DNA from: a virus
Reading direction: 5' to 3' (one strand)
Length of the DNA: 64,000 bases
Virus record (IMG/VR): IMGVR_UViG_3300029305_006397
Made by a program: the position numbers and the translations under genes. How positions within the stretch are numbered: the stretch's first letter is position 1; each line of letters opens with the position of its first letter. This document shows, piece after piece, positions 1 to 64,000 of the stretch. The notes under the pieces are model-generated. The model worked only from the letters and a program-made list of their open reading frames with translations. It was not told where the DNA came from and made no database searches.

Positions 1-40
1 TCATCTGCATCAAGGATATGTTCATTGATAATCTTCGGCA

Positions 41-481
41 TTAGGCAACCTCCTGTTTGATTTTCGATTCAGAGTTTTTATGGTCTGCTTCAATTTGGGC
101 CTCTTCGAATGATGAGAATAATTTGGATTCAGGAACCTCAAGTTTAGCGTCTCCGCAAGAAACTTCATAGCTTATATCAGTATCCGTCTCATCGTCTGAG
201 TCGTTATATGCAATAACGGCCTCAACTGTAAAAGGATATTTATCTGCATAATACATCCATTGAGTTTTTGCTAGTTTCCCTGCTTGGCAAAAATATCTGG
301 CAGGGGCATCCCCAAAGACATGAAAAACGGCAGCGCATTTGGCAATGCGGTCGCCTTCAAGTCTTACTTCTCCAGCGCCTTTACAGGCGGGGCAAAGCAA
401 ACCAGGAATCACGAGAGGACGATTTGAACTTTCAACACGATATACCTTGTCACCCACGTTGTATTTGCACTTAATGTTCAT
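41..481 (-). CDS. hypothetical protein (146 aa), CxxCxGxG zinc-finger-like motif
   Basis: ATG at 479-481 follows AGGAGG with a 7-nt spacer. The longer track ORF (to 658) would read through tRNA-Gln, so the internal start is preferred. Confidence 0.6.
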   Translation of the reverse strand: MNIKCKYNVGDKVYRVESSNRPLVIPGLLCPACKGAGEVRLEGDRIAKCAAVFHVFGDAPARYFCQAGKLAKTQWMYYADKYPFTVEAVIAYNDSDDETDTDISYEVSCGDAKLEVPESKLFSSFEEAQIEADHKNSESKIKQEVA

Positions 482-582
482 AGAAACCTCCTGAGATAAA
501 ATGAACCTGCAAACCAATAAAGGATAATCCGACGAATGGCGAAATATTTTTCCGACGATTGGTTGCAGGTTGAATTGTGAAA

Positions 583-657
583 TGGCTGGGGTAGTTGGAT
601 TCGAACCAACGATGTGGGAGTCAAAGTCCCATGCCTTAGCCGCTTGGCTATACCCCA
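583..657 (-). tRNA. tRNA-Gln (anticodon TTG)
   Basis: Reverse complement folds as a cloverleaf: acceptor TGGGGTA/TACCCCA, loop CTTTGAC, T-arm GTTGG-TTCGAAT-CCAAC, encoded CCA. Confidence 0.85.
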
Positions 658-1042
658 ACAGCAGAGAAGTTTAAACCTTGTGTTTTTTTAATGCGGAGCT
701 AACGGGACATTGTTTCAGCTCAGGCATTTCTTCGTAACACATTACTCCTACTTCCAAAGGATGCACTTTAAGACCGTATGTCTTGCTGCTGCGCAGAGGT
801 AGCATTTCCTCCGCTTGAACACTTTCGCAGTTCCCGGCACTAGACACTTTCGTAGTCTCCAACGCCATCGTTTGTATGCTCAATTTACTTTTACCCAGTA
901 GCGAACTGGAGAAGGCTGAACCACCTGGCTATAAATACAACAATGGTCTAAGCGTTAGGCAGACGGTCAAGAATCTGCCCCACGGAATCGTACCGTGCCA
1001 CCTGCGGTAAATAAGACGCAGGATCGAACCTCGCTTTTAGGA

Positions 1043-1384
1043 TTAATTTTGTATGGGTTTTGCAATTCTAAGTGCAATTGCAATACAGTAAATGCATGCC
1101 CATACATAATCAATTATGCCTTTCAAGCTCTCAAAAAATGTAGGCTTACGTTCCATCATACGACTAAGCTCGATCAAACGAACACGACGTTCACGGTCGC
1201 GAGTTTCCTCTACAATATGATGGATATCTGTAAGGTCTCGAAGCTGACGATTAAATTTCAAATTAAGCTCTTCAATTTCATTTTGGTGCTCAATTCTGGA
1301 TTTCTCCATTTCATGAGCATGGATTTCGTTGAGACGCCTGGTTTCATTAATTACCAAATTGATATCGCTGAGAGTGAGATTCAT
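1043..1384 (-). CDS. hypothetical protein (113 aa), coiled-coil with hydrophobic C-terminus
   Basis: Track ORF. AGGAGG lies 6 nt upstream of the ATG. Confidence 0.6.
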   Translation of the reverse strand: MNLTLSDINLVINETRRLNEIHAHEMEKSRIEHQNEIEELNLKFNRQLRDLTDIHHIVEETRDRERRVRLIELSRMMERKPTFFESLKGIIDYVWACIYCIAIALRIAKPIQN

Positions 1385-1428
1385 AGAAGCCTCCTATTGT
1401 TGTTCGTCGATATCTTTGAAAATAAAGA

Positions 1429-1505
1429 TGGTACTCCGGGAGGGACTTGAACCCCCGACTACAGACTTAGAAGGACTGTGCTCTTTCCAACTGAGCTACC
1501 GGAGC
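1429..1505 (-). tRNA. tRNA-Arg (anticodon TCT)
   Basis: Acceptor GCTCCGG/CCGGAGT, D-arm TAGCTCAGTTGGAAAGAGCA, loop CTTCTAA, T-loop GGTTCAAGTCC, encoded CCA. Confidence 0.85.
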
Positions 1506-1509
1506 ATAT

Positions 1510-1585
1510 TGGCAGGGAAGAAGAGATTCGAACTCTTATCTACATCGGTTTTGGAGACCGGAGTTTTGCATTAAACTACTTCCCT
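1510..1585 (-). tRNA. tRNA-Trp (anticodon CCA)
   Basis: Acceptor AGGGAAG/CTTCCCT, loop CTCCAAA, T-arm AAGAG-TTCGAAT-CTCTT, encoded CCA. Lies 4 nt from tRNA-Arg. Confidence 0.8.
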
Positions 1586-1935
1586 ATTTATTATTATTGA
1601 GCCATAGGACTTTCACCTATGGGAGCAAGGGTTAGGTTTCGTGTTTGCAACCACTTTCTAACGGTCTATTTCTAATTACTAATCTTGCCGACCAAGCATC
1701 TACAATTTTACCTTGCTTTTTCATATTTCGTACTTTTAAGAGATTTTCTTTTTGCTCGGCATCAACAGGACTTGAACCTGAACCCTCCGGCCAGCACTAT
1801 CCAGCCAGCATGCTCTCCACCTACACCAGACACCTAATCCCTGCCACACAAACCATCGGCTGTACCTTCCGTTATAGGCTTGTTTGTACGTTGTGGCATA
1901 CTCCATATGGCTTTGTACTCACCACTCAAAAATAA

Positions 1936-2199
1936 TCACGTTTGCTTTTTGCGAAGCGCCTGAACCTTGCGATTAAAAGCATGAATCTCGCTTTTTGTAA
2001 GGTTGGGCTTGATTTCTACGATTGAAAGATTCCATGAATAAAGGATGTCTTTGCTAGTGCCAGATAACTTGTTTGCATTGACTACAAAACGAGCCAATTG
2101 ATCAAGCGTTTCAAACCTACGAACAAAAGCTCCGCGACAATGACGATTAAAAGATTTAAACTTCAATCCTGACCTTGCAAATGCAACTTCATAACGCAT
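1936..2199 (-). CDS. hypothetical basic protein (87 aa)
   Basis: Track ORF. AAAGAGG SD upstream of the ATG. Embedded in the tRNA array. Confidence 0.5.
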   Translation of the reverse strand: MRYEVAFARSGLKFKSFNRHCRGAFVRRFETLDQLARFVVNANKLSGTSKDILYSWNLSIVEIKPNLTKSEIHAFNRKVQALRKKQT

Positions 2200-2480
2200 A
2201 AAGTACCTCTTTCATAACCGGGTTACGATCTACACGGTAGACGGCCTGTCCCCTACCCCTTTAGCCTTGGACTGTTTGGCTTCCCTCGTTGGTTGATGGT
2301 CGCGTCCAACTCTTTCAACCTCTTTCACTGCCCCTCGAACGTATTACCAGTGCCAACACCCACTTAGCGTTAAGCAGAATTACATCGACGTTGTTGGCTG
2401 CGCGAATGACTGCGCGTACATAAGCTTCATTAAATGGCCGTCTGCTGCGGCATCAACTTAAGAAAAGAAAGAAAGGAGTT

Positions 2481-2551
2481 TGCTTCGAGACGGAATCGAA
2501 CCGCCGACAAGAGCCATTCCAGCTTTTACTCTTCCCCTGAGTTACCGAAGC
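2481..2551 (-). tRNA. tRNA-like, possibly tRNA-Phe (GAA), irregular anticodon arm, no encoded CCA
   Basis: Good acceptor (GCTTCGG/TCGAAGC), D-arm (ACTC/GAGT) and T-arm (GGCGG-TTCGATT-CCGTC). The anticodon stem has one mismatch and the loop TGGAATG has G at position 33. Confidence 0.5.
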
Positions 2552-2554
2552 ATG

Positions 2555-2630
2555 TGGAGCTGGCGAAGGGACTTGAACCCGCAACCTGCTGATTACAAAT
2601 CAGCTGCTCTGCCAATTGAGCTACGCCAGC
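2555..2630 (-). tRNA. tRNA-Thr (anticodon TGT)
   Basis: Acceptor GCTGGCG/CGCCAGC, arm CAGCTGA-TTTGTAA-TCAGCAG, T-loop GGTTCAAGTCC, encoded CCA. Confidence 0.9.
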
Positions 2631-2639
2631 CCGATATAT

Positions 2640-2762
2640 TTACTGGGTTTCCAGTAAACGAATACGACGTTTGAGTTTATTGATAATGTTAACATTGACA
2701 ACGGGATCGCGCATCTGCAGGATGTGCATGCGAATGGAGAGAGATTCGATAGAGTTTTTCAT
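2640..2762 (-). CDS. possible small ORF (40 aa)
   Basis: ATG follows AAGAGG. Reads MKNSIESLSIRMHILQMRDPVVNVNIINKLKRRIRLLETQ. Lies between two tRNAs and is below the track size cutoff. Confidence 0.3.
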   Translation of the reverse strand: MKNSIESLSIRMHILQMRDPVVNVNIINKLKRRIRLLETQ

Positions 2763-2792
2763 GGATTTGTACCTCTTTCATTGAATTTTAGA

Positions 2793-2869
2793 TGGAGCAC
2801 CAGACGGGACTCGAACCCGCAAACCTCCGGCTTGGAAGGCCAGCATTCTAACCATTGAACTACTGGTGC
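2793..2869 (-). tRNA. tRNA-Gly (anticodon TCC)
   Basis: Acceptor GCACCAG/CTGGTGC, loop CTTCCAA, T-loop GGTTCGAGTCC, encoded CCA. Confidence 0.9.
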
Positions 2870-3124
2870 ATATACCCTAATCTGTTATCGTACAGATTGG
2901 TAGAAACGCCGGATTTGCACCGGGACTCGCGAGTGTCTTTGGGCGCAGCCAGGGATCGAACCCGGAAATCAAGACTTGGCTTCCTGCATTTTGCCTCTTA
3001 AATTACTGAGCCATAAAACTCCCGGTGGGTTCTCAGGCCCACATTGCCCGTTTACCGAAGCAGTGACGGCAGTCCTTCAGGTGATAAGCTTAAAGTCACC
3101 CTTGCGAATTTGTACGACAGGAGT

Positions 3125-3210
3125 TGGTGAATACAATTGGATTCGAACCAATGCTCGACGACTGAGCCAAAGGCATGGGCCGTCCGTGCTAACCGCTACA
3201 CCATATATTC
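3125..3210 (-). tRNA. noncanonical tRNA-like gene (86 nt) with 16-18 nt anticodon loop (contains CAT)
   Basis: Acceptor GAATATA/TGTATTC, D-arm GTGT-AGCGGTTA-GCAC, T-arm ATTGG-TTCGAAT-CCAAT, encoded ACCA. The stem GACGG/TCGTC encloses CCCATGCCTTTGGCTCAG instead of a 7-nt loop. Confidence 0.45.
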
Positions 3211-3358
3211 ATGCATCCGACTAAGCAGTAGTCGGCACTGTGAAACACGCCGCGTGACACCTCGTCTGCGTCTGCGTCTGCGATTTCAATCAGTGATATC
3301 GCCACTGATCCTCCCCTTGTCATCGGGAAAACTATCTTGACCAAGCGATATTTGGGAC

Positions 3359-3435
3359 TGGTGGGGGCCACAGGACTCGAACCTGTGACCGATCGGTTAT
3401 GAGCCGACTGCTCTGACCAACTGCGCTAGACCCCC
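3359..3435 (-). tRNA. tRNA-Met (anticodon CAT; could be Ile2 or initiator)
   Basis: Acceptor GGGGGTC/GGCCCCC, loop CTCATAA, T-loop GGTTCGAGTCC, encoded CCA. Confidence 0.85.
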
Positions 3436-3814
3436 ATATGTAATGCCCCTGGTTGTATTAAATACATATGCATATGGATAGCTACGTCCCGCGAAGGAGT
3501 ATTCGCGTGTATGCCTGACTTAAATCACGGACTCCAATTGTATTACTATGTGACGCATACTTTCGTTTTTATCCGCTATCTGGACGGGGCAGGTTAAGCG
3601 ATAACCTATGCCTTTCGACAACCCAGCCTCTAATAAGAGGCTGACGCTCATGGCCTAATGTCCTGTTTCAACTCGCCATGACGAGCAATCACCTGCAAGA
3701 ATCGAACCTGCCTGGAAGTCAAGCTTCCTTTACTGCCGCCCAGAAGTGATTAAGATGGATTGTTTGACTTTAATTTGATAAGCGGAGGCCAAACAACCAA
3801 ATTTCTCTCACGAT

Positions 3815-3900
<86 letters not shown>

Positions 3901-3978
3901 AGATTGGTGGGCCTTAACGTCGGCCCAAACGACAGATGGGTTTATGCGCTGCGTAACCTCTTTTGCTCTTAACCGCGA

Positions 3979-4061
3979 TGGTGGGGATGGTGGGACTTGA
4001 ACCCACACGGTCTAGCCGTCGCATTTTGAGTGCGATGCGTCTGCCATTCCGCCACAACCCC
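3979..4061 (-). tRNA. tRNA-Leu (anticodon CAA)
   Basis: Class II tRNA: GGCGGAATGGCAGACGC D-arm, loop CTCAAAA, long variable arm, T-loop GGTTCAAGTCC, encoded CCA. One acceptor mismatch. Confidence 0.85.
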
Positions 4062-4174
4062 GCCTAGTATGGCATGCCGTTCGGCTTACGACGGCCATAA
4101 CGCCGGATTTAGGAAATCACCCAAGAAAGGAGGTGTACATATGAAACCGTATCTCACCCGGAATCAGATGTAAG

Positions 4175-4250
4175 TGGTGAAAGTGGCGGGATTCGAACCC
4201 GCGACTCACAGATTAAAAGTCTGTTACTCTACCGACTGAGTTACACTTCC
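4175..4250 (-). tRNA. tRNA-Lys (anticodon TTT)
   Basis: Acceptor GGAAGTG/CACTTTC, loop CTTTTAA, T-loop GGTTCGAATCC, encoded CCA. First gene of the leftward array. Confidence 0.9.
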
Positions 4251-4258
4251 AAGTAATT

Positions 4259-4276
4259 TTTGCACATAATGTTTAT
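4259..4276 (-). promoter_or_regulatory. conserved 18-nt motif copy A (sense ATAAACATTATGTGCAAA)
   Basis: Ends 8 nt upstream of the tRNA-Lys 5' end. One of 8 near-identical copies in the window. Confidence 0.5.
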
Positions 4277-4317
4277 TGTTTATCAGATCAATCCGAATTA
4301 TCGTTTTCATCTTTATT

Positions 4318-4335
4318 TTTGCATATAATGTTTAT
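4318..4335 (-). promoter_or_regulatory. conserved 18-nt motif copy B (ATAAACATTATATGCAAA)
   Basis: Second copy in the spacer between rtcB and the tRNA array. Confidence 0.5.
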
Positions 4336-4427
4336 AAGCAATAAAAGAATGATTTACTGCCTTTTCAAATGATCGCCATTTGAATGCCTTCGGATTGATT
4401 GATAATAGACAGTGATTCATTTTATCG

Positions 4428-4445
4428 TTTGCACTTAATGTTTAT
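4428..4445 (-). promoter_or_regulatory. conserved 18-nt motif copy C (ATAAACATTAAGTGCAAA)
   Basis: Third copy in the spacer between rtcB and the tRNA array. Confidence 0.5.
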
Positions 4446-4537
4446 TAAAACATCTTAAATCGCCAACGACTGTAATAATACTACCACAAGATTCATAGCT
4501 TGTCAACCCCTTTTTCAAACTTTTTTGAAAAAAATTT

Positions 4538-5713
4538 TCAAGCTTCTGCTTTAAAATTATAGATGGGTTTAAAACGATCTACGATATCTACGGTTGGGCC
4601 AATGCAATTAATAATTTCCTGATAATCCTTGTAAACAAAAGGAGCTTCATCCAAGGTTGATTCATTAATGCATGTGGAATATATGCCATTCATAGTTTCG
4701 GCATATTCTTCTACGGTAAATATCTTCTTTGCCTGTGCGCGAGAATACAGGCGACCAGCTCCATGAGGAGCAGAACAATTCCATTCGGTATTGCCCTTTC
4801 CTCTGCAGATCAAAAGACCATCACGCATATTAAGAGGAATTACAAGAAACTGACCTTGCTGCGCAGAGATTGCGCCTTTGCGCAAAATCATTTCTTTCAC
4901 ATTGATATAATTATGTACACTATCAATGCAATAATCGATTTCACCACCCATAGCAGATACGATTGTATGCAACATTATCCATCTATTCTGTTCAGCAAAT
5001 TCCTGTAGAATTGCAACGTCATGAAGATAATCATCCATGTCCTGTCCGGTAAGATAACAAAGATCGGGATCAATTGCGATATGATGTTCAGACAGCCATT
5101 GCTGGCGCATAACAGGTTCAATAAACTGCAGTTGCTCCATGCGCAAATTATAGTTGTATTTCTTTATGCGATTTACGGCGAGGTTCTGGTAGTATTGAGC
5201 CACTTTCAGGCCGATATTGCGACTGCCTGAATGAACAGCGATATATCCATTTTCATACGCTTCGATGAAATGGTTCCCACCTCCAAGAGTTCCAAGGGTA
5301 CACTTTGCCCTTTCCTGGGTCGCTTTATCCAATTTGTCCCAGCACCGCAATTCTTCGAAATCTCGTTCCCATACCTTCTCAGTCGAATGTACATCCATAC
5401 CAAACGGAATACTAGATCGGATAGCGGCGTCCAATTCATCAAGGCGAGAATCAAAATCAATATTGGTTTGTACAAGTGATACACCACAACCGATATCTAC
5501 GCCAACCAAATTCGGGCATACCTTATCCGTGATATGCATAGTAGTACCGATTACACAGCCAGCTCCGGCATGGGCATCCGGCATGATTCGAATATGTGCG
5601 TCCTTACCCAAAGGAGAATCCGCCATCTTTTTAATTTGATCGATAGCTTGATCCTCAATTGTCTTAGCATAAATGACGACATCATCACCATGGGTAGACT
5701 TATATATTTTCAC
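4538..5713 (-). CDS. rtcB: RtcB-family RNA 3'-phosphate/2',3'-cyclic phosphate to 5'-OH ligase
   Basis: 391 aa with RtcB hallmarks: MPDAHAGAGCVIG, GGGNHFIE, HSGSRNIG, SAPHGAGR. GTG start follows AAGGTGA. Confidence 0.9.
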   Translation of the reverse strand: MKIYKSTHGDDVVIYAKTIEDQAIDQIKKMADSPLGKDAHIRIMPDAHAGAGCVIGTTMHITDKVCPNLVGVDIGCGVSLVQTNIDFDSRLDELDAAIRSSIPFGMDVHSTEKVWERDFEELRCWDKLDKATQERAKCTLGTLGGGNHFIEAYENGYIAVHSGSRNIGLKVAQYYQNLAVNRIKKYNYNLRMEQLQFIEPVMRQQWLSEHHIAIDPDLCYLTGQDMDDYLHDVAILQEFAEQNRWIMLHTIVSAMGGEIDYCIDSVHNYINVKEMILRKGAISAQQGQFLVIPLNMRDGLLICRGKGNTEWNCSAPHGAGRLYSRAQAKKIFTVEEYAETMNGIYSTCINESTLDEAPFVYKDYQEIINCIGPTVDIVDRFKPIYNFKAEA

Positions 5714-5793
5714 TTTTTCTCACCTTCTCAGTAAATTCTTCAAGACTATAAAAGGTATTATAAAACCCCTATAATCCTATTTTATACTCATGA

Positions 5794-6432
5794 TTAAACC
5801 TCATTCAATTCCTTGTACCTTTCCAACAGCGCAGCCATTTCAGGATTCTTATCTGCAATTGCCTGGTAAAGAATAAGTTCCTGATTATCCTTCACCATCT
5901 TGTCCATTTGCTTTTTCAGTGCTTCCTTGGCCTTACGCTGTTCCCGGCGTCTATGATAGGCTTCGAAATCGACCTTACAGACGACTTCTTTTACAGGCAT
6001 AGTCCAGCCACTTTCACGGGCTTCATCCTGTGTAGCAAGACCTGAGACCCTACAAACCTGGAATCCACTAGCTGAATCAACAAGCACATAATCATTTACT
6101 TTTACCAGATGTTCAGGATCGAAAAGTGCAAAATAATAATCCTTCACCGGGTTTGTACCATCAACAAAACGGCAAGCTGCCACCATATAATTTCCAGAAA
6201 CTGCCATATGATTCTTCTCCTTATTCTCTTTTGCTTCTTTTGCAATTTTATATTTGCGACCAACCCATATCAAACTATAGGGACTGTATTCATATGTTCC
6301 ATAGCCATTGTCAAGTTCTACTCTGATACGACTACCATCAAAACAATTTAAAGCTACGATCACGCCATATCTGCCATTGGTATAAGCTTTAGGCGATTGA
6401 ATTTTCACCCGGTCTCCAATAGAAAATTTCAC
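5794..6432 (-). CDS. hypothetical protein (212 aa), N-terminal SH3/KOW-like segment
   Basis: Track ORF trimmed to the GTG at 6430-6432, immediately after the upstream stop. The longer form would overlap the ParB-like gene by 80 nt. Confidence 0.55.
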   Translation of the reverse strand: MKFSIGDRVKIQSPKAYTNGRYGVIVALNCFDGSRIRVELDNGYGTYEYSPYSLIWVGRKYKIAKEAKENKEKNHMAVSGNYMVAACRFVDGTNPVKDYYFALFDPEHLVKVNDYVLVDSASGFQVCRVSGLATQDEARESGWTMPVKEVVCKVDFEAYHRRREQRKAKEALKKQMDKMVKDNQELILYQAIADKNPEMAALLERYKELNEV

Positions 6433-6433
6433 A

Positions 6434-6925
6434 TTAATCACCAGCCTGATTCTTAGCCGATGCGCCTTTGAGCTTTTTAACAACGGGCTTATGTCGCAAA
6501 AGCTTTTCGTCATCCGAAGTAAACACCTTAGTTACGGTAACGACAGATGTATTGGAACCATCCTTGCATTTGGATTTGACCTGTACAATATCTCCAACTT
6601 CAATAGACATGCGCTTTGCAACGCGCCAGGTATATTCCTTATCATTTCCTTCAAATTTGCCGCAGATATATACCGAGACTACGTTATCAAGCTGTTTCTG
6701 CTGCTCAGATACAGAAATATAGGGAATATGATCCATTCCGGCTTCGATAGCTACAAGATAACGAACATAGCCATCGACAAGGACATTATCGGATAGAACT
6801 ACGGGGCGATCCAATTTACCATTTTCTTTGAGGTATGTACGAACGACATCCATTTTGTGAGTACCAGGTTTAGTGTTGCGAAAAGACGACGGTACATAGA
6901 TATCCTTAATGTTGATCTTTTTCAT
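6434..6925 (-). CDS. ParB/Srx-fold N-terminal domain protein (163 aa)
   Basis: Motif LVDGYVRYLVA matches the ParB-like DGxxRxxA signature. Clean ATG start. Confidence 0.65.
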   Translation of the reverse strand: MKKINIKDIYVPSSFRNTKPGTHKMDVVRTYLKENGKLDRPVVLSDNVLVDGYVRYLVAIEAGMDHIPYISVSEQQKQLDNVVSVYICGKFEGNDKEYTWRVAKRMSIEVGDIVQVKSKCKDGSNTSVVTVTKVFTSDDEKLLRHKPVVKKLKGASAKNQAGD

Positions 6926-6954
6926 TATTGTGCCTCCAATTCATATGTCGTGAG

Positions 6955-7395
6955 TTATTCAACAACCAGTTCAAGTTTTGTAAAAGTGGAAAGTTCATCG
7001 ACAAGATAGATTTCAAAGCAATCGCAGCCATCCTGAGTGCCAACGTATTTAAAAGCAATATGTGCAATATCCAATGCTTCTTCTACCATATAATCGTAAC
7101 CATCCTGATCGAGAATCCAGAGGGCATCGGTACATTCAGAAAGGCGCAGATTGTAACCGTAGTCAAAACCCAGCAAGTCAAAGCTGCCTCTATTCTTTTC
7201 GTAATCAAGGACTCGAAGTGTTTTGATGGTACGAGATTCTTTAATTTCTGAGCGAATGCGGCGCAACACAAAAATGGGATCATCAAAAGATTGGGAAACC
7301 TCGTTAATCCATGAATGATCCTGGGTAAATAAAGAACAAGGATTATCGATGATTTGAAGATGAAAAGGATTGGCGACGATGATTTCAGTATTCAT
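6955..7395 (-). CDS. hypothetical protein (146 aa)
   Basis: Track ORF. AAGGAGAG SD upstream of the ATG. Confidence 0.6.
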   Translation of the reverse strand: MNTEIIVANPFHLQIIDNPCSLFTQDHSWINEVSQSFDDPIFVLRRIRSEIKESRTIKTLRVLDYEKNRGSFDLLGFDYGYNLRLSECTDALWILDQDGYDYMVEEALDIAHIAFKYVGTQDGCDCFEIYLVDELSTFTKLELVVE

Positions 7396-7468
7396 AAAAA
7401 TCTCTCCTTATAAAATAATCTTAAACTGGTATTCTTTACAAGGAGTAGAAAATGTGCTATGATATAGA

Positions 7469-7514
7469 CGCATAAAGACCTCCAAGTACGGCATCTTTTC
7501 GCATAAAGACCTCC
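7469..7514 (-). repeat. two 15-nt direct repeats CGCATAAAGACCTCC (7469-7483, 7500-7514)
   Basis: Exact duplicate. On the minus strand each reads GGAGGTCTTTATGCG, i.e. an SD plus ATG heading 15- and 21-codon mini-ORFs. Confidence 0.6.
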
Positions 7515-7599
7515 TGTACTGAAGCCTTTATGTCCAACAAAGCACACTTAACGAAGCCATCCGGTAAAGACGGCCAATTAAGCTGTTTTGTTGTTGGGG

Positions 7600-7647
7600 C
7601 CACCTTGAGTTGATCCGCCAAGATTCAGAACTCAAGGTGGTTTTTAT
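7600..7647 (+). terminator. 12-bp hairpin plus T-run (intrinsic-terminator-like, plus-strand sense)
   Basis: CCACCTTGAGTT...AACTCAAGGTGG followed by TTTTTAT. Orientation is antisense to the flanking genes. Confidence 0.4.
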
Positions 7648-7756
7648 GTTCCAGAACGCTTATCGAACAAGCGTTTGGTTGATATTTCTAATGATACCAC
7701 ATAATGTCACGTTTTGCAATGGTACTAAATGGGATTTTCAGAACATTCGTTCGATT

Positions 7757-8713
7757 TTACGTTTTGTTCGGGCTAATTGGTACATCAAACATATCTACTC
7801 GTCCACGCATAGTAACAAGAAAATTCGGAAGCTCAGACTTGTATTTACTTCGTTTCAATTCATTTTGAATAATTTCAAATCCTCGCTTATTTCGGGAGCG
7901 CTTTTCAAATACCTCAGACATATCAAGTCCTTCCTTATGAAGATTGATCGCAATACGATGCATAATTCCACTTATATAAACATCATACGGGCGAATATCA
8001 TAATCAATATAGCGTTTTGCAATATTTCTAAACGCAGTTTGATGTTTAACGTGGGCAAACCTCCCGTCAGACGAAGATCGAGCTGCCATCTTGAAACAAC
8101 TATCTACATGTTCGCCTTCCAATGGAGAACGAGAAACCGTTCCGAATCGGTTGGGATGTTCCCAAACACTTATTTTGCTAAGTTCTATGAGATCGTTAGC
8201 AAGTTTTGCAGATATTTCCAAATCGTAGATTTCGCCCTCGTCTGTGTGCAAAGTTACAAAGCCATCATGGATATCTTCACTCTTCAAGTGAACCAACACA
8301 TCCAAATTATCATTATAAATGCCTTCATAAATAGAACGCATCAGACAGGTATAGTACAGCACATTGTATTCTTCTTCAGTTTGAATCCTGGAGCAAAGAG
8401 CTTCAAAATCTGCATTTGAGATGTATTTCTTTGAATTTTCCTTATACATTTCCCAAAACACGCCTTTATCAAATCTGCGAACAGCGCTAACGATATCTTT
8501 TCTGTTTATAAAATAAGCATATTTTATAATAATGGTAAGATATTGAGATACAATGCGATCCGATACAGGTTTAGCCTCAATGAGAATATCAGCAATCGAC
8601 TGCTGTGTAAAACTTTCAAAATCATATTCTTCCAAAGCGGTAAATGTTTTTGCAGTTCGTTTCAATCCAGAAGATTCGATTGAATCTAAAAACCGGGCAT
8701 ACGTTTCCTTCAT
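7757..8713 (-). CDS. hypothetical protein (318 aa), possibly a divergent tyrosine-recombinase-like protein
   Basis: Track ORF with an ATG start. Weak resemblance only (LMRSIYEG, GIMHRIA, C-terminal KYK). Adjacent to a clear integrase. Confidence 0.55.
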   Translation of the reverse strand: MKETYARFLDSIESSGLKRTAKTFTALEEYDFESFTQQSIADILIEAKPVSDRIVSQYLTIIIKYAYFINRKDIVSAVRRFDKGVFWEMYKENSKKYISNADFEALCSRIQTEEEYNVLYYTCLMRSIYEGIYNDNLDVLVHLKSEDIHDGFVTLHTDEGEIYDLEISAKLANDLIELSKISVWEHPNRFGTVSRSPLEGEHVDSCFKMAARSSSDGRFAHVKHQTAFRNIAKRYIDYDIRPYDVYISGIMHRIAINLHKEGLDMSEVFEKRSRNKRGFEIIQNELKRSKYKSELPNFLVTMRGRVDMFDVPISPNKT

Positions 8714-8800
8714 TATTATTTCCTCTCTTTCTTTTCAATGGGGATTTGATAACTTTCTTTGGGATAATCAAAAATAAGCATTGTTGCTTGTTATACTCGC

Positions 8801-9247
8801 TCAATAAGGGCCTCGATAAATCTTGCCAGTGAAGTTGCCGTTTTTATCCTGCTCCCATATACAATCATACATACCGATTAAACGATTTCTGTATACCTGG
8901 CTGGGTTCGTTACCTTCGTAAATCTTGTCGTCCTTATATCTGATTTTATCGTATTCATATCGGTTCCAGTCGATGATTTTTGCCACAGGCAGAGGATGTT
9001 GTTTAATGATTTTGCGATACTTACCATCGCTATACCATTCATTGATCTGGCGTTTCTCGAAATGCTCAATATCCCACTTCCAGCTTTCGATATCGACAAC
9101 GCCCTGGGGGATGGGATCTTCAGGAAGATAATAGAGCGTTTTCCTGATCTCGGCGGCACGGGCATTGGTTTCTCTGGTTTTCTTATTCTGCGCAGCGGCA
9201 GCTGCGCCCCAAAGGAAAAGACCTGCGAGAAGTTTAATCATCAACAT
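8801..9247 (-). CDS. hypothetical secreted/membrane-anchored protein (148 aa)
   Basis: AAAGGAG SD before the ATG at 9245-9247. N-terminal signal-like MLMIKLLAGLFLWGAAAAA. Confidence 0.6.
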   Translation of the reverse strand: MLMIKLLAGLFLWGAAAAAQNKKTRETNARAAEIRKTLYYLPEDPIPQGVVDIESWKWDIEHFEKRQINEWYSDGKYRKIIKQHPLPVAKIIDWNRYEYDKIRYKDDKIYEGNEPSQVYRNRLIGMYDCIWEQDKNGNFTGKIYRGPY

Positions 9248-9257
9248 TCGACTCCTT

Positions 9258-10061
9258 TCAAATATATTCAAGACCAAGTTCCACGCTATTGAAAATGCTT
9301 TCTACTTCGGTATCCATGATGCCAATATACTTTAGTGTAACTTGCGGACTGGAATGACCAAACGCCTGTTGAAGTATAACCAGTGCTTTAGACTTATCTT
9401 CTGCGTTGTGCCATCTCCAATAGCCCCACGTTTTTCTCAGTGAATGCGACCCGATATTTTGTTTGATTCCAGCTTCCGCCGCTGTATCTTTTATAACTCT
9501 CCAGAGATATTTAGATTCAATCGGATCGTTTCCCTTTTGAGAAGGAAAAAGGTAATCGTCTAAATTATCTATTGGGTATTCTGAAATGAAATTCATAATT
9601 GCAGCCTGTACAGTTTGATTGAAAAACAGCTTTACAAATTTCTTTTGCTTCTTTTGCTTTTGCGGTTGCAAGGCATAGAATTGTTTAAAAGCAAGGTTTC
9701 CGGCATTATTTCGTTCGAGAAAGAACGACCAGCGCAAAGTGCGAAGATCGGATGCCCGAACACCAACATTGATTCCGATCAAAAACAGTAGCTTGTTTCG
9801 CGAAGCAGTTTTTTTGCGACATACGCCAGAAGCTGACGTAATATGTTTATCAAATATGGCGATCATCGCCTGAATTTCTTCCTGGGTGCGAAATGCGTAC
9901 ACTTCTGAAGATTCGCCTGCAATTTTATTATTGCGGCTTTTATTGATCGAACCATCCAGATTGTACTTGACTTTCTTTTTCTGTTTACCGCCCTGCAAAA
10001 CGCTAAGAGGAACGATGTTTGAAGTGTCCCGTTCAATCGGGAAAGCGACCACATTATTCAT
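9258..10061 (-). CDS. tyrosine recombinase / phage integrase
   Basis: Catalytic boxes GVRASDL (Arg I), HSLRKTWG (His-x-x-Arg), GHSSPQVTLKYIG (His/Tyr). The start chosen is the ATG at 10059-10061, overlapping the upstream stop; the track ORF extends to 10187. Confidence 0.85.
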   Translation of the reverse strand: MNNVVAFPIERDTSNIVPLSVLQGGKQKKKVKYNLDGSINKSRNNKIAGESSEVYAFRTQEEIQAMIAIFDKHITSASGVCRKKTASRNKLLFLIGINVGVRASDLRTLRWSFFLERNNAGNLAFKQFYALQPQKQKKQKKFVKLFFNQTVQAAIMNFISEYPIDNLDDYLFPSQKGNDPIESKYLWRVIKDTAAEAGIKQNIGSHSLRKTWGYWRWHNAEDKSKALVILQQAFGHSSPQVTLKYIGIMDTEVESIFNSVELGLEYI

Positions 10062-10764
10062 GTACGATTTCAATCCTTTCTTTAATTTTTGATGTGTCAA
10101 TGACCAATTCATCTTCATCTCGGCCATTGAAATAAGCGAGGATTTCAGATTTATCGACGGTTGCCCTTTGAATATAACCTTTTTCATCGGCTATATCAAA
10201 GCGGTGGGCAAACCACTTTGCAGTTTCAAGACTCCAAGTCCACGAAAGACCATTGGGGTTACGACCCACAGAGACGCCACGATATACCGTAAGATGCTGA
10301 GGCAACCTTTCGTAATAAGCAAGTTCATCAGCATCCATGAGATACTTTTTATTTGCCTGACGGAACCACGATGCAGCTGTACGCAAGGAAACATTTGCAT
10401 CTTGATTTGGATTTTCTACGTTTACCCATACAGTTGCCAACATCCGATCCCGTTCTTCCTTTGAAAGATAGGTGCGGATATGTTTTAGAAAAGTAAGCTG
10501 ATAAGCTTTTCGGATCATCATGACGACGCCAAATGCATTAGTTTGCTTATCAATTACCGGAAGCATTGCTTCACGAGCAAGATTAAGCTCATTTGAATCT
10601 AACAGATTCAGCATTTTCCATTCGCCATTAATCATCGCTGGATGCGTTGCAGTTTCAAAAACAGGGTGATAGAGAATAAAAGGCAAATCGCTTTGATGGA
10701 TATTCATATATAAGAATATCCTTGCCATTCTCTTGACTTCATTCAAATCAGTTTGCCTTTTCAT
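10054..10764 (-). CDS. putative R-S-ExE mono-ADP-ribosyltransferase-like protein
   Basis: C-terminal LTVYRG ... LSWTWS ... GRDEDELVI fits the Arg / Ser-x-Ser / Glu-x-Glu ART triad spacing. Start is at M6 after GGGAGA (track start 10779). Confidence 0.5.
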   Translation of the reverse strand: MKRQTDLNEVKRMARIFLYMNIHQSDLPFILYHPVFETATHPAMINGEWKMLNLLDSNELNLAREAMLPVIDKQTNAFGVVMMIRKAYQLTFLKHIRTYLSKEERDRMLATVWVNVENPNQDANVSLRTAASWFRQANKKYLMDADELAYYERLPQHLTVYRGVSVGRNPNGLSWTWSLETAKWFAHRFDIADEKGYIQRATVDKSEILAYFNGRDEDELVIDTSKIKERIEIVHE

Positions 10765-10784
10765 GCTCAATTCTCCCATTTATT

Positions 10785-10802
10785 TTTGCACATTATGTTT
10801 GT
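10785..10802 (-). promoter_or_regulatory. conserved 18-nt motif copy D (ACAAACATAATGTGCAAA)
   Basis: Lies about 20 nt upstream of the ART-like gene start. Confidence 0.5.
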
Positions 10803-10877
10803 ATAAAATGCATAATCAGGTTTGCAAGCCCCTGATCTGATATTATTTTACCATATTTTGTACAGAAAATCAATCCC

Positions 10878-10895
10878 TTAAACATGATATGCAAA
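10878..10895 (+). promoter_or_regulatory. conserved 18-nt motif copy D' (TTAAACATGATATGCAAA), opposite orientation
   Basis: 15/18 match to the consensus (three mismatches: T1, G9, A12). Faces copy D across the 10780-10914 spacer. Confidence 0.4.
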
Positions 10896-10914
10896 AATTA
10901 ATTTTCATATGCCA

Positions 10915-11271
10915 TTACATGATTGTTACTTCAATAGAGGTTCCTTCATAATTCCCCGACATGATTTCATAGCAAGAATCGGAAACAGAGGTAATGTTGA
11001 TAAACTGAATCGCTTTATCAAACATATTGTAGATAATCGGGAGTAAATAGCGGTGATTTGAGCACACATGAATATCACAAAGGATTCTTTCAAGAAATGT
11101 TCTTGCCTCAATTTTACAACTGGAAGCTAAAGCTTTTTCAAATTTTCCATGAATATTATACCATTCGTATCCTTCGGTATAAAAATCGGCCATTTTGCGA
11201 ATAGATGGATCGAGATCGAGCAATTCGAAATCGCCATCTGTTTTAAGTGTTATGTCGATTTCAATAAGCAC
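10915..11271 (-). CDS. hypothetical protein (118 aa)
   Basis: Track ORF. GTG start follows GGTGGGG, 3 nt after the upstream stop. Confidence 0.5.
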   Translation of the reverse strand: MLIEIDITLKTDGDFELLDLDPSIRKMADFYTEGYEWYNIHGKFEKALASSCKIEARTFLERILCDIHVCSNHRYLLPIIYNMFDKAIQFINITSVSDSCYEIMSGNYEGTSIEVTIM

Positions 11272-11274
11272 ACT

Positions 11275-11652
11275 CTACCCCACCTTTTCTTCGGTATTCT
11301 CATATCGGATGCGATCCATTATACGCTGAAAAATCCAATGAACGCGCAGAAAGCGATCCCATGACCAACGATCAGAACAATAGAAGGTTTCCCAACGCAG
11401 CATATCAAACCAATCGTATACTGATTTTGATTTCTCTGCTTCTGTTTCCCATAAATGTTCCCAGTTACCCTGACACAAATTTTCCAGTAGGAAATTGGTT
11501 CTCCCAATCATTCCAAATTTCCAGAATAAAAGATTCCTGGCAAAACGAAAATAATCTCGCTGAAAGTTGATAGAGGAGACATACCACGGACATGCATTTT
11601 GTTTTGCTGTAACTTTATTTATAAATTTCCTCGTAATTAAATAATGAAACAT
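11275..11652 (-). CDS. hypothetical protein (125 aa)
   Basis: Track ORF. GGAGGTGG SD; TAAATG junction with the upstream gene. Confidence 0.6.
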   Translation of the reverse strand: MFHYLITRKFINKVTAKQNACPWYVSSINFQRDYFRFARNLLFWKFGMIGRTNFLLENLCQGNWEHLWETEAEKSKSVYDWFDMLRWETFYCSDRWSWDRFLRVHWIFQRIMDRIRYENTEEKVG

Positions 11653-11931
11653 TTATTCCACCTCCGTATCAAACCCCAAGTCCATAAGCAGCTCACGAAC
11701 TTCAGAAATTCCATCACGAAAAGACTGTTGTACAAGAGATTCGGTACGCAATAGCTTTTCATGGTCGATCAACATTTCGTATCTAGACGCACTGATATTC
11801 CTTTTATTAGTATGCTCTGCGTCAAGGAGTTCCTTGACGACCAGCCTTCTTTCTTCTTCCATTTCAGCAAGCTTTTTACACTCTTGGCGGTATAATTCGG
11901 ATACTTTATCGATGACCTCTGACATTTTCAT
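11653..11931 (-). CDS. hypothetical protein (92 aa)
   Basis: ATGA stop/start overlap with the upstream gene. AAAGGAG SD. Confidence 0.55.
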   Translation of the reverse strand: MKMSEVIDKVSELYRQECKKLAEMEEERRLVVKELLDAEHTNKRNISASRYEMLIDHEKLLRTESLVQQSFRDGISEVRELLMDLGFDTEVE

Positions 11932-12179
11932 TTGTTTTTCTCCTTTACCATATCGGCCTGTTTTCTGCAATTCAAGGCATATTCCAGGCTGAAATTATCC
12001 AGATGCCCATAGATACTTAAATCTCTGGCATTCTGCATACAGGCATAGAGCAGCAAAAATCTTTCATTTCGATCTTCATCGCCAACCTCATCCAAAGCAT
12101 TACAGATACAGTTAAGCTCCTCGGCTGACAAACAGACGACTGCTTTTCTTTCCACCTTGGAAACACTATTAATAATCAT
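11928..12179 (-). CDS. hypothetical protein (83 aa)
   Basis: Track ORF. GGAGGC SD; TAAATG junction. Confidence 0.6.
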   Translation of the reverse strand: MIINSVSKVERKAVVCLSAEELNCICNALDEVGDEDRNERFLLLYACMQNARDLSIYGHLDNFSLEYALNCRKQADMVKEKNK

Positions 12180-12389
12180 TTATTCTGCCTCCGTCCATAT
12201 ATCTTTTTCCTGAATAGATGGAATTTCAATTTTTGTTTCGCGCCCATATTTATCTTTGACGTAGAAAATATATTCTATATCTCTATCACCGGAAACGATA
12301 TAGCCTATAGATGCTACAGATCCTACACCGTGCAACATTTCATACGCTTGCAAAAACGCAATAATTTGACTTGTACTTGCAGTTTTCAT
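12180..12389 (-). CDS. hypothetical protein (69 aa)
   Basis: Track ORF. GGAGGT SD. Confidence 0.6.
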   Translation of the reverse strand: MKTASTSQIIAFLQAYEMLHGVGSVASIGYIVSGDRDIEYIFYVKDKYGRETKIEIPSIQEKDIWTEAE

Positions 12390-12390
12390 T

Positions 12391-12717
12391 TTACTTTACC
12401 TCCGTCCAGCCATTGCGCTGGATAATTCTGCGCATATTTTCAGCGCCTACAGGGTTCATGCTATGGATTCTGATGGGGTAATTGCGGCCAGTTTCTTCAA
12501 GCCAATCAAGTAACTTAATATAGTCGCCGCCATACTGGGCATAGTCGCCTGCGTCATGATCAAGGTCAATGAGTTCAATAGGTTCAATGCTTTCAATATC
12601 ACCAAATTCTTTGATTTCATTTTCTCTAATCTGAATCTCTTTAATTGCTCTCCATACGCTATGGCACCAAACATAACCCTCCGGCGCAGGACGAACGTCA
12701 TCCACCCAAAGCTTCAT
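12391..12717 (-). CDS. REC-like protein resembling the 'cyclic-phosphate processing receiver' (cREC) family
   Basis: MKLWVDDVRPAPEGY ... LDHDAGDY ... RIHSMNPVGAENM matches, from memory, the W-DD-R-P-GW / DHD / HS-NP-G pattern of that phage-borne family. ATG follows GGAGAG. Confidence 0.55.
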   Translation of the reverse strand: MKLWVDDVRPAPEGYVWCHSVWRAIKEIQIRENEIKEFGDIESIEPIELIDLDHDAGDYAQYGGDYIKLLDWLEETGRNYPIRIHSMNPVGAENMRRIIQRNGWTEVK

Positions 12718-13049
12718 TTCATCCACTCTCCAAATCCATTTACATAGTGATTTCCATCGCTGCGAACCCTGACAAGCGTAAATGCCCTGGCAATGCGTTC
12801 ACCCAAAGAGATATGCTCTTTATCAAACACATCATCAAATAGGCGCATGAACGTGCTGGGTTTATCGCAGGTATCGATGTAATCATACATGGCTGTACGC
12901 ATGATTTCCGCCATTTTATATTCGCTGTAATGGTGGATAGGACAGGCACATTCTTCCGACATATAAGCCTTGACGCCATCGATTACATCGGCAGTATTTT
13001 CAGATCGACGTTTGCAAGCCATAATGATATTAAACGTTCTTTCAGTCAT
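12714..13049 (-). CDS. hypothetical protein (111 aa)
   Basis: Track ORF. AAGGAGGA SD. Confidence 0.6.
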   Translation of the reverse strand: MTERTFNIIMACKRRSENTADVIDGVKAYMSEECACPIHHYSEYKMAEIMRTAMYDYIDTCDKPSTFMRLFDDVFDKEHISLGERIARAFTLVRVRSDGNHYVNGFGEWMK

Positions 13050-13064
13050 ATTTCTTCGTCCTCC

Positions 13065-13277
13065 TTACGAATATTGAAAACCGCGAAGATCAGCAAAACC
13101 TTGTCCAAATGCTTCTTCAAACAAACCTTGTGCTTCCGCTGCAGATCTGCAGGCAACGGTAATAAAATGCCCAGGTTCTTCAGTAAGCTTTAAAATCAAA
13201 TATTCTCCGTCAATAAGCATCGAGCAGCATTCATACAAACATTCTGCACACTTAGGTGCGCTCAAACGAACTCTCAT
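13065..13277 (-). CDS. hypothetical protein (70 aa)
   Basis: Track ORF. AAAGGA SD. Confidence 0.5.
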   Translation of the reverse strand: MRVRLSAPKCAECLYECCSMLIDGEYLILKLTEEPGHFITVACRSAAEAQGLFEEAFGQGFADLRGFQYS

Positions 13278-13281
13278 TTCA

Positions 13282-13488
13282 TTATTCCTTTCTATTCCAT
13301 TCTTCTTTGGTCATTCCAAGCTCCTTCATGAGCAAGCGATTGACCAAGCCATTAAGCGAGATATTGAATATTTCACAATACTCTTTTATCGCGCTTTCGC
13401 GACCTTTGGGAAGATAAATTCTTGAAGTATAATAAGTTCTTTTATTATATTCCGCCTGATATTGACCCTTGGCATTACCGTTCGACAT
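13282..13488 (-). CDS. small RHH/Arc-like DNA-binding protein (68 aa), paralog of 33931..34149
   Basis: GGAGGG SD before the internal ATG. Shares the pattern ...YNKR.Y......LPKGR...I..YC......NGL.N.LL..ELG....EW with the plus-strand ORF at 33931. Confidence 0.55.
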   Translation of the reverse strand: MSNGNAKGQYQAEYNKRTYYTSRIYLPKGRESAIKEYCEIFNISLNGLVNRLLMKELGMTKEEWNRKE

Positions 13489-13816
13489 GAAATTCCCTCC
13501 AATTGAGAATAAATCCGTTGTTAATGAAGCGTTCGATGAATGCAGCACGACCAGGATCATCGCCAGAAATCATGATGTTAATAGAGTTACTGGGTATAAG
13601 ACAATTTTCCGTTTCAGGAATATCATTATAAAAAGAAAATTCTACATTCATCAGATCAAGGAGATGTCTTAACCTATCAAAAGTTTCATCTCTTAAAAGA
13701 GATAAGTTTTTGATGTAGGTATTTCCATAGGCAACCTTCACGATAGGCGTGATTGCCTGTAAATACTCTTTCATTTTCTCCTGATATCTGCGTTCAATTT
13801 CTTCATTTGAAAACAT
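13475..13816 (-). CDS. hypothetical protein (113 aa)
   Basis: Track ORF. GGAGGT SD. Confidence 0.6.
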   Translation of the reverse strand: MFSNEEIERRYQEKMKEYLQAITPIVKVAYGNTYIKNLSLLRDETFDRLRHLLDLMNVEFSFYNDIPETENCLIPSNSINIMISGDDPGRAAFIERFINNGFILNWREFHVER

Positions 13817-13822
13817 GGCAAC

Positions 13823-13981
13823 TTACCTCCAGGGATTAGAATAAGAGTTCCACAATTCCCTTCCACAATGAGGGCAAAACTTCCACTCATTTTCGATAGC
13901 TTCTTGGTGATCGATTGGCTTCTGGCAAAAGCTGCAGCAATAAACCGGGATATTATCAATTATACACTGAATTTGAAGCAT
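13823..13981 (-). CDS. small zinc-ribbon protein (52 aa)
   Basis: AAAGGAGGA SD before the ATG. CCSFC...CPHC motif. Confidence 0.55.
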   Translation of the reverse strand: MLQIQCIIDNIPVYCCSFCQKPIDHQEAIENEWKFCPHCGRELWNSYSNPWR

Positions 13982-13994
13982 GGCGATTCCTCCT

Positions 13995-14252
13995 TTATTC
14001 TTTATCACAAAGTTCTATACAAATAACTGCTTGTTCATAATATTCTCCACGAGATTCGTCGTAGAAAAGCTGATCTTCCGGATAGATATAGGCAATTTCG
14101 CGACCAACATAATTGATCATATCTTTTGGATAACAATACTCGGCATCGCCCTCGTAATAAATATCACGTTTGCTTTGCTGAACATTGAAATGGCTGATTT
14201 GTATTTTTCCTTCTACGACATGTTCTGCAAACAAAAGATCATGAAGTGTCAT
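13995..14252 (-). CDS. hypothetical protein (85 aa)
   Basis: Track ORF. GAGGAGGA SD. First gene after the terminator/promoter spacer. Confidence 0.6.
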   Translation of the reverse strand: MTLHDLLFAEHVVEGKIQISHFNVQQSKRDIYYEGDAEYCYPKDMINYVGREIAYIYPEDQLFYDESRGEYYEQAVICIELCDKE

Positions 14253-14384
14253 AAAATTCCTCCTCTACATGCAAATCAATATTCACTCATATACCACGGA
14301 GCAATTCAAATTTTCCATCTGAGTTGCATCGTAGAACATGTAACATCAAAATTTCCATCTAACATTTAACTTGTTACATATGAG

Positions 14385-14418
14385 GGTAAATAAGAGGAGA
14401 GGTTTCGCTCTCTCCTCT
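14385..14418 (-). terminator. intrinsic terminator
   Basis: Minus-sense GAGGAGAGAG-CGAAA-CCTCTCCTC then TTATTT, right after the stop at 14426. Related in sequence to the hairpin at 27872-27908. Confidence 0.65.
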
Positions 14419-14425
14419 ATCTCGG

Positions 14426-14665
14426 TTATTCAACTGCTTTCCAATTCCCATATGTAAAAGGATATCCAGCGGCATTTTTTAGGCTCCGCAGAGCCTTTGT
14501 GAGAGCTTCTTCCTGAGCCTCACAAATAGGCCAAGGGTCATCACAGCAGCCTTCTGAGATCAATGTATGGACGCCACGCACACAGCGAATCATATCTTCC
14601 ATTGACCGCATCATAGATTCCATTTTGTTCAAAGAATTATTCAGTCTGTTCTGACTTACATTCAT
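14426..14665 (-). CDS. hypothetical protein (79 aa)
   Basis: Internal ATG follows GAGAGGAG. The longer track ORF overlaps the upstream gene extensively. Confidence 0.5.
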   Translation of the reverse strand: MNVSQNRLNNSLNKMESMMRSMEDMIRCVRGVHTLISEGCCDDPWPICEAQEEALTKALRSLKNAAGYPFTYGNWKAVE

Positions 14666-15209
14666 TGTTACAACACTCCTCTCTGATACGAGCAGCGAGA
14701 TCGTGAAACACCTTTGCCCAAACATCTGCCTGTTCCGGCTTATCGATTTGAATAAACAGAATGGGAAGTATGATCTGGTTGTCCCAATTTTCTCTGAGAT
14801 TATTACCACCTACTTCAACGGCTTTATTCGACGCAGATACCATGACTCCATAAGCTCCATCATCATTCCTTCTCAGAGAAAATCTTGCTTGCCCAATCGG
14901 AATATGGAGCAAATCATATTTGACCTTTTCAAGCTTCTCTCTCAAATAAGAGTCATAATAATCATATTCAGTTTTGAGTTCGCTTTCCTGGCTAAATTCC
15001 TGAATTGCAGAATAGATATCCTCAATGATATCATTCTGAGGAATATCCTGTCGGAATTTTTCCACTGAATCATATTCCTCGGCAGTGCTGCCGCCGAAAT
15101 AGAACCAATTATCTCCGATCCGACATACAATACCATCATTATTAGGACTCTGTTCCAGTTTGATAATGCCATATCGAAGTCCATCTCGAATCATTTCCTT
15201 AAAAATCAT
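14637..15209 (-). CDS. hypothetical protein (190 aa)
   Basis: Track ORF. GGAGGA SD. Confidence 0.65.
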   Translation of the reverse strand: MIFKEMIRDGLRYGIIKLEQSPNNDGIVCRIGDNWFYFGGSTAEEYDSVEKFRQDIPQNDIIEDIYSAIQEFSQESELKTEYDYYDSYLREKLEKVKYDLLHIPIGQARFSLRRNDDGAYGVMVSASNKAVEVGGNNLRENWDNQIILPILFIQIDKPEQADVWAKVFHDLAARIREECCNNECKSEQTE

Positions 15210-15211
15210 GT

Positions 15212-15403
15212 TTATTCCTCCACTTCTTCCGTGTAAATCGTAAATTCATCAGGGTCGCAATCAAACTTCTCACAGAATTTTTCGTTCTCTTTTTCGTGCC
15301 ACCATTTAGCCCCCAATGCAGCATTATAATTGGAATACACTCCGCAGATTTTAATGAACTCCCCCGTTGCTTCGTCTGTTTTTACAATGATATGAACTTT
15401 CAT
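15212..15403 (-). CDS. hypothetical protein (63 aa), tandem paralog of 15413..15610
   Basis: GGAGGA SD. MKVHIIVKTDEATGEFIKICGVY aligns with MNVYIIVATDSITGQFIRICEVY. Confidence 0.6.
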   Translation of the reverse strand: MKVHIIVKTDEATGEFIKICGVYSNYNAALGAKWWHEKENEKFCEKFDCDPDEFTIYTEEVEE

Positions 15404-15412
15404 TGTTTCCTC

Positions 15413-15610
15413 CTACATCTTAATATAAGCTGTACTTTCATGGATTGTAAAACAATAACGATCCATGTTCAGTTCGTTACTGAGTTCTTCATCCTCTTTT
15501 TCGAATCGTTCAACAGCTTTTAACGCTTCAACATGATCGTTGTACACTTCGCAGATACGAATAAACTGTCCAGTTATCGAATCAGTTGCGACAATGATAT
15601 AAACATTCAT
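15413..15610 (-). CDS. hypothetical protein (65 aa), tandem paralog of 15212..15403
   Basis: ATG sits 10 nt after AAGGA. Paralogous sequence. Confidence 0.55.
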   Translation of the reverse strand: MNVYIIVATDSITGQFIRICEVYNDHVEALKAVERFEKEDEELSNELNMDRYCFTIHESTAYIKM

Positions 15611-15615
15611 AATAG

Positions 15616-16152
15616 TCATTCCTTTCTTTCATCAATATTTTCCAAACCAGCTTTCAGGTTGAACACGACTTTTTCAAGACACTCTCTGCAAAAGTGATGT
15701 TCATGGCTGCAAATCTTCACCGCATAAACGTGGTCTACAATTTTGGTATCGGATTCTTTCATCCAGCTTTCTCTATTTACAGCGAAGCAAATATCACAAT
15801 TTGCGAATGTACGGCAAGGTTTTACTTTGATTTCCGGCAACAATTTTTCTTTCTCAGATTCATAATTCGATTCCACTTTTCGCAGAAGAACCTCCGCAAT
15901 AAACCTGAGATAAAAATTACGCTGACCATCGTCATCAAAACCACCTTTATACGCATCATCGAAATTATGATAATATACGCATACGCCATTTGCATCAGGG
16001 AAGCTGCATGTAAGTTCACCCCAACGCAATCGCACATAGCCAATCAGCTTTCGTTCCGATTGTGTTTCATAATATACATCGTATTGTTCCGGACATCTCC
16101 AAGACGTTTCCACAAATACGATGCTTTTCATATCGTTGAATTGAAAAGTCAT
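15616..16152 (-). CDS. hypothetical Cys-rich protein (178 aa)
   Basis: Track ORF. AGAGGTG SD. CDIC...CSHEHHFCREC cluster. Confidence 0.65.
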   Translation of the reverse strand: MTFQFNDMKSIVFVETSWRCPEQYDVYYETQSERKLIGYVRLRWGELTCSFPDANGVCVYYHNFDDAYKGGFDDDGQRNFYLRFIAEVLLRKVESNYESEKEKLLPEIKVKPCRTFANCDICFAVNRESWMKESDTKIVDHVYAVKICSHEHHFCRECLEKVVFNLKAGLENIDERKE

Positions 16153-16188
16153 CCTTTCGCACCTCTTTTTTATTTGAAAAGTTGTTCG

Positions 16189-16515
16189 TTATTCGAGCCA
16201 TTGTATAGCTTTATATTCTTTATCATTTGGCTTACGCAAAAACAGCAGCCATGTTTTACCATGCTCTGCCATTATCTCTTGGTCATCCAGATATAAACAA
16301 AACTCTTTGAACTCGATCCATCTGCTTGGGATGACGCCAGGTGGAAATAGTTCGCCGGGTTTTACTTCACGACTATAACGTTCTTCTATCCAGACCATCG
16401 GTGCAAATGAGGTTCGGCAATCCAGAACATCATAAGCCATTTCAATACTAAGAGGAAGATTCTTTTCAAATACTTGGCCCCATGTAAGTTCCATTGCTTT
16501 GTCTAATCTTCCCAT
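16189..16515 (-). CDS. hypothetical protein (108 aa)
   Basis: Internal ATG follows GGAGGA. Confidence 0.55.
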   Translation of the reverse strand: MGRLDKAMELTWGQVFEKNLPLSIEMAYDVLDCRTSFAPMVWIEERYSREVKPGELFPPGVIPSRWIEFKEFCLYLDDQEIMAEHGKTWLLFLRKPNDKEYKAIQWLE

Positions 16516-16763
16516 ACAGGTTTCCTCCAATCCAGTTTTTGTCCGCACTGCTTACAATAATGAGCTGATCTATAAACCACATCATTGCAAACAGGACAAC
16601 GATCACCATTGAACTTCGGCGATTTGACAACGTACTTCGGGATTTGCTTTTCAAGGGCAAAGCCTATAACATCAAGTTCTTTTGTGGCGGGAATTTTTCC
16701 GTCATAAACCTGACAACCTATTTTAAAATAGACTTTTCTATATTCATCTGATCCGATTTTCAT
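16503..16763 (-). CDS. zinc-ribbon protein (86 aa)
   Basis: Track ORF trimmed to the ATG. CPVC...CKQC motif. Confidence 0.55.
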   Translation of the reverse strand: MKIGSDEYRKVYFKIGCQVYDGKIPATKELDVIGFALEKQIPKYVVKSPKFNGDRCPVCNDVVYRSAHYCKQCGQKLDWRKPVWED

Positions 16764-16768
16764 TATTC

Positions 16769-16918
16769 TCACGCATCCTTACGCATTTCCTTTGCAAGTA
16801 TATCGCATGTCTTACGAACAGGACAGAGTGAACAAATAATTGGCTTATCAGAAAAATAGCAGTCGATGCAAACTGCATCTACCGCTTCAAGGTATTTCTT
16901 ATACTGTTCTTTCGTCAT
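16769..16918 (-). CDS. small Cys-rich ORF (49 aa)
   Basis: Not in the track (<60 aa). GTGAGGTG SD plus ATG. Fills an otherwise empty gap. Confidence 0.4.
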   Translation of the reverse strand: MTKEQYKKYLEAVDAVCIDCYFSDKPIICSLCPVRKTCDILAKEMRKDA

Positions 16919-16928
16919 AAACTACACC

Positions 16929-17513
16929 TCACTTAGAGTTCCATTTGTTTTCCCACTTGGTTCCTTTGAAATTGAATCCGTCAATCATGTAGTGGGAAAT
17001 TTCATCCAATATTTCATCAGGCGTCTCATGAATAAACCTTTTCATATTCACTGTCGTTCTATCGTGATTATATTCATCAATGAAATCCATGATTTCTTTT
17101 ACCGTGATATCGTTCCTTTGGATTTTATAAAAATCAGGATACCAACGATCAGAGAAAATTCCATTAAAGTAATCAGTGGCATACATGCCAGACATCATCG
17201 GAACCTTATAACCATGGCTATAAACAATTTCGCTGATCCCCTTATTCTGTTCTCCGGTCTCAAAATCTGCTGCCGTAATGCTTGCATCTTCATAGTCTGA
17301 GAAAGTTCCTGAATACATCATGTAGCATTTCTTTCCAGGAATATCTTCATACCAATCCTCAGTAATATCTGCGCCAATCAAAGTTGCATGTCCGCAACCT
17401 GCGCAAATCAAAAGAAGGTTTTTATCATTTTCAATCGCTTTATCAAGTTTGGCGGATTCAGTCATGTGGATTCTTCCACATTTGCAAATCCTCATATCAT
17501 ATTTATTGCCCAT
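16929..17513 (-). CDS. hypothetical protein (194 aa)
   Basis: ATG sits 7 nt after GGAGGA. CKCG...CAGCG motif. Confidence 0.6.
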   Translation of the reverse strand: MGNKYDMRICKCGRIHMTESAKLDKAIENDKNLLLICAGCGHATLIGADITEDWYEDIPGKKCYMMYSGTFSDYEDASITAADFETGEQNKGISEIVYSHGYKVPMMSGMYATDYFNGIFSDRWYPDFYKIQRNDITVKEIMDFIDEYNHDRTTVNMKRFIHETPDEILDEISHYMIDGFNFKGTKWENKWNSK

Positions 17514-17544
17514 ATTAAATCCTCCGCATATTTTACTCATGCTG

Positions 17545-17760
17545 TTAGTAAAGAATCGTCACCTTTTCATCGTCTCCAAGAAGCATCCAATTGTGAATCA
17601 GAACTTTTCCCTCGTCAATGTTTTCGTTCTTACATAACTTAGCTAGAGCTTCGTTTTTAATACTATCGGTAAAAATATAATCGCCATCCACACATACAAT
17701 AGCGATTTTAGCCGAATTGAAATTGGGATGATCGTACATGATATAAATCCAATTCTTCAT
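17545..17760 (-). CDS. hypothetical protein (71 aa)
   Basis: Track ORF in the co-directional array. Confidence 0.5.
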   Translation of the reverse strand: MKNWIYIMYDHPNFNSAKIAIVCVDGDYIFTDSIKNEALAKLCKNENIDEGKVLIHNWMLLGDDEKVTILY

Positions 17761-17772
17761 AACTTGTTTTAC

Positions 17773-17937
17773 TTAACCCCCCACCTCATGCCAATAATCC
17801 AGATTGACAAGCAACCATCTCGGATTCATTCTTTTATCAACAGTTTCGATGATAGCAGTATTATCTTCGTACAAACGAACGATCTTTCCGAAAAGTACGG
17901 GCAATACAGAACTTTGTATGGCAGTTCCTACGTCCAT
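17773..17937 (-). CDS. hypothetical protein (54 aa)
   Basis: AGGAGGA SD. TAATG junction with the upstream gene. Confidence 0.45.
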   Translation of the reverse strand: MDVGTAIQSSVLPVLFGKIVRLYEDNTAIIETVDKRMNPRWLLVNLDYWHEVGG

Positions 17938-18233
17938 TAAGATTCCTCCTGCCAAAATTTGACCAGATGATAATCAAAGACAAGCTCTGCGTCCATACGC
18001 TTAAAGGCCGTCTTGAAATTTTCCATGTGAAGAAGCTCCCACATTTCTGCCGGAAGCTCAAACCAAACCTCGGCCACACGATCATTTGTAGGCAAATCGA
18101 ATTTGCCTCGGCTGCCCCAGGCATCAAAGCAATGGAGAAAATCATTCACGGCTCCATTGACGCCATTGTAATTGACCACGGATACCATACCGTGAACATT
18201 CTGAAAAGCATATACGCACTTGCAATTCTTCAT
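17937..18233 (-). CDS. hypothetical protein (98 aa)
   Basis: Track ORF. GGAGGAGGAG SD. Confidence 0.6.
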   Translation of the reverse strand: MKNCKCVYAFQNVHGMVSVVNYNGVNGAVNDFLHCFDAWGSRGKFDLPTNDRVAEVWFELPAEMWELLHMENFKTAFKRMDAELVFDYHLVKFWQEES

Positions 18234-18371
18234 TTACTCCTCCTCCATTGCTTCAATGTCTGATCCCAAACTTGGATTCCAAATCGATTCAGCCTTCAAA
18301 GTATTCCCGCAGGAGCATTTTTCACTGAACCAAACCCAATAACCACAGCAGTGGCAATGCCATTTATACAT
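18234..18371 (-). CDS. small Cys-rich ORF (45 aa)
   Basis: Not in the track. AAGGAG SD plus ATG. HCHCCGYW...CSCG. Confidence 0.4.
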   Translation of the reverse strand: MYKWHCHCCGYWVWFSEKCSCGNTLKAESIWNPSLGSDIEAMEEE

Positions 18372-18383
18372 TGAACATTCTCC

Positions 18384-18620
18384 TTAATCCAAGATCAATT
18401 CACCAGTGCTTTTGATTTTCGGCACATACTGGATGTAGTCGGGATGCAGAACCCATTCAATAAAGGGCGAAAGCACCTCACCGCATATGCTCATTTCAGC
18501 ATCATCCATTCTATCCACATTCAGCTTAATGCCAAGTTTCTTAAAAATGTTCTCTAACTGCTCGTCAAAAGAATAATCGATTTTTCTATTCAATTCCAAC
18601 CACCCTCTCCATTTCTTCAA
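18384..18620 (-). CDS. hypothetical protein (about 70-78 aa; start uncertain, TTG candidates)
   Basis: Track ORF. No in-frame ATG near the 5' end. Confidence 0.4.
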   Translation of the reverse strand: MKKWRGWLELNRKIDYSFDEQLENIFKKLGIKLNVDRMDDAEMSICGEVLSPFIEWVLHPDYIQYVPKIKSTGELILD

Positions 18621-18681
18621 CCAGTTCCAGAAGTTCCAGCAGCGTCAGTGTGATAGGACTGCCACATCTCTTATCAGTCAT
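18586..18681 (-). CDS. possible micro-ORF (31 aa)
   Basis: GGAGGA SD. ATGA overlap with the upstream stop. Confidence 0.3.
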   Translation of the reverse strand: MTDKRCGSPITLTLLELLELVEEMERVVGIE

Positions 18682-18920
18682 GAATAATTGTCCTCCTCCA
18701 CAATCAGACCAATCTGATTTATAATCAATTCCAGATATTTGTTGACCCATTCCAAAGTTACATAAAACTGTTCGTGTCCAGACTGCCACCATTCTATAAC
18801 AGCTTTTTCGGCATCATCTGCAAACTGAGGGTATTCGCCATGCAGTTTCCTGTATTGAATTGCAGCAGTTCCGGCGATAGCCTGACACAAAGCCAATTCT
18901 CCATAGCTGATATTTTCCAT
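18678..18920 (-). CDS. hypothetical protein (80 aa)
   Basis: Track ORF. AGGAGA SD. Confidence 0.6.
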   Translation of the reverse strand: MENISYGELALCQAIAGTAAIQYRKLHGEYPQFADDAEKAVIEWWQSGHEQFYVTLEWVNKYLELIINQIGLIVEEDNYS

Positions 18921-18932
18921 CTTATTTTTCTC

Positions 18933-19307
18933 CTACATTTCCACGTTGAAAGAACCTTCACACTCCGGGCATACCGCATGTAGTCCAAGATCGTCCATGT
19001 AGATTCTGTTTGCATCATAAAATTCATTACCGCAGTTAGGGCAGGTGTGCAACGAAACCTGAGCCATACAATACTCTCTGTGCGCGTCAGCTTTGATCCT
19101 GTTAATCAGGGTCTGAGGGATCACAATCAATGTGCTGTCGTAGTTGAACATGGGACTATCTGCATCACAATCAAGCTGCTCTGCAAGGTATTTTTCTATC
19201 TCGCTTTCCTTTTCTCCGGCAGGATCAAGGGCTTCAAAACAATGTTCGATTCCATATTTCGTTTCTTCCCAACCATGATAAAGGTTAATGTAATACATCT
19301 TACTCAT
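18933..19307 (-). CDS. hypothetical protein (124 aa) with C-terminal double zinc ribbon
   Basis: ATG follows AAGGAG. CPNCG...CPEC. The N-terminal 30 codons of the track ORF overlap another coding frame. Confidence 0.55.
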   Translation of the reverse strand: MSKMYYINLYHGWEETKYGIEHCFEALDPAGEKESEIEKYLAEQLDCDADSPMFNYDSTLIVIPQTLINRIKADAHREYCMAQVSLHTCPNCGNEFYDANRIYMDDLGLHAVCPECEGSFNVEM

Positions 19308-19471
19308 ATCAAATTCCACTCCTTTTGATAATAATCGATAGCAAGCTGGCAATCTTTCTTCCGGGGATATCTGCCGAAGCATGTGTATGTACTCCACATT
19401 TTACGTCCCAAATCATAAACACACCACCAGATTTTTCCATTCAGGGCGATTCGCTTCCTGGGTTCGAACAT
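19304..19471 (-). CDS. small ORF (55 aa)
   Basis: Not in the track. GGAGGC SD plus ATG. ATGA overlap with the downstream gene. Confidence 0.4.
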   Translation of the reverse strand: MFEPRKRIALNGKIWWCVYDLGRKMWSTYTCFGRYPRKKDCQLAIDYYQKEWNLI

Positions 19472-19491
19472 AGGTTATGCCTCCGATTTCT

Positions 19492-19698
19492 TTATTCTTT
19501 TATTCCCTGCGACATTTGAAAGACAATCCAAGCAGCATCATTCAAACGTCTGATTGTGCTGGTAGCATCGGGATCGCTATATTCCATATCATCAGCAACG
19601 GCAGCAATCATATCATGCACGGCATACAGAACATCTTCTGCTTCCTCATATATCCAATGTTCCTTCAGGATTTTATCAAAGCGTTCTTTCCAGTTCAT
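19492..19698 (-). CDS. hypothetical protein (68 aa)
   Basis: Track ORF. GAGGAA SD. Confidence 0.55.
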   Translation of the reverse strand: MNWKERFDKILKEHWIYEEAEDVLYAVHDMIAAVADDMEYSDPDATSTIRRLNDAAWIVFQMSQGIKE

Positions 19699-19712
19699 GA
19701 CTCATTCCTCAT

Positions 19713-19904
19713 TTAATCTGTATTTGATTTCAGGTGATAGTAATTTATTTTATAACCACAGCTGGGACAAGTGACCGCATGTACGCCAAGTTCATTTACC
19801 TTTGGAAAATACAAGGTGTATCCACAGGGGCAGAAAACGGCATCAAAGCCCTCTTTTACCTTGATTGAATGTTCCATTATAATGGTGTTCACATCCACTT
19901 CCAT
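19713..19904 (-). CDS. zinc-ribbon protein (63 aa)
   Basis: GGGAGTG SD before the internal ATG. CPCG...CPSCG. Confidence 0.5.
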   Translation of the reverse strand: MEVDVNTIIMEHSIKVKEGFDAVFCPCGYTLYFPKVNELGVHAVTCPSCGYKINYYHLKSNTD

Positions 19905-19926
19905 TCTTTTCACTCCCACATTTTAA

Positions 19927-20241
19927 TCAGTTTCTAGGAATATATTTCTCAATCATCTGCATTACAGGATCATAAATTGTTACCACCGCAACTTGATTGC
20001 AATGATGTGTGACCTTGGGCATATCCAACACATGAAAAATTTCCATACCAGCAACTCTATTTGCCCACTTCATCAATCGTTCTACTTCATGTTTGAGGGT
20101 AGAAATATGTGAATAGGCACTGCGCTTGCGAATCTTAATGGTGTAGCCAGCAGCATAATGTTCGTGATTCTTGCAAAAATCAAAATCATATCTGCTGCGT
20201 TCCATAAGGTTTTGAATATATTTGGGGACAGGCTTATCCAT
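19927..20241 (-). CDS. hypothetical protein (104 aa)
   Basis: Track ORF. GGAGGTG SD. Confidence 0.6.
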   Translation of the reverse strand: MDKPVPKYIQNLMERSRYDFDFCKNHEHYAAGYTIKIRKRSAYSHISTLKHEVERLMKWANRVAGMEIFHVLDMPKVTHHCNQVAVVTIYDPVMQMIEKYIPRN

Positions 20242-20254
20242 GTCGCACCTCCAC

Positions 20255-20575
20255 TCATACCTTGCAGAATTGATATTCGTTTTCCGTAATCAAACCTTCC
20301 AACAGCATTTCATACAGCGTTCTATATTCTGCGTTCCTTCTCGAAGAACAGAAACAGAAGCCATCCCAATGTCCAATACAACTATCGTAGTTTTCATTCG
20401 ACTGGGCTTGCAGTTTATTGGCAAGATCGTACTTCCCAAAGAAATTTGCCTTATACATGGCAGCTTTAAGAGTCAGTTCATCAATAATCATCTCCTGCTG
20501 TTCGACAGTTTTATGAAGATTGACAAGCTCTACTCCAAACTCCTTTGTTATGCTTTGTCTGCGATAACTTTCCAT
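20255..20575 (-). CDS. hypothetical protein (106 aa)
   Basis: Track ORF. ATG follows GGGGG. Confidence 0.5.
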   Translation of the reverse strand: MESYRRQSITKEFGVELVNLHKTVEQQEMIIDELTLKAAMYKANFFGKYDLANKLQAQSNENYDSCIGHWDGFCFCSSRRNAEYRTLYEMLLEGLITENEYQFCKV

Positions 20576-20994
20576 TTGAACCCCCATCCAGAAATGTTTT
20601 CATCCCACCATTTGTTGTACGCATCGCGCATTACCATGGGATCAAGGTCGAAAATATAAGCAGCGCCTTCCATTACACCACGGGATTTTCCGAGATACCA
20701 CTCATAATCATGAGAATTTGAAGGAGCTTCTTTGGACTGCATTTCATACTTAGCTGCCTTCTGAAACACAATTTCGGGAATTTTCTTCCCTTCAACAATC
20801 ACGAATACACGATTTTCCATCTCAAAAATCCTCCATGGGAATACCAACGATTCCCCAAGTCCATTCGTATTCGCCGTCACAGCTAGATACATAATTACTC
20901 TTTTATTACCATCCCATCGGATTAAAGAGGCATATAAATATTTGTATTCATTACTTCCACCTTCTTCAATCACGATATTCTTCGTCGGTATCAA
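20548..20994 (-). CDS. hypothetical protein (about 140-148 aa; TTG/GTG start uncertain)
   Basis: Track ORF. Overlaps the 3' end of the small ORF 20966..21127. Confidence 0.5.
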   Translation of the reverse strand: MIPTKNIVIEEGGSNEYKYLYASLIRWDGNKRVIMYLAVTANTNGLGESLVFPWRIFEMENRVFVIVEGKKIPEIVFQKAAKYEMQSKEAPSNSHDYEWYLGKSRGVMEGAAYIFDLDPMVMRDAYNKWWDENISGWGFKWKVIADKA

Positions 20995-21127
20995 TTTCCA
21001 TTCGATTCAACACATCCAAAAGCGCATCGTGAAAACCATCTTTGTATCCACGATCATAAGACATATCTTCATCCCATTCATTGCAACAGTCAAGCAGTTC
21101 GTCAATCACGGTTTTCAGTTTTTCCAT
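20966..21127 (-). CDS. small acidic ORF (53 aa)
   Basis: Not in the track. AGGAGGA SD plus ATG. Confidence 0.4.
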   Translation of the reverse strand: MEKLKTVIDELLDCCNEWDEDMSYDRGYKDGFHDALLDVLNRMEIDTDEEYRD

Positions 21128-21128
21128 C

Positions 21129-21347
21129 TCAAAATCCTCCTGCTAGACATACATAGCCCAAGCTATGATCCATTTGATATTTCAGGTATTCTTCATAGGC
21201 TTTTCTTCCAAGGTTATAAACGATACTCTTACTTACTCTGTCATGCCGCAGTACGGCATTATAGAGAGCAGGATATTTCGCTTTTACTTTGGGATTATGA
21301 GTGATATCGTAGTTGTTGTTTATGATATATACAGTGTTGTCGTACAT
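21129..21347 (-). CDS. hypothetical protein (72 aa)
   Basis: Track ORF. AAAGGAAG SD. Confidence 0.55.
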   Translation of the reverse strand: MYDNTVYIINNNYDITHNPKVKAKYPALYNAVLRHDRVSKSIVYNLGRKAYEEYLKYQMDHSLGYVCLAGGF

Positions 21348-21362
21348 TTAATGCTTCCTTTC

Positions 21363-21650
21363 TTACGCAGGATAGAGCGACGCACAGAACCTTGCCAATC
21401 TATGCCAGAGGGTATAAGTGGCGATATTCATGCGTACATTCTCCGGGATTCCACGGCTTACAAACCAGATATGCGACTGCTTGAACAGCTTTTCTGCAAG
21501 CTCACGTTCATACACATTAAACTCTGCTTCCCAGCGGCGTCTGCGACGGTAGGTGTCCCACATGCAGCCATATCGAGTAGAGCATACAATCTGATAGGGT
21601 ACGTTTTCTATCACTTCATCTCTGCTCATTACGATTTCAAGTGTTGCCAT
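21363..21650 (-). CDS. hypothetical protein (95 aa)
   Basis: Track ORF. GGAGGA SD. Confidence 0.6.
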   Translation of the reverse strand: MATLEIVMSRDEVIENVPYQIVCSTRYGCMWDTYRRRRRWEAEFNVYERELAEKLFKQSHIWFVSRGIPENVRMNIATYTLWHRLARFCASLYPA

Positions 21651-21653
21651 AGC

Positions 21654-21956
21654 TTATTCCTCCAGACTTTCAAACTGTTCATAGATGGGCAGTTCCGGCA
21701 GCGGTTCAAAGTCTCCATCAAAACGAATCCATGCGCAATCATGTTCAAGGGCGAAGTCCAAGCATGCTTTCAGATCATCAGGAATAGGTTCATTACAAAA
21801 TTCATCGTAATCTTCAGCAAGTACAAAGCATCCATACAAACAATCATAGGCTTCTACGTTATAAACGATAACATCGTATTCATGATCTACCATTTCCCTG
21901 AAGGTTTTAGGCTTGAGATGTTCCGTAGAAAGATAAAGGATTTTATAGATTTCCAT
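21654..21956 (-). CDS. hypothetical acidic protein (100 aa)
   Basis: Track ORF. GGAGGA 5 nt before the internal ATG. Confidence 0.55.
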   Translation of the reverse strand: MEIYKILYLSTEHLKPKTFREMVDHEYDVIVYNVEAYDCLYGCFVLAEDYDEFCNEPIPDDLKACLDFALEHDCAWIRFDGDFEPLPELPIYEQFESLEE

Positions 21957-21968
21957 AGTTTCCTCCAT

Positions 21969-22340
21969 TTATCCGATCCAAAATTCCGATCCGTCAAATA
22001 CAGGATAATCTTTGCCATCAATGGTGATGTATTGATTAACAGGTGCGCTGCCATCAGCCTGATATGTATGTTTAACCTCAGAAACTTCACCAGTTTTCAT
22101 GTCAACTTTGCAATCAGTAGTGGCCTTAAATCCGTCATTCCATACAGATGTGAAGGTCGCATTCTTAATATCATCGTCCTCGGTCGTAAATCGTTCAGCA
22201 TCAGCATCCACATGGACGGCAAAATAAGTTCCTCCATTCTCAATACAATCATCAATCTGGAGGGAGAGTTCTTTCAGAAAATCTTCCTTACTGGCATACT
22301 TCATGCCGGAACCATTATCCGACTCAATATAAAATTTCAT
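21969..22340 (-). CDS. hypothetical protein (123 aa)
   Basis: ATG follows GGAG, just downstream of the upstream stop. The longer track ORF overlaps the upstream gene. Confidence 0.55.
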   Translation of the reverse strand: MKFYIESDNGSGMKYASKEDFLKELSLQIDDCIENGGTYFAVHVDADAERFTTEDDDIKNATFTSVWNDGFKATTDCKVDMKTGEVSEVKHTYQADGSAPVNQYITIDGKDYPVFDGSEFWIG

Positions 22341-22344
22341 ATTC

Positions 22345-22602
22345 TTACTCCATTTCACGTTTAATAATGACAACAGGGGCATCATCTGAGGGCTGATAGA
22401 CACAGGTCTGAATGCACTTCCGGCAGCTATCGTATTCGACCACGGCTACCATGTCCTTATCCTCACAGCAATCACGTTTGCCGTTGGGAATGAAATCGAT
22501 GTATACGCCAGGGAAATCATTGGGTTCATCTACTTCATGCTTTGCCCATACCTTGATTTTTCCAAGCGGAGTATCTATATAAAACTCTCGTTTATTTTCC
22601 AT
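22345..22602 (-). CDS. hypothetical protein (85 aa)
   Basis: Track ORF. AAAGGAG SD. Confidence 0.6.
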   Translation of the reverse strand: MENKREFYIDTPLGKIKVWAKHEVDEPNDFPGVYIDFIPNGKRDCCEDKDMVAVVEYDSCRKCIQTCVYQPSDDAPVVIIKREME

Positions 22603-22607
22603 CTGAT

Positions 22608-22823
22608 TTACTCCTTTGCTTCAACTTCGATAATAAGGTTCTGATCCATTGGATAGATGTAAATGACTTCCATATCAAGGGCAACGTTATCAACGCCCAG
22701 CAATTCATCTTCTACCCTGTACAGCTCGGTATAATCGTTTTCATCGTCATGCCATTCTTTGACGATAATCTCTCGACCCTGAAGCTGGATTCCTGCATCC
22801 AACATATCTCTGATAGTAATCAT
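22608..22823 (-). CDS. hypothetical protein (71 aa)
   Basis: GGAGG 5 nt before the ATG. Confidence 0.55.
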   Translation of the reverse strand: MITIRDMLDAGIQLQGREIIVKEWHDDENDYTELYRVEDELLGVDNVALDMEVIYIYPMDQNLIIEVEAKE

Positions 22824-22834
22824 TTGAACCTCCA

Positions 22835-22981
22835 CTACCAATCGTATTTTCCGTTCAACTCTTTGCGCATTTCATCATAGTCGCCATCGAATCCATCCGG
22901 GCCACAGAAGTGGAGAATAGAAAGAGTGGATTCTTTGCCAAATGCGTTGTAATATTCCAGAATGTCCTGACGATTCAACAT
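22835..22981 (-). CDS. small ORF (48 aa)
   Basis: Not in the track. GGAGGAA SD plus ATG. Fills a gap. Confidence 0.4.
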   Translation of the reverse strand: MLNRQDILEYYNAFGKESTLSILHFCGPDGFDGDYDEMRKELNGKYDW

Positions 22982-23469
22982 ACTTTTGCTTTTCCTCCCC
23001 ACAATTCATCGAATTTTGCAGTGCGCTCAGTAGGAGCTTTGCGAATTTCTTCTTTCATTTCATGGACAGCCTTTTGGATACCTGCAAGTGATTCTTTGTA
23101 TGAAAGATATTTGGTACACCAGCCAGGATAAACCTGACACATGCCATATTCCACGCATTCCCGAAGGAAATTTCCAACTTGAGTTGCTTCCTTGAGGACT
23201 TCCTTCTTTTCCTGCCAAGAATCATACCAAAGGTAGTCGAGGAAAATATCAATAGAGAAACCCTCATAGTAACCCGGTTCAATCTTCACATCGAAAAAGC
23301 GGAAGTTGTACTTATTCAGAATAAACTGGATTTCTTCTCGGTCAGCTTCAATGGTATCGGCAATTACATCGTAAACATCCTCTCCATCTTCCACTTCAAA
23401 GTCATCAGGATTATACACGTTCAAGCCGATGGTGATATAGTCCGAGGATTTATAGTTGATGGTTCCCAT
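22975..23469 (-). CDS. hypothetical acidic protein (164 aa)
   Basis: Track ORF. AAAGGAG SD. Confidence 0.65.
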   Translation of the reverse strand: MGTINYKSSDYITIGLNVYNPDDFEVEDGEDVYDVIADTIEADREEIQFILNKYNFRFFDVKIEPGYYEGFSIDIFLDYLWYDSWQEKKEVLKEATQVGNFLRECVEYGMCQVYPGWCTKYLSYKESLAGIQKAVHEMKEEIRKAPTERTAKFDELWGGKAKVC

Positions 23470-23486
23470 ATTGATAATCTCCTTTA

Positions 23487-23654
23487 TTATTTTGTGAATG
23501 TTTTAGAATTGCCATTCTTGTCGGTAATAGTTACGCTTGTACCAGTAGAGTACCAGTATTTAATACTGTTCCAAACCATATCTAATGTTTCACAGTCGTT
23601 ACCACATTCGACATAGCTTCTTCCAGTGTGATTATTTTTGATCGTAAATTCCAT
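23487..23654 (-). CDS. small ORF (55 aa)
   Basis: Not in the track. AAAGGAG SD plus ATG. Confidence 0.4.
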   Translation of the reverse strand: MEFTIKNNHTGRSYVECGNDCETLDMVWNSIKYWYSTGTSVTITDKNGNSKTFTK

Positions 23655-23679
23655 TCAAGATTCTCCTTTACGATAACAC

Positions 23680-23910
23680 CTACGTTTCATTGAAAAAGTC
23701 GTTAGTATCCAGACGGCGCAACATGGATTTGACTACCGCATTGATTTCCTGCAGAGTTCCAAACCAGAGTTCGCCGCCATTTAGGGATAATGAACAAAGG
23801 TTAGTTCCTTCAATGGGGTTCACCTCCAAAACACTCTGCATCAGCATCTTAGAGTTGTTCATTTCCATCCAAAGGGCGCAATCGCCGCGAATCATCTCCA
23901 AATATTCCAA
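23680..23910 (-). CDS. hypothetical protein (76 aa), TTG start
   Basis: Track ORF. GAGGAAGGGGA sits 7 nt before the TTG. Confidence 0.5.
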   Translation of the reverse strand: MEYLEMIRGDCALWMEMNNSKMLMQSVLEVNPIEGTNLCSLSLNGGELWFGTLQEINAVVKSMLRRLDTNDFFNET

Positions 23911-24402
23911 TTACCATTCCCCTTCCTCAAATTCAAAGCCCATAAGGTTTTCAATGCGCAGCACATGATCTTCCATCCAACGGAAATAAAAGTCATAGTG
24001 CTTGAGGGCAACATGGGTATCCATGTAGTTGAGATAGTAGGTCAAATCTTCTTCGGGATTGATTTCACCAGCATCCAGCAGATCACGATATTCGATCAGT
24101 TTGATGTATCCATCTTCTTCATCGAAGTTTTCCACACCATCTTCCTTTGCATCTGCTGCATATCTTTCTATTTCATCTTTGATTGCTTCGCGAATATCGT
24201 CTTTATCATTTTCAAAGGCATCGTTCAGATCGAATCTCGCCTGTTCAAATACACCTCGGAAGATAGAGTTAATATTCATATCTTTATTGGCAATCATATC
24301 CTTGAGAATATCCCAAAGATCATACTTGACATCTTCCAGCATAGTCAGATCGCATACCCCACAATCCAGCAGAGTACAGAGAATGCTATCTTTGTAATCC
24401 AT
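23911..24402 (-). CDS. hypothetical highly acidic protein (163 aa)
   Basis: Track ORF. AGGAGG SD. Confidence 0.65.
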   Translation of the reverse strand: MDYKDSILCTLLDCGVCDLTMLEDVKYDLWDILKDMIANKDMNINSIFRGVFEQARFDLNDAFENDKDDIREAIKDEIERYAADAKEDGVENFDEEDGYIKLIEYRDLLDAGEINPEEDLTYYLNYMDTHVALKHYDFYFRWMEDHVLRIENLMGFEFEEGEW

Positions 24403-24411
24403 TTGAACCTC

Positions 24412-24558
24412 CTATCCAATTCGATCAATGTGTTCTACAGGCACTTTATAATCAGTTTTTCCATCTGAGAAATATGCCTTGCCATCTGCAAAGCTGATAC
24501 CATTTTCATCGACGGCGCGGACGATCAATCCGACTTCATCAAAATAGGCAATAATCAT
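24412..24558 (-). CDS. small ORF (48 aa)
   Basis: Not in the track. AAGGAGGC SD plus ATG. Confidence 0.4.
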   Translation of the reverse strand: MIIAYFDEVGLIVRAVDENGISFADGKAYFSDGKTDYKVPVEHIDRIG

Positions 24559-24571
24559 TATGTTTGCCTCC

Positions 24572-24880
24572 TTATACCTCGATGTACTTCGTCAGTATGG
24601 GATAATAACCCCATGTGCCGCCAAACTTATCGGCGATAGAATCAAAGATTGCTTCCATCTGTTCCTCTCGACTGGAATACTCCTCGCCATCTTCGTCGTA
24701 ATCCATATCTTCCATACACTCGATTGCATCATCAAGGTCATTGCAAAGGACAGCTCCCAAAGAAAAGGCATTACCGAAGGGCGTAGTAGGGATAGAGAAC
24801 CGCACAATATCCGGCACATCATCGTCTCTCTCCATATATCGAACAGCTACATAGTAGTCGTGCATTACGGTATTTCCCAT
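24572..24880 (-). CDS. hypothetical acidic protein (102 aa)
   Basis: AAGGAGGA before the internal ATG. Confidence 0.55.
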   Translation of the reverse strand: MGNTVMHDYYVAVRYMERDDDVPDIVRFSIPTTPFGNAFSLGAVLCNDLDDAIECMEDMDYDEDGEEYSSREEQMEAIFDSIADKFGGTWGYYPILTKYIEV

Positions 24881-24890
24881 ATTGTCCTCC

Positions 24891-25484
24891 TTAGTATTCA
24901 AATCGTACTTCGTCTTTGTGGAAGTCTACATAGAAGTCAGCTTCATTGCCGCAGCCTTTAACACCACAAATCTGCTGGATAGCGCAGCAATCATCGAATT
25001 TTCCGATCATAAGTGCGCCGTACTTCTTCTTACAGTCAACGCACATTGCAGACCAACATCCACTTTCATCATTATTGAAATCATCAAAAACAACTTCTGT
25101 CTTATCTTCGCTAGTGAAGATCATGTGTCTTGCAATCGGATCGGGTTCATCCTCGGTCTGCTCACGGCGTTCATGAGCCTCTACGATATGATACAGGCCA
25201 GCATCCTTAACGGCCTTATGTACAGCTTCATTCCAGCCGAAGCTATCATCTTCCATGAGGTCGCGCTTGATCTTAGCGATGATATTGAGCTGATCGTCAT
25301 TGAACATGCCCTCATAGACAAGCTCCACATCTTCAATATCAACCTGCCGCTGATAACGCAGGTATGCTTCTCTCATTTCATCAAAGGTCAGGGTCAAAGA
25401 TACTTTATTTCCACTGAAGTCACGGTTGATCGTCAAATTTTCCATCCAGATCACCTTGTCCTTTCCCGTCCAGATATACTCCAT
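24891..25484 (-). CDS. hypothetical Cys-rich protein (about 185-197 aa; start uncertain)
   Basis: Track ORF. Candidate ATGs at 25484 and 25445 each have an SD. Confidence 0.55.
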   Translation of the reverse strand: MEYIWTGKDKVIWMENLTINRDFSGNKVSLTLTFDEMREAYLRYQRQVDIEDVELVYEGMFNDDQLNIIAKIKRDLMEDDSFGWNEAVHKAVKDAGLYHIVEAHERREQTEDEPDPIARHMIFTSEDKTEVVFDDFNNDESGCWSAMCVDCKKKYGALMIGKFDDCCAIQQICGVKGCGNEADFYVDFHKDEVRFEY

Positions 25485-25875
25485 TCTTAGCTTCCTGCTC
25501 ACGCTCCCACTTTCGCTGTTCTTCCCGGACTTCCCATACATGGTCAGACAGCTCTTTAATTACGATCTCCACAGCGCCCTCTGCACCATTGCTTCTGAAC
25601 CATGCGCGAACATTATCTTTCGTAGTGCTGATATTCGGAAACTCATACCATTCAAGGTAGAATTTAATGGTATTCAGCAAGGTATCCCATGCAATAACCT
25701 CCGGCTTCATGCGAAGATTCAGCATACGCTTGTAGGTTTTCTGATCGTTATCCATCATCAGGATAATCTCGTCGATAAAATCGGAGGTGTTGATTCCTCC
25801 GCCCTGTAATCCCCAACGCTCATTGAGGACTTCGTTGATCTTTTGTTGCTTGTTCGCAAGATGTTTAGCTATCAT
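25420..25875 (-). CDS. hypothetical protein (151 aa)
   Basis: Track ORF. TGGAGGA SD. Confidence 0.65.
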   Translation of the reverse strand: MIAKHLANKQQKINEVLNERWGLQGGGINTSDFIDEIILMMDNDQKTYKRMLNLRMKPEVIAWDTLLNTIKFYLEWYEFPNISTTKDNVRAWFRSNGAEGAVEIVIKELSDHVWEVREEQRKWEREQEAKNGVYLDGKGQGDLDGKFDDQP

Positions 25876-26240
25876 TCGTAATCCTCCATTTTTCGATCTC
25901 TGTTGGGCTTGCCAACGTATTTTCCTTTCAAACGCAGAATAAAACCATGGAGTCCGGTTACAGCGTTGCTATGAGAAAACATGTTGGTATTGGGATAGTA
26001 GAACAGATTACTTTCTTCTACGTCGAACATATACATGTTTGCAAAAATTGCACGTTCGATTTCCATTTGAGTAAATGGCGTAGCAAAAATGTACCGAGAA
26101 CCAATGCTGCTTGCCAGATCGAATCCGGCTACCAGACGATTGCTTAAACGATCATGGGAAATGTAGATGGGTTTTCCGTCTGCGTGATATTCACAAAAGT
26201 CAGAAAATCCGCTGATATAAGGGATGTATTCATGCTCCAT
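25872..26240 (-). CDS. hypothetical protein (122 aa)
   Basis: Track ORF. TAGGAGA SD. Confidence 0.6.
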   Translation of the reverse strand: MEHEYIPYISGFSDFCEYHADGKPIYISHDRLSNRLVAGFDLASSIGSRYIFATPFTQMEIERAIFANMYMFDVEESNLFYYPNTNMFSHSNAVTGLHGFILRLKGKYVGKPNRDRKMEDYE

Positions 26241-26249
26241 ATTGATCTC

Positions 26250-26639
26250 CTATTCCAGTTCATTCACAAGCTCAACGAGTGCGCCGTAGGTATTTTCACA
26301 CACCATGCCGCACATGTAGTTATGGATTTCAGTAATCCACTGGTATACAAATTCGTCATCATCATCTTCATACTGGCAATCTTCAAACCAATGCTTCTTA
26401 GTAAAGGTTCTGAATTTTTCCATGTTCCGGGTAATGAGGTCAGCCCACTTACATACAGCAGTGACATCAGAAGCATCGAATTTTTCCACTTCGACCTTCT
26501 TGATGATCTCCATGCAGAACCTATCGTAGTTCTCCTTGAAGGGTTCGGGGATGTAGCAGACGGTTACTTCGGCATCGTACACGGTATCGTAGGTATCAAA
26601 ATCGTCCTGGGAAATTGCCACGAGTTCATACAAAGTCAT
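26250..26639 (-). CDS. hypothetical acidic protein (129 aa)
   Basis: ATG follows the conserved leader AAAGATAGGAGGAAG. Confidence 0.6.
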   Translation of the reverse strand: MTLYELVAISQDDFDTYDTVYDAEVTVCYIPEPFKENYDRFCMEIIKKVEVEKFDASDVTAVCKWADLITRNMEKFRTFTKKHWFEDCQYEDDDDEFVYQWITEIHNYMCGMVCENTYGALVELVNELE

Positions 26640-26884
26640 AAGATTCTTCCTCCTATCTTTTGATAACGGATTCATGGGAGCGTTAGCGATACACCTTTAT
26701 AACCGGATGGGCAAGGCCGCTATTCTGTGATTCTTAATCTACTCTTCAGGTTAAACCCTTATGTTACCATCGGTTCCCAATCATTTAAGGCCATCCCAGG
26801 TCTTGATTCGCCTCCGTCTATCTTTCAGCGCACCCACTACTTTAGATATGTGGTGTGTAGCTTTAACCAGCCGAAGCTGGCCTA

Positions 26885-27169
26885 TCAGCGTTTGCGCTCA
26901 TAAGGTTCGTACCCTTCCATGTCCCATTTTCCATCGAACAACTCTCCGTTAAGCCATCCTTCGGAGTCGAAGTAGTTGACGCGCAGCCAACCATTTTCCT
27001 GATAGGTTTTGACAATAATTTCGTCCGGGCGGACACTCATTGTAACCAACTCTCCGTTTTCATTGTGGCCGATAAAATCAGAGTCAGAGTCACCATACTC
27101 TGCCATAATCTGTTTGCGAACCTCGACTTCGCCAAATCGTGCGGACAGTTCATTGGGAATGCTTTTCAT
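26885..27169 (-). CDS. hypothetical protein (94 aa)
   Basis: AAGGAGG before the internal ATG. Confidence 0.55.
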   Translation of the reverse strand: MKSIPNELSARFGEVEVRKQIMAEYGDSDSDFIGHNENGELVTMSVRPDEIIVKTYQENGWLRVNYFDSEGWLNGELFDGKWDMEGYEPYERKR

Positions 27170-27455
27170 AAGAACCTCCTTGTTTTTCCATCTCGGCAAT
27201 CATTGCAGCTTTCATCATGCTTTTAGCCGTTTCGTTAATAACGCTTAAGACACGATCTCCATACAAGTAATAGTAGTCAAACCGATCAAAGCTCTTATGG
27301 TATTCGCCCATCGGTTCGACAAGCTCTCCATCCTTGTTTTTTATTGTGCCGAAGCTGCATAGGAACCGATTGTCATTTATCCAATAGCCGACCAAACTTC
27401 CATCAAACGCCCTCCCATCTGCGCTGGTTACGAGTGCGCCAGCGTACAAATTCAC
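27150..27455 (-). CDS. hypothetical protein (up to 101 aa; GTG start uncertain)
   Basis: Track ORF. The 5' end overlaps a small TM ORF in another frame. Confidence 0.45.
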   Translation of the reverse strand: MNLYAGALVTSADGRAFDGSLVGYWINDNRFLCSFGTIKNKDGELVEPMGEYHKSFDRFDYYYLYGDRVLSVINETAKSMMKAAMIAEMEKQGGSYEKHSQ

Positions 27456-27567
27456 GGTGACGCTTGATTCTGTTATAGTGTTTAACGACCTTTTTCCATC
27501 CGTACATTACCGCCTCGGAAATTCCAACGGCAATGCTCAGGCTTCCCATGAGGACGATAATGCTCAT
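27403..27567 (-). CDS. possible small membrane protein (54 aa)
   Basis: Not in the track. AGGAGG SD plus ATG. MSIIVLMGSLSIAVGISEAVMYGW followed by a basic tail. Confidence 0.35.
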   Translation of the reverse strand: MSIIVLMGSLSIAVGISEAVMYGWKKVVKHYNRIKRHREFVRWRTRNQRRWEGV

Positions 27568-27582
27568 TTGATTTACCTCCTG

Positions 27583-27846
27583 TTATTCTTCTTCGTACCT
27601 CTCTGCCAATTCATCGGCAGCGCAAGCATATACATCATCGGCATCTCTTGCCCAAAGTTCATGATTGATAGCATACAAGAGTTCCTTGCACAGATCGACA
27701 AGCTCAGACTTGCTCAGTTCATGCCCATAATTTGCAAGTGCATCAAACAGGCAATCCGGGCAATCTCTCAGACCTTCAATAATGCTCTGCATCGTCAGGG
27801 TCTTAGAATTTTCCATCTGCATACCTTCCTTCTTTTCTTTTAGCAT
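27583..27846 (-). CDS. hypothetical acidic protein (77-87 aa)
   Basis: Track ORF. GAAGGAAGG SD favors an ATG near 27816. Confidence 0.55.
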   Translation of the reverse strand: MLKEKKEGMQMENSKTLTMQSIIEGLRDCPDCLFDALANYGHELSKSELVDLCKELLYAINHELWARDADDVYACAADELAERYEEE

Positions 27847-27871
27847 ATCGGATACTTTGGATTTTCCGATG

Positions 27872-27908
27872 TAGCATTAAAGAATCAGGAGAGGCTTTCG
27901 CCTCTCCC
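27872..27908 (-). terminator. intrinsic terminator
   Basis: Minus-sense GGAGAGGC-GAAA-GCCTCTCC then TGATTCTTTAAT, about 25 nt after the stop at 27933. Confidence 0.55.
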
Positions 27909-27932
27909 TATCTCCCATCTGCGTTTATGCTG

Positions 27933-28280
27933 TTAGTCACCGCCGACTGCGCCAACCACCAAACAATCGTATTCTTCCGGCAGGTCATAGTCCCAATCAA
28001 GCTGGGCTTCAACGTACAAAACCTTTTCAACGTACAGGATTTCGCCAAACTGACAGAGGAAATCTTTGGCCTGTTCTTCATACCGGGCATCACAGGTTAC
28101 AAATACGCTGTTCGTTCCGGCAAGATTTTCCAGCTTAAAAAGCTCCTCATTGTCGCGCACGTTATTGAAGATCGCAAGGAAATCTCTTGCATACTTGTTC
28201 AGGTCTGCGCTCAGTTCGACCTTAATCTGCACGGCATCCTTCTTCTCCGTATAAAACTTCATCTTCATGTGATTTTCCAT
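27933..28280 (-). CDS. hypothetical protein (115 aa)
   Basis: Track ORF. AAAGAAAGG before the ATG. Lies downstream of hammerhead a. Confidence 0.6.
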   Translation of the reverse strand: MENHMKMKFYTEKKDAVQIKVELSADLNKYARDFLAIFNNVRDNEELFKLENLAGTNSVFVTCDARYEEQAKDFLCQFGEILYVEKVLYVEAQLDWDYDLPEEYDCLVVGAVGGD

Positions 28281-28306
28281 CCTTTCTTTTCTTGCAGGTG
28301 TGGCTT

Positions 28307-28396
28307 CCTACGACACAAGCGGAAGGAAAGATAGGAAGGAAGAAAACCTTCCGCTTGTCATTTCGGCTGGTTGCCGTCCAGCTCTCGTCAGGTAGG
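28307..28396 (-). ncRNA. type-I hammerhead ribozyme (HH-a)
   Basis: Minus-sense CCTAC-CUGACGAG-[GCTGG/CCAGC]-CGAAA-[12-bp stem III]-GUC/GTAGG. All core nucleotides are present and stem I is CCTAC/GTAGG. Predicted cut is between 28312 and 28311. Confidence 0.75.
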
Positions 28397-28594
28397 TGTG
28401 GTTAATTTGAATGATTTGGTAGTCAATGCTGCCAGCTTTTGTTCGCAAGCGGTGTAGCTACCTCTATAAATGGTTTTCCAGTTATAACGGCATCTGCCGC
28501 CAACAGTGTAGAATCGTCTTTCTTTGAGTTCCCATACAGGCTTCAGGTCAAAGCCAATCGTTTCAGAAATTACATATCTTGCTTTGTTAGCCAT
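28388..28594 (-). CDS. hypothetical protein (68 aa)
   Basis: Track ORF. GGAGGC SD. Its UGA stop is the UGA of the hammerhead CUGA core. Confidence 0.6.
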   Translation of the reverse strand: MANKARYVISETIGFDLKPVWELKERRFYTVGGRCRYNWKTIYRGSYTACEQKLAALTTKSFKLTTPT

Positions 28595-28602
28595 GTTGCC
28601 TC

Positions 28603-28794
28603 CTACTTAATCGCAATGCGTTTAGAATTGTTCTCCAAGACAGCTTCAATTTTCCGTTTGACATGCAGCATGTTTTCTTTTACATGATTTGCAAGGGCTT
28701 CCATACCCTCTGTAGGATTTTCCATGCTATCTGCTTCATGCTGCAATGCGTTCATAATCCATCTAAGCTCGTTATGAGTTAAGGTCTGCATCAT
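28603..28794 (-). CDS. hypothetical protein (63 aa)
   Basis: ATGATG follows AAGAGGGTG. The upstream part of the 141-aa track ORF covers ribozyme HH-b and another gene's frame. Confidence 0.55.
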   Translation of the reverse strand: MMQTLTHNELRWIMNALQHEADSMENPTEGMEALANHVKENMLHVKRKIEAVLENNSKRIAIK

Positions 28795-28830
28795 TTGTAG
28801 ACACCCTCTTTCTTTTCTATATGGTGATTT

Positions 28831-28897
28831 TCCACGACACAGCCGGAATTTTCCGACTATGTTTCGACCGGGCATCACCCGGTTCTCGTCAGGTGGA
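28831..28897 (-). ncRNA. type-I hammerhead ribozyme (HH-b)
   Basis: TCCAC-CUGACGAG-[ACCGGG/CCCGGT]-CGAAAC-[10-bp stem III, GGAAAAUUCC apex]-GUC/GTGGA. Cut is between 28836 and 28835. Confidence 0.8.
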
Positions 28898-28900
28898 TTG

Positions 28901-29062
28901 TTACTTGAGTTCCCATTTTTCCATCCACGGCTCTCCTTGCCGATCATACTTATCTGCGTACATTCGATCAAGGGCTTCCTGCGCTTTCTTTTCCGATGAA
29001 TAGATTTCTCTGATTCCTTCGTCACCATAGCAGCCGGACATGATAACGTAAACGTACTTCAT
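28901..29062 (-). CDS. small ORF (53 aa)
   Basis: Not in the track. AGGAGG 5 nt before the ATG. Its TAA stop is 3 nt before HH-b. Confidence 0.45.
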   Translation of the reverse strand: MKYVYVIMSGCYGDEGIREIYSSEKKAQEALDRMYADKYDRQGEPWMEKWELK

Positions 29063-29071
29063 ACATACCTC

Positions 29072-29287
29072 CTAACCATCATTCCATGCGTAATCGTACC
29101 AGAGGGAAATCACATCGTTTTCCGGCTCAAAAGGCGTATCATCAAACGACAGGGCATTCAGACCTTCATCCTTAAGCCGCTGCATTGCCATCGTTTCCAG
29201 CTCCTCGTTGGATTTTCCGACTGCATCTTCGTCGTCAATGTATACCTTATAGAAACGCTTTACCTCAGCCATGATAGCTACTGCCAT
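29072..29287 (-). CDS. hypothetical acidic protein (71 aa)
   Basis: Track ORF. Conserved leader GGAAAGATAGGAGGAAA. Confidence 0.6.
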   Translation of the reverse strand: MAVAIMAEVKRFYKVYIDDEDAVGKSNEELETMAMQRLKDEGLNALSFDDTPFEPENDVISLWYDYAWNDG

Positions 29288-29383
29288 AAGTGTTTCCTCC
29301 TATCTTTCCTTATGCGTTTGGCTTTAGGGGCTTGTGACCTTATGCCTTGCCGCATTAACAGGGCTTATGCCCTGCCACTCTGC

Positions 29384-29569
29384 TTAATCTCGATTGGAAA
29401 GCTCCGTGTGATAGATATGCACACTCTGAAGGCGTCTGCTTCCAAATTTCCGTCGAAATTCCTCTTTCGCATCTTTCATGTTTGCCTTGCTACCGTTTCG
29501 ATGATCGCTTACATACTCAAATTCTCCGTAATCGTGACCATCATCATAAAGCGCAATGTAGTTTTTCAT
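29384..29569 (-). CDS. hypothetical protein (61 aa)
   Basis: Track ORF. AGGAGGC SD. Confidence 0.55.
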   Translation of the reverse strand: MKNYIALYDDGHDYGEFEYVSDHRNGSKANMKDAKEEFRRKFGSRRLQSVHIYHTELSNRD

Positions 29570-29580
29570 GCCGCCTCCTG

Positions 29581-29778
29581 TTAATCCATAGTGTAGTCAT
29601 TGATTCTACAAAATTCCGACCAGTCTCCGCCAAGTCGCCGGATAAGCTCCCTTTCGATCTTGACGCGCTCTTGCGGATAACGCTTGTTCTTCGGGTAGAG
29701 GATTTCCTGCGCAACAATGATTCCATAGGTGCTTACCAAATCTTCATGCGAATAATCCATGTACTTGTTTTTCCGCAT
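29581..29778 (-). CDS. hypothetical protein (65 aa)
   Basis: Track ORF, translationally coupled to its neighbors. Confidence 0.55.
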   Translation of the reverse strand: MRKNKYMDYSHEDLVSTYGIIVAQEILYPKNKRYPQERVKIERELIRRLGGDWSEFCRINDYTMD

Positions 29779-29781
29779 GGT

Positions 29782-30027
29782 TTAACCCTCCATCATGCAG
29801 CCCATTTCAAGCTGTACACGGTGATTGAAATCTTCCATCGCAGCCTTAAGGTCATTCAGGAAGTAATGACCGTGACAATAGGATTTTCCGTTCATACAAA
29901 ACCATGTAATCCACATGATTCCCTGACTTGTTTCAGTTTTTGCCAGAACAACTTCGCCCTCAATGACAGGCTCCGCATGGATAATCTCACAATTTTCCGA
30001 GTAGTTTTTGTTGTAGCGCCTTTCCAT
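29782..30027 (-). CDS. hypothetical protein (81 aa)
   Basis: Track ORF. Conserved leader GGAAAAGATAGGAGGAAA. Confidence 0.6.
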   Translation of the reverse strand: MERRYNKNYSENCEIIHAEPVIEGEVVLAKTETSQGIMWITWFCMNGKSYCHGHYFLNDLKAAMEDFNHRVQLEMGCMMEG

Positions 30028-30082
30028 GTATGTTTCCTCCTATCTTTTCCTTATGGTTTCCATGGATATTTCCATGGGGTTT

Positions 30083-30150
30083 CCCACGACGCTCTCAGGA
30101 TTTTCCATCAAGCGTTTCGGTTGCTAACCGGGCAGCCATCATCAGGTGGG
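30083..30150 (-). ncRNA. type-I hammerhead ribozyme (HH-c)
   Basis: CCCAC-CUGAUGA-U-[GGCUGC..GCAACC]-GAAAC-[stem III with GGAAAAUCC apex]-GUC/GTGGG. The stem II closing pair is noncanonical. Cut is between 30088 and 30087. Confidence 0.65.
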
Positions 30151-30151
30151 G

Positions 30152-30355
30152 TTAAAAAACGAATCCGGCATAAACCATCTTGTTTCCGTCCAGCATCCTC
30201 CATGCGTTAGCATCGTCCCATGCCGTACAACAGTAACGTTTTTCCGACCTGTCATATTCGCCGCGGATATAGACCCGATTTGCAGACTCTTTCAACTTGA
30301 AAAATTCTCCATGCTTCAGGTCTTTCAGCTTGTACATTCCTGCATCTCTTTCCAT
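30152..30355 (-). CDS. hypothetical protein (67 aa)
   Basis: Track ORF. Its stop is 1 nt before HH-c. Confidence 0.55.
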   Translation of the reverse strand: MERDAGMYKLKDLKHGEFFKLKESANRVYIRGEYDRSEKRYCCTAWDDANAWRMLDGNKMVYAGFVF

Positions 30356-30356
30356 G

Positions 30357-30551
30357 TTAGGCTCCCTTCTTAATCCGCTTTACTTCGATATGATCGTAGC
30401 CTTTATCCGGGTGAAGAAAATTCCGAATACCATAGCTTCGTGCTTCCTGCTCATTAGTTGCTTCGATCTTGTGATATTCCAAGGCCATGCCAGATTTTCC
30501 GACACCAATTCGATAGAGATATTTCCTTGCCATTGTGCTTCCTCCGTTCAT
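30357..30551 (-). CDS. hypothetical protein (64 aa)
   Basis: Track ORF. ATGA overlap with the upstream small ORF. Confidence 0.55.
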   Translation of the reverse strand: MNGGSTMARKYLYRIGVGKSGMALEYHKIEATNEQEARSYGIRNFLHPDKGYDHIEVKRIKKGA

Positions 30552-30721
30552 TTACCGATTGCCTCGGCGTAGTATTCGTCGAAATTTCCGAAAACTTCCA
30601 GATACACCATGCCACCATTGCCCCGATAAGGCCGGATATTTTTCATGATGAATCGATATTCCGTGAACATCAATGCAAGCACACAAAGGGCAATACATGC
30701 TCCAATCGCCAGCTTTTTCAT
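30548..30721 (-). CDS. small membrane/secreted protein (57 aa)
   Basis: Not in the track. Conserved leader GATAGGAGGAAAATC plus ATG. MKKLAIGACIALCVLALMF signal-like N-terminus. Confidence 0.45.
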   Translation of the reverse strand: MKKLAIGACIALCVLALMFTEYRFIMKNIRPYRGNGGMVYLEVFGNFDEYYAEAIGK

Positions 30722-30757
30722 GATTTTCCTCCTATCTTTTCCATGTGGTTTTGACTT

Positions 30758-30823
30758 CCCACGACAGGCCAGCTCAAGGCCAGCCTGTTTCGGCTCGTTG
30801 TCAACTCGCCATCGTCAGGTGGG
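30758..30823 (-). ncRNA. type-I hammerhead ribozyme (HH-d)
   Basis: CCCAC-CUGACGA-U-[GGCGAG..CGAGCC]-GAAAC-[9-bp stem III CAGGCUGGC/GCUGGCCUG]-GUC/GTGGG. Cut is between 30763 and 30762. Confidence 0.7.
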
Positions 30824-30828
30824 TATGC

Positions 30829-31290
30829 TTACCATTCCTCCAATTCTTCCTCCAGATCGGCGATTTCTTCCTCCAGATCATCGGCATCCGACTGGTAATT
30901 GCTTCTCCAGATTGCCATTCTCAGGCTTTCGATTTCTTCCTCGTCCAGCTCATTCATTCCGGCAAGCTCACGATTGGAATTGATTTCGTCGATTTGTTCC
31001 TCGACTTCTTCTTCGTAACTTTCCTTGAGTTCTTCCAGCTCGTACTGTTTTTCTTCCAGTTCGGCGCGGATAACTTTCTCGGAACGGATTCCAACCCATT
31101 CATACACGGATTCCGGCTCAAACCAAAGCAGATCATTTAGACCAGTTTCGGTCATTCCATCCGGGTACAAATCCTCCAGAACAGCCTCCAGCTGCGCACA
31201 TTTTCCGGCGTTGCGTACACGATCAAGGGTATCGACAGCTCCAGACCATGCCTCGAAAGTTTCCAAATCAAGCTCGTATGTGATTTTCAT
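30829..31290 (-). CDS. hypothetical very acidic protein (153 aa)
   Basis: Track ORF. SD GGAAGGGG. Confidence 0.65.
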   Translation of the reverse strand: MKITYELDLETFEAWSGAVDTLDRVRNAGKCAQLEAVLEDLYPDGMTETGLNDLLWFEPESVYEWVGIRSEKVIRAELEEKQYELEELKESYEEEVEEQIDEINSNRELAGMNELDEEEIESLRMAIWRSNYQSDADDLEEEIADLEEELEEW

Positions 31291-31397
31291 TGTAAAATTC
31301 CCCTTCCTATCTTTCCAAATGATTGACAGGAAGGGGCAAACTATGATATATTTCTGTATAGGAAGGGCGGAAGGAAATTCCCTCCACCCCCATGCGG

Positions 31398-31481
31398 TTA
31401 GATTTCGTCCGGGTTATCCGTGGCGCGAATAATCCCATCAGACCACATCCAGCCGTATTTAGTCCGATACAGGGCTTTCAT
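31398..31481 (-). CDS. possible micro-ORF (27 aa)
   Basis: AGGAAGGAGGA SD plus ATG directly after the bidirectional terminator. Confidence 0.25.
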   Translation of the reverse strand: MKALYRTKYGWMWSDGIIRATDNPDEI

Positions 31482-31505
31482 GGCGGTTGTCCTCCTTCCT
31501 ATCTT

Positions 31506-31555
31506 TTTATAAAAAGCGGTCTTGTGTTGGTAGCACAAGGCCGTTTTTATCTTTT
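31506..31555. terminator. bidirectional intrinsic terminator
   Basis: 10-bp stem CGGTCTTGTG/CACAAGGCCG (one mismatch), flanked by an A-run on one side and TTTTTATCTTTT on the other. Confidence 0.6.
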
Positions 31556-31766
31556 AAAGCCGTTTTTTCTACGATACGGCAAAACGCTTGACCCATGCTA
31601 TATGGGAATGAATCGGGGTTCAAGGGATTGCCCCGGTCGCCTCCAGCCGTGTTCTTACATGCCGCTGGACACAGGTAGCCTGCATAATCATCTCATTCTC
31701 CGGCTACAGAGTTTTGCGCGGTTTCGATAGACGCACATTTATTGGCGGTTGCTATCGGGAATGGTT

Positions 31767-31828
31767 AACCCAGACCAGCCCATGTGGGCGTGGTTTCGTC
31801 GCAATTTTCAGCGACTCGTCAGTGGGTT
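31767..31828 (-). ncRNA. type-I hammerhead ribozyme (HH-e)
   Basis: AACCCA-CUGACGAG-[UCGC/GCGA]-CGAAAC-[stem III]-GUC/TGGGTT. The UGA of the core is the stop codon of 31819..32016. Cut is between 31773 and 31772. Confidence 0.8.
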
Positions 31829-32016
31829 TCAGGGTATTCCATTGCTATGGCTCTGACGGCTTCAATATCCGTCAACATTCCTCTTTCATATACGCGCAAA
31901 ATATTTTCTATGCGTGTTTTTCTTAATTCTTTGATAGACGTTAACATTAACGTATTTTCTGCATCTGTCTGAAGCATATCTTGCGCAAACTCATGCACAT
32001 AGCGTTTTCTTCTCAT
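31819..32016 (-). CDS. hypothetical protein (65 aa)
   Basis: Track ORF. SD GAAGGGAAGG. Its stop is embedded in HH-e. Confidence 0.6.
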   Translation of the reverse strand: MRRKRYVHEFAQDMLQTDAENTLMLTSIKELRKTRIENILRVYERGMLTDIEAVRAIAMEYPETH

Positions 32017-32038
32017 GTTTATACCTTCCCTTCTCTTT

Positions 32039-32107
32039 CCATACCCACGCCCCGGCAGGGCGTGACGCTCACGGCTTAAATGGCTTTTTATAGTCGCCGT
32101 GACGACT
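32039..32107 (-). ncRNA. pistol ribozyme (Pistol-f)
   Basis: AGUCG-UCACGG-CGACU hairpin. The loop is complementary to the downstream CCGUGA (pseudoknot). Then GCG, P3 UCACGCCC/GGGCGUGG, G/U, AUGG pairing with CCAU. Same spacing as the env25 pistol as I recall it. Cut is between 32044 and 32043. Confidence 0.75.
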
Positions 32108-32418
32108 CAGACAATTATGCAGCGTTTGAACGGATTTTCGCAGGGGTCGCAACCGAAACCGAAATTTTCTCCGTATATATCGATATACTGAAGTCCAGCG
32201 AATTTGCCGTTCTGAATGGTTTTTAACTCCATTGTAGCGCGGCGCATAGCCTGTTTTGCCTGTTTAATGGTTACGTCGTCGATATTGTAGAATCTGTTTA
32301 GCTTGTTTTGAATTTTATTCAAGAAATTCATTGCAAGGTCATTTGTAACATTCTTTTTATCGGACTCCATGAAACAGTCAAACCCGTATGCACGAAGATA
32401 AAAACCCTGTTTTTTCAT
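32107..32418 (-). CDS. hypothetical protein (103 aa)
   Basis: Track ORF. SD GGGAGGG. The last base of its TGA stop (A, 32107) is the first base of pistol P1. Confidence 0.6.
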   Translation of the reverse strand: MKKQGFYLRAYGFDCFMESDKKNVTNDLAMNFLNKIQNKLNRFYNIDDVTIKQAKQAMRRATMELKTIQNGKFAGLQYIDIYGENFGFGCDPCENPFKRCIIV

Positions 32419-32441
32419 TGTATAACCCTCCCTATCTATTT

Positions 32442-32507
32442 TTGAACCCGCCCCAAACGGGGCGACGCTTTGGGCCTAATCAACTATTTAAAGTCGCCCA
32501 AACGACT
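32442..32507 (-). ncRNA. pistol ribozyme (Pistol-g)
   Basis: AGUCG-UUUGGG-CGACU-UUAAAUAGUUGAUUAGG-CCCAAA-GCG-UCGCCCC-GUUU-GGGGCGG-G/U-UCAA. The linker UUAAAUAGUUG is identical to the env25 pistol as I recall it. The pseudoknot and P2 covary with Pistol-f. Cut is between 32447 and 32446. Confidence 0.8.
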
Positions 32508-32763
32508 AAACGCGCATTACATTGTCAAGATAAATGCGCATTGCACCCTTACGAATATATGCCCGACCTGCCGTCGAATAGTGGACTTTATGACGATGAA
32601 AACCCACATATCCTTCAGGGTTAACCCATGCCGCAATATAATCGCATTCGAATTTATCGCCGTCGTCGGGTTCCCAAAGTGCAACGCCGAAACAGTTGGA
32701 AAAATGGCAAACGCCAACCGGGGCAATATTAGAATAACGCTTGTAAAGTGCTACATTTTTCAT
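32506..32763 (-). CDS. hypothetical protein (85 aa)
   Basis: Track ORF. SD GAGGGAAGG. Its TAG stop overlaps pistol P1. Confidence 0.6.
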   Translation of the reverse strand: MKNVALYKRYSNIAPVGVCHFSNCFGVALWEPDDGDKFECDYIAAWVNPEGYVGFHRHKVHYSTAGRAYIRKGAMRIYLDNVMRV

Positions 32764-32797
32764 TGTGTTTTACCTTCCCTCTTTTTTTTAGGTTATT

Positions 32798-32852
32798 CAC
32801 CCGACGCCCGGCAGGGCGTTTCGTCTTAATTTTCAAAGACTCTTCAGGGGCG
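32798..32852 (-). ncRNA. type-I hammerhead ribozyme (HH-h)
   Basis: CGCCC-CUGAAGAG-[UC..GA]-CGAAAC-[GCCC-UGCC-GGGC]-GUC/GGGTG. Cut is between 32803 and 32802. Confidence 0.8.
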
Positions 32853-32855
32853 TTA

Positions 32856-33176
32856 TTATCTCAAGTTGTCGTTATATGCAATATCCCTGTTTTTGATTGC
32901 AATTTCGATTCGCTTTTTGCTAACGTCGCCGCCGAAAATGTGACGGGCGTATTCGCGCAAAAACTCATAGAGATATTTTGCGGTTGTATTGGAGTAACAC
33001 CAATTCCGACCCAAAGTCAACGCCGCCGCGCCCTGCGCGTCATAATCAACGATTGCAATAACGCTGTCATAAGACTGGAAAATAACAGCATTATTGGAGT
33101 GAATGATAAACTGGTTTGCAACGGGGCGACCACTTCGGGGGGATACCATGTTCCTAACACTTGCATATTTCATCAT
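32856..33176 (-). CDS. hypothetical protein (106 aa), first gene of the ribozyme-punctuated operon
   Basis: Track ORF. SD GGAAGGTG. The 18-nt motif lies about 25 nt upstream. Confidence 0.6.
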   Translation of the reverse strand: MMKYASVRNMVSPRSGRPVANQFIIHSNNAVIFQSYDSVIAIVDYDAQGAAALTLGRNWCYSNTTAKYLYEFLREYARHIFGGDVSKKRIEIAIKNRDIAYNDNLR

Positions 33177-33203
33177 GTTTTACACCTTCCTATTCTTTTC
33201 TTG

Positions 33204-33221
33204 TTTGCAAGTAATGTTTAT
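33204..33221 (-). promoter_or_regulatory. conserved 18-nt motif copy E (ATAAACATTACTTGCAAA)
   Basis: Lies upstream of the first gene of the leftward operon. Confidence 0.5.
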
Positions 33222-33664
33222 TACTATGCATAAACCCGACTTTCGACGGGCTTTAGTCGCCTGTTATAATCTCGTTTGAATGTCAAGCCCTAAGCAGCTT
33301 GCAGGGACTTTCGGCGTATGCGGTACTTGTTTGCATTCTGCCGGATTTGTGATTCTTTCTCGATTCTAACAAGCGTCTAAAGCCTATTGAGTAGACTTTA
33401 GTTAGAAAAGATAGAAAAGATAAAGGTTTGAGGGCTTTTAATGAGGCTGTAAAAACAGCGTCAAGACTTAGGATTATACGCGCCCTTATTAGGGGATTTT
33501 TCGACGGCCTGCACCTTTGCGGTATAGGTTTTTAATTAACCATTGCAGCCCCGGACTTGCGACCATTCGCCCTGCGACCTTTGCCGCTTTTTTCGCCTTT
33601 TTGAGACGGGGTTCAATCGTGCGCGTAGTATCCTTTGCGCCCTTGAATTTATTCAATTTTCAAG

Positions 33665-33693
33665 TTGCCTTTTGCGTACAAACGTGGTATAAT
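33665..33693 (+). promoter_or_regulatory. sigma70-like promoter with extended -10 (TTGCCT-17-TGgTATAAT)
   Basis: Read directly. The -10 is embedded in the palindrome CGTGGTATAATAACCACG. A GC-rich untranslated tract follows. Confidence 0.45.
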
Positions 33694-33786
33694 AACCACG
33701 TTCGGCACGGCCTCGGCTTCCCTCTCAACCTTGCAGGGCTTGCGTCCTCTCGGGGTTCGTGGTTCGGCCTCGGGCTTGTGTCGTTC

Positions 33787-33814
33787 GGGTTCCGGTTCCG
33801 GGGTTCCGGTTCCG
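33787..33814. repeat. perfect tandem duplication of 14-mer GGGTTCCGGTTCCG
   Basis: Two exact copies: 33787-33800 and 33801-33814. Confidence 0.8.
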
Positions 33815-33844
33815 TTGCCGTCCTGACGTGTATTATGTTACACC

Positions 33845-33858
33845 ATATTGCGCAATAC
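33845..33858. promoter_or_regulatory. palindromic operator-like site ATATTGCGCAATAC
   Basis: Repeated at 33903-33916, upstream of the RHH-like gene. Confidence 0.45.
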
Positions 33859-33902
33859 GTCAACCCGTATTTTTAACCAAAAATATCAATTCGTATTTGT
33901 GT

Positions 33903-33916
33903 ATATTGCACAATAC
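33903..33916. promoter_or_regulatory. palindromic operator-like site ATATTGCACAATAC
   Basis: Second copy, 15 nt before the ATG at 33931. Confidence 0.45.
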
Positions 33917-33930
33917 ATTATAGGATTATT

Positions 33931-34149
33931 ATGTACGATAAAGATAAAGCGATAAAAAGACAAAACGATTTTAATAAATCGAATTATGATAGATTAAACA
34001 CGACTATACCGAAGGGACGCAAGGCCGATATAGTTGCATATTGCGATAGTATTGGAACCACGCCAAACGGCTTAATTAATGAATTGTTGCGGTTTGAATT
34101 GGGGTTTACACCTGAACAATGGAAGGAACGGGCGACGGCTGAAGAATAG
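33931..34149 (+). CDS. small RHH/Arc-like DNA-binding protein (72 aa)
   Basis: Track ORF. Paralog of 13282..13488 (NYDRLNTTIPKGRKADIVAYC...NGLINELL..ELG..PEQW). Confidence 0.55.
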   Translation: MYDKDKAIKRQNDFNKSNYDRLNTTIPKGRKADIVAYCDSIGTTPNGLINELLRFELGFTPEQWKERATAEE

Positions 34150-34254
34150 TAATACTGTATTTTTTGTTTAATGTTGCTATACTTTATAGCTAACCGTTTA
34201 CGGTTAATTATATGCGGTTAATTAACCGTGTTTGAAAATTGGGGCGAATTTTAG

Positions 34255-34278
34255 CGACGGCGCAAACCGTCGTTTTTT
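34255..34278 (+). terminator. intrinsic terminator
   Basis: CGACGG-CGCAAA-CCGTCG followed by TTTTTT. Confidence 0.55.
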
Positions 34279-34933
34279 GTTGTGCGCTGTTGGGCGTTTG
34301 GGGCTGTTTGCAAGGCCAGGGCGACTGTTACCGGGGGCGGCGGTTGCCGTGGGTTTGCTTGATTTTTGCGGCGGCGATAGCCCCCGGATTTATTCGACCA
34401 AAAAAGCGAAAAAATTAGCTAATATCGCATTTTAGGCGACAGCCCCGGCCCCTAGGGGTATTTTACACTTTTTTAACATTTTCGCGCGATCCGCCGTCTG
34501 GTGTCTGGTATATCTATGACATATTGATTTTTGAACCGCATTCCGATCCTAAAAATGCTGCAAGATCGCAATTCAAAATCCACTTTGATTTAATCGACGG
34601 TATACTTCAACGGTAGCAGCTTTTACTATTTTCAAAAAGCTATTGAAACTCAGTGTCTTTTTAGGTCAATTTAAATCACCCTCAAGCCTGGACTTTCATG
34701 ATTTCTACCTATAATACCTCTCCTCTTTTACCTGTCGCAAAATAAATAAGACGAATCAAAGTCAATCTGATTCATTGTAAAAACTATTGAGTTTCAGCAC
34801 TTATTTCAATAAATACAACCAGTCTTTTCGAATACAAATACTAAAATTTTCGACGGTAAACCGTTGTTCACTTTTCGTGTTATTTTGAAAAGCTCTGAAA
34901 TCTAATAGTTTTAAAGAATATTGTCATTTGATC

Positions 34934-34962
34934 TTGACAACTAACCTTATCTGTGTTAAAAT
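34934..34962 (+). promoter_or_regulatory. sigma70-type promoter TTGACA-17 nt-TAAAAT
   Basis: Consensus -35, 17-nt spacer, near-consensus -10. Points toward the rightward block. Confidence 0.55.
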
Positions 34963-34988
34963 CATTATAGTTATGTTGTCCATTGTTT

Positions 34989-35026
34989 TTTGCACTTAAT
35001 TTTTATCAATAAACATTATGTGCAAA
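34989..35026. promoter_or_regulatory. inverted pair of the 18-nt motif (TTTGCACTTAATTTTTAT / ATAAACATTATGTGCAAA)
   Basis: Two copies in opposite orientation separated by 2 nt form a 38-bp near-palindrome about 30 nt downstream of the -10. Confidence 0.55.
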
Positions 35027-35246
35027 TTATATTGCGTTGCTTATGTTTATGCGCAGCAACTAACATCTCCATGGAGCGCGGAAGCGCGACCGTAACCCCG
35101 GAGGGCGTAAGCCCGTAGGTCGTAGCCCCCCTTCCCCAGAGGGAAGGTATGAAGCGCAGCGTAAGCAAGCGACCCCTGCTGCGCCCCACGCGCGGCAGTA
35201 TACTATAATCTTTCTAAGTTAATCTATATAAGTATTGAAGTGAAAA

Positions 35247-35268
35247 TTTCCACGCAAATCTGTGGAAA
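35247..35268. promoter_or_regulatory. inverted repeat TTTCCAC-N8-GTGGAAA (operator/iteron-like, DnaA-box-like half sites)
   Basis: Read directly. Repeated at 35290-35310. Confidence 0.45.
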
Positions 35269-35289
35269 AAAACGCACCCTCTATAAATA

Positions 35290-35310
35290 TTTCCACAAAA
35301 TCGCGTGGAT
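35290..35310. promoter_or_regulatory. inverted repeat TTTCCAC-N8-GTGGA(T)
   Basis: Second copy, 36 nt before the TTG start of 35346. Confidence 0.45.
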
Positions 35311-35345
35311 TTTTTATCAGAGGCTGAAAGGAGGGAAACATGTGA

Positions 35346-36197
35346 TTGGATTTTCAAGATAAAGACAAAACTGAATATCCTGAAACACGAAATAAAGAGC
35401 TAAGTTATTATCAACAACGTTTTTTGAAACTGCCAAGAATGATAATCGAAAATTTCAACATCGGAGATCAGCGTCTAGCTGTATATACTTATTTGGCAAT
35501 ACGATGTGGACTTGATTATAAAGTTGACACAGATTTAAAAACGATCATTCTTTCTTTCGGTAAAAAACCCGATAGACATCCAGGTCAAATAAATGATAAA
35601 ACTGAAAACTCCTTATCAAAACTGATCGAGCTTGGGTATATAAAAAAGTTAAGCCAGGATTGCGATTTAAATGTCAATCAAACCTTCTTTTTCGATCAGG
35701 AATGGATAGATAACAATTGCCCTCAATTCACGATTGCTTATATAGACGAAATCGAACGAATACTGAGCAGTGACATTTCAAATAAAGACATCACCCTTTT
35801 AGTGTTCGCTTATTTAAGATTAAAGATACACAGGCGTCCAAATTCTATGCCAAAGAAATATTGGGGAAATCAGGAAGGCTATAAGGCCGATAATCCAGAG
35901 GTTTATAACTGTTATTATCGAGACATTGCTAAAGAGCTTGGACTAACAGTTCATGTAGTTCAAAAGGCGGTTGATGCTTTAATTGAGATTGGCTTAATAT
36001 ATGCAGAAGAACTCCCCAGACATTTGGTGAAAAGCAGCAATGGACAAGAAAGATGGATGACTGGACAAACACTTTTTTGCAATACATACAAACGCGATGC
36101 AAAATATGAGTTTGTCAAAGGTAAACAGTATTATGAGAAAGAGATCAAAAATAAAAAGAAAATAATAGAACAAGCGAAAGGAGGTAACTCCATATGA
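35346..36197 (+). CDS. putative winged-helix DNA-binding protein (replication initiator or transcription regulator), 283 aa
   Basis: Track ORF with a TTG start 10 nt after AAAGGAGGG. Two HTH-like segments. Function is inferred from position and composition only. Confidence 0.55.
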   Translation: MDFQDKDKTEYPETRNKELSYYQQRFLKLPRMIIENFNIGDQRLAVYTYLAIRCGLDYKVDTDLKTIILSFGKKPDRHPGQINDKTENSLSKLIELGYIKKLSQDCDLNVNQTFFFDQEWIDNNCPQFTIAYIDEIERILSSDISNKDITLLVFAYLRLKIHRRPNSMPKKYWGNQEGYKADNPEVYNCYYRDIAKELGLTVHVVQKAVDALIEIGLIYAEELPRHLVKSSNGQERWMTGQTLFCNTYKRDAKYEFVKGKQYYEKEIKNKKKIIEQAKGGNSI

Positions 36198-36397
36198 ATA
36201 CGCAAAATCATACAGGTATTTATCCTGTAAGTGCTTTTACGACCAAAGATGATCCAGATTTAAAAGCGGAAGATTTTAACAGCGGTGCAGATTGGCGAGA
36301 AATACATTCTTTAATCAGGGACATATCAGACGATGATTGCTTTGCAGAATACGCTCATGATTTTTTTGAAGAATATGAATCGGTTATTGCTGATTAA
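36194..36397 (+). CDS. hypothetical acidic protein (67 aa)
   Basis: Track ORF. AAAGGAGGT SD. Confidence 0.55.
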   Translation: MNTQNHTGIYPVSAFTTKDDPDLKAEDFNSGADWREIHSLIRDISDDDCFAEYAHDFFEEYESVIAD

Positions 36398-36456
36398 TCT
36401 AAAATTCTCAGACTAAGTAAGGATGAATGAAATGGGTAAATAAAGAAGGTGTTTGT

Positions 36457-39342
36457 ATGCCTCTGGATAAGCAAATTCAAATTATCTCGACTGATACTGC
36501 GGGATTCTACAGCAACCATGAGGCAAGGTTGCATTTGAAAAATCATAAACTTCGAAGCGAAAGAAAAATACTTAAAAAAGGCGGAGTCGTTAAAAGAGCA
36601 AATGGAGACAAACGGATCGTTATTGGTTTAGATGAAATTGAAAATAAGCTTGCCGTATTTGGTATTTACTCTACTGACATAGAAGACATCATAAACGAAC
36701 GCTTTAATTTTGACGACTATACCTTAGAGGATATAGGCGAAATTAAGCATTTGATTTCCGATTACAACTTGAAAAAGAAGCTAATTGAAATCAAGAACGC
36801 TGCAATCAGCGAAAGCAAAGAGCAGCTTTTGAAGCTCTTGGCGAATAAAGTCCAGGAGAACGTAAGCTCAAATGGAAGGCATCATACGAGGTACTTGAGA
36901 GAGAATAGCGTTGTAAACAGTAATATCATTTCGGTATTTGATTCGTCCTTTACGAGAATGATCGGAGCAAAGGAAAATGAATTATGCGAAGATTTTATGG
37001 TGATTCAGGTATTTTACTTTGATGTATTGAAAGATATTCTGTATCATGGGTATACATACAAGGGCGAGAAATATATTTATTTTACTTCATCTGCCGGACA
37101 GATCAGGACAAAAAAAGCGGTTTTTGTAAAAGAAAAAATCTGGAACGAGCATGAGCGTACAATTATGTGTGGATTAACGCTTGACGAGATAAATCGCAAG
37201 GGAGGTAACAATCCCAATAAGCATCTGGCTTATATGGCTTTGAGCAATTCAGCCACTGATTTGTGGCCTGAGTTCGATATTGATAAAGCCATTGTAATCG
37301 ATGATTTTGAAACCAATGTATTTGGAACCTACGATCTCGTGGATGATGCGGACTATACTATTACCAGGGTTTCAGATTTTGTTCCTATATCTCATACAGA
37401 TGGCGCTGGTATGATACTCCCCTGTGCCTTTGGAAAGACCCAGAAAAATAAAATGGTTCGATTACCGTGGATTAAAGGATTGCTTGGCGTTTTTGATTTT
37501 AGGAAGTTTATAATTGATCAAGGAGCTTCGCCAGTAATTCGAGATATTTACGGAAAAGAACACAATTTGATTTCCGAAGATATCCAGGTAGTTTTCACCA
37601 AATCTCAGCATAAAATGTGGAAATACTATAACTCCTGGAACGAATATAAAGCGGCTTATAAGAAATATGGTTGTACTGCCGGATATACCAATGAAGAAGA
37701 GTTGAATATTCCTAATGCGTCCATCAACTATCAAATGCTTCAAACACTGACGGATATTACTCCGGAAGAGATTTTAAAAATTGCAAATAAATCTATTGGC
37801 TGTTTGGAAAATATGACGAGCAGTATAGATAACATTCGAGCAGCATTTGGTGGAGCAAATTATAATCAGGATAAGAGTAGTTTGAACAAAGCATTAGATT
37901 TATACCCTGATCTATTAAACGATGATTGGATTAAGAGAACCCTCCGGGCAATTCGCGATAGCTTGATCAAGGATTATAAAGCTGGAAAATTGAGAGTGCG
38001 AGGCAAATACACATTCTTACTCCCTGATTTTTATGCTGCATGCCAATATTGGTTCCTTGGGATCGAGGAACCGGAAGGGCTTTTGCAAGATGGAGAGGTA
38101 TTTTGTTGGTTATTTCCTGAAAGCGAAAAATTAGATTGCTTGCGAAGTCCTCATTTATATCGCGAACATCCTATTCGCAGGAATGTCGCATGGATAGGTT
38201 ATAAAGAAAGACAAGCCAAGATCAGAGAATGGTTTGGTACAAACGCAGTTTATACGAGCTGCCATGATTTGATCAGCAAGATTTTGCAGTTTGATGTTGA
38301 CGGAGATAAGAGTCTGGTGGTGGCAGATAAAACTATTATTGACGTTGCAGAGCGTAATATGCAAGGAATTGTTCCTTTGTATTATAACATGCGTAAAGCT
38401 TCTCCAGTGCAATTGAATAACGAAACGATCTATAACGGGTTGAACGCAGCATTTGTTGGCGGTAATATTGGAATATACAGCAATAATATTTCAAAGATTT
38501 GGAATAGTGAAGTTTTCATAAGCGGCAGCAATGAAGAACGTCGGGAAGCATTGGATATTATTAAGTTGCTTTGTATGGAAAATAATTTCGTTATCGATTA
38601 TGCCAAAACTCTGTATAAACCAGAACGCCCTAAGCACATTCACGAAAGAATCCTGGCCTTTACAAGAAATAAGCTTCCTCATTTTTTCGTTTATGCTAAA
38701 GACAAGCTGGACGATCAAGTGGAAAAACGCAATGGCAGTTTCGTAAATCAGTTGGATGATATAATACCTGTCCCCAGGTTCCATTTCAAAAAACTTGGTT
38801 TAGAAAAAGTTGAACATAGGTTTTTAATGCATGATTCAAATTGCACTGCAAGAGTAGCTTTTACAGATTCGGGTAAAATCATTTCAGAAGAGACAGACCC
38901 TTTAATTTTGGCGTACCATGCATTAAATAAAAAATATTTTTTGGACTTGGGAGAAGTATTACAGGTGAACTATTGCAATACTGAGTTGATATCAATATAC
39001 GCTAAAAATGGTGCTCTTGCCAAGAAGCAGCAAATGATCGAAGAAACGAAAAGCATTCTATCTGAATTTGGATATAATCAAAATCAAATTGTAGATATTT
39101 TAGTCGATTATGTGTATGGGAAAAATAGGTCGAATGCAAAAGCACTGCTATGGCTTTGCTATGGCGATTCGATTTATAAGAATATGCTACAATATTTAAT
39201 TCCGGATTTTAAGACGATACAGTGCGTAGATTGCGATGCATTATTTTCTGTTTCTGCTAAAAATCAATATGCATGCCGTTGTCCAGAATGTGCTAAAAAG
39301 CAGAAAAAGGCCGAAAGGCAATTAAAAAAGATGCTGTCTTAA
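36457..39342 (+). CDS. putative single-chain two-barrel RNA polymerase (YonO / RdRP-like), 961 aa
   Basis: CLRSPHLYREHPI ... 40 aa ... FDVDGDKSLVV (DVDGD at 38293-38307) parallels NRAPTLH ... NADFDGD of beta-prime and DxDGD of RdRP/YonO. C-terminal CxxC...CxxC zinc ribbon. ATG follows GAAGGTG (track start 36427). Confidence 0.5.
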   Translation: MPLDKQIQIISTDTAGFYSNHEARLHLKNHKLRSERKILKKGGVVKRANGDKRIVIGLDEIENKLAVFGIYSTDIEDIINERFNFDDYTLEDIGEIKHLISDYNLKKKLIEIKNAAISESKEQLLKLLANKVQENVSSNGRHHTRYLRENSVVNSNIISVFDSSFTRMIGAKENELCEDFMVIQVFYFDVLKDILYHGYTYKGEKYIYFTSSAGQIRTKKAVFVKEKIWNEHERTIMCGLTLDEINRKGGNNPNKHLAYMALSNSATDLWPEFDIDKAIVIDDFETNVFGTYDLVDDADYTITRVSDFVPISHTDGAGMILPCAFGKTQKNKMVRLPWIKGLLGVFDFRKFIIDQGASPVIRDIYGKEHNLISEDIQVVFTKSQHKMWKYYNSWNEYKAAYKKYGCTAGYTNEEELNIPNASINYQMLQTLTDITPEEILKIANKSIGCLENMTSSIDNIRAAFGGANYNQDKSSLNKALDLYPDLLNDDWIKRTLRAIRDSLIKDYKAGKLRVRGKYTFLLPDFYAACQYWFLGIEEPEGLLQDGEVFCWLFPESEKLDCLRSPHLYREHPIRRNVAWIGYKERQAKIREWFGTNAVYTSCHDLISKILQFDVDGDKSLVVADKTIIDVAERNMQGIVPLYYNMRKASPVQLNNETIYNGLNAAFVGGNIGIYSNNISKIWNSEVFISGSNEERREALDIIKLLCMENNFVIDYAKTLYKPERPKHIHERILAFTRNKLPHFFVYAKDKLDDQVEKRNGSFVNQLDDIIPVPRFHFKKLGLEKVEHRFLMHDSNCTARVAFTDSGKIISEETDPLILAYHALNKKYFLDLGEVLQVNYCNTELISIYAKNGALAKKQQMIEETKSILSEFGYNQNQIVDILVDYVYGKNRSNAKALLWLCYGDSIYKNMLQYLIPDFKTIQCVDCDALFSVSAKNQYACRCPECAKKQKKAERQLKKMLS

Positions 39343-39358
39343 ATAGCACAAAATGAGC

Positions 39359-39389
39359 GCTAAAACCATTGAAATTCAATGGTTTTAGC
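39359..39389 (+). terminator. 14-bp perfect hairpin after the RNAP-like gene
   Basis: GCTAAAACCATTGA-AAT-TCAATGGTTTTAGC followed by ATTTACTATAATTT (weak U-tract). Confidence 0.5.
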
Positions 39390-39504
39390 ATTTACTATAA
39401 TTTGAAATATGCCGAATTTCAGTGTTTTTTGTTTTATCAAAATTGACAGAATCGGATAGGAGATGTTCATTTGGGAGAAATTTCCTGTACGCGGAGGAAT
39501 AAAT

Positions 39505-39864
39505 ATGAATAAACAAAATATATCTAAAAGCTATACTAAAGCGATGTTGATTCGTGATACGGCAGATAAGTGTTTTTTGTCTGAAACTCCCGTTGAAAGA
39601 ATGGGAGTTAAACGAGCGTTAGCAATTACAACCGCCGTATACAACACTTTAGAGGCAAAAGTAAAAGAGCTACTTTCCTGTGCTGCTCCTGGAGTAGATA
39701 TAGCTATAAAGCTATTCGAAGGGATCACATTAAAGGGAAGGCATGTTCCTGAAATTATCAAGCAGAACAATCTAACGGGTGAAATGATGGTGTATAAGGC
39801 ACACATTAAACCGGAAGCGCAATTTTCAAAAAGACTTAGAGATTCGCTGATTGTTCAAAATTAA
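39505..39864 (+). CDS. HU/IHF-family (type II) DNA-binding protein
   Basis: MNKQN..., then GITLKGRHVPEIIKQNNLTGEMMVYKAHIKPEAQFSKRLRD fits the HU arm pattern (R-x-x-R-N-x-x-TGE ... P-x-F-x-x-x-K-x-L-x-D). GGAGGA SD. Confidence 0.6.
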   Translation: MNKQNISKSYTKAMLIRDTADKCFLSETPVERMGVKRALAITTAVYNTLEAKVKELLSCAAPGVDIAIKLFEGITLKGRHVPEIIKQNNLTGEMMVYKAHIKPEAQFSKRLRDSLIVQN

Positions 39865-39971
39865 TCCTATATATCCAGCGGAAACGCTGTTTATATATAA
39901 ACGGGTCGGGACTTTGAGATAGGTTCCGGCCTGACTTCTTTCATTCATATTTACACCTTTCTCTAGCTGCG

Positions 39972-40005
39972 CCACGGTTGTTAAAAGCAGCCGTGGTGTT
40001 ATTTT
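39972..40005 (+). terminator. intrinsic terminator
   Basis: CCACGGTTG-TTAAAAG-CAGCCGTGG followed by TGTTATTTT. Confidence 0.6.
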
Positions 40006-40030
40006 GAAGGTAACTGTGATGAAAAGTTTG

Positions 40031-40108
40031 ATGGAAGTAGTTTAAGGCAAAACAGCTGAAGGTACAAAACAAAAACGGAAGTTGAGGGTGCAAATCCCTC
40101 CTTCCATC
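40031..40108 (+). pseudogene. tRNA-like element lacking a recognizable anticodon arm
   Basis: Acceptor ATGGAAG/CTTCCAT. The D-arm GTTT-AAGGCA-AAAC is nearly identical to that of tRNA-Trp at 1510-1585. T-like arm GAGGG-TGCAAAT-CCCTC. The middle 29 nt do not pair. Confidence 0.35.
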
Positions 40109-40113
40109 CGTAT

Positions 40114-40191
40114 TGCGGAGTGGAGAAGCGGACTATCTCGCCAGCCTCATAAGCTGGAGATCGCTGGTTCGAATCCAGCCTCTCGCAACCA
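40114..40191 (+). tRNA. tRNA-Met-like (anticodon CAT) with one bulged nucleotide in the acceptor 3' strand
   Basis: D-arm GAGA/TCTC, arm CCAGC-CTCATAA-GCTGG, T-arm GCTGG-TTCGAAT-CCAGC. Acceptor TGCGGAG pairs with CTC(T)CGCA. Encoded ACCA. Confidence 0.6.
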
Positions 40192-40194
40192 CAT

Positions 40195-40269
40195 GTGGAG
40201 TTCGTATAATGGTTAGTACCTGAGATTTTCAATCTCAAAACAGGGGTTCAACTCCCCTACTCCTCACCA
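40195..40269 (+). tRNA. tRNA-Glu (anticodon TTC)
   Basis: Arm TGAGA-TTTTCAA-TCTCA, T-arm AGGGG-TTCAACT-CCCCT, encoded CCA. One acceptor mismatch. Confidence 0.8.
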
Positions 40270-40438
40270 GTTAGTTTTTTGCTGTAATGATCTTCGGACT
40301 TATGGCTTAAATCGCATGCTTCGGATTCCTTCGGGGCCGAGGCTTTATTTTGAAAAATTGTTCGCTAGTCAGTATGCGACTAATAAAATACTGATCAGAA
40401 ACTACCATCTGATTTCTTTTAAATCAGGTGGTTTATAT

Positions 40439-40515
40439 CAGGGTGTATATCAGTTTGGTAGATGGCCGCATTTGGGATGCGGAGGCCGCTGGTTCGAATC
40501 CAGTCACCTTGACCA
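40439..40515 (+). tRNA. tRNA-Pro (anticodon TGG)
   Basis: C1-G72 acceptor CAGGGTG/CACCTTG, arm CCGCA-TTTGGGA-TGCGG, T-loop GGTTCGAATCC, encoded CCA. Confidence 0.85.
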
Positions 40516-40557
40516 TGATCGTACTCAAGAATGCTACGGCGCTTGGGTCTATTTATA

Positions 40558-40584
40558 GGGTGGCGATGCCACCCTTTTATTTTT
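40558..40584 (+). terminator. intrinsic terminator inside the tRNA array
   Basis: GGGTGGC-GAT-GCCACCC followed by TTTTATTTTT. Confidence 0.6.
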
Positions 40585-40588
40585 ACAT

Positions 40589-40678
40589 GCTGATATGGCC
40601 GAGTCTGGCTTAAGGCGGTGGTCTTGAAAACCATTGGAGGTAACACTCACGGAGGTTCGAATCCTTCTATCAGCGCCA
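40589..40678 (+). tRNA. tRNA-Ser (anticodon TGA)
   Basis: Class II: acceptor GCTGATA/TATCAGC, loop CTTGAAA, long variable arm, encoded CCA. Confidence 0.85.
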
Positions 40679-40831
40679 GTATTAGCTCTCCTGCATAAAA
40701 ATGTGCTATTGATGACAGAAACAGGAGATAAGAGTCCCGCAAGTAGACACGCGGTTCAGTGCTCGTACAGGTGTTTTGTTGAGCAAGCAGTCTATTAAGA
40801 ATAAACACTGACAGCAGGAAAGACTGCATAT

Positions 40832-40923
40832 GGAGAGGTGGCTGAGTGGCTGAAAGCGGCACCCTGCTAAGATGTTTGCCCTGGTGACAGGGCACGAGAG
40901 TTCGAATCTCTCCCTCTTCGCCA
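40832..40923 (+). tRNA. tRNA-Ser (anticodon GCT)
   Basis: Class II: GGAGAGG acceptor, loop CTGCTAA, variable arm GCCCTGGTGACAGGGC, encoded CCA. Confidence 0.8.
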
Positions 40924-41094
40924 AACAAATGTGGTTCCGGTAGAGCCTGACGCATCAGTACCGACCTTGATGGAAAGGGTATCCCGTAGCTAAGACGAGT
41001 CCATAGGCGGGGATTTCTGCCACGTTGATTTAGCTCATCTGCCAAGTGCAGAAGGAGTTCCTGGATGTGTTACACAACTAGCGCATCCTGATTT

Positions 41095-41169
41095 GGTTCT
41101 ATAGTTTAGGGGCTAGAATGCCAGCCTGTCACGCTGGAGACACGGGTTCGATTCCCGTTAGAGCCGCCA
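41095..41169 (+). tRNA. tRNA-Asp (anticodon GTC)
   Basis: Arm CCAGC-CTGTCAC-GCTGG, T-loop GGTTCGATTCC, encoded CCA. Confidence 0.85.
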
Positions 41170-41228
41170 ATTTGCCTCACACGCCTCTTTGTCGTATGAC
41201 AAATGCGGACTAAGTGAGGTTTTTTCAT

Positions 41229-41304
41229 GGGGTTATAGCTCAGTTGGAAGAGCGCGTGCTTTGCAAGCATGAGGTCAAGGGTTCGAGACCCTTTAGCTCC
41301 ACCA
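41229..41304 (+). tRNA. tRNA-Ala (anticodon TGC)
   Basis: G3:U70 pair present, loop TTTGCAA, encoded CCA. Confidence 0.85.
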
Positions 41305-41306
41305 AT

Positions 41307-41378
41307 CGCCGGGTGGTGTAAATGTTAGCACCGCAGACTATGATTCTGCGAATAAAGGTTTAAATCCTTTTCCGGCGA
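41307..41378 (+). tRNA. tRNA with anticodon ATG (nominally His), no encoded CCA
   Basis: Acceptor CGCCGGG/TCCGGCG, D GTGT/GCAC, arm GCAGA-CTATGAT-TCTGC, T-arm AAAGG-TTTAAAT-CCTTT. A34 and the lack of a G-1 feature are atypical for His. Confidence 0.6.
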
Positions 41379-41711
41379 TTATGTTATCTATTTCCCAACA
41401 TACTGTCATGCGTGGGTGGAATAAGAAGAGACGGGCGTTTTCGGTCGGCATAAACCGAAGTTTGGCATTTGAGGTCAAATGAGTTTGATGAATGCAATCC
41501 CGTGCTGCTATGCGGTATTTGCAGGAGAACAACAGGGGTTTGCGTATAACCACAAGGCAGCTAGGTACAATCCGAAAGAAAAACGGTTATAAAGGGCGTC
41601 CCGCCACCTATATCCCAAGTGTGGAACGATAAAGCAGGTGTTTCGCTGCCTATAAATGCGAAATTTAATCAGCTCCGTGTTGGATATTTTGACATGCGGA
41701 GCATTTTATAT

Positions 41712-41787
41712 GGCATCATAGCTCAGTCGGTAGAGCAGCTGGCTGTTAACCAGCAGGTCAAGAGTTCGAGCCTCTTCGGTGCCTCCA
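41712..41787 (+). tRNA. tRNA-Asn (anticodon GTT)
   Basis: Arm GCTGG-CTGTTAA-CCAGC, T-loop AGTTCGAGCCT, encoded CCA. Confidence 0.85.
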
Positions 41788-41908
41788 CGGGTAGATAAGA
41801 TAACAAAACGCGCCACTACCCCAAGGCAGATACATACGCATTCGAGAAGCGCAATGGCTGCGATCAAATTGGCAGATGTGTAGGCGGCAGACTTAACTGT
41901 CTTTATTT

Positions 41909-41985
41909 GCTGTCATAGCTACAATTGGCAGAGCGACGGATTTGTAATCCGTAGGTTCAGAGTTCGAGTCTCTGTGGCAGCTCCA
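41909..41985 (+). tRNA. tRNA-Thr (anticodon TGT), second copy
   Basis: Acceptor GCTGTCA/TGGCAGC, arm ACGGA-TTTGTAA-TCCGT, encoded CCA. Confidence 0.85.
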
Positions 41986-42019
41986 AACTGTAGCAGCTAC
42001 GAAAGGTTAGGAATTTAGA

Positions 42020-43357
42020 ATGGATTTTATGAATGAAATATCGAAAATTGGACTTACGAAAGATCAATATGATGAATGCCTTCAATTGATTATTGACAAG
42101 AAGAATAATGTAATCGATATTGATTGGCAGGAAATCTGTGATCGATTCAGCTTGCCGATCACAACTGATTATTTGAGGAAAGCAAATGCAGGCGTATTCG
42201 GCGGAGCTTTTATAGCTGAGTATTTAAAGACAAAAGAAACATGCCAGGTAGAAACAAAGTATAGTGGCAGCAGTGAAATTTCAATTAATAAAGACGGTAA
42301 TTATACGAGCACGAAACTTATTGAAATGAATGAAGAGCAATCTAAAGATCCCTCTTATATATTGAAAGCACATGGATTTGATCCCATATGTTGGCAGCTG
42401 ATTAGTGCAAGAAATAATATTCGACAGGTTATTTCAAAAGCAGATGGCGTAGTTACTTTATATGCCAGCTTCATTACAGTGAGGCCTATATCAGAAGTTG
42501 AATTGCCCCTTGAAAAAATTGAAGAGTTTTTTGATAAACTTGATCGGAATTATTCTCTTCCAAGATTACAGGAGAATCGAATTTATCTGAGTGGAGACAA
42601 AATGCTTCTGATCGATATCGCTGACTTGCACATGAACTTACAGGCTTCGATGTTTACTACCGGAAACGAATATAATTGCGAGATTGCAGAAAAATTATTT
42701 TTTCATGTTATCGAAGATGTTTTAAACCGCACAAAGAATTATAAATTTGAAGAAATCAATTTTATTATTGGCGGAGATATGCTTAATGGAGACAATCTGG
42801 CTGGGACAACTACAAAAGGTACAGCTCAGGTGAGTGATTTGCATTATTATGACGCATATGAAAAATTATGTGCAATGACAATTAAAGCAATTGATTTGTT
42901 GAAGAGAAAGTGCAGAGTAAACGTGATTTATGTAATGGGGAATCATGATGAGTTAACCGGGTTTAAACTGGCAAAATATATTGATGCTTGGTTTAGAGAT
43001 GATGACGGAGTGACTGTTGATTATCAGCCGTTTGCACGAAAGTATCGTTTGTATGGTAAAACGCTTTTATGTTTTGCTCATGATGGTAAGATTCAAAAAT
43101 TACCAGCTATTATAGCGGATGAAGCAAGAGATTTGTGGGGAAAAGCTACAATGACAGAAGTGTTTTTGCAGCACTTGCATACTGAACAGGTATTAATCGA
43201 AGATAATAACATTAGGATTCAGCGCTTGCCTACTATTAGCGGTAGAAGCAAATGGAGTGCTGATCAGGGATATAATTCCCGGCGTCAATGTAAATCCTTT
43301 ATTTTTGATGCCGAGGAAGGATTGAAAGATATTTTATATACGACGATCCCGGCATAA
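42020..43357 (+). CDS. calcineurin-like metallophosphoesterase domain protein (445 aa)
   Basis: Motifs DIADLH, GGDMLNGDN, VMGNHDE, FAHDG, LQHLH in canonical order. Confidence 0.65.
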   Translation: MDFMNEISKIGLTKDQYDECLQLIIDKKNNVIDIDWQEICDRFSLPITTDYLRKANAGVFGGAFIAEYLKTKETCQVETKYSGSSEISINKDGNYTSTKLIEMNEEQSKDPSYILKAHGFDPICWQLISARNNIRQVISKADGVVTLYASFITVRPISEVELPLEKIEEFFDKLDRNYSLPRLQENRIYLSGDKMLLIDIADLHMNLQASMFTTGNEYNCEIAEKLFFHVIEDVLNRTKNYKFEEINFIIGGDMLNGDNLAGTTTKGTAQVSDLHYYDAYEKLCAMTIKAIDLLKRKCRVNVIYVMGNHDELTGFKLAKYIDAWFRDDDGVTVDYQPFARKYRLYGKTLLCFAHDGKIQKLPAIIADEARDLWGKATMTEVFLQHLHTEQVLIEDNNIRIQRLPTISGRSKWSADQGYNSRRQCKSFIFDAEEGLKDILYTTIPA

Positions 43358-43374
43358 GAGGAAGGTGAAGAGCA

Positions 43375-44403
43375 ATGGCAAGTTCCGGCAATAAGCCATT
43401 GAGAAAAAAAGAGGCCATTGCTACGCCAGAAACAATGAATTGTTTGCGATGCAATAAGCCTTTTGATAGAGATATTTTTTATGATTCAGATAGTGAACAA
43501 TTTCAGTCCGTTGGCAAAATCCCTTATTGTAAGGAATGTCTGGATGAAATGCGCCGACAGAATGTAAAGAAGTATAAGAACTTAGGTTATCGTAATTATG
43601 AGCGTAAAGCAGTTGAGCGAGTTTGCATGATGCTTGATTTGTATTATGCCGATAAGATTTTTGATGCCGCAATTGGAGAAAAAGAGAAGTGTCCAGACAC
43701 ACCGTTTATGTCTTGCTACATGAAACATGTAAAGCTATACCAATATCGAAAAAAGGATTACAACTCTACAATTGCAGACAGATACAAAGAGGCAAAAGAT
43801 AGCATACCAATTATGTCGATGAACATGCTTGAAGATGAAAAGGTAGAAGAAGAACTTCGAAAAGCGGAACAGTTTTTTGGAAGTGGGTTTGAACCTGAAG
43901 ATTATAAGTTTCTTTATGATCAATATACGGACTGGACAACCAGGCATGAATGCGAAACAAAGTCTCAGGAAGAGATGTTTAAATCGATCTGCTTTACCCA
44001 GTTGGATTTGCTGAAAGCAAATCGAATGGGATTAGACACAAAGGATTTGAATTTTACTTTTTTGAAGCAGCTTGAAGCTGCAAAGCTGCAGCCCAAGCAA
44101 AATGCAAGCGAAACTGTGGCGGACACTCAAACATTTGGTACTTTAATTGATAAATGGGAAAACACCCGGCCCATACCAGAAATCGATGAAGAATTGCGGG
44201 ATGTTGACAAAATCGGCCTTTATATAGATGTATTTTTCAGGGGACATTTGGCAAAAATGATGGGCTTGAAAAATGGCCTATCTAATTTGTATACGAAGTT
44301 TATTGAAAAGTATACTGTAAAGAAGCCTGAATATAAAGATAATGAGGACGGAGAAGCCTTGTTTGATATGATTTTTGGAAGATCGGATTTGGGCGATAAT
44401 TAA
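43375..44403 (+). CDS. putative terminase small subunit (342 aa)
   Basis: Called by position, immediately upstream of and coupled (TAATG) to the large terminase. N-terminal CxxC...CxxC. Confidence 0.45.
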   Translation: MASSGNKPLRKKEAIATPETMNCLRCNKPFDRDIFYDSDSEQFQSVGKIPYCKECLDEMRRQNVKKYKNLGYRNYERKAVERVCMMLDLYYADKIFDAAIGEKEKCPDTPFMSCYMKHVKLYQYRKKDYNSTIADRYKEAKDSIPIMSMNMLEDEKVEEELRKAEQFFGSGFEPEDYKFLYDQYTDWTTRHECETKSQEEMFKSICFTQLDLLKANRMGLDTKDLNFTFLKQLEAAKLQPKQNASETVADTQTFGTLIDKWENTRPIPEIDEELRDVDKIGLYIDVFFRGHLAKMMGLKNGLSNLYTKFIEKYTVKKPEYKDNEDGEALFDMIFGRSDLGDN

Positions 44404-46196
44404 TGGCTGATGATTTAAGAAAAACAAAATCAGAAAGACAGATCGCAAATGAAAAATCGAGAAGGATATTAGAGGGTGTAGCATATTGGTGTTCATTTTA
44501 CAGGCATAATCCGCATCGTTTCGCAAAGGATTATTTGAACATCACTTTGAAATTATTTCAGAAAATATTACTATATGCGATGATGTGCAATACGCACTTT
44601 ATGTTTTGGGCAAGCCGTGGCTTGGGTAAAACCTGGCTAACGGCTTTGTTTTGTGTGGTTCGTTGCATTTTATTTCCCAAGACAAAAATATGCGTAGCAT
44701 CTTCTACTCGAACGCAAGCAAACGAAGTTCTATCAAAGATCGTTGACGATTTCATGAAGAACTATGATTGGGGATCGGAGAATTTACGGCGAGAAGCATC
44801 ATATTTCAATGTTGGTGCAAATAAGGCCGAGATACATTTTTATAATGGTTCATGGATCAAGGTTGTAACTGCTGGCGATACAGGACGCGGTAATCGCGCC
44901 AATATCTTGATCGTAGACGAATTTAGAATGGTTGATAAAGACACTATTGATACTGTTCTTAAAAAATTTCTTACATCATCAAGGCAACCTGCTTATTTGA
45001 ACTTACCATCTTATAAAGATAAAGATGAATACATGGAGAGTAATATTGAGATTTACATGAGTTCATGCTGGTATAAGAGCCATTGGAGTTATAGCAAATC
45101 TCAGGCGTATACAGTGAATTTACTTGGAGCCAGAGATAGATACTTTGTTTGCGCCCTCCCCTATCAGATTGCAATTAAAGAAATGCTTCTGAAACGATCC
45201 GATGTAGAAGATGAAATGAGCGAAACCGATTTTGATGAAACGAAGTTTAATATGGAAATGGGATGTTTGCCATTTGGAGATACAGATGGCGCATTTTTTA
45301 CCTATGACGATGTTTCGCAAAGACGTAGATTAAAAACGGCTGTATATCCCACGACTTTGGTTGGCAATAGCAGAAATTTGAAGATTCCTGAAGTTGCGAC
45401 CAATGAACGCAGAATACTGTCTGTTGACGTTGCACTGATGGCGTCAAAGAAAACGAAAAATGACGCCAGCAGCATTATTATAAATAGCGCAATTCCGACA
45501 AATAATAATAGTTACACATCAAATATTGTTTATTTGGAAAATCACGAAGGATTAAATACGGATGAACTTGCTTTGATCGTGAGACGATTATTTGAAATGT
45601 ACAAATGTACAGATTTGGTTATAGATACTAATGGTTCCGGCCTTGGAGTTTACGACAAATTGATTCAAGACATGGTTGATCCGGCAACTGGAGAACTTTA
45701 TCGAGCTCTGAGTTGTTGTAATGATAAAGTAATGGCCGAAAGATGCAAAGTGCCAAATGCAAAGAAAGTAATTTGGAGCATAAAGGCTACAGCTTCATTT
45801 AATAATGAGATTTGTATTCTGTTGAGAAGCGGATTCAAAATGGGAAAGATCAATCTTCTTATTCGAGAGGACGAGGCCGACGAAGCTTTACGCGAAAGGA
45901 TCAAGGGGTTTGAACGTATGCCTGATTATGAAAAAATGCAATACAGGTTGCCATATATTCAAACAACTTTATTAATCTACGAACTAATCAACTTGGATCA
46001 TGAGGTAAAGGGAACGAACATACGAATAACCGAGAAATCAGGAATGCGTAAGGATAGGTATAGCTCTTTGGCATATAATTATTGGGTTCAGTGTCAGCTG
46101 GAAAGAGAACTTCTGCAGACAAGTAAAAATGGGTTTGATATTAAGGAATATGCCAATAAAATGCGTAGACTGAACAGAAGACCCACTACATATTGA
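44403..46196 (+). CDS. terL: terminase large subunit
   Basis: 597 aa. Walker A ASRGLGKTW, Walker B ILIVDEF, C-terminal nuclease-sized domain. Followed by a portal-sized gene. Confidence 0.8.
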   Translation: MADDLRKTKSERQIANEKSRRILEGVAYWCSFYRHNPHRFAKDYLNITLKLFQKILLYAMMCNTHFMFWASRGLGKTWLTALFCVVRCILFPKTKICVASSTRTQANEVLSKIVDDFMKNYDWGSENLRREASYFNVGANKAEIHFYNGSWIKVVTAGDTGRGNRANILIVDEFRMVDKDTIDTVLKKFLTSSRQPAYLNLPSYKDKDEYMESNIEIYMSSCWYKSHWSYSKSQAYTVNLLGARDRYFVCALPYQIAIKEMLLKRSDVEDEMSETDFDETKFNMEMGCLPFGDTDGAFFTYDDVSQRRRLKTAVYPTTLVGNSRNLKIPEVATNERRILSVDVALMASKKTKNDASSIIINSAIPTNNNSYTSNIVYLENHEGLNTDELALIVRRLFEMYKCTDLVIDTNGSGLGVYDKLIQDMVDPATGELYRALSCCNDKVMAERCKVPNAKKVIWSIKATASFNNEICILLRSGFKMGKINLLIREDEADEALRERIKGFERMPDYEKMQYRLPYIQTTLLIYELINLDHEVKGTNIRITEKSGMRKDRYSSLAYNYWVQCQLERELLQTSKNGFDIKEYANKMRRLNRRPTTY

Positions 46197-46215
46197 TGAT
46201 AAGGAGGTGAAATGC

Positions 46216-47796
46216 ATGAGTAAAAAACGAAATAGAAATCGACATTCATATACTAGACAGCCTAAAGAAACATATGTGGAAGCTTATAAAAAGCGCGATT
46301 ACCAAAAAGACGAAGCTTCATTTGAAAGAGCTCTTTCAGATGGCGGGAGATTAGATTTAGGAGCTTTTAAAAGGTTGATGCTCAGAGATATTTGCACGAA
46401 CACAAGTATTATTGAAAGTGGTTATTTGGGCAGAATACCTTTAAAGGAAGCCTGCAAAGCATTGAATAATCCAAGGAGAGAATGGCGCATTCTGCTTGAA
46501 GTTTCAGAGGAGCTTATGCATATTTCGCCTCATTATTATCGATTAAATACTATGTACAGCAATATGGCGTTATTCTGTTGGTGGATTGATTTATATGATG
46601 TGAAAGAAAATGCTCAGGTTGATACGATCAAGAAAACGTATGCGGCGCTATCTGCTAGAATTGAAAACATGCATTTAAAGCACGAGTTTTCAAAAATTAT
46701 GAGGGTATTACCCTATCAAGATATATATTGTGGTCTAGCTATTGAGAGTTCAACGGACTTTTTCTTTCAGAGAATAGACTATCGGATTTGTAAATTATAT
46801 CAGATTCAAGACGGACTATATAATTTCAAAATAGATTTGACAAAAATTAAGCCAAAGGAACTTGGAGCTTATCCTGATTATGTACAGCAAGCATACATTG
46901 AATATCATGATAAGATGGAAAAGGGGCTGCTTACTTCGTGTTGGTATAGCCCTCCTGCTGAAAGCCAGATTTGCGTAAAGCTTAACGATCAGTGGCCTTT
47001 CCCGTTTCCTCTTATGATTTCGTTGGTGCAGGACATTCTTGATTTAGAAATATATAAAAAGTTAAAGCTTCAATCTGCGAGAACTGATAATTATAAAGCA
47101 ATTATGGTTAAGGTTCCGATTGATGAAACTACGATTGATAAGCCGCTGTTAACGCCAGAAACTTTAAGTATTTTTGCAGAGATCAATAGAGAAAGTATGA
47201 CAGACGACATCGGTTTGTTGTACAATCTCGGCTCCGAAGGAGAGGCAATCAGCTTTAAGGATTCCAATAATACCAGGAATAATGTTTCTGATGCCGTAAA
47301 TGAGCTTTATAATTCTTCTGGCGAAAGCAGAGAATTATTTAACGGAAGCTCTTCTGGTACGGCAGTAACATATTCAGTAGAAAATGATTCTGGTTTTGTA
47401 TATGGGTTGTATCGTCAATTTGAAAGGTGGATCAATCGATATATCAAGTTAAAGAAGTATAATAAGACTGCTTTCAAATTCTATTTTTACTTATTGGATA
47501 TTACAATATTCAACAGAGACAACGTTTCAAAAAGATATAAAGAAGCATGCTCTCTGGGCGTAACTGTAATTGATAAATGGTTAGCTACGCTTGATATGAC
47601 TCCATCAAGAATGATGGGGTCTTATATTTTGCATGAAGATATTTTCGATTTTTCAAGTCATTTTAAGCCGTTAAGTTCTTCTTTTAATAGTTCTGCAGAA
47701 GATACTTCTTCGGGCAGGCCAACAAATGAAGAAAAGGGCAAACAATTGACAGAAGAAGGCGAAAAAACCAAAGACAATGAGAAAAACGATAGATAG
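46216..47796 (+). CDS. putative portal protein (526 aa)
   Basis: Called by position after terL and by size. ATG sits 8 nt after AAGGAGG. Confidence 0.6.
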   Translation: MSKKRNRNRHSYTRQPKETYVEAYKKRDYQKDEASFERALSDGGRLDLGAFKRLMLRDICTNTSIIESGYLGRIPLKEACKALNNPRREWRILLEVSEELMHISPHYYRLNTMYSNMALFCWWIDLYDVKENAQVDTIKKTYAALSARIENMHLKHEFSKIMRVLPYQDIYCGLAIESSTDFFFQRIDYRICKLYQIQDGLYNFKIDLTKIKPKELGAYPDYVQQAYIEYHDKMEKGLLTSCWYSPPAESQICVKLNDQWPFPFPLMISLVQDILDLEIYKKLKLQSARTDNYKAIMVKVPIDETTIDKPLLTPETLSIFAEINRESMTDDIGLLYNLGSEGEAISFKDSNNTRNNVSDAVNELYNSSGESRELFNGSSSGTAVTYSVENDSGFVYGLYRQFERWINRYIKLKKYNKTAFKFYFYLLDITIFNRDNVSKRYKEACSLGVTVIDKWLATLDMTPSRMMGSYILHEDIFDFSSHFKPLSSSFNSSAEDTSSGRPTNEEKGKQLTEEGEKTKDNEKNDR

Positions 47797-47807
47797 GAAG
47801 TGGAATT

Positions 47808-49295
47808 ATGCCAGAAATAAACATTCAACAGTCTGCATTATCCTTTCCCGTGTTTTTCGAAAAAAAAGAGGAATATACACTGGAAGATAGCAGATTCACA
47901 AAAGTGAAAATATGGCTTATGCACTTGGGAAAAAACAAAAATAATAGTGTTTTTGAAAAAGATGTAGTAGATGCAGCTATTGACACTTTGGAATATATAC
48001 CTATCGTTGGCTTTATTGAAAAGAACAACGAAGGAGAAAACGATTTTTCAGATCACAGATATATTATCACGAAAGATAAAAAGGGCGTTAGAAGAAAATA
48101 TTTGGGCAGCGCCTATGGTGTGATTTTATCTTCGGAAGATAATAACGCTCATTATGAGGATCGCATATGCGATGACGGAGAAACAAGGACATTCCTTGTT
48201 GTTGACGGCGTGATTTGGAATATGTTTGAAGATAGTGCTGAAATCATGGATAGAGACTTAATCAAGCCTCATTCTATGGAATTAAAGCAGGATACTCTGG
48301 ATTCATACGACGGCTACGAAGATGAAGAAGGAGCATTTCATTTTACGAAGTTCTCTTTTAGGGCCGCTTGTATTTTAGGAGAAAATAAAGAGCCTGCAAT
48401 GATCAACAGCACAGTTGAAGTTCAATTCACAATGACAGATTTTGTAAAGGATCTTCAGGCTGAATTAAACGATAAATATACTGCTTTCACCAAACTGGTG
48501 AATGAGAAATCTAATCAAGGAGGTATAGAAATTATGCCAAATACCAATTTTTCCCAGACGGTACTTGAGCAGTTTTCCGACATCTCCGCAATTGTAAGTC
48601 AATATGAAAGCGTTTCTGACAGATGGGGCAATGCAGTTCCCCGTTTTTATTTGTCAGATATTCAGGAGAATGAAGCAATTGTTGTCGATAGAAAAAATAA
48701 CTATCGATACTATGGTTTGTCATTCACCCTTAATGGCGACAAGCCTGAAATTGACTTTGCAAGTGCTGTGAGAAAGAAGCTGCAGTACGCAAATTACGAG
48801 GAAGGTTCCGATGCACCTGAAGGTTTTGATTTTGGTAAGCATATTGAAGAAATCGAAACTGTTGCTTACGAAAAAGTTGAAGAAGCAGCTGCCAACATCG
48901 CAACCGCAGAAGAAGCAAAAAATAGGGCAGAAGCCGAGTATACCGCAATGAAGGCAGATTATGATGATATGAAACCTAAGTATGACAAGTATGTCAAAGC
49001 AGATGAGGAGCGTCAGGAAGAAGAGCTGAAGGCTCAAAAGGACGCCGTTTTTGCAAAATTCGAAACCAAGCTTGGAGAACTTGCTGAGTTTACCGAACTT
49101 AAGTCTCATAAGGAAGAACTTTCTGTTGAAGACATTGAGAATAAGTGCTCTGTGCTGTACGTTAAGGCCGATCTGGCAGCAAATGCTAATTTTACCAAGC
49201 AGAAGCCTGCGGCAATTGTAGACGTAATGAATTTGGATGCGGATTCTGATCTTTATGTAGATACTATTTATGGTCGCATCCCAGTGAAGCGTTAA
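47808..49295 (+). CDS. putative prohead protease/scaffolding protein (495 aa)
   Basis: Lies between portal and capsid genes. C-terminal charged coiled-coil (AEEAKNRAEAEY...EERQEEELKAQKD). Confidence 0.5.
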   Translation: MPEINIQQSALSFPVFFEKKEEYTLEDSRFTKVKIWLMHLGKNKNNSVFEKDVVDAAIDTLEYIPIVGFIEKNNEGENDFSDHRYIITKDKKGVRRKYLGSAYGVILSSEDNNAHYEDRICDDGETRTFLVVDGVIWNMFEDSAEIMDRDLIKPHSMELKQDTLDSYDGYEDEEGAFHFTKFSFRAACILGENKEPAMINSTVEVQFTMTDFVKDLQAELNDKYTAFTKLVNEKSNQGGIEIMPNTNFSQTVLEQFSDISAIVSQYESVSDRWGNAVPRFYLSDIQENEAIVVDRKNNYRYYGLSFTLNGDKPEIDFASAVRKKLQYANYEEGSDAPEGFDFGKHIEEIETVAYEKVEEAAANIATAEEAKNRAEAEYTAMKADYDDMKPKYDKYVKADEERQEEELKAQKDAVFAKFETKLGELAEFTELKSHKEELSVEDIENKCSVLYVKADLAANANFTKQKPAAIVDVMNLDADSDLYVDTIYGRIPVKR

Positions 49296-49315
49296 TTAAT
49301 TAAACGATCCTAGCA

Positions 49316-49341
49316 ACCGCCAGCTCGGCGGTTTTTATTTT
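49316..49341 (+). terminator. hairpin plus T-run immediately before a highly expressed head gene
   Basis: ACCGCC-AGCTC-GGCGGT followed by TTTTTATTTT. Confidence 0.5.
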
Positions 49342-49356
49342 AAGGAGGAAAATACT

Positions 49357-49899
49357 ATGGCAATTTATACTGTATTCGAGTCTGTCAATATGGGCTCTAC
49401 CCATTTTGCAGAAAGAATTTTTGATGCCGTTTGCGAAAACAATGTAGAAAACGGTACTTTTGGTTATCTTGATGGTCTGGCTGATGGTTATAGCCATATT
49501 TATAAGTTTGTTCCTGGCTTTAAGGCTGGTAAGAAGGTTGTAGTTGTGGATCACCCTGCATGGAATCCCGATACCTGCCGCATTACCAATCAGCGCAGAG
49601 ACCAGTTCATTAACGAAGCAGGCGTTCCTTTCCGTGTTCGTGTTGTAAAGGTTAATGATGAATTTGGCATTACCGCCGAAGGTTTTACTGCCGAGACTCG
49701 CGAAGCTGCAGATGCAGATAAATATCTGTCTATTGATGCTTCCGGTAAGCTGGCAGTTGCAGATGCTGCAAGCGAAGATGCAGTTATGAACGCAAAGATT
49801 GAGCGTAAGCGCATGACTGGCGCTGCCATTCATACTGCAATTCGTGATTATGGCCGCACCTGCGTGATTTACGAAGCTAAAGTTGAATCTTTGGCTTAA
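49357..49899 (+). CDS. putative head decoration/auxiliary capsid protein (180 aa)
   Basis: Directly upstream of the major capsid gene. Codon usage shifts to CTG/CGT/GGT as in the capsid gene. Strong SD. Confidence 0.5.
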   Translation: MAIYTVFESVNMGSTHFAERIFDAVCENNVENGTFGYLDGLADGYSHIYKFVPGFKAGKKVVVVDHPAWNPDTCRITNQRRDQFINEAGVPFRVRVVKVNDEFGITAEGFTAETREAADADKYLSIDASGKLAVADAASEDAVMNAKIERKRMTGAAIHTAIRDYGRTCVIYEAKVESLA

Positions 49900-49921
49900 T
49901 TTGGGATAGGAGGACGAGATT

Positions 49922-50956
49922 ATGCCTAGAGTAAATTTTAGCACTGAAGATATGAGCACTTTTGAACTCGCCCGCGATTTGATGCGTGGCGATTTTTCTA
50001 TGCATGTAGATAAGGAAAAGATTACTCGTAAAGACCTGGAAAATTATCTGCGTGACAAGATTAATAACGATGTCCTGAAGGGAGCAACCCTGTTCCAGGC
50101 TTATCGTCGCAATAATGTGGTTCTTTTTGAAATTATCGAAGAAATTGTGAATGTTACCATCGGCGAAGATGTTCTGACTTCTCCTTTTATCGATTCTTTC
50201 GTAGAAGTAAAGAATCGTCAGCTTGGAGATCAGACCGCATTCTATCATGAAGGCGGCCTTCTGTCCGTTGCTTCTTTTGCAGGCAACCATTGGGATACCA
50301 ATCGTCAGAGCATTGATCTGGGTGAAGAGTTTACCCTGCCGAAGGAATGGATTTTCATTCATGTATATGACGAACTGGAACGCTTCCTGCTCGGTATCGT
50401 TTCTCTTGAGAGACTGCTCGACAAGGTATATAAGAGCATTAATAAGTACATCCAGGATCGCCTGTATGTTCAGTTCCAGAATGTTGCACAGAGCGTACCT
50501 GCCGATTTTACCATGTCTGGCAACAGCGAAGAAGCCGTTGGTCTGCTGTGTGATAAAGTGCAGGCAGCTGGTGGATATGCTGGCCTGACAATTGCTGGCA
50601 CTAAGGCTGCTCTGCGTAAGCTGGCTGGCATTGTTCCCGATAAGATGTTTGCTGAATCTCAGAAGGAAGCAAAAGCAAATACTGGTTCTATCGGCGAATG
50701 GGAAGGCAACAAGCTGATGGTTATTCCTCAGACTATGAAGGCTAATACCTTTGAGCTGGCTCTGGACGACAATATGCTGTTTATTATGGGCGGCGACGTT
50801 AAGCCTATCAAGCTTGAGTTCATTGGTGATACCCGCAGCGATATGGATACCACTGGTAAGAAGTATAACGATATGACCATGGACTTCCAGATTCAGACTT
50901 GCATGGGCCTGGGTATGGTTATGCCCCAGTATTTCGGCGTATTTAATTTTGCATAA
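49922..50956 (+). CDS. putative major capsid protein (344 aa)
   Basis: Position in the head module, size like lambda-E-type capsid proteins, strongly optimized codon usage, AGGAGGA SD. Confidence 0.65.
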   Translation: MPRVNFSTEDMSTFELARDLMRGDFSMHVDKEKITRKDLENYLRDKINNDVLKGATLFQAYRRNNVVLFEIIEEIVNVTIGEDVLTSPFIDSFVEVKNRQLGDQTAFYHEGGLLSVASFAGNHWDTNRQSIDLGEEFTLPKEWIFIHVYDELERFLLGIVSLERLLDKVYKSINKYIQDRLYVQFQNVAQSVPADFTMSGNSEEAVGLLCDKVQAAGGYAGLTIAGTKAALRKLAGIVPDKMFAESQKEAKANTGSIGEWEGNKLMVIPQTMKANTFELALDDNMLFIMGGDVKPIKLEFIGDTRSDMDTTGKKYNDMTMDFQIQTCMGLGMVMPQYFGVFNFA

Positions 50957-51002
50957 GAGTTAGCCTCGACTAACACAGATATATGAAAGGTGGATTTTAG
51001 TT

Positions 51003-51596
51003 ATGGGAAGACCTGCTAAAAATACCGCTGAAGAAGTTGCTGCGGTTTCAACCGCAGCAACTATCGATAATGCGGAAAATATGGAAATGAAAGAAAATAA
51101 TGTGGCTCCGGCCAAAGAAGCGAAAGCGGCTGCTACTTCTAAAGTAGTAGAGCCTTTAAATGATGCAGATGAAATTGAAGTAGTTTCTTTGATTCCTAAT
51201 GTAAGTTACAAAGATAATCGAAGTGGAGATTTCTATCAGTGGGACGAGGTTGGCCATACTGAATATATGACTTTTGAAACCCTGAAGAACATGTGGCGTA
51301 ATTGTAAGGGTTATTTCCGTAATATGTGGTTAAAGCCTATGGATAACCGTGTTATTAGTAAATTTGGCCTGACAAGCGTATTTGAAAAATACGAGTTCCT
51401 GATGGAAGCAAAGAATTATACCAGAGCCAATATCAGCAAAATTTGCGAGAATATTTCTGCTACACCCAATGGCATGAAGCAGTCTATTTGCAAGAAGATC
51501 AAAGATTTGATTGTTAATGGAGAACTTGCTGATGTTATGGTAATTCGCGCACTTGAGAATCATTTGAAGCTGGACTTGATTTCGCTTTTAAAGTAA
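51003..51596 (+). CDS. hypothetical head-module protein (197 aa)
   Basis: Track ORF. AAAGGTGGA SD. Confidence 0.55.
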   Translation: MGRPAKNTAEEVAAVSTAATIDNAENMEMKENNVAPAKEAKAAATSKVVEPLNDADEIEVVSLIPNVSYKDNRSGDFYQWDEVGHTEYMTFETLKNMWRNCKGYFRNMWLKPMDNRVISKFGLTSVFEKYEFLMEAKNYTRANISKICENISATPNGMKQSICKKIKDLIVNGELADVMVIRALENHLKLDLISLLK

Positions 51597-51617
51597 GTGA
51601 ACGTGGAAGGAGTAGGT

Positions 51618-52100
51618 ATGATGCATACTCCATATGAAAAACTATATGAAAATCTTTTGCCCAAGTTTATTAGCTTCAAAATACCTATGATGGACGTAGA
51701 TGAGGTAAAAGATTATCTACATGATTATTTGATTCCTGCGATTTCCAGATTTCATGTTTGTAGAAAAGACTTGAGTGATCGAAATGACATTTTGCAGAGG
51801 TTTAATGTAGAACTTAATTCGGCTGAAATAGAAATACTGAGTAATTATATGTTATTGGAGTATATCGACTCTACATATGTTAGAACTCCTACTTTATTAC
51901 AGGTTAATTTACCTTCAACCGACTTTCATGCTTTTAGTCCCGGAAATTTTTTAGGTGAGCTAATGGCAATGCATAAAACCTATAAAGCTGAAAATGAAAC
52001 TTTGATTTCGAGGTATGCCTGGATGGGCGAAAAAACAAACAAAACGCTTTCCGGAGGAACGGGATATAAAAAATCAAAAATGTTTTACGGTGATTATTAA
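51618..52100 (+). CDS. hypothetical head-tail connector candidate (160 aa)
   Basis: ATG follows GGAAGGAG (track start GTG 51597). Confidence 0.5.
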   Translation: MMHTPYEKLYENLLPKFISFKIPMMDVDEVKDYLHDYLIPAISRFHVCRKDLSDRNDILQRFNVELNSAEIEILSNYMLLEYIDSTYVRTPTLLQVNLPSTDFHAFSPGNFLGELMAMHKTYKAENETLISRYAWMGEKTNKTLSGGTGYKKSKMFYGDY

Positions 52101-52122
52101 TGAATAGAAAGGAGGCATTGCG

Positions 52123-53172
52123 GTGAATTGCTTGGATAGATTCAATAAAAAAATGAAGCTACATGGAAGCTCAATTAGAGAGGCGAACATTCGATATAGC
52201 CAAGAGCTGATCCAGGAAACATTTACCGATGATGCTTCATTTTCTTTAGGGATTTATTTTTGGGAGCTGGGTGTAAAAAGCTATGATGGAAGAGATACAA
52301 TCCCGATTCGAATTTATAAAAGGACGTTTTCTAATGCGAACGGCGTAACCATGAAGTTTCAAACATTACATGATATGCCAGTGGTTGTTGGAGATATTTT
52401 ATACGATTCAAAAGATAACTCATATTTGATTTGTACGGAGTCTTTTGATATAGATGGTATCCATTATCAAGGTAAGTTGACGCTTTGTAACTGGATTTTA
52501 AAGTGGCAGGATAAACATGGACGCATATTGGAATATCCATGTCATGATATAAATGCAACACAATATAATAGCGGAGAAAGAGGCAATCAGCAGTTTACTA
52601 TTGGTTCAAGCCAGCATTTGCTTGTGTTGCCATGTGATCAAAACACAATAGTTTTAAATACTCCTCAAAGATTCTTCCTTGATAAAAACATGGATAATCC
52701 AACGTCTTTTATTGTCACTCAGAATGATACGACAAGCTATAATTATGGATCAAAGGGATTGGTACGAGTTACTGTGATGCAGTGCCCTACAAATAATGCG
52801 ACGGATCGATTTGATTTGGGAGTATGTGATTATAGGGATTTTGAATCTGTTAGAACAGATAATATGACCTGTAAAACGGTTTCAAAATCTGTAATTACAT
52901 ATGAAACCAAAATCATTAAATCAGGTGGCGATCCGCAAAGATTTGTAGGCAGATTCTTTGATGAAAATGGTATAGAAATTACAGGTATTGAACCTGCGTG
53001 GATAATCACCAGTGATTTCAATGATAAATTAGAAGTGGAGACATCCGATAATTGGATTGAAATAGCGATTGATAATGATGAATTTATTGACGAAGAGTTG
53101 AAACTTACTCTTTCTGATAATGACGGTAATTATATATCAAATCTAATTATTCGGGTTGAATCGTTATTATAA
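52123..53172 (+). CDS. hypothetical structural protein (349 aa)
   Basis: GTG start 7 nt after AAAGGAGG. Confidence 0.55.
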   Translation: MNCLDRFNKKMKLHGSSIREANIRYSQELIQETFTDDASFSLGIYFWELGVKSYDGRDTIPIRIYKRTFSNANGVTMKFQTLHDMPVVVGDILYDSKDNSYLICTESFDIDGIHYQGKLTLCNWILKWQDKHGRILEYPCHDINATQYNSGERGNQQFTIGSSQHLLVLPCDQNTIVLNTPQRFFLDKNMDNPTSFIVTQNDTTSYNYGSKGLVRVTVMQCPTNNATDRFDLGVCDYRDFESVRTDNMTCKTVSKSVITYETKIIKSGGDPQRFVGRFFDENGIEITGIEPAWIITSDFNDKLEVETSDNWIEIAIDNDEFIDEELKLTLSDNDGNYISNLIIRVESLL

Positions 53173-53663
53173 TGGCGAATAGCTCTATTATTGGTACTGC
53201 AAAGAATAAAATCATCAAAGAGTTTATTAAAGACAACGACATTGTTCAAGCCATTGATAGCTCTACTATTACATCTCCCGAAAAACTATATAATACCCAT
53301 ATTTTTGATTATCATCAAAATCCCTATACATTAAACACCGTACAGACTTTTATTACAATTCAAGTGCATATTCCAGAATCTTTTTATGATGCAGATGGAA
53401 CATTTATTAACCCTACAGTAGAAATATGGATTATATCGCATGAAAGCCATATGAGAGTTGATAATGTTCCAAAGGTTACACAAAATCGAAATGATTACTT
53501 GTCTTCTTTGATAGATCACAAATTGAATGGAAGATCGGGATTCGGTATTGGCAAAATGAAACTTTCAAGCAATGTAGAAGGTTCATATCAGCAAGATTAT
53601 TTATATCGTAAATTGACGTTCAAATGTACTGATTTAAACAATACCTTATGCGAAATAGAATAG
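53172..53663 (+). CDS. hypothetical structural protein (163 aa)
   Basis: TAATG coupling to the upstream gene. Confidence 0.55.
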   Translation: MANSSIIGTAKNKIIKEFIKDNDIVQAIDSSTITSPEKLYNTHIFDYHQNPYTLNTVQTFITIQVHIPESFYDADGTFINPTVEIWIISHESHMRVDNVPKVTQNRNDYLSSLIDHKLNGRSGFGIGKMKLSSNVEGSYQQDYLYRKLTFKCTDLNNTLCEIE

Positions 53664-53673
53664 GTGATGGAAT

Positions 53674-54480
53674 ATGTTTGAAGTAGATGAAATGATGCTA
53701 TATAGAGGCAAAGATATAGAATTGACGCCTCAGATTATAGTAACACAGCCCACGATTGATCAAATTATAGAGTTTGGCGAAAGGCGATATTTTAGCGCCG
53801 TACAGACTTTAACTGCTGTTGGAGCAGATTTGAAATGGCAGTTGTGGGATGCAGGTGAAGATTATACGAAAATCGATGATTACGATTTATTTGTAAGATT
53901 GATTTTTAGGATGGTGTCCAGCCAAAAAGAATTGCTTGAAAAAATGCCGAACGAAGAACGCGCAAAACTCACCGAGGAAGAAAAAAAAGAGTATCTTATT
54001 AATCCTCTTCAATTGATATTGAAAGACATTGATTTTGTGAATTTCGTTCCAATGGCACATGTGCAAAACAAAGAAATTGTTTTATACGATAAAGCGCAAG
54101 ATATAATGATCGGCAGAATGACATATATGCGTCTAGTAGATACTATTCGAAAAATGCATGGATACAAAAGAAATAATGAAACACCTGCCAATGAAAAAAC
54201 TAAAATGGATTTGATTGAAGATGCCAGAGATGAATATGCGGCAAATTTAAACAAACCATATAAAAGTGTTCTATTGCCTCTGGTTTCGACGTTGTCTGTA
54301 AAAAGCGGACAATACGGCGGAGATGGCATTTGGAACATGAAGATAAACCGCTTTTTCTATGACATTAAACGAATAGGGAAAGTGCAAGATGCTACCATGC
54401 TGCTGCAAGGAGCATATTCTGGGTTCGCCAATTTAAAGGGCGTTGACAAAACTCGCCTGGATATTTGGGGAGACTTATAA
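53674..54480 (+). CDS. hypothetical structural protein (268 aa)
   Basis: Track ORF in the head-tail joining region. Confidence 0.55.
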   Translation: MFEVDEMMLYRGKDIELTPQIIVTQPTIDQIIEFGERRYFSAVQTLTAVGADLKWQLWDAGEDYTKIDDYDLFVRLIFRMVSSQKELLEKMPNEERAKLTEEEKKEYLINPLQLILKDIDFVNFVPMAHVQNKEIVLYDKAQDIMIGRMTYMRLVDTIRKMHGYKRNNETPANEKTKMDLIEDARDEYAANLNKPYKSVLLPLVSTLSVKSGQYGGDGIWNMKINRFFYDIKRIGKVQDATMLLQGAYSGFANLKGVDKTRLDIWGDL

Positions 54481-54500
54481 ACTTAATACATCATTCGACT

Positions 54501-54529
54501 GGCTTTCGTTTAAACGGGAGCCTATTTTG
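54501..54529 (+). terminator. hairpin plus T-run before the major tail gene
   Basis: GGCTTTCG-TTTAAA-CGGGAGCC (two G:U pairs) followed by TATTTTGATT. Confidence 0.4.
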
Positions 54530-54545
54530 ATTGGAGGAAAATACT

Positions 54546-55334
54546 ATGGCATTTAATAAGAATGAACTGATTCTGGATCGCGTTCGCTCTCTGGTTGCTT
54601 TTGATCTGGAAACTGAAAAGATGCTGCTGCGTCTGACCTCTCTGGAAGACCCTTCTTTGAATTGTACCGCAGAAGGCGAAGAAGTTGTTGACGCTATCGG
54701 CGCTCTGATTACCACTCTGTATCGTGCTAAGAAGGCCACTTTCTCTGCGACTAATTCTCTGGTTTCTCTCGATCTGGCTGCTGCACAGTATGGTACTAAG
54801 AAGGTTATTGGCGCTCAGGATGCAAAGATTACCGATTATACCTATGAAATCATTAAGATTCCTGCTGACGCTACTACTGTTACCCTGAAGCATAAGCCTG
54901 CAAACGATATTAAGTGGATTTATTCTATTGCAAATAATGACGTAGGTACTGCTTACGGTGCTGGTGCAGACGCTTCTGAAACTGAGTTTGTTATTGATAA
55001 GACCACTGGCACTATCACTCTGCCTACTGGCCTGAAGGGTAGCATTTATGTTGAATATCAGTTTGAAAATGAAAACGCTTTGATGATCAGCAATAAGGCA
55101 TCTAACTTCCCGGAGGCTTGCAGCGTAGTTATCTATGCTTACTTCCGTGATAAGTGCAATGAAAACCTGCTGTATTCCGGCAAGATTATTTGCCGTAAGG
55201 CAAAGCTGAATCCTGAACAGGTAGAGTTGGCTCTGACTTCCACTGGCAAGCACGCCTTCGAGTTCCAGATGTTCAAGGATTATTGCGCAGAGGAAGGCGA
55301 CGATGAATTGTTCGCCATCATCGTATCCGAATAA
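54546..55334 (+). CDS. putative major tail protein (262 aa)
   Basis: Optimized codon usage like the capsid gene. Its 19-nt initiation region is identical to that of 49357. A strong terminator follows it. Lies upstream of the chaperone/tape-measure genes. Confidence 0.55.
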   Translation: MAFNKNELILDRVRSLVAFDLETEKMLLRLTSLEDPSLNCTAEGEEVVDAIGALITTLYRAKKATFSATNSLVSLDLAAAQYGTKKVIGAQDAKITDYTYEIIKIPADATTVTLKHKPANDIKWIYSIANNDVGTAYGAGADASETEFVIDKTTGTITLPTGLKGSIYVEYQFENENALMISNKASNFPEACSVVIYAYFRDKCNENLLYSGKIICRKAKLNPEQVELALTSTGKHAFEFQMFKDYCAEEGDDELFAIIVSE

Positions 55335-55350
55335 TATTGGATATTGTATT

Positions 55351-55389
55351 GGGATGGGGGAGTTATACTCCCCTCCCTTATTATTTTTT
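55351..55389 (+). terminator. intrinsic terminator
   Basis: GGGGGAG-TTATA-CTCCCCT followed by TTATTATTTTTT. Confidence 0.7.
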
Positions 55390-55406
55390 GATTGGAGGTG
55401 TTTGTT

Positions 55407-55790
55407 ATGGCTGAAAAAAATAAAATGAATGCTGTTTGTGCTATTTGCGGACGAGAATACTATATGTGTTTGAGTTGCGAAGAGCATAGAAAGCTGAATC
55501 CTTGGAAGCGATACACAGATACATCTGAGCACTATAAGATTTTTCAGATTTTGCATGGCGTAACTATTGGAGTCTACGATAAAGAAGAGGCAAAATCAAA
55601 ACTGCTGACGGTTGATTTATCTGACAAAGAAACTTTTAAGGATAATATTCTCAAGAAAATTAATGACATTCTGAAAGAAGATACGAAGCACGTTGAAGTT
55701 CCCGCAGAAGAGCTCAACGAAGAAAACGTGGCTGAAAAGCCTAAGTATATCCGAAAAAGGAAACAACCTGATGTAGTGGAAGTGGAATAA
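55407..55790 (+). CDS. hypothetical zinc-ribbon protein (127 aa)
   Basis: ATG follows GGAGGTG. CAICG...CLSC. Confidence 0.55.
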   Translation: MAEKNKMNAVCAICGREYYMCLSCEEHRKLNPWKRYTDTSEHYKIFQILHGVTIGVYDKEEAKSKLLTVDLSDKETFKDNILKKINDILKEDTKHVEVPAEELNEENVAEKPKYIRKRKQPDVVEVE

Positions 55791-55914
55791 ACACATTTTT
55801 TGCGCATCGGGACAGATGTGTGAATAAGGTTTATTATAGGAAGACATTATTTACACTACACCAGTGGATTGATGACTTCCTTTTTTTTACGGTAGAGAAA
55901 GAAGTGTGAAGTGA

Positions 55915-56121
55915 ATGACAAAAAGTGATATAACAGGCATTCTTTACGCAGATGAAAGCTGTGTATTCTTTAGAAACCCAAAGCAATCCGCATTTTATAA
56001 ATTTCGAGGTGCGGAACTGGTAGATTTGTTTGTTGACGATAAACTTCAATTTGTATATGTGTTTTGGAAAGCAGATCACGATAAATTGAAAATGGAATGG
56101 CAAGAGCGCAGCCACGATTGA
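55915..56121 (+). CDS. hypothetical protein (68 aa)
   Basis: Track ORF. Weak SD. Confidence 0.4.
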   Translation: MTKSDITGILYADESCVFFRNPKQSAFYKFRGAELVDLFVDDKLQFVYVFWKADHDKLKMEWQERSHD

Positions 56122-56134
56122 GAGGTGTTGTGCT

Positions 56135-56662
56135 TTGGAGAACCCAGGAAAAAAATTTGAAGACGATTTTAAAAACAGTATGCCAGAATACTGTATGGTA
56201 CATAGATTAAAAGATACGGCACAGGCATATAATCAAAGCACCAATACAAAATTCACACGGCATAACAAGTGTGATTTTTTTATATTTGATTCTATTCGGA
56301 AAACTTTGTATTGTTTTGAATGTAAATCAACGAAATACAAATCAATGGCTTGGCAGCAAGATGAGGATGCTCCGGATAGATTGATTAAATGGCATCAAAT
56401 TGAGTCATTAACGAAGCTTGGGAAATACAATGGTATTGAAGCTGGATTTATATGCAATTTTAGAGACGAAAAGAATAACATGGAGCGATGTTATTTTATA
56501 GAAATATCCCTTTTTAATGCGATGCGCGGACGAAGTAGTAAAAAATCATTTGATGAGATCGACTTAATTCAGAATGGAGCTATTCGAATTAAAGGGGATA
56601 GAAAAATAAAAAGATACCATTGGAATATGAATGAATTTTTTGAAAGAGGTATGAAGATATGA
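56135..56662 (+). CDS. recU: RecU-like Holliday junction resolvase (PD-(D/E)xK nuclease)
   Basis: GKKFEDDF..., CDFFIFD...YCFECKST (D...ExK), KWHQIESL matches the RecU HQIEH motif. TTG start 7 nt after GAGAGGTG. Confidence 0.65.
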   Translation: MENPGKKFEDDFKNSMPEYCMVHRLKDTAQAYNQSTNTKFTRHNKCDFFIFDSIRKTLYCFECKSTKYKSMAWQQDEDAPDRLIKWHQIESLTKLGKYNGIEAGFICNFRDEKNNMERCYFIEISLFNAMRGRSSKKSFDEIDLIQNGAIRIKGDRKIKRYHWNMNEFFERGMKI

Positions 56663-57279
56663 AGAATGGTGTATATGTGTTTGACGGAGTAGAAAAAGAA
56701 TATAACTATATTACTGATATGACTGCATTGACAAAAGCAAGGTTCGTTACGATGGTTTCTCAATTGCTGATTGGAGAGGATTATTTATCCATTCTTAGGA
56801 ATCTGGTGTTTGATTTTATTCTGATTAAATTGATGACGGATGTAGATGTTTCCTATATTACTGATCCTGAGAATGCAGATTGTATCTCTATGATGGAGGA
56901 ATTTGTATTGGGGTCTGGAATTGCCGAAACGCTAAAGACCGATATGCGCGAAGGTTTATTAGATGAATTGAATAAAGCCGTGGATGACAATATTGAATAT
57001 CGCACTGGTATTCATAAGAGTCCTATTGCAGATGCAGTCGCCAATCTTGTAAAAACACTTGAGAAACAAGTGCAGAATATTGATGCGGGAAAAATTATGG
57101 GGATCGCAGAAGCATTAAGCAAAATCAGCGGAGAATTTACTCCTGAAAAAGTTAATGAGGCGTATTTCAATAGTCCGATGTTTAAGCAGAGACAAGCGGA
57201 GTTGCTTGCTGAACGCGGAAAGCGCGACGATGCACTTAATGCTGTTATGGTCGAATTTGCAAATAAGAAAAAGAAGTGA
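56659..57279 (+). CDS. hypothetical protein, tail assembly chaperone candidate (206 aa)
   Basis: Called only by position upstream of the tape-measure gene. Acidic. Confidence 0.45.
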   Translation: MKNGVYVFDGVEKEYNYITDMTALTKARFVTMVSQLLIGEDYLSILRNLVFDFILIKLMTDVDVSYITDPENADCISMMEEFVLGSGIAETLKTDMREGLLDELNKAVDDNIEYRTGIHKSPIADAVANLVKTLEKQVQNIDAGKIMGIAEALSKISGEFTPEKVNEAYFNSPMFKQRQAELLAERGKRDDALNAVMVEFANKKKK

Positions 57280-57284
57280 CGCAA

Positions 57285-57734
57285 ATGGATTTTAGAAGCA
57301 TAAGCGACTTGGAAGATTATTTGCTTTCTAAATGCAAGGAAGCTGTAAATTTAATGCAAGCAAGTGCATTTCAGGTTATAGAAGGATTTATAAAACAATA
57401 TTACGCAGAATATGACCCTGTAATGTACGAGCGCACATATCAATTATTCAAATCTTTGGTAAAGTCTGAAATACGGCCCACGGCAAATGGTTGGGAAGCT
57501 GATGTATATTTTGACTTGGAAAGACTAGATTATCATGTAAAAAAAATAAATGGTGTTTTATATGACAACAAAGGGTGGTCTGAACAAAAAACTCTGTCTT
57601 CAGCTGCACATGGTCATCATGGAGGAAAGTATGCTGGGACGGCTATTTGGGATGAGCCGATGATTGTTTTGACAAAACATCAAAGAAGCATATTAAAGAA
57701 TGCTTTATTAAATGCTGGCATTCCGGTGAGATAA
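57285..57734 (+). CDS. hypothetical protein (149 aa)
   Basis: Track ORF trimmed to the first ATG. Confidence 0.5.
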   Translation: MDFRSISDLEDYLLSKCKEAVNLMQASAFQVIEGFIKQYYAEYDPVMYERTYQLFKSLVKSEIRPTANGWEADVYFDLERLDYHVKKINGVLYDNKGWSEQKTLSSAAHGHHGGKYAGTAIWDEPMIVLTKHQRSILKNALLNAGIPVR

Positions 57735-57758
57735 CCGGAATGCCGTTTTATTTTGTTT
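57717..57758 (+). terminator. intrinsic terminator overlapping the stop codon
   Basis: GGCATTCCGG-TGAGATAA-CCGGAATGCC followed by GTTTTATTTTGTTT. A second weaker hairpin lies at about 57777-57800. Confidence 0.65.
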
Positions 57759-57840
57759 GAAATTACCGCACCTTTTTGCGGGTGCGTTTACTGGCCGTTT
57801 TACGGCTTTGATGCACTTTACGAAAAGGATGTGATTACAT

Positions 57841-60800
57841 ATGGCGGATGAAAGATTTAGAGCGTTACTTAGTGCAGAGTTAGAATCTGGTGCGCTTGAT
57901 AATATAAAGAAACAACTTAATGGATTGAGCGAAGAGCCAATTCGAATTGGGATTGAGCTTGATCTTAGAGAGACACAAAGGCAATTAAATGCTATTACTG
58001 ACACTTTTCGGGATTTAAACCGGACAATGAGAGGTTTACGTTTCGAAAATCTATTTCATAATTTCAATTCTTCTTCTGCGAGTTTAAGAAGAATCGCGGA
58101 AACATTTGGAAATTTAGAAGATAACATTGTAGGTATTCGCAATGCGTTAGGTACTATTGATAACGATGCCGGAATTGCATCAATTACACAAACGATAAAC
58201 GAGATGAACCGCGCAACTGCAAACGCTGTTGATCAAATGCGAGAGCTAATTGAAGTCACTCGTAATCAAAATTTTAGTTTTAATCTCAATATGGGTGCTG
58301 GCAATACGACGGCGGCTTATGGTAGAGCTGCAAGACAAAGCATTGCAGAGTTGCGTCAGCAGGCATCAGCTATTGAAGAAGCGTTCCGTGTTGCTACAAA
58401 TGCAACACAAGGATATGAGGCCGTTTTCAGGGCTGCTGCCGGAACCAATCAAATGGGCAGACTTTTTGAGATTGCGCCTAATATTGGCGATACAACTCAA
58501 AGTTTGCGACAACAGATGGACGTATACAGAGAGTATATACAGATTCAGCAAGAAATTGCTAGGATTAGAGGTATTGATCTTTCAGGAGTTACCGCTGGAT
58601 TTGTACGATCTGCAAATGAAATTATTGATGCTGCTGAACGAGTTCAAGATGGTACTGCCCAAACAGAACAAAACATTGAGCGGTTAAGAGGCATTTTAGG
58701 TGGCGGTATTGGAGCCGAAGAATTGGCTGCGCAGATCGACCGTGTATGCAGCAGTCTCGAAGAGATCAGAACTTCGTTAAGTGGACTCGGAGAAAATATT
58801 CGACTTGACGGGCTGACCGCCTCTTTTGACAGATTATCTGCTACGATTGAAAATCTATTGCATAATGCAACGATTATTAGAACCGTGTTGGGAAATGGCC
58901 TTGGAGCCGCTGGATCGCAGATTAATGACGTTGTTCAAAGCACGGGACGGCTTTACGATATCAATTTAGATACGATGTCTTCTGAAATTGGCAATGTAAC
59001 GGAAGCCATGAGGCGATTGGGGTTCTGTGACGAATCAATTCGATCTGTAACGGATAGTCTTTCAAATATGGAAATTGCCATTCGAAAGATTACCATTGCC
59101 ACAAGAAATACTGGAGGTATTAACCTTTCCATTGAAGGAAAGAACCAATATGGAGATACAGTTACCAATCGAAGATCGGTATATGAAGTGCAGGAAGAAG
59201 GAACCATGTTCCCGACGCTTATCAACGAGGATCGTGGCACAAGGTTGGTTCGCACATTCAAAGAAATTGATGCGGCTTATTCCGAATTGAAAAAATCAAT
59301 TCAGGAAATGAGCAGCCTGGAAGGCAAGCTTGTTGGCCTTGACGCTAGAGAAAATATGGCCGAAATTGTTGCTGTTAATAATCGACTTCGTGAGTTACAG
59401 CAACGGATCGTTGACCTATACGACACGCACGGCAACGATTTTTCTGCTGAACAAATTCGGAATTTAGATATGGTGGCGGCTTCTGCCGCAGAAAGCCTTA
59501 CACAACTGAGGGCAAGAACCCAAGATGCGGCAAATCATGACGCCGTAAATCAATCGTTTAGGGAACTTGGAGATACAATCCGGCGAATTGGTAGCCTGGA
59601 AGGCAAGCTGCTTTCTCTTGATCCAAATAAGGATCAGGCGCAAATTGAAGAATTGCGCAGAGAATTGGATGCTTTATACCTTTCATACAATCGGATATTT
59701 GCAGAAAACCGACATCGTTTTTCTACGAATCAGATAGACCAGCTCGAAAACGAATTTCAATCTGCAGCTGAAAAAGTAGCTATTCTTGACGCGAAGCTGC
59801 AAGATGTTTCTGCAGCGAAGTTGAAAGCGCAGATTGACGAGATTAACAGAGGATTGGATACTTCCAAATACGAGAAGGAAGTTAAATCGGTAGAAGCTGC
59901 TTTTAAAAAGCTTGGAGTTCAGAGCGACGCGGCGAAAGAGGCAATTAGGCAGCTTAAAGAATCATTTGAAACATTAAAAGAATCCAAAGGCAATGAAGAA
60001 GCCATGCTTGCTGCGGCAACAGCTTATGCGACGGCTTTGGAGAAGGCCAAGAATATTGTAGATATTGACAAACTTAATCCTAGACAACAATTGACCAGTG
60101 AAATTAAAACATGGCTTACTCAGAATGGCAATGCAGCAGCTGACGCCAGAGCAGAAGTTGAAAAATTGCTCCAGACTATTGAAGCTTGCAGTGAGACGGA
60201 TATCGATAAACACGCAGCTGAATGGGGGCGATTAAAAAAAGCAATTGATAGTTCGCAGGATTCAGCTCTGAATTTACAAAATGTAATTACAAAACTTGCA
60301 TCGCAGTATTTATCCTTTACTGATATTTGTAATTACATAAAGATGGCCTTCAAGGCAATGTATGAAAACGTCCTTGAAATTGATACGGCAATGACCAATC
60401 TGTACAAGGTTACAGATGAAACGGCAGATAGGTACGACAAGTTCCTAACAACCGCTGCCAAGAAATCCAAAGACCTTGGAAGAAATATGGCAAGCTATAT
60501 CGAGCAGACAGCTGACTGGACAAAGCTCGGTTATTCATTGGACGAAGCAGAGCAGTTATCCGAACTTTCCAGCGTTTATTCAAACGTAGGTGAAGTAGAC
60601 GATTCTACAGCTGTAAGTGATATAGTTACGGCTATGAAGGCTTTTAATATTGAAGCCAAAGATGCTGTGAAAATTATCGATAGTTTGAATGAGCTTGGAA
60701 ACAGGTTCGCTACAAACGCTGCCGATCTGGGAACAGGTTTGACAAAATCTGCTTCTGCTATGAACGCAGCTGGAGTAGATATGCAGCATACGTTAGCAAT

Positions 60801-63800
60801 GCTGACTGGTATTACCGAGATTACTCAGAACTCTTCTGAGGCGGGTAACGCGCTTAAAGTGTTTAGCATGCGCATCCGTGGCATGAAGGGAGAGTTGGAA
60901 GAACTTGGTGAAGAAGTAGGCGAAAACGTAGATTCCATCAGCAAGGTGCAGACTCAGATTCTGAATCTGACCAAAGGCAAAGTTAACATATTTGACGATG
61001 CCGGACAATTCAGAGATTATTATGAGATTATGCAAGATATTGCTAATGAATGGGACAAACTGAATAGTATTGATAGGTCTAATCTCTCTGAAATTCTGTT
61101 TGGTAAAATGCGTGGAAACCAAGGTCAGGCGTTGATCCAGGCATTCCAATCCGGTCAAATTACAAAAGCCCTTGAAACCGCACAGAAATCCGCTGGTTCT
61201 GCGATGGCAGAGCAGGAAAAATGGATGGAGAGCCTGGAAGCAAAGCTTGGCTCTCTGGATGCAGTTATTCAGAAGATTTCTGAAAATGTCTTAGATTCAG
61301 ATTTGCTTAAAGGTGGCATCGATCTGCTTACCGGGATTTTGTCTGTAGTTGAGCAGATTACGGATAGTCTTGGTTCGTTTGGTACTTTGTTAGTTGGATT
61401 ACCGATTGGTATTTTTGCAGGTGGCGCTGTTAATGAATTGGTTAGACTCGCAACTGCCGCAGCAAATACGGCCGAAGGCTTTAATTTACTGGGTAGTATT
61501 GGGCCTGCATTGAATGTAGGATTCAAGTCTGTAACCAAAGCTGTTGGTGGATTAAAAGGAGCGTTTGCCGCATTAGGAAAAGTAATTGCAGCAAATCCGA
61601 TTTTAGCAATTGCAACTGGCGTGTTAACTGTAATTTCTATTATAGAAGCTGTTCATACTTCAGCAAGCGAAGCCGCCGAAAAGTTTAACGATGCTGTTGC
61701 GGAATATGATACCGCAAAGCAAAAGGTTGCCGATGTAAATACAGAACTGAATACATGCATTTCCAGGATGGAAGAGCTTGAACGGAAAAAGGGATTAACT
61801 TTTGTTGAGCAGCAAGAGTTAGAAGATTTAAGAGAAGCAACGGCACTTTTGGAAACTCAGGCCCTTTTGGCAGAAAAAGAAGTGCAAAGAAAGGCTAAGG
61901 AAGTTGCCACATCTGCTTATGAATCTTATGATAAGAATTTTGGAAGCTTCAATGATGAAGCACTTGAGTATTATACAAAAATGTATGATACAAGTATGAG
62001 TGGTAGGCACAAGGAATGGCAAAAGTATGACGCTAAAAATTTAGCCAGCATGTTCGGAGCTTATACTGAGGCGGTAAAAGCTAAAAATGAGCTTGAAGCA
62101 ACAATGGCTCGGTATGCGAACGGAGAATCTATTTCTGCTGCAGAATTTGCATCGATTCAAGGATATGAAACTTTTATTTCTGAATATGATCAATTGGTCG
62201 CAGATATTGAAGCTTCTATTACCACTTTAAATGGATATCAACTTAATTTAGCATCGTTGCCAGAAGAAACTTTTTCTGAATTTCCTTGGCTTAAAGCGTT
62301 TAAAAACGAGGTAGATTCAGCAGTAGACTACTACTTGCAAGTTTTTGAACCAGGTGTTTGGAAGCAACAACAGTATGATGCATTATTTGATACTGAACCA
62401 TACGCAGCAGCCAAAAAAGCATTGCTCGAAATAGCTTCTGCGAATAAAACTGTTGGTGTGACACTTGATGATGTGAAAACTCAATTTGGTGATTCATACG
62501 GCACATTCCTTGAAGATTTATGGGCAGCTGGCTTTGAGCTTGAAGATTTTATTAATAATATCAATTCTGAGGCAGGAATTATTGATTTAAATACTGCAAG
62601 CAAACAAACTCTTAAAGATTTTTACGAAGCAAATGATATTGATCCTGAAGGTGAAAACGAGGTCGGAATAAATGTAGAAGTAGGCGTCAATGAAAGGCCG
62701 AATCAATCCGGCTTAACTGTACTTCAATTGATGGATTATATTGATAGTCTGAACGAAGAAGATAAGGTTTTATTCTATTCTCTTGAAATTGATTGGAGTA
62801 CCGCGACTATCGAAGACATTGAATCAATGATGGCATCTGCCAAACTTGGAACAGAAGGTGGCAAGATATCATTTGCAGATTTAATGGGAGACAAAGAATA
62901 TTTGGCCTTTATTGAAGAACAGACCAAAAAAGCTACGGCTTTAAAAGAAGCTTTGGCATTGATCGATGAAGGTAAAATAGAAAAAATTGATTATCAAGGT
63001 TTGCAAGAATTATTCAAGACTCCAGTAACTACCGAAACGTCAAGAGACTGGTATTCAAATCAATTAATAGCATTAGAAACAGAAACAAATGAAGCTATTG
63101 ATCAATATGTAGCATTGGGAGAAGATGCTGTTGCTCAAACTCAAATTGCTTCGCAGAAGAATGTATTAAAACCTGCATTTACATATGACCCAGAAGCAGT
63201 TGATCCAAGCAAGATTACTGACTATATTGATGCCGCAGAAAATCTTTATTCATATTTAGAAGATGGAATTGAAAGAAAAGATTTAATGGGATTGGCTTAT
63301 GATATGCCGGAACTTGGTATCAACTGGACTGTGGCTCAAGATGAACTTGACGCCGAAGCCACAAAAGCAATAAAAAATATTCGAAGATCAATTGTTGATT
63401 TTTATAGTGAGCAATATGATGCAGCTACAAGTGCAGCTGAAAGAGCAAGAATTATTAATGAACAAAGAGCTGTTCTCTCAATATTTGATCTGCTTGGAAT
63501 TAAAGATGCCGAAAGCTTCGATTTTGAAGATACTTCTCAAATTAGATCGATTATAAGTGGATTGCAGGATGATCTTAGAGACGTAATTTCCGGAGAAATG
63601 AGTGAAGCAGAGAAAGCCAGTATGGTAACTGATCTGCTAGAAAACCATTCTGAGGTGCTGCTTGAAGCCGGAATTACAAATCTCAACACCAGTAATCTGG
63701 AAGAAAGTTTAAATACTCTGATTACCACTTACAAGGATCGGATTGTATCTATTCTAACGACTGCGCGAGATGCACTTAACCCGACTGATAATGCAAATGA

Positions 63801-64000
63801 AATTGCTTTGCTTAATCAAGCTATTGATGCATACACAAAAGATATTTGGGCGAATACGCCTGTTGCAGAACATAAGCTCGATACAAGCGCGATAACTGGA
63901 TATATTTCTGATATTGAAAGTATGTATGGTGCTCTTGAGGATGGGATTGATAGATTAGAGCTTTATCAGTTGTCTTTGAAATACCCTGAATTGTACATTG
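57841..64000 (+). CDS. tail tape-measure protein (partial, over 2050 aa, runs off the window)
   Basis: The frame stays open from the ATG at 57841 to the window end; checked in frame at 60361 and 63961. Core segment NLYKVTDETADRYDKF...LGRNMASYIEQTADWTKLGYSLDEAEQLSELSSVYSNVGEV...AMNAAGVDMQHTLAMLTGITEITQNSSEAGNALKV is typical of tape-measure proteins. Hydrophobic helices near 61380-61660. Coiled-coil rich. Confidence 0.85.
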   Translation, partial: MADERFRALLSAELESGALDNIKKQLNGLSEEPIRIGIELDLRETQRQLNAITDTFRDLNRTMRGLRFENLFHNFNSSSASLRRIAETFGNLEDNIVGIRNALGTIDNDAGIASITQTINEMNRATANAVDQMRELIEVTRNQNFSFNLNMGAGNTTAAYGRAARQSIAELRQQASAIEEAFRVATNATQGYEAVFRAAAGTNQMGRLFEIAPNIGDTTQSLRQQMDVYREYIQIQQEIARIRGIDLSGVTAGFVRSANEIIDAAERVQDGTAQTEQNIERLRGILGGGIGAEELAAQIDRVCSSLEEIRTSLSGLGENIRLDGLTASFDRLSATIENLLHNATIIRTVLGNGLGAAGSQINDVVQSTGRLYDINLDTMSSEIGNVTEAMRRLGFCDESIRSVTDSLSNMEIAIRKITIATRNTGGINLSIEGKNQYGDTVTNRRSVYEVQEEGTMFPTLINEDRGTRLVRTFKEIDAAYSELKKSIQEMSSLEGKLVGLDARENMAEIVAVNNRLRELQQRIVDLYDTHGNDFSAEQIRNLDMVAASAAESLTQLRARTQDAANHDAVNQSFRELGDTIRRIGSLEGKLLSLDPNKDQAQIEELRRELDALYLSYNRIFAENRHRFSTNQIDQLENEFQSAAEKVAILDAKLQDVSAAKLKAQIDEINRGLDTSKYEKEVKSVEAAFKKLGVQSDAAKEAIRQLKESFETLKESKGNEEAMLAAATAYATALEKAKNIVDIDKLNPRQQLTSEIKTWLTQNGNAAADARAEVEKLLQTIEACSETDIDKHAAEWGRLKKAIDSSQDSALNLQNVITKLASQYLSFTDICNYIKMAFKAMYENVLEIDTAMTNLYKVTDETADRYDKFLTTAAKKSKDLGRNMASYIEQTADWTKLGYSLDEAEQLSELSSVYSNVGEVDDSTAVSDIVTAMKAFNIEAKDAVKIIDSLNELGNRFATNAADLGTGLTKSASAMNAAGVDMQHTLAMLTGITEITQNSSEAGNALKVFSMRIRGMKGELEELGEEVGENVDSISKVQTQILNLTKGKVNIFDDAGQFRDYYEIMQDIANEWDKLNSIDRSNLSEILFGKMRGNQGQALIQAFQSGQITKALETAQKSAGSAMAEQEKWMESLEAKLGSLDAVIQKISENVLDSDLLKGGIDLLTGILSVVEQITDSLGSFGTLLVGLPIGIFAGGAVNELVRLATAAANTAEGFNLLGSIGPALNVGFKSVTKAVGGLKGAFAALGKVIAANPILAIATGVLTVISIIEAVHTSASEAAEKFNDAVAEYDTAKQKVADVNTELNTCISRMEELERKKGLTFVEQQELEDLREATALLETQALLAEKEVQRKAKEVATSAYESYDKNFGSFNDEALEYYTKMYDTSMSGRHKEWQKYDAKNLASMFGAYTEAVKAKNELEATMARYANGESISAAEFASIQGYETFISEYDQLVADIEASITTLNGYQLNLASLPEETFSEFPWLKAFKNEVDSAVDYYLQVFEPGVWKQQQYDALFDTEPYAAAKKALLEIASANKTVGVTLDDVKTQFGDSYGTFLEDLWAAGFELEDFINNINSEAGIIDLNTASKQTLKDFYEANDIDPEGENEVGINVEVGVNERPNQSGLTVLQLMDYIDSLNEEDKVLFYSLEIDWSTATIEDIESMMASAKLGTEGGKISFADLMGDKEYLAFIEEQTKKATALKEALALIDEGKIEKIDYQGLQELFKTPVTTETSRDWYSNQLIALETETNEAIDQYVALGEDAVAQTQIASQKNVLKPAFTYDPEAVDPSKITDYIDAAENLYSYLEDGIERKDLMGLAYDMPELGINWTVAQDELDAEATKAIKNIRRSIVDFYSEQYDAATSAAERARIINEQRAVLSIFDLLGIKDAESFDFEDTSQIRSIISGLQDDLRDVISGEMSEAEKASMVTDLLENHSEVLLEAGITNLNTSNLEESLNTLITTYKDRIVSILTTARDALNPTDNANEIALLNQAIDAYTKDIWANTPVAEHKLDTSAITGYISDIESMYGALEDGIDRLELYQLSLKYPELYI

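Follow-up and report, generated by a model that had tools for sequence, protein, structure and literature searches.

Pistol ribozymes form a class that was reportedly described by Weinberg et al. in 2015, and we know of no ligand for them. In this they differ from the glmS ribozyme of Bacillus subtilis, which is located in the 5′ leader of a Firmicutes mRNA and requires a metabolite cofactor; its cut leaves a 5′-OH on the coding part, and RNase J1 can then attack the product, resulting in decay of the mRNA. RiboJ-type synthetic insulators are engineered, hammerhead-derived elements placed between a promoter or upstream RNA and a ribosome-binding site (RBS), and a ribozyme of this type just 5′ of the RBS removes the upstream RNA and provides a constant short leader downstream. 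Pistols are well understood in their chemistry and structure but not in their biological role, and this also holds for the remaining small self-cleaving ribozymes found in bacteria and phages, whose role is regarded as open in the literature (PMC6765202). The pistol class is built from three stems, P1, P2 and P3 (Harris et al. 2015, PMC4604425), and its occurrence near phage genes in Firmicutes has been known since 2015 (PMC4604425). A pseudoknot connects the P1 loop with the P2-P3 junction, the scissile bond, usually G-U, sits in a junction of strictly two nucleotides between P3 and P2, and 10 nucleotides are highly conserved. Members cleave themselves site-specifically through internal phosphoester transfer, which yields 2′,3′-cyclic phosphate and 5′-OH ends. 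Structural work on the env25 pistol assigned active-site roles to G33, G40, G42 and G53-U54 (PMC7027511). A rate constant above 10 per min was predicted for a pistol under physiological conditions (PMC4604425), and a value of 4.1 per min was reported for env25 (PMC7027511). Clustered hammerheads flanking prophage genes were found to cleave during in vitro transcription as well as in vivo, and were proposed to cut long transcripts of the phage into mRNAs of gene length (Perreault et al. 2011, PMC3088659).

The pistol-g and pistol-f elements and their genes

The window, i.e., the whole 64-kb stretch of DNA that was analysed, belongs to an SPβ-like phage of Firmicutes. Two elements, referred to as pistol-g and pistol-f, are situated in a co-directional minus-strand block of small genes with no function assigned.

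32442..32507, minus strand: pistol-g, a complete pistol ribozyme of 66 nt (Rfam RF02679, 68.4 bits). P1, 32507-32503/32496-32492; pseudoknot, 32502-32497 with 32474-32469; P2, 32483-32480 with 32445-32442; equivalent of G40-C41-G42, 32468-32466; P3, 32465-32459/32454-32448; predicted scissile bond, G32447/U32446.
32039..32107, minus strand: pistol-f, a complete pistol ribozyme of 69 nt (Rfam RF02679, 67.9 bits). P1, 32107-32103/32096-32092; pseudoknot, 32102-32097 with 32074-32069; P2, 32083-32080 with 32042-32039; GCG, 32068-32066; P3, 32065-32058/32052-32045; predicted scissile bond, G32044/U32043.

Re-reading of the minus-strand sequence returned both segmentations exactly as they were written in the original prediction, namely AGUCG-UUUGGG-CGACU-UUAAAUAGUUGAUUAGG-CCCAAA-GCG-UCGCCCC-GUUU-GGGGCGG-GU-UCAA for pistol-g and AGUCG-UCACGG-CGACU-AUAAAAAGCCAUUUAAG-CCGUGA-GCG-UCACGCCC-UGCCG-GGGCGUGG-GU-AUGG for pistol-f. 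P1 is AGUCG/CGACU in both copies. The pseudoknot comprises six of six possible pairs in each element (UUUGGG/CCCAAA in pistol-g, UCACGG/CCGUGA in pistol-f), three of which differ between the copies, and P2 differs at all four pairs with the pairing kept (UUGA/UCAA versus CCAU/AUGG). P3 consists of seven pairs in pistol-g and eight in pistol-f, closed by U:G in each case. The spacings as far as the GCG are the same (5+6+5+8+4+5+6+3 nt), and the predicted scissile bond is carried by a two-nt P3-P2 junction (G32447-U32446 and G32044-U32043). The compensatory changes that had been claimed for the pseudoknot, P2 and P3 with its U:G closing pair are all present in the two copies, as are the identical spacings, the GCG and the G-U dinucleotide.

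The comparison with the pistol covariance model, which had been suggested as a check, did not place either element below the gathering score of 34.5. Both covered the full RF02679 model (positions 1-68 of 68; cmscan, Rfam 15) with about twice that score, i.e., 68.4 bits (E 2.5e-10) for pistol-g and 67.9 bits (E 3.2e-10) for pistol-f. As these E-values were computed for the whole 64-kb window, both strands and 4227 families, the matches lie far beyond chance. The equivalents of G33, G40, G42 and G53-U54 were all found in both pistols by alignment to env25 and the Rfam consensus, together with the linker AAA and the U:G at the base of P3. With the upper-case positions of the Rfam consensus taken as the measure of conservation, all non-helical conserved positions were matched, with the sole exception of A17, which is replaced by U in pistol-g; env25 likewise has U at position 17. 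Pistol-g and pistol-f are almost certainly genuine pistols, and their sequences indicate that they very probably cleave. Neither departs from the class definition, and the two elements only add two members to a known class with hundreds of known examples.

The env25 pistol, which has been crystallised (PDB 5K7C), carries the linker UUAAAUAGUUG, identical to that found here, and its construct reads CGUGG-UUAGGG-CCACG-UUAAAUAGUUGCUUAAG-CCCUAA-GCG-... (PMC6101554). Overall identity between pistol-g and env25 is 69%, and the first 11 linker bases of the construct recur in pistol-g; the likeness to env25 noted in the original prediction is correct. The architecture is the same (5-bp P1, 6-nt loop, 6-bp pseudoknot to the P2-P3 junction and AAA linker), as are the 4-bp P2, the GCG, the U:G-closed P3 and the 2-nt G-U junction, and the equivalents of G33, G40 and G42 carry the same numbers. 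The differences are confined to the helix sequences, the length of P3 and position 32, which is G in pistol-g but A in pistol-f and env25; all of these vary within the class. The habitat, phage genes of Firmicutes, is also common to the class and the window (PMC4604425).

The genes and leaders around the two pistols are as follows.

32506..32763, minus strand: 85-aa open reading frame (ORF) upstream of pistol-g, a member of phage family phrog_17101, which has no assigned function.
32419..32446, minus strand: 28-nt leader of the 103-aa cistron after a cut at pistol-g, UUCAAAAAUAGAUAGGGAGGGUUAUACA, with the Shine-Dalgarno sequence GGGAGGG.
32107..32418, minus strand: 103-aa ORF between the two pistols, with no Pfam or PHROG family match.
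32017..32043, minus strand: 27-nt leader of the 65-aa cistron after a cut at pistol-f, UAUGGAAAGAGAAGGGAAGGUAUAAAC, with the Shine-Dalgarno sequence GGGAAGG.
31819..32016, minus strand: 65-aa ORF downstream of pistol-f.

Each pistol occupies one intercistronic gap, from the preceding stop codon to approximately 10 nt before the next Shine-Dalgarno sequence. The stop codon of the 85-aa ORF (UAG, 32508-32506) overlaps nucleotides 1-2 of pistol-g, and that of the 103-aa ORF (UGA, 32109-32107) overlaps nucleotide 1 of pistol-f. In the minimum-free-energy fold computed for its gap, the 28-nt leader behind pistol-g remains unpaired. The 103-aa protein has eight homologue clusters, and the exact protein was present on 21 metagenome contigs. 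The genes of the block share one orientation and are closely packed, with gaps too short to accommodate promoters, from which we infer that they are co-transcribed; a consensus promoter scan gave no clear guide, with 23 promoter-like sites versus 16 expected.

Two other functions of the elements were considered and rejected. Masking of the Shine-Dalgarno sequence by the uncleaved ribozyme is contradicted by the minimum-free-energy folds of both gaps, computed without pseudoknots, in which this sequence is unpaired. P3 does not qualify as an intrinsic terminator, as neither P3 is followed by a U-tract.

Ribozymes at neighbouring and homologous junctions

Nine ribozymes were located within 4.55 kb of one co-directional block (six hammerhead candidates, the two pistols and one twister-P5), and the rest of this block in the 64-kb window contained none. 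The arrangement of stop codon, ribozyme and leader described for the pistols was also seen for the nearby twister and hammerheads. Two of the hammerhead candidates lie next to the genes described above.

32798..32852, minus strand: HH-1, a type I hammerhead candidate found by descriptor scan in the junction before the 85-aa gene; predicted cut, 32803/32802, with a 39-nt leader.
31767..31828, minus strand: HH-2, a type I hammerhead candidate in the junction after the 65-aa gene; predicted cut, 31773/31772.

HH-1 contains the CUGAAGA, GAAA and GUC core and three stems, and scored below the Rfam threshold (RF00163, 18.1 bits versus gathering 34; RAGATH-1-hammerhead, 25.8 bits); its orthologues were present in the loci L011, L140 and L146. 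HH-2 reached 24.0 bits with RF00163 (gathering 34), and HH-3 to HH-6 gave no match to this model even at E<=10. A strict hammerhead descriptor returned two elements and a relaxed version (CUGANGA...GAAA...UH core, three stems, stem I open) returned five, all on the minus strand, compared with 0.03 expected per shuffled window; the sixth hammerhead was read by eye. Compensatory stems were seen in hammerhead orthologues; e.g., stem II differs by compensatory changes between HH-2 and its L011 orthologue (GUCGC/GCGAC versus GUCUU/AAGAC), in which stem III is also different. The cores of HH-3 and HH-4 are variants with one additional U inserted between A9 and G10.1, and all six elements were accordingly filed as candidates rather than members. 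In HH-2 and HH-6, the UGA within the CUGA box doubles as a stop codon, which in HH-2 is that of the 65-aa ORF (31821-31819). The one terminator-like hairpin (31539-31521) is located only after HH-2.

The labels "f" and "g" in the original prediction implied further pistols, but Rfam (E<=1) and a 17-base pistol pattern identified only three in the window, one in addition to pistol-g and pistol-f.

3617-3686, minus strand: third pistol, found by Rfam and the 17-base pistol pattern.

The 186 nt downstream of this third pistol folded no better than shuffled sequences (z = −1.06), giving no sign of a hidden RNA beside it, and ARAGORN found no tRNA directly abutting it.

A wider survey of 77 distinct pistols, 74 of which came from viral contigs, revealed covariation in all four helices. 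Paired cells accounted for 97.9% of the total, versus 34-46% with the partners slid, and the pseudoknot, at which the search pattern imposed no pairing, was paired in 97.6%. Placement was surveyed for the 75 distinct parsed pistols whose flanking sequence was long enough, 71 of them from viral contigs. A same-strand ORF ended <=150 nt upstream in 62 of the 75, and in 41 of these 62 its stop lay between −2 and +8 nt relative to the start of the ribozyme; the last base of the stop codon was ribozyme nucleotide 1 in 15 of the 62, and many surveyed pistols were situated 10-150 nt away from the stop. A Shine-Dalgarno sequence with a start codon followed within <=200 nt downstream in 50/75 pistols. 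The coding strand was the pistol strand in 56/63 cases upstream and 44/63 cases downstream.

Relatives of the locus were obtained by a protein-cluster search and exact-protein look-ups, the orthologous pistol copies being derived from independent metagenome contigs; megablast of positions 28000-36000 against 50,697 GenBank phage records gave no match, and searching IMG/VR with peptide patterns from the 103-aa and the 85-aa protein gave no confirmed relative. The pistol-f orthologues of L011 and L146 showed a compensatory change of the pseudoknot from UCACGG/CCGUGA to UUGCGG/CCGCAA. In the pistol-g orthologue of L146, a U:A pair of P2 was replaced by C:G and a G:C pair of the pseudoknot by G:U. 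A metagenome variant of pistol-f (L002; 62.9 bits) has an A-to-C change which breaks one P3 pair.

The occupancy of homologous junctions varied among these loci. The junction 3′ of the 85-aa family holds a pistol in the window and L146, a hammerhead in L140 and L142, and nothing in L144 and L141. The junction 5′ of this family holds a hammerhead in the window, L140 and L146, and a pistol in L142. Downstream of the 103-aa family, a pistol is present in the window, L011 and L146, a hammerhead-like element in L016-18 and a truncated pistol remnant of about 20 nt in L012. At a homologous junction, L013 and L019 have a terminator instead. Compared with L011, the window is longer by one unit, made up of the 85-aa gene together with pistol-g and its leader (32755-32422), the breakpoints of which fall in similar RBS-ATG stretches. 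This unit raised the idea that a pistol forms a fixed module with its upstream gene, which was rejected, as 85-aa homologues precede a hammerhead (L140, L142) or nothing (L144, L141) and the pistol of L142 lies before the 85-aa gene. The remnant in L012 and the empty junctions of L144 and L141 indicate that the ribozymes are dispensable over short evolutionary distances, which also fits weak selection or passenger status. No statement of a replacement between pistol and hammerhead at one junction was found in the papers that were read.

Proposed role and alternative explanations

The role that we favour, with somewhat better than even confidence, is the separation or insulation of cistrons by co-transcriptional cutting of a polycistronic phage mRNA at the two pistols. 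As the RNA polymerase leaves the gap, the RNA of approximately 66-69 nt would fold (P1, pseudoknot, P3, P2), and the G40-equivalent guanine would activate the 2′-OH of the G before the scissile G-U, resulting in a chain break. The published rate constants of pistols are fast enough for action on a nascent transcript. The upstream cistron would retain the compact ribozyme body with a 2′,3′-cyclic phosphate at its 3′ end, and the 4-bp P2 helix would release the downstream RNA, which would start with a 5′-OH and an A-rich, unstructured leader of 27-28 nt with a strong RBS. Cuts at both pistols would free the 103-aa cistron as a 403-nt RNA (32446 to 32044). Together, the two pistols, the six hammerhead candidates and the twister would turn one long transcript into single-gene mRNAs, each with a stability and translation no longer tied to its neighbours. 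The 5′-OH product may also be a target of RNase J1, as known for glmS, so that cleavage could destabilise the downstream cistron instead of protecting it.

The arrangement is similar to that of RiboJ-type insulators, but it is natural, and its benefit here is one that we infer. The succession of a stop codon, a ribozyme and an A-rich leader of 27-40 nt carrying a strong RBS suggests an insulation rule for synthetic Firmicutes operons. The mutual replacement of pistols and hammerheads at homologous junctions suggests that the selected thing is the cut itself and not the pistol fold. The natural swaps, in which a hammerhead, a decayed pistol or nothing takes the place of the pistol, make this idea directly testable, and the locus offers a compact natural test bed, with two pistols around one small gene and nine ribozymes at consecutive junctions. 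The clustered hammerheads of Perreault et al. 2011 (PMC3088659) resemble the present locus, as several ribozymes are placed there between single phage genes or short blocks and the same function, processing of long transcripts, was proposed. Unlike those clusters, the locus mixes three classes, with nine elements in 4.55 kb, and its relatives carry a pistol or a hammerhead at the same junction.

Active ribozymes could also bring the phage little or no benefit and represent junction passengers shuffled with small gene cassettes, tolerated since cutting between cistrons does little harm. The patchy occupancy of the junctions (the truncated remnant in L012, none in L144 and L141, a terminator in L013 and L019) and the extra unit relative to L011 (32755-32422), with its breakpoints in similar RBS-ATG stretches, fit such a history. 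Nevertheless, we consider it unlikely, because compensatory changes keep the helices between close orthologues, which needs purifying selection on the fold. Mere passengers would also sit uneasily with the very regular placement and orientation of 75 distinct pistols, with the crowding of nine ribozymes from three unrelated classes into 4.55 kb on a single strand, with junctions that often hold another class after losing one, and with the pistol having no fixed neighbouring gene. Another explanation, to which we assign a low probability, is that cleavage reports whether the upstream cistron is translated and thereby couples or uncouples neighbour genes. With the upstream stop codon overlapping P1, ribosomes that terminate there would open up both this stem and the pseudoknot; the stop overlaps ribozyme nucleotides 1-2 in pistol-g and 1 in pistol-f, 15/62 surveyed stops end on nucleotide 1 and 41/62 lie within −2 to +8 nt, and the UGA of the CUGA box serves as the stop in HH-2 and HH-6. 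Simple genome compaction, however, equally predicts that ribozymes abut stop codons, and many pistols are 10-150 nt off the stop. At rates of 4 to >10 per min the cut may precede the first ribosome, and the sequence gives no hint of an alternative, translation-dependent fold.

Cleavage might be followed by rejoining, in which a phage RtcB ligase circularises or splices the excised single-gene RNAs, e.g., the 403-nt RNA. A candidate enzyme is encoded in the same window.

4538-5713, minus strand: RtcB ligase (phrog_1075, E 3e-127).

Its substrates are the ends left by ribozymes (2′,3′-cyclic phosphate and 5′-OH), the cuts bound the 103-aa cistron on both sides, and, for clustered hammerheads, the formation of circular or spliced products had already been suggested as possible (PMC3088659). 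If true, this would be a natural counterpart of the engineered circular-RNA systems that combine ribozymes with RtcB, and would supply the phage with exonuclease-resistant mRNAs. We regard it as very improbable: RtcB adjoins a 12-gene tRNA array, which makes tRNA repair the ordinary explanation for its presence, and such products were sought by Perreault et al. and none were detected (PMC3088659). Furthermore, the RNA ends are not brought together, as UUCAA, the 5′ end produced by pistol-g, has no complementarity to the freed P2 strand of pistol-f (CCAU), and no docking helix is shared between neighbouring ribozymes. Docking of each other's products for ligation by neighbouring ribozymes was also rejected, since neither the P2 strands nor the pseudoknot strands of pistol-g are complementary to those of pistol-f. 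It is hardly credible that the two elements are chance or decayed look-alikes which have lost cleavage, a reading to which the L002 variant of pistol-f with its broken P3 pair (62.9 bits) lends some colour. Both elements are full-length, with E ~1e-10, all active-site residues and compensatory changes in paralogues as well as orthologues, and a truly decayed copy looks different, as illustrated by the remnant in L012.

Identity and active site of the two pistol elements

Comparison of the whole window with 4227 Rfam families returned matches to the full Pistol model (RF02679) for both elements flanking the 103-aa ORF, pistol-g (68.4 bits, E = 2.5e-10) and pistol-f (67.9 bits, E = 3.2e-10). A score below gathering had been named in the original prediction as grounds for refuting it; both scores lay well above the gathering score of 34.5.

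Pistol elements and the small gene upstream of pistol-g
32763-32506, minus strand: 85-aa ORF, stop codon UAG, its last two bases being pistol-g nucleotides 1-2
32507-32442, minus strand: pistol-g, 66 nt, RF02679
32107-32039, minus strand: pistol-f, 69 nt, RF02679

The two predicted sequences were present letter for letter on the minus strand, and the compensatory changes claimed for them were confirmed between the hairpin loop and downstream hexamer (UUUGGG/CCCAAA in pistol-g versus UCACGG/CCGUGA in pistol-f), in P2 (UUGA/UCAA versus CCAU/AUGG) and in P3 (UCGCCCC/GGGGCGG versus UCACGCCC/GGGCGUGG, with a U:G closing pair in both). The spacing, said to be equal, was indeed the same in both as far as the GCG triplet. 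The stated resemblance to the crystallised pistol env25 also held: in the construct printed as CGUGGUUAGGGCCACGUUAAAUAGUUGCUUAAGCCCUAAGCGUUGAUA...AUCAGGUGCAA (PMC6101554), the linker starts UUAAAUAGUUG, as in pistol-g. In the alignment, pistol-g and env25 were equal in length as far as GCG, so that env25 numbering carries over directly. Structural and atomic-mutagenesis work on env25 identified G33 as the site of an N7-bound Mg2+ and G40 as the general base with a transition-state contact, the active site further including G42, ribose 32 and the scissile G53-U54 (PMC7027511). Equivalents of all these residues were found in both elements; at position 32, where the ribose matters and the base does not, pistol-g has G and pistol-f has A. 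Pistol cleavage is an internal phosphoester transfer leaving 2',3'-cyclic phosphate and 5'-OH ends, with rate constants of 4 to >10 per min (PMC4604425, PMC7027511).

The plus-strand half of the window carries terminase and portal genes, the terminase sharing 46% identity with those of SPβ-like Bacillus phages. Together with a gene for an RtcB ligase and two arrays of tRNA genes, these mark the window as a large tailed phage of Firmicutes, and pistols were described from phages of Firmicutes (PMC4604425). The original prediction was correct in observation and interpretation, and the two elements are new members of a well-defined, structurally solved class in its typical habitat.

A mixed ribozyme array and its turnover in related loci

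The pistols belong to a minus-strand block of small genes; it and the plus-strand genes diverge at around 33200-35300. Between the end of pistol-g (32442) and the start codon ATG of the 103-aa ORF (32418) stands GGGAGGG; the A of that ORF's UGA stop is pistol-f nucleotide 1, and between the end of pistol-f (32039) and the 65-aa ORF's ATG (32016) stands GGGAAGG. From these positions, cleavage at the predicted G-U bonds would leave leaders of 28 nt (pistol-g) and 27 nt (pistol-f) on the downstream cistrons, and the ribozyme body would stay on the 3' end of the upstream cistron.

BLAST against related loci on other metagenome contigs revealed a repeated motif in other gene gaps that reads as a type I hammerhead. 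A hammerhead descriptor gave five matches in the window, all on the minus strand at 28307-32852, versus 0.03 expected per shuffled window; the sixth candidate was read by eye.

Further ribozymes and ribozyme candidates of the block, all in gene gaps
32852-32798, minus strand: HH-1, type I hammerhead candidate
31828-31767, minus strand: HH-2, type I hammerhead candidate
30823-30758, minus strand: HH-3, type I hammerhead candidate
30150-30083, minus strand: HH-4, type I hammerhead candidate
29384-29325, minus strand: twister-P5, Rfam 50.9 bits (gathering 37.6)
28897-28831, minus strand: HH-5, type I hammerhead candidate
28396-28307, minus strand: HH-6, type I hammerhead candidate

All six have three stems and a complete CUGANGA/GAAA/UH core. 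They are called candidates because none reached the threshold of the Rfam hammerhead models (best 24.0 and 18.1 bits versus 34; four unreported at E<=10). Support for them comes from orthologues in L011, L140, L142 and L146, whose stems show compensatory changes. The stop of a 61-aa ORF overlaps the first base of twister-P5, which is followed by AGGAGG and the ATG of a 71-aa ORF. In transcript order the block reads HH-1, 85-aa ORF, pistol-g, 103-aa ORF, pistol-f, 65-aa ORF, HH-2, ..., HH-3, ..., HH-4, ..., twister, ..., HH-5, ..., HH-6, that is, nine ribozymes (candidates counted) within 4.55 kb, every one in a gene gap. Eight of the nine are followed by a leader rich in A and by a strong Shine-Dalgarno sequence; after the exception, HH-2, comes a long non-coding stretch.

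HH-3 and HH-4 have an additional U between A9 and the opening pair of stem II (CUGAnGA-U-GG...CC-GAAA), a variant kept in relatives (L140 2693-2755 and 3113-3199; L142 2370-2431), which may be the reason the Rfam models miss such elements. In HH-2 and HH-6, the UGA of the CUGA box (31819-31821 and 28388-28390, respectively, minus strand) is the upstream ORF's stop codon, one triplet being in use by both protein and ribozyme core. The predicted fold of a 110-nt gene gap at 27823-27932 (minus strand) is a three-way junction (-33.8 kcal/mol), in which a GGAAAAUC loop resembles loops in several nearby hammerhead stems; Rfam gave no match for this gap, it contains neither a hammerhead nor a pistol core, and its size and place suit a further ribozyme.

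Occupancy of homologous junctions
3' of the 103-aa family: pistol in the window, L011 and L146; hammerhead-like with one extra core base in L016-L018; pistol remnant in L012; terminator in L013 and L019
3' of the 85-aa family: pistol in the window and L146; hammerhead in L140 and L142; nothing in L144 and L141
5' of the 85-aa family: pistol in L142; hammerhead in the window, L140 and L146

The 49-nt gap after the 103-aa homologue in L012 (5319-5367) starts AGUCGUUGCAGCGGCUAUA, which corresponds to P1 and its loop (a pistol's initial ~20 nt), and the remaining part is deleted; it is a decayed pistol at the junction that holds pistol-f in the window. Relative to L011 (4998-5008), the window contains an extra unit of 85-aa gene, pistol-g and leader (32422-32755, minus strand), whose breakpoints lie within similar RBS-ATGAA stretches, which suggests that cassettes are exchanged through recombination at ribosome-binding sites. 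This turnover indicates that the ribozymes are not bound to particular genes, and the swapping of unrelated folds at homologous junctions points to the cut itself as the property that would be selected. In L013 (5360-5571) and L019 (2560-2760), the terminator is followed by arrays of the near-palindrome GGTATATTATAC(C), which resemble operator sites.

Covariation and gene layout across the class

The 103-aa protein has exact copies on 21 metagenome contigs and homologues at 53-85% identity, that of L011 at 85%. In the pistol-f orthologues of L011 and L146, the pseudoknot reads UUGCGG/CCGCAA versus UCACGG/CCGUGA, with two pairs fully compensated and the remainder nearly unchanged; in the pistol-g orthologue of L146, a P2 pair is C:G in place of U:A, and one pair of the pseudoknot is G:U in place of G:C. 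IMG/VR was searched with a 17-base pattern whose sole fixed positions were two P1 pairs and conserved bases that are unpaired, and at least 120 stretches matched. Among the 149 matches listed across all the sequence analysed, the pseudoknot formed six of six pairs in 131 and five of six in 17, the pattern carrying no requirement for pseudoknot pairing. In 77 distinct cores among the matches listed, the four helices were 97.9% paired, versus 34-46% with partners slid by 1-3 columns, and double changes occurred at 17 of 20 helix pairs; pairing of P2 and P3 in these figures was partly imposed by parsing, that of the pseudoknot was not.

Layout was surveyed in the 75 distinct pistols with enough flank among the matches listed (71 from viral contigs). 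Within this set, 62 had an ORF of 40 or more codons on their own strand that ended <=150 nt upstream, the stop codon lying at -2 to +8 nt from the first ribozyme base in 41 of the 62 and its last base being the first ribozyme base in 15. A Shine-Dalgarno sequence and start codon followed within 200 nt in 50 of the 75, with leaders after predicted cleavage mostly of 23-51 nt. Again among the matches listed, the longer open frame was on the pistol strand upstream in 56 of 63 and downstream in 44 of 63. Phage pistols are thus typically found at the 3' end of a co-oriented gene, usually with another gene after it.

Predicted transcript processing and the tRNA arrays

Class membership, positions, orientation, predicted scissile bonds, leaders, ribozyme density and swaps were established here. 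We propose that the block would be transcribed as long RNAs, which the ribozymes would cut into single-gene mRNAs, each with a short leader of standard form and structure at its 3' end, and that the stability and translation of neighbours would be uncoupled as a result. In a host with RNase J1, the cut might either stabilise or destabilise the RNA downstream of it. Hammerheads clustered in prophages cleave in vivo and while native fragments of ~2 kb are being transcribed, and cutting into single-gene mRNAs was already proposed there (PMC3088659), as here for the pistol block; a 2019 review described a transcript-processing role as unproven (PMC6765202).

The patchy occupancy of junctions would also fit pistols that are passenger elements, but the compensatory changes and regular placement do not, and we consider this reading unlikely. 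The overlapped stop codon could let pistols sense translation; we consider this quite improbable, as the abutment may be mere compaction, the simpler explanation. The phage RtcB might rejoin or circularise the cut RNAs, whose ends match its substrates, yet the RtcB gene adjoins a tRNA array, the docking strands of neighbouring ribozymes lack complementarity, and such products had been looked for among hammerhead clusters and not found (PMC3088659); we consider this reading, though intriguing, very improbable.

A 971-aa ORF (36427-39342, plus strand; phrog_8308, E = 4e-231), whose homologue in L011 (1-1345) has a weak Pfam match to PF05183 (RdRP), may, given the SPβ-like terminase, be a YonO-type single-subunit phage RNA polymerase; if so, the ribozyme block may be read from promoters that are not sigma-70-like. 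What deserves to be kept is the entire locus, an array in which pistol, hammerhead and twister ribozymes are mixed from one gene junction to the next. With the natural swaps seen in relatives, it gives experiments a clean way to ask what such ribozymes do for phages.

Elements in and beside the tRNA arrays
839-1000, minus strand: RAGATH-36 RNA, 73.2 bits (gathering 70)
3617-3686, minus strand: third pistol, 61.6 bits
4538-5713, minus strand: RtcB RNA ligase, phrog_1075, E = 3e-127
41483-41590, plus strand: drum RNA, 62.1 bits (gathering 43)

The RtcB gene lies directly upstream of a tRNA array, and RtcB joins 2',3'-cyclic phosphate and 5'-OH, the ends expected from all nine ribozymes of the block. 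The third pistol sits within the array, with tRNA-Leu (3815-3900) and tRNA-Met (3359-3435) on either side and not protein genes; the 186 nt downstream of it showed no significant structure (z = -1.06). RAGATH-36 and drum are structured RNAs, each embedded in one of the two arrays. At 3125-3210 (minus strand), ARAGORN called a tRNA to which it assigned no identity, with a two-base 'anticodon' (ca); the element scored 46.9 bits with the Rfam tRNA model and is possibly a tRNA whose anticodon loop is unusual.

Follow-up and report, generated by a model that had tools for sequence, protein, structure and literature searches.

The question raised by this locus is what kind of enzyme its 961-residue protein is and which genes it would serve. 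The protein is encoded in a 64-kb stretch of viral DNA that was analyzed at full length and is referred to here as the window, and a preliminary description had proposed it to be a YonO-like single-chain RNA polymerase (RNAP). Sequence, profile, structure, active-site alignment and gene context all speak for this proposal, and we consider it highly probable, going by the sequence comparisons reported below, that an SPbeta-like tailed phage or prophage encodes a YonO-family single-chain, DNA-dependent RNA polymerase with two double-psi barrels, the proposed machine of its late transcription. The impression that few such enzymes have been characterized was overstated, as the family comprises 1,612 clusters at 50% identity and is present on 350 IMG/VR contigs and in 174 GTDB species, for the most part Clostridia of the gut, and its prototype, YonO of SPbeta, was characterized in 2017 (Forrest et al. 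2017, PMC5467207). Judged by its sequence, the gene is a further member of this large, already characterized family, and the host is probably to be sought among gut or rumen Clostridia. The features of the locus are collected in Table 1.

Table 1. Features of the polymerase locus and its surroundings (positions refer to the 64-kb window)
Feature	Position	Strand	Basis or remark
Sigma-A-type promoter candidate for host RNAP (TTGACA-17-TAAAAT, with TG)	34934..34962	+	consensus scan; RNAP operon
283-aa ORF that opens the operon, weak winged-helix/MarR-like signal	35346..36197	+	
67-aa ORF in the position of yonP in SPbeta	36194..36397	+	positional analogue only
YonO-family single-subunit two-barrel RNA polymerase gene	36457..39342	+	961 aa plus stop; homology, profile, model
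SAGQIRTKK motif (aa 212-220), first (beta-like) barrel region, conserved basic motif	37090..37116	+	motif conservation, Pfam, RDR2 alignment
RSPHLY (aa 563-568), upstream strand region of catalytic (beta-prime-like) barrel	38143..38160	+	
DVDGD (aa 613-617), predicted catalytic metal-binding triad D613/D615/D617	38293..38307	+	
C-terminal CxxC-x15-CxxC zinc-ribbon-like motif (C923, C926, C942, C945)	39223..39291	+	conservation
14-bp hairpin directly 3' of the RNAP stop codon, terminator-like, T tail weak	39359..39389	+	
Divergent HU/DNABII-like gene (119 aa) in the position of yonN in SPbeta	39505..39864	+	
Conserved non-coding module, candidate YonO-type late promoter or leader	39867..39999	+	
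TATA-flanked 5-bp hairpin of the module	39867-39901	+	
Variable GC hairpin of the module	39902-39933	+	
T/C-rich block of the module, ~30 nt, ACTTCTTTCATTCATATTTACACCTTTCTCT	39933-39966	+	
Strong hairpin and T run of the module	39969-39999	+	
Late-leader RNA region: tRNA array and drum RNA	40031..41985	+	ARAGORN and RNA searches
Drum RNA	41483-41590	+	within late leader
Late operon start: metallophosphatase/exonuclease (YonJ position), YonG homologue, large terminase, portal	42020..47796	+	

The reading frame with its DxDGD signature is real. It runs without interruption to position 39342, and its translation yields 961 residues and a stop codon and includes CLRSPHLYREHPIRRNV and LQFDVDGDKSLVVADK. 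An in-frame ATG further upstream, at 36427, would lead to a form of 971 residues; ATG 36457 is preferred because a Shine-Dalgarno sequence (AAGAAGGTG) is located 5 nt upstream of it and because aligned homologues start at the equivalent M-LNKQIxIYS. The spacing of about 40 residues between the RSPHLY and DVDGD motifs had been given correctly. The aspartates of D-x-D-G-D are invariant in all 166 related loci, one base-call X aside, and RSPHL[YF] is present in 164 of them, with Arg563 and Pro565 invariant in an alignment of 70 sequences. SAGQIRxKK precedes the catalytic loop on the N-terminal side; it does not vary in 165 loci and, going by PMC5467207, would be part of the beta-like barrel. Each of the four C-terminal cysteines is conserved in at least 90% of 70 diverse homologues including YonO, while the resemblance of this motif to ribosomal zinc ribbons is weak and non-significant.

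In tblastn searches, yonO of SPbeta was retrieved with 43.6% identity, 83% of the query covered and E=0, alongside records annotated as 'yonO: DNA-directed RNA polymerase'. Homologues from Clostridium phage D-1873 (46.5% identity) and Psychrobacillus phage Perkons (39.8% identity over 97%) were also found, and 25 phage records cover at least 80% of the query. A four-way alignment of YonO-type proteins gave identities of 44-47%. The motif signal is not due to chance because the whole protein aligns to the YonO family with E=0 and the catalytic aspartates do not vary. The window protein and YonO are both single chains of about 100 kDa, and they have the N-terminal start motif, SAGQIRTKK, RSPHL, FDxDGDK and the C-terminal CxxC...CxxC in common. 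They differ in length (961 versus 839 aa) by segments around residues 42-105, 686-698 (VFISGSNEERREA) and 805-850, all three of which are conserved in a large metagenomic clade of proteins of about 960 residues. The catalytic loop reads DVDGD in the window and DNDGD in YonO, such that FDVDGDK is aligned with FDNDGDK (within LQFDNDGDK), and the mutagenic primer used for the YonO 3D>3N exchange encodes F-N-N-N-G-N-K, that is, precisely the triad that is aligned with DVDGD. The corresponding YonO mutant is catalytically dead (PMC5467207). By homology to this verified triad, Asp613, Asp615 and Asp617 would hold the catalytic Mg2+.

The preliminary description had placed the gene at the head of a rightward block. 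It is in fact the third open reading frame of an operon and follows the 283-aa and 67-aa ORFs. The candidate promoter in front of this operon is the best consensus match in a 10-kb scan (11 of 12 positions), and the related locus L084 retains the two hexamers at the same 17-nt distance in otherwise diverged surroundings. Given this conserved consensus, host sigma-A RNA polymerase would transcribe the operon consisting of the winged-helix (wHTH) ORF, the 67-aa ORF and the polymerase gene. Promoter-like matches as such are not more frequent in the region than in shuffled sequences (35 versus 27.9 +/- 5.8). For the 283-aa ORF, the Pfam families MarR_2, HTH_24 and HTH_36 all remained below threshold (E 1e-3 to 4e-3); the ORF is kept upstream of the polymerase gene in L084-L086. 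The 67-aa ORF has no Pfam or PHROG match and was rejected as a YonP homologue, as comparisons with YonP and with the small ORF of Perkons detected no similarity.

Downstream, the polymerase gene is followed by a hairpin located where a stem-loop is annotated after yonO in SPbeta. The next gene had been described as HU-like. Of its positional orthologues, 14 of 22 match Pfam Bac_DNA_binding (PF00216) at E<=0.01 (best 2e-7); the window ORF taken by itself stays below the gathering score of 22.4, at 13.3 bits (E=0.1). It is related to YonN with 25% identity in full-length register (BLASTP, E=0.005), a profile-profile comparison with hhalign was weak (E=0.002, probability 13%), and an ATG further upstream at 39463 would yield a protein of 133 residues. 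We therefore regard the sequence as HU-like only through transitive homology, and it is far more divergent than its counterpart in SPbeta. In a first search of 86 loci, homologues directly follow the polymerase gene in 44, and in a five-query search (166 loci plus the window) an HU-like gene was found on the plus strand in 148 of 167 sequences.

Beyond the HU-like gene lies a long RNA-encoding region for which ARAGORN predicts ten tRNA genes; it also contains one additional tRNA-like element (40031-40108). The corresponding site in SPbeta, upstream of yonK, holds the start of YonO transcription and a non-coding RNA that is not annotated, and tRNA arrays are found at the equivalent position in L004, L084 and L085. 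The array of 10-11 tRNAs and the drum RNA contrast with a non-coding RNA of about 1.7 kb in SPbeta; the hosts differ as well, being probably gut Clostridia for the window phage and Bacillus for SPbeta. The late operon starts with a gene in the YonJ position that matches Pfam Metallophos and PHROG 704 exonuclease and has weak similarity to YonJ (E=0.006). A YonG homologue follows (32% identity, E=1e-51; its orthologue in L084 carries the Pfam domains YonG_N and YonG_C), then a terminase identified by Pfam and PHROG and a portal protein identified by PHROG 2739 (E=1e-79). Between 42 kb and 64 kb, genes point in one direction and the GC skew is positive. The gene order of SPbeta is thus kept (small ORF, RNAP, HU-like, non-coding leader, YonJ-like, YonG, terminase, portal), and the order of small ORF, RNAP, HU-like gene, gap, exonuclease, YonG and terminase is common to SPbeta, Perkons, D-1873, L084 and L085. 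The proposed position of the polymerase gene ahead of the late structural genes is borne out by this SPbeta-like synteny with the late module.

In SPbeta, 37 late genes fall silent when yonO is deleted, and transcription starts between yonN and yonK, upstream of yonK and a non-coding RNA (PMC5467207). By synteny, the window enzyme would start downstream of the HU-like gene and transcribe the co-directional rightward operon, such that the leader with tRNA array and drum RNA would come first, followed by the genes for exonuclease, YonG, terminase, portal and structural proteins. Homology and gene order suggest in this way that the enzyme may transcribe the late genes or the tRNA arrays, as the preliminary description had considered possible, and the late transcript probably takes in the 10-11 tRNAs and the drum RNA of the leader.

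The conserved non-coding element after the HU-like gene is the most useful by-product of the analysis. Its ordered architecture recurs in many loci whose polymerases are only 50-62% identical, and the stem of its TATA-flanked hairpin covaries at positions 2, 4 and 5. An nhmmer model of the T/C-rich block found 32 loci at E<=0.01, all on the plus strand with one copy per locus, 594-824 nt past the end of the polymerase gene, and the block is single-copy in the whole window. In SPbeta (L001) and in the loci L002 and L003, nhmmer detected no counterpart even at E<=1000. Look-alikes picked by eye in L001 (~9147-9172 and ~8935-8958) were discarded, as they gave no nhmmer match and blastn revealed no shared promoter region. 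The SPbeta start site was published as genome position 2225998 (PMC5467207); here it is bracketed only, with the forward primer for primer extension at L001 9084-9107 (SPBc2 record) and the reverse primer placed by eye only at L001 ~9301-9326, with one extra T. A 28-nt stretch inside the leader (41030-41057) is shared with SPbeta. It was rejected as a start site, since it lies within the leader and is absent from the other loci searched with up to 6 mismatches, and Rfam offers no family for it.

Read on the opposite strand, the block resembles a Shine-Dalgarno sequence followed by an ATG. A minus-strand mini-ORF as the cause of block conservation is judged unlikely because the length of the frame, read by hand, is not conserved across loci (5, 11 or about 37 codons). 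The terminator-like strong hairpin sits between the block and the tRNAs and would fit the 3' end of the HU-like transcript equally well as a promoter. Our hypothesis is that the module constitutes the best candidate for a promoter or 5' leader signal of the polymerase. Going further, it is conceivable, though rather doubtful, that the TATA-flanked covarying hairpin, the variable hairpin and ACTTCTTTCATTCATATTTACACCTTTCT together form the recognition and initiation signal of the clade's polymerase, in which case the late primary transcript would open with the tRNA array and with structured elements such as the drum RNA and the conserved hairpins between tRNAs, and reach the packaging genes later. 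Among the papers searched, none from after 2017 describes a YonO structure or promoter.

The enzyme could also be an active YonO-type polymerase with a narrower or different regulon, limited perhaps to some of the genes or to the tRNA/ncRNA leader, or one that depends on a phage cofactor, with host RNA polymerase transcribing the structural genes. Candidates for a cofactor in promoter recognition are the HU-like protein, with its frequent position after the polymerase gene, and the products of the 67-aa ORF and the 283-aa wHTH ORF, the small ORF and the co-operonic wHTH ORF being kept in the closest relatives; whether YonO recognizes promoters alone was left unresolved in PMC5467207. Sigma-70-like matches within the late region, for example at 42093-42121, could serve the host enzyme, but such matches are not more frequent than in shuffled sequences, the conserved block occurs once in the window ahead of a uniformly oriented gene series, and the entire 37-gene late cluster of SPbeta is transcribed from one YonO-dependent start (PMC5467207; review PMC8270828). 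We consider this alternative unlikely.

Transcription of the whole late region by a DNA-dependent enzyme remains the preferred reading, and it has to be weighed against the name of the Pfam family that the protein matches, RdRP (PF05183; 39.4 bits versus a gathering score of 23.8, E=4.3e-10). This family is also precomputed on many homologues, and no competing family was found for the whole protein at E<=0.1, whereas YonO itself gives no Pfam match at E<=1. In the 971-aa form the match covers residues 194-560, aligned to positions 51-365 of the 582 in the profile, and includes SAGQIRxKK. Since it spares the DxDGD loop and since the C-terminal catalytic fragment alone (aa 530-728) matches no family at E<=1, the Pfam assignment rests on the N-terminal and middle region.

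An AlphaFold model built from 41 homologues reached a mean pLDDT of 66.7 and a pTM of 0.55; it does not resolve the barrel around DVDGD because the catalytic segments 546-576 and 594-623 have pLDDT values below 50. Foldseek with this model, a check suggested in the preliminary description, retrieved RDR2 and phage RdRPs at the whole-chain level. Against the PDB, the significant matches were RDR2 chains alone (E 3e-8 to 2e-4, 690-929 aligned columns, TM-scores 0.31-0.39), and against BFVD the best matches were phage 'RNA-dependent RNA polymerases' (E 2e-17 and 5e-16). At the sequence level, neither the protein alone nor a narrow profile retrieved a polymerase from the PDB; with a profile of 70 sequences, only a weak match to RDR2 appeared (E=0.23). 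The underlying alignment, non-significant on its own, is collinear and pairs SAGQIR with SASQLR (in SASQLRG), DvDGD with DLDGD and DyAKT with DFAKT, so that the DxDGD, DxAKT and SAxQxR motifs follow one another in the same order in both proteins.

Eukaryotic cellular RdRPs (plant RDR2, PDB 7w82/7roz/7rqs; PF05183) are two-barrel single chains, an architecture that the window protein would share, going by a model of low confidence. These matches, together with the label 'RNA-dependent RNA polymerase' carried by the homologues from Perkons, PMBT24 and TR-TP1/2, could indicate an enzyme that copies or amplifies RNA instead of transcribing DNA, perhaps acting against host defence or in a process akin to RNA silencing. 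Identity to RDR2, a true RdRP, is only 12-13%, though, and the labels stem from the Pfam name and not from tests; they are probably wrong. RDR2 copies RNA whereas the closest characterized relative of the window protein copies DNA, and the latter differs from RDR2 further by its C-terminal zinc ribbon-like motif and its context in a phage late operon, a gene order that matches a role in late transcription. YonO, the sole characterized close relative (44% identity), is strictly DNA-dependent, specific for late genes and strongly prefers DNA over RNA templates (PMC5467207). An RNA-copying function is accordingly quite improbable.

A coincidental likeness of motifs in a protein of another fold, be it a primase, a helicase or a structural protein, can be dismissed as practically excluded, as full-length YonO homology with E=0, a Pfam RdRP match above threshold and the retrieval of RdRP-type structures alone in the tblastn, Pfam, PDB and BFVD searches refute it, and no unrelated fold turned up in profile or structure searches.

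Multi-subunit RNA polymerases resemble the window protein in the D-x-D-G-D triad (NADFDGD in beta-prime) and in an R-x-P-x-L-H-like strand about 45 residues earlier, and the shared two-barrel logic was stated for YonO (PMC5467207). They differ in that the window protein is a single polypeptide, about four times smaller, without separate beta or beta-prime genes, and in that the YonO family lacks detectable trigger-loop homology. The protein matched neither RNA_pol_Rpb1 nor RNA_pol_Rpb2 in Pfam at E<=1, and no chain of a multi-subunit RNAP appeared among the Foldseek PDB matches at E<=10. A T7-like (Pfam RNA_pol) or Pol I-like right-hand fold was detected neither by Pfam nor by Foldseek. Other phage-encoded enzymes with DxDGD-type two-barrel catalysis, the gp66 protein of crAss-like phages and the non-virion RNAPs of phiKZ and AR9, make phage transcription independent of host RNA polymerase and are very large virion proteins or multi-subunit assemblies. 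Their structures were not among the Foldseek PDB matches at E<=10, and no sequence similarity to the window protein was found at the thresholds used.

Among the known relatives of cellular RNA polymerases, those of the YonO type are the smallest, and they serve as a model of the ancestral two-barrel core. The window adds nothing categorical to this picture because the prototype has been characterized and the family is very large; its protein belongs to a well-sampled clade of gut-phage enzymes of about 960 residues. The conserved element of this clade offers a concrete, testable candidate for a YonO promoter or leader, which was left open in PMC5467207. With its tRNA array, the presumed late leader would widen the known transcripts of such polymerases, and if the module does act as the clade's initiation signal, a promoter would for the first time be defined for a single-subunit RNA polymerase of the two-barrel kind, and an enzyme of this type would be shown to make tRNAs.

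The open reading frame on the plus strand runs without interruption to 39342, and 36457-39342 translates into 961 residues plus a stop codon, as given in the preliminary description. Both segments quoted there, CLRSPHLYREHPIRRNV and LQFDVDGDKSLVVADK, are present in the translation, with RSPHLY at residues 563-568 and DVDGD at residues 613-617. Starting at another in-frame ATG, at 36427, would make the protein 10 residues longer; we prefer the ATG at 36457 because a ribosome-binding site, AAGAAGGTG, lies 5 nt upstream and because homologues begin at an equivalent M-LNKQIxIYS.

The proposal, derived from the DxDGD signature, that this protein is an RNA polymerase resembling YonO, the single-chain enzyme of Bacillus phage SPbeta, was supported by database searches. 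The protein belongs to the Pfam family RdRP (PF05183; E=4.3e-10, 39.4 bits; gathering score 23.8), with no competing Pfam family, and to phrog_8308 of PHROGs (E=4e-231). In tblastn searches it matched 39 GenBank phage records, including SPbeta-like phages with the label 'yonO: DNA-directed RNA polymerase'; identities were 43.6% to SPbeta/SPBc2 yonO (83% of the query, E=0), 46.5% to the homologue from Clostridium phage D-1873 and 39.8%, over 97% of the query, to that from Psychrobacillus phage Perkons. In a four-way alignment an N-terminal motif, SAGQIRTKK, RSPHL, FDxDGDK and a C-terminal CxxC...CxxC are invariant, and the set of 166 loci shows no variation in the three aspartates, in RSPHL or in SAGQIRxKK. 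YonO is a strictly DNA-dependent RNA polymerase, and exchange of its aspartate triad for asparagines kills catalysis (PMC5467207). A mutagenic primer in the supplement of that paper encodes F-N-N-N-G-N-K; its target is therefore DNDGD of YonO, which aligns with DVDGD of the window protein. Compared with YonO, the clade of the window protein has additional segments at about residues 42-105, 686-698 and 805-850. That many homologues are labelled 'RNA-dependent' is probably an artefact of the Pfam family name. SPbeta YonO itself (L001, the SPBc2 record, 5782-8301) has no Pfam match at E<=1. The window protein, taken as 36427-39342, clears the RdRP gathering score; Pfam-based annotation of the YonO family is therefore uneven.

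The AlphaFold2 model, for which 41 homologues were used, is of only moderate quality (mean pLDDT 66.7, pTM 0.55), with pLDDT <50 in the motif-bearing segments 546-576 and 594-623. In the PDB it significantly matches six plant RDR2 structures (E 3e-8 to 2e-4, 690-929 aligned columns, TM-scores 0.31-0.39) and nothing else, and its best BFVD matches are phage proteins labelled RdRP (E=2e-17 and 5e-16). A 70-sequence profile weakly matched maize RDR2 (E=0.23) in three collinear pieces, pairing SAGQIR with SASQLR, DvDGD with DLDGD and DyAKT with DFAKT. Among the structure and profile matches there was no primase, helicase or other fold, which would have spoken against the proposal.

The enzyme belongs to a very large family that is already known and has been characterised experimentally, and its occurrence is of low surprise. 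The exact sequence is also found in a JGI metagenome, one further relative is 86% identical, and hundreds of relatives of ~960 aa on contigs of 100-165 kb share about 60% identity. An exhaustive profile search retrieved 1,612 representatives of 50%-identity clusters at E<=1e-3, of which 500 also reach E<=1e-30; relatives are encoded on 350 IMG/VR contigs and in the genomes of 174 GTDB species, most of which are Lachnospiraceae or other Clostridia of animal and human guts. The window gene is uninterrupted, whereas several homologous genes are not: L047 carries a group I intron (3297-3609; Rfam 62.5 bits), L042 and L046 have insertions of ~1.2 kb, and in the relatives L085 (~12130-12360) and L086 about 230 nt inserted at the site matching window position 38598 divide the gene into ORFs of 720 and 185/204 aa. 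In the SPbeta-like phages Goe11, Goe14 and BUCT083, a GIY-YIG or hypothetical gene lies between yonO_1 and yonO_2 halves.

In SPbeta, deletion of yonO silences 37 late genes, and the late cluster is one operon, whose start precedes yonK and an unannotated ncRNA; in our analysis the published start site could be bracketed only, between the primer-extension primers. Judged by homology and gene order, the most likely role of the window enzyme is the same one: it would initiate beyond the HU-like gene and transcribe the co-directional block from 40 kb to the window end. The SPbeta order yonP-yonO-yonN-(gap)-yonK/J-...-yonG-yonF is that of the window, and Perkons and D-1873 also have it; the 67-aa ORF preceding the polymerase gene has no detectable homology to YonP.

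Features of the window around the polymerase gene and in the leftward block
Feature	Position (strand)	Context	Remarks
RAGATH-36 RNA	839-1000 (-)	leftward block	above Rfam gathering score
tRNA array	583-4250 (-)		12 genes
Odd tRNA	3125-3210		2-base 'anticodon' (ARAGORN)
Pistol ribozymes, self-cleaving	32442-32507, 32039-32107, 3617-3686 (-)	leftward block	above Rfam gathering scores
Type-P5 Twister ribozyme	29325-29384 (-)	leftward block	above Rfam gathering score
72-aa ORF	33931-34149 (+)	leftward/rightward switch	phrog_13890, E=3e-8
Terminator-like hairpin	34253-34274	after 72-aa ORF	
Sigma-A-type promoter candidate	34934-34962		near-consensus, TTGACA-17-TAAAAT with TG
GC-rich 5' leader	35030-35345 (+)	between promoter candidate and 283-aa ORF	predicted fold -65.5 kcal/mol, z=-2.8
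283-aa ORF		first after promoter candidate, before 67-aa ORF	winged-helix signals sub-threshold
67-aa ORF		between 283-aa ORF and polymerase gene	
Hairpin	39359-39389	after polymerase gene	
119-aa ORF, HU-like	39505-39864	after hairpin	
Module part 1			5-bp hairpin, flanks TATA(T)A and TTTATATA
Module part 2			variable GC hairpin
Module part 3	39933-39966		~30-nt block, ACTTCTTTCATTCATATTTACACCTTTCTCT
Module part 4			strong hairpin with T run
tRNA array	40031-41985 (+)		10 genes
tRNA-like element	40031-40108		Rfam 39.9 bits, without ARAGORN call
Drum RNA	41483-41590 (+)	within plus-strand tRNA array	Rfam RF02958, 62.1 bits
Metallophosphatase/exonuclease gene		beyond leader, YonJ position	E=0.006 to YonJ
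YonG homologue, clear		beyond leader	32% identity, E=1e-51
Large terminase, then portal		beyond leader, after YonG homologue	

GC skew and ORF orientation place the switch from leftward to rightward genes at about 33-34 kb. The 72-aa ORF located there resembles, by eye, a ribbon-helix-helix regulator. The closest relative shares the hexamers and spacing of the promoter candidate, within flanks that have diverged. The GC-rich 5' leader has a counterpart in the close relative L084 only, to which it is 97% identical versus 80% for adjacent genes, a similarity that may reflect mosaic exchange; it contains several GNRA-capped hairpins with one compensatory pair and has no Rfam match. The leftward blocks of L084 and L085 likewise carry Pistol and Twister-P5 copies. 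As for the HU-like gene reported next to the polymerase gene, its position was confirmed, and its HU-likeness is transitive only: the 119-aa protein itself stays sub-threshold against PF00216 (E=0.1), a family matched by 14 of 22 homologues (best E=2e-7), and resembles YonN in BLASTP (E=0.005). In a first set of 86 loci, 44 have a homologue directly after the polymerase gene, and a wider five-query search found an HU-like gene in 148 of 167 sequences (the window and 166 loci).

In the region that corresponds to the SPbeta ncRNA gap (39865-42019) lie 10 tRNAs, the extra tRNA-like element, which is kept in L084 and L085, and the drum RNA. Since they stand in place of that gap, these leader RNAs are probably part of the polymerase's transcript. 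The ~180-nt segment bearing the drum RNA is missing from L084 and L085; D-1873 has a drum RNA in the same relative place (L003, 12368-12475). A 28-nt stretch, TTAGCTCATCTGCCAAGTGCAGAAGGAG, at 41030-41057 (+) recurs in the SPbeta yonN-yonK gap (L001, 10001-10028) with 27/28 matches (blastn E=2e-8), although the two phages share only about 44% identity at the protein level. The stretch folds into a 5-bp hairpin, whose stem shows compensatory changes in L084 and L085 (TCTGC/GCAGA to TCTAC/GTAGA); the remaining loci searched lack it, and it has no match in Rfam. The tRNAs and spacers at 40517-41457 (+) are 94% identical to L084 and 88% to L085, compared with 80-81% and 71-77% for flanking protein-coding DNA, and spacers such as 40680-40830 are near-identical in all three, which suggests either that the RNA is structured or processed or that the segment was recently exchanged. 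In L085 (14280-14903) and L086 (9641-10264) a GIY-YIG endonuclease gene interrupts the tRNA leader and separates the tRNA-Pro region from the counterpart of this conserved block.

Directly 3' of the HU-like gene lies an ordered four-part module that is common to many loci whose polymerases are only 50-62% identical. The stem of its first hairpin covaries at positions 2, 4 and 5, and the loops are often GNRA-like. In nhmmer searches a model of the ~30-nt block matched 32 loci at E<=0.01, always on the plus strand, once per locus and 594-824 nt beyond the end of the polymerase gene; the 64-kb window has one match, and SPbeta no detectable copy. This pattern fits the signal of a phage-specific polymerase driving one long operon, and it fits just as well if the element marks the 3' end of the HU-like transcript or regulates that transcript. 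We put the module forward, quite tentatively, as a candidate promoter or leader. The value of the window lies mainly in this testable promoter candidate and in the tRNA-bearing late leader.
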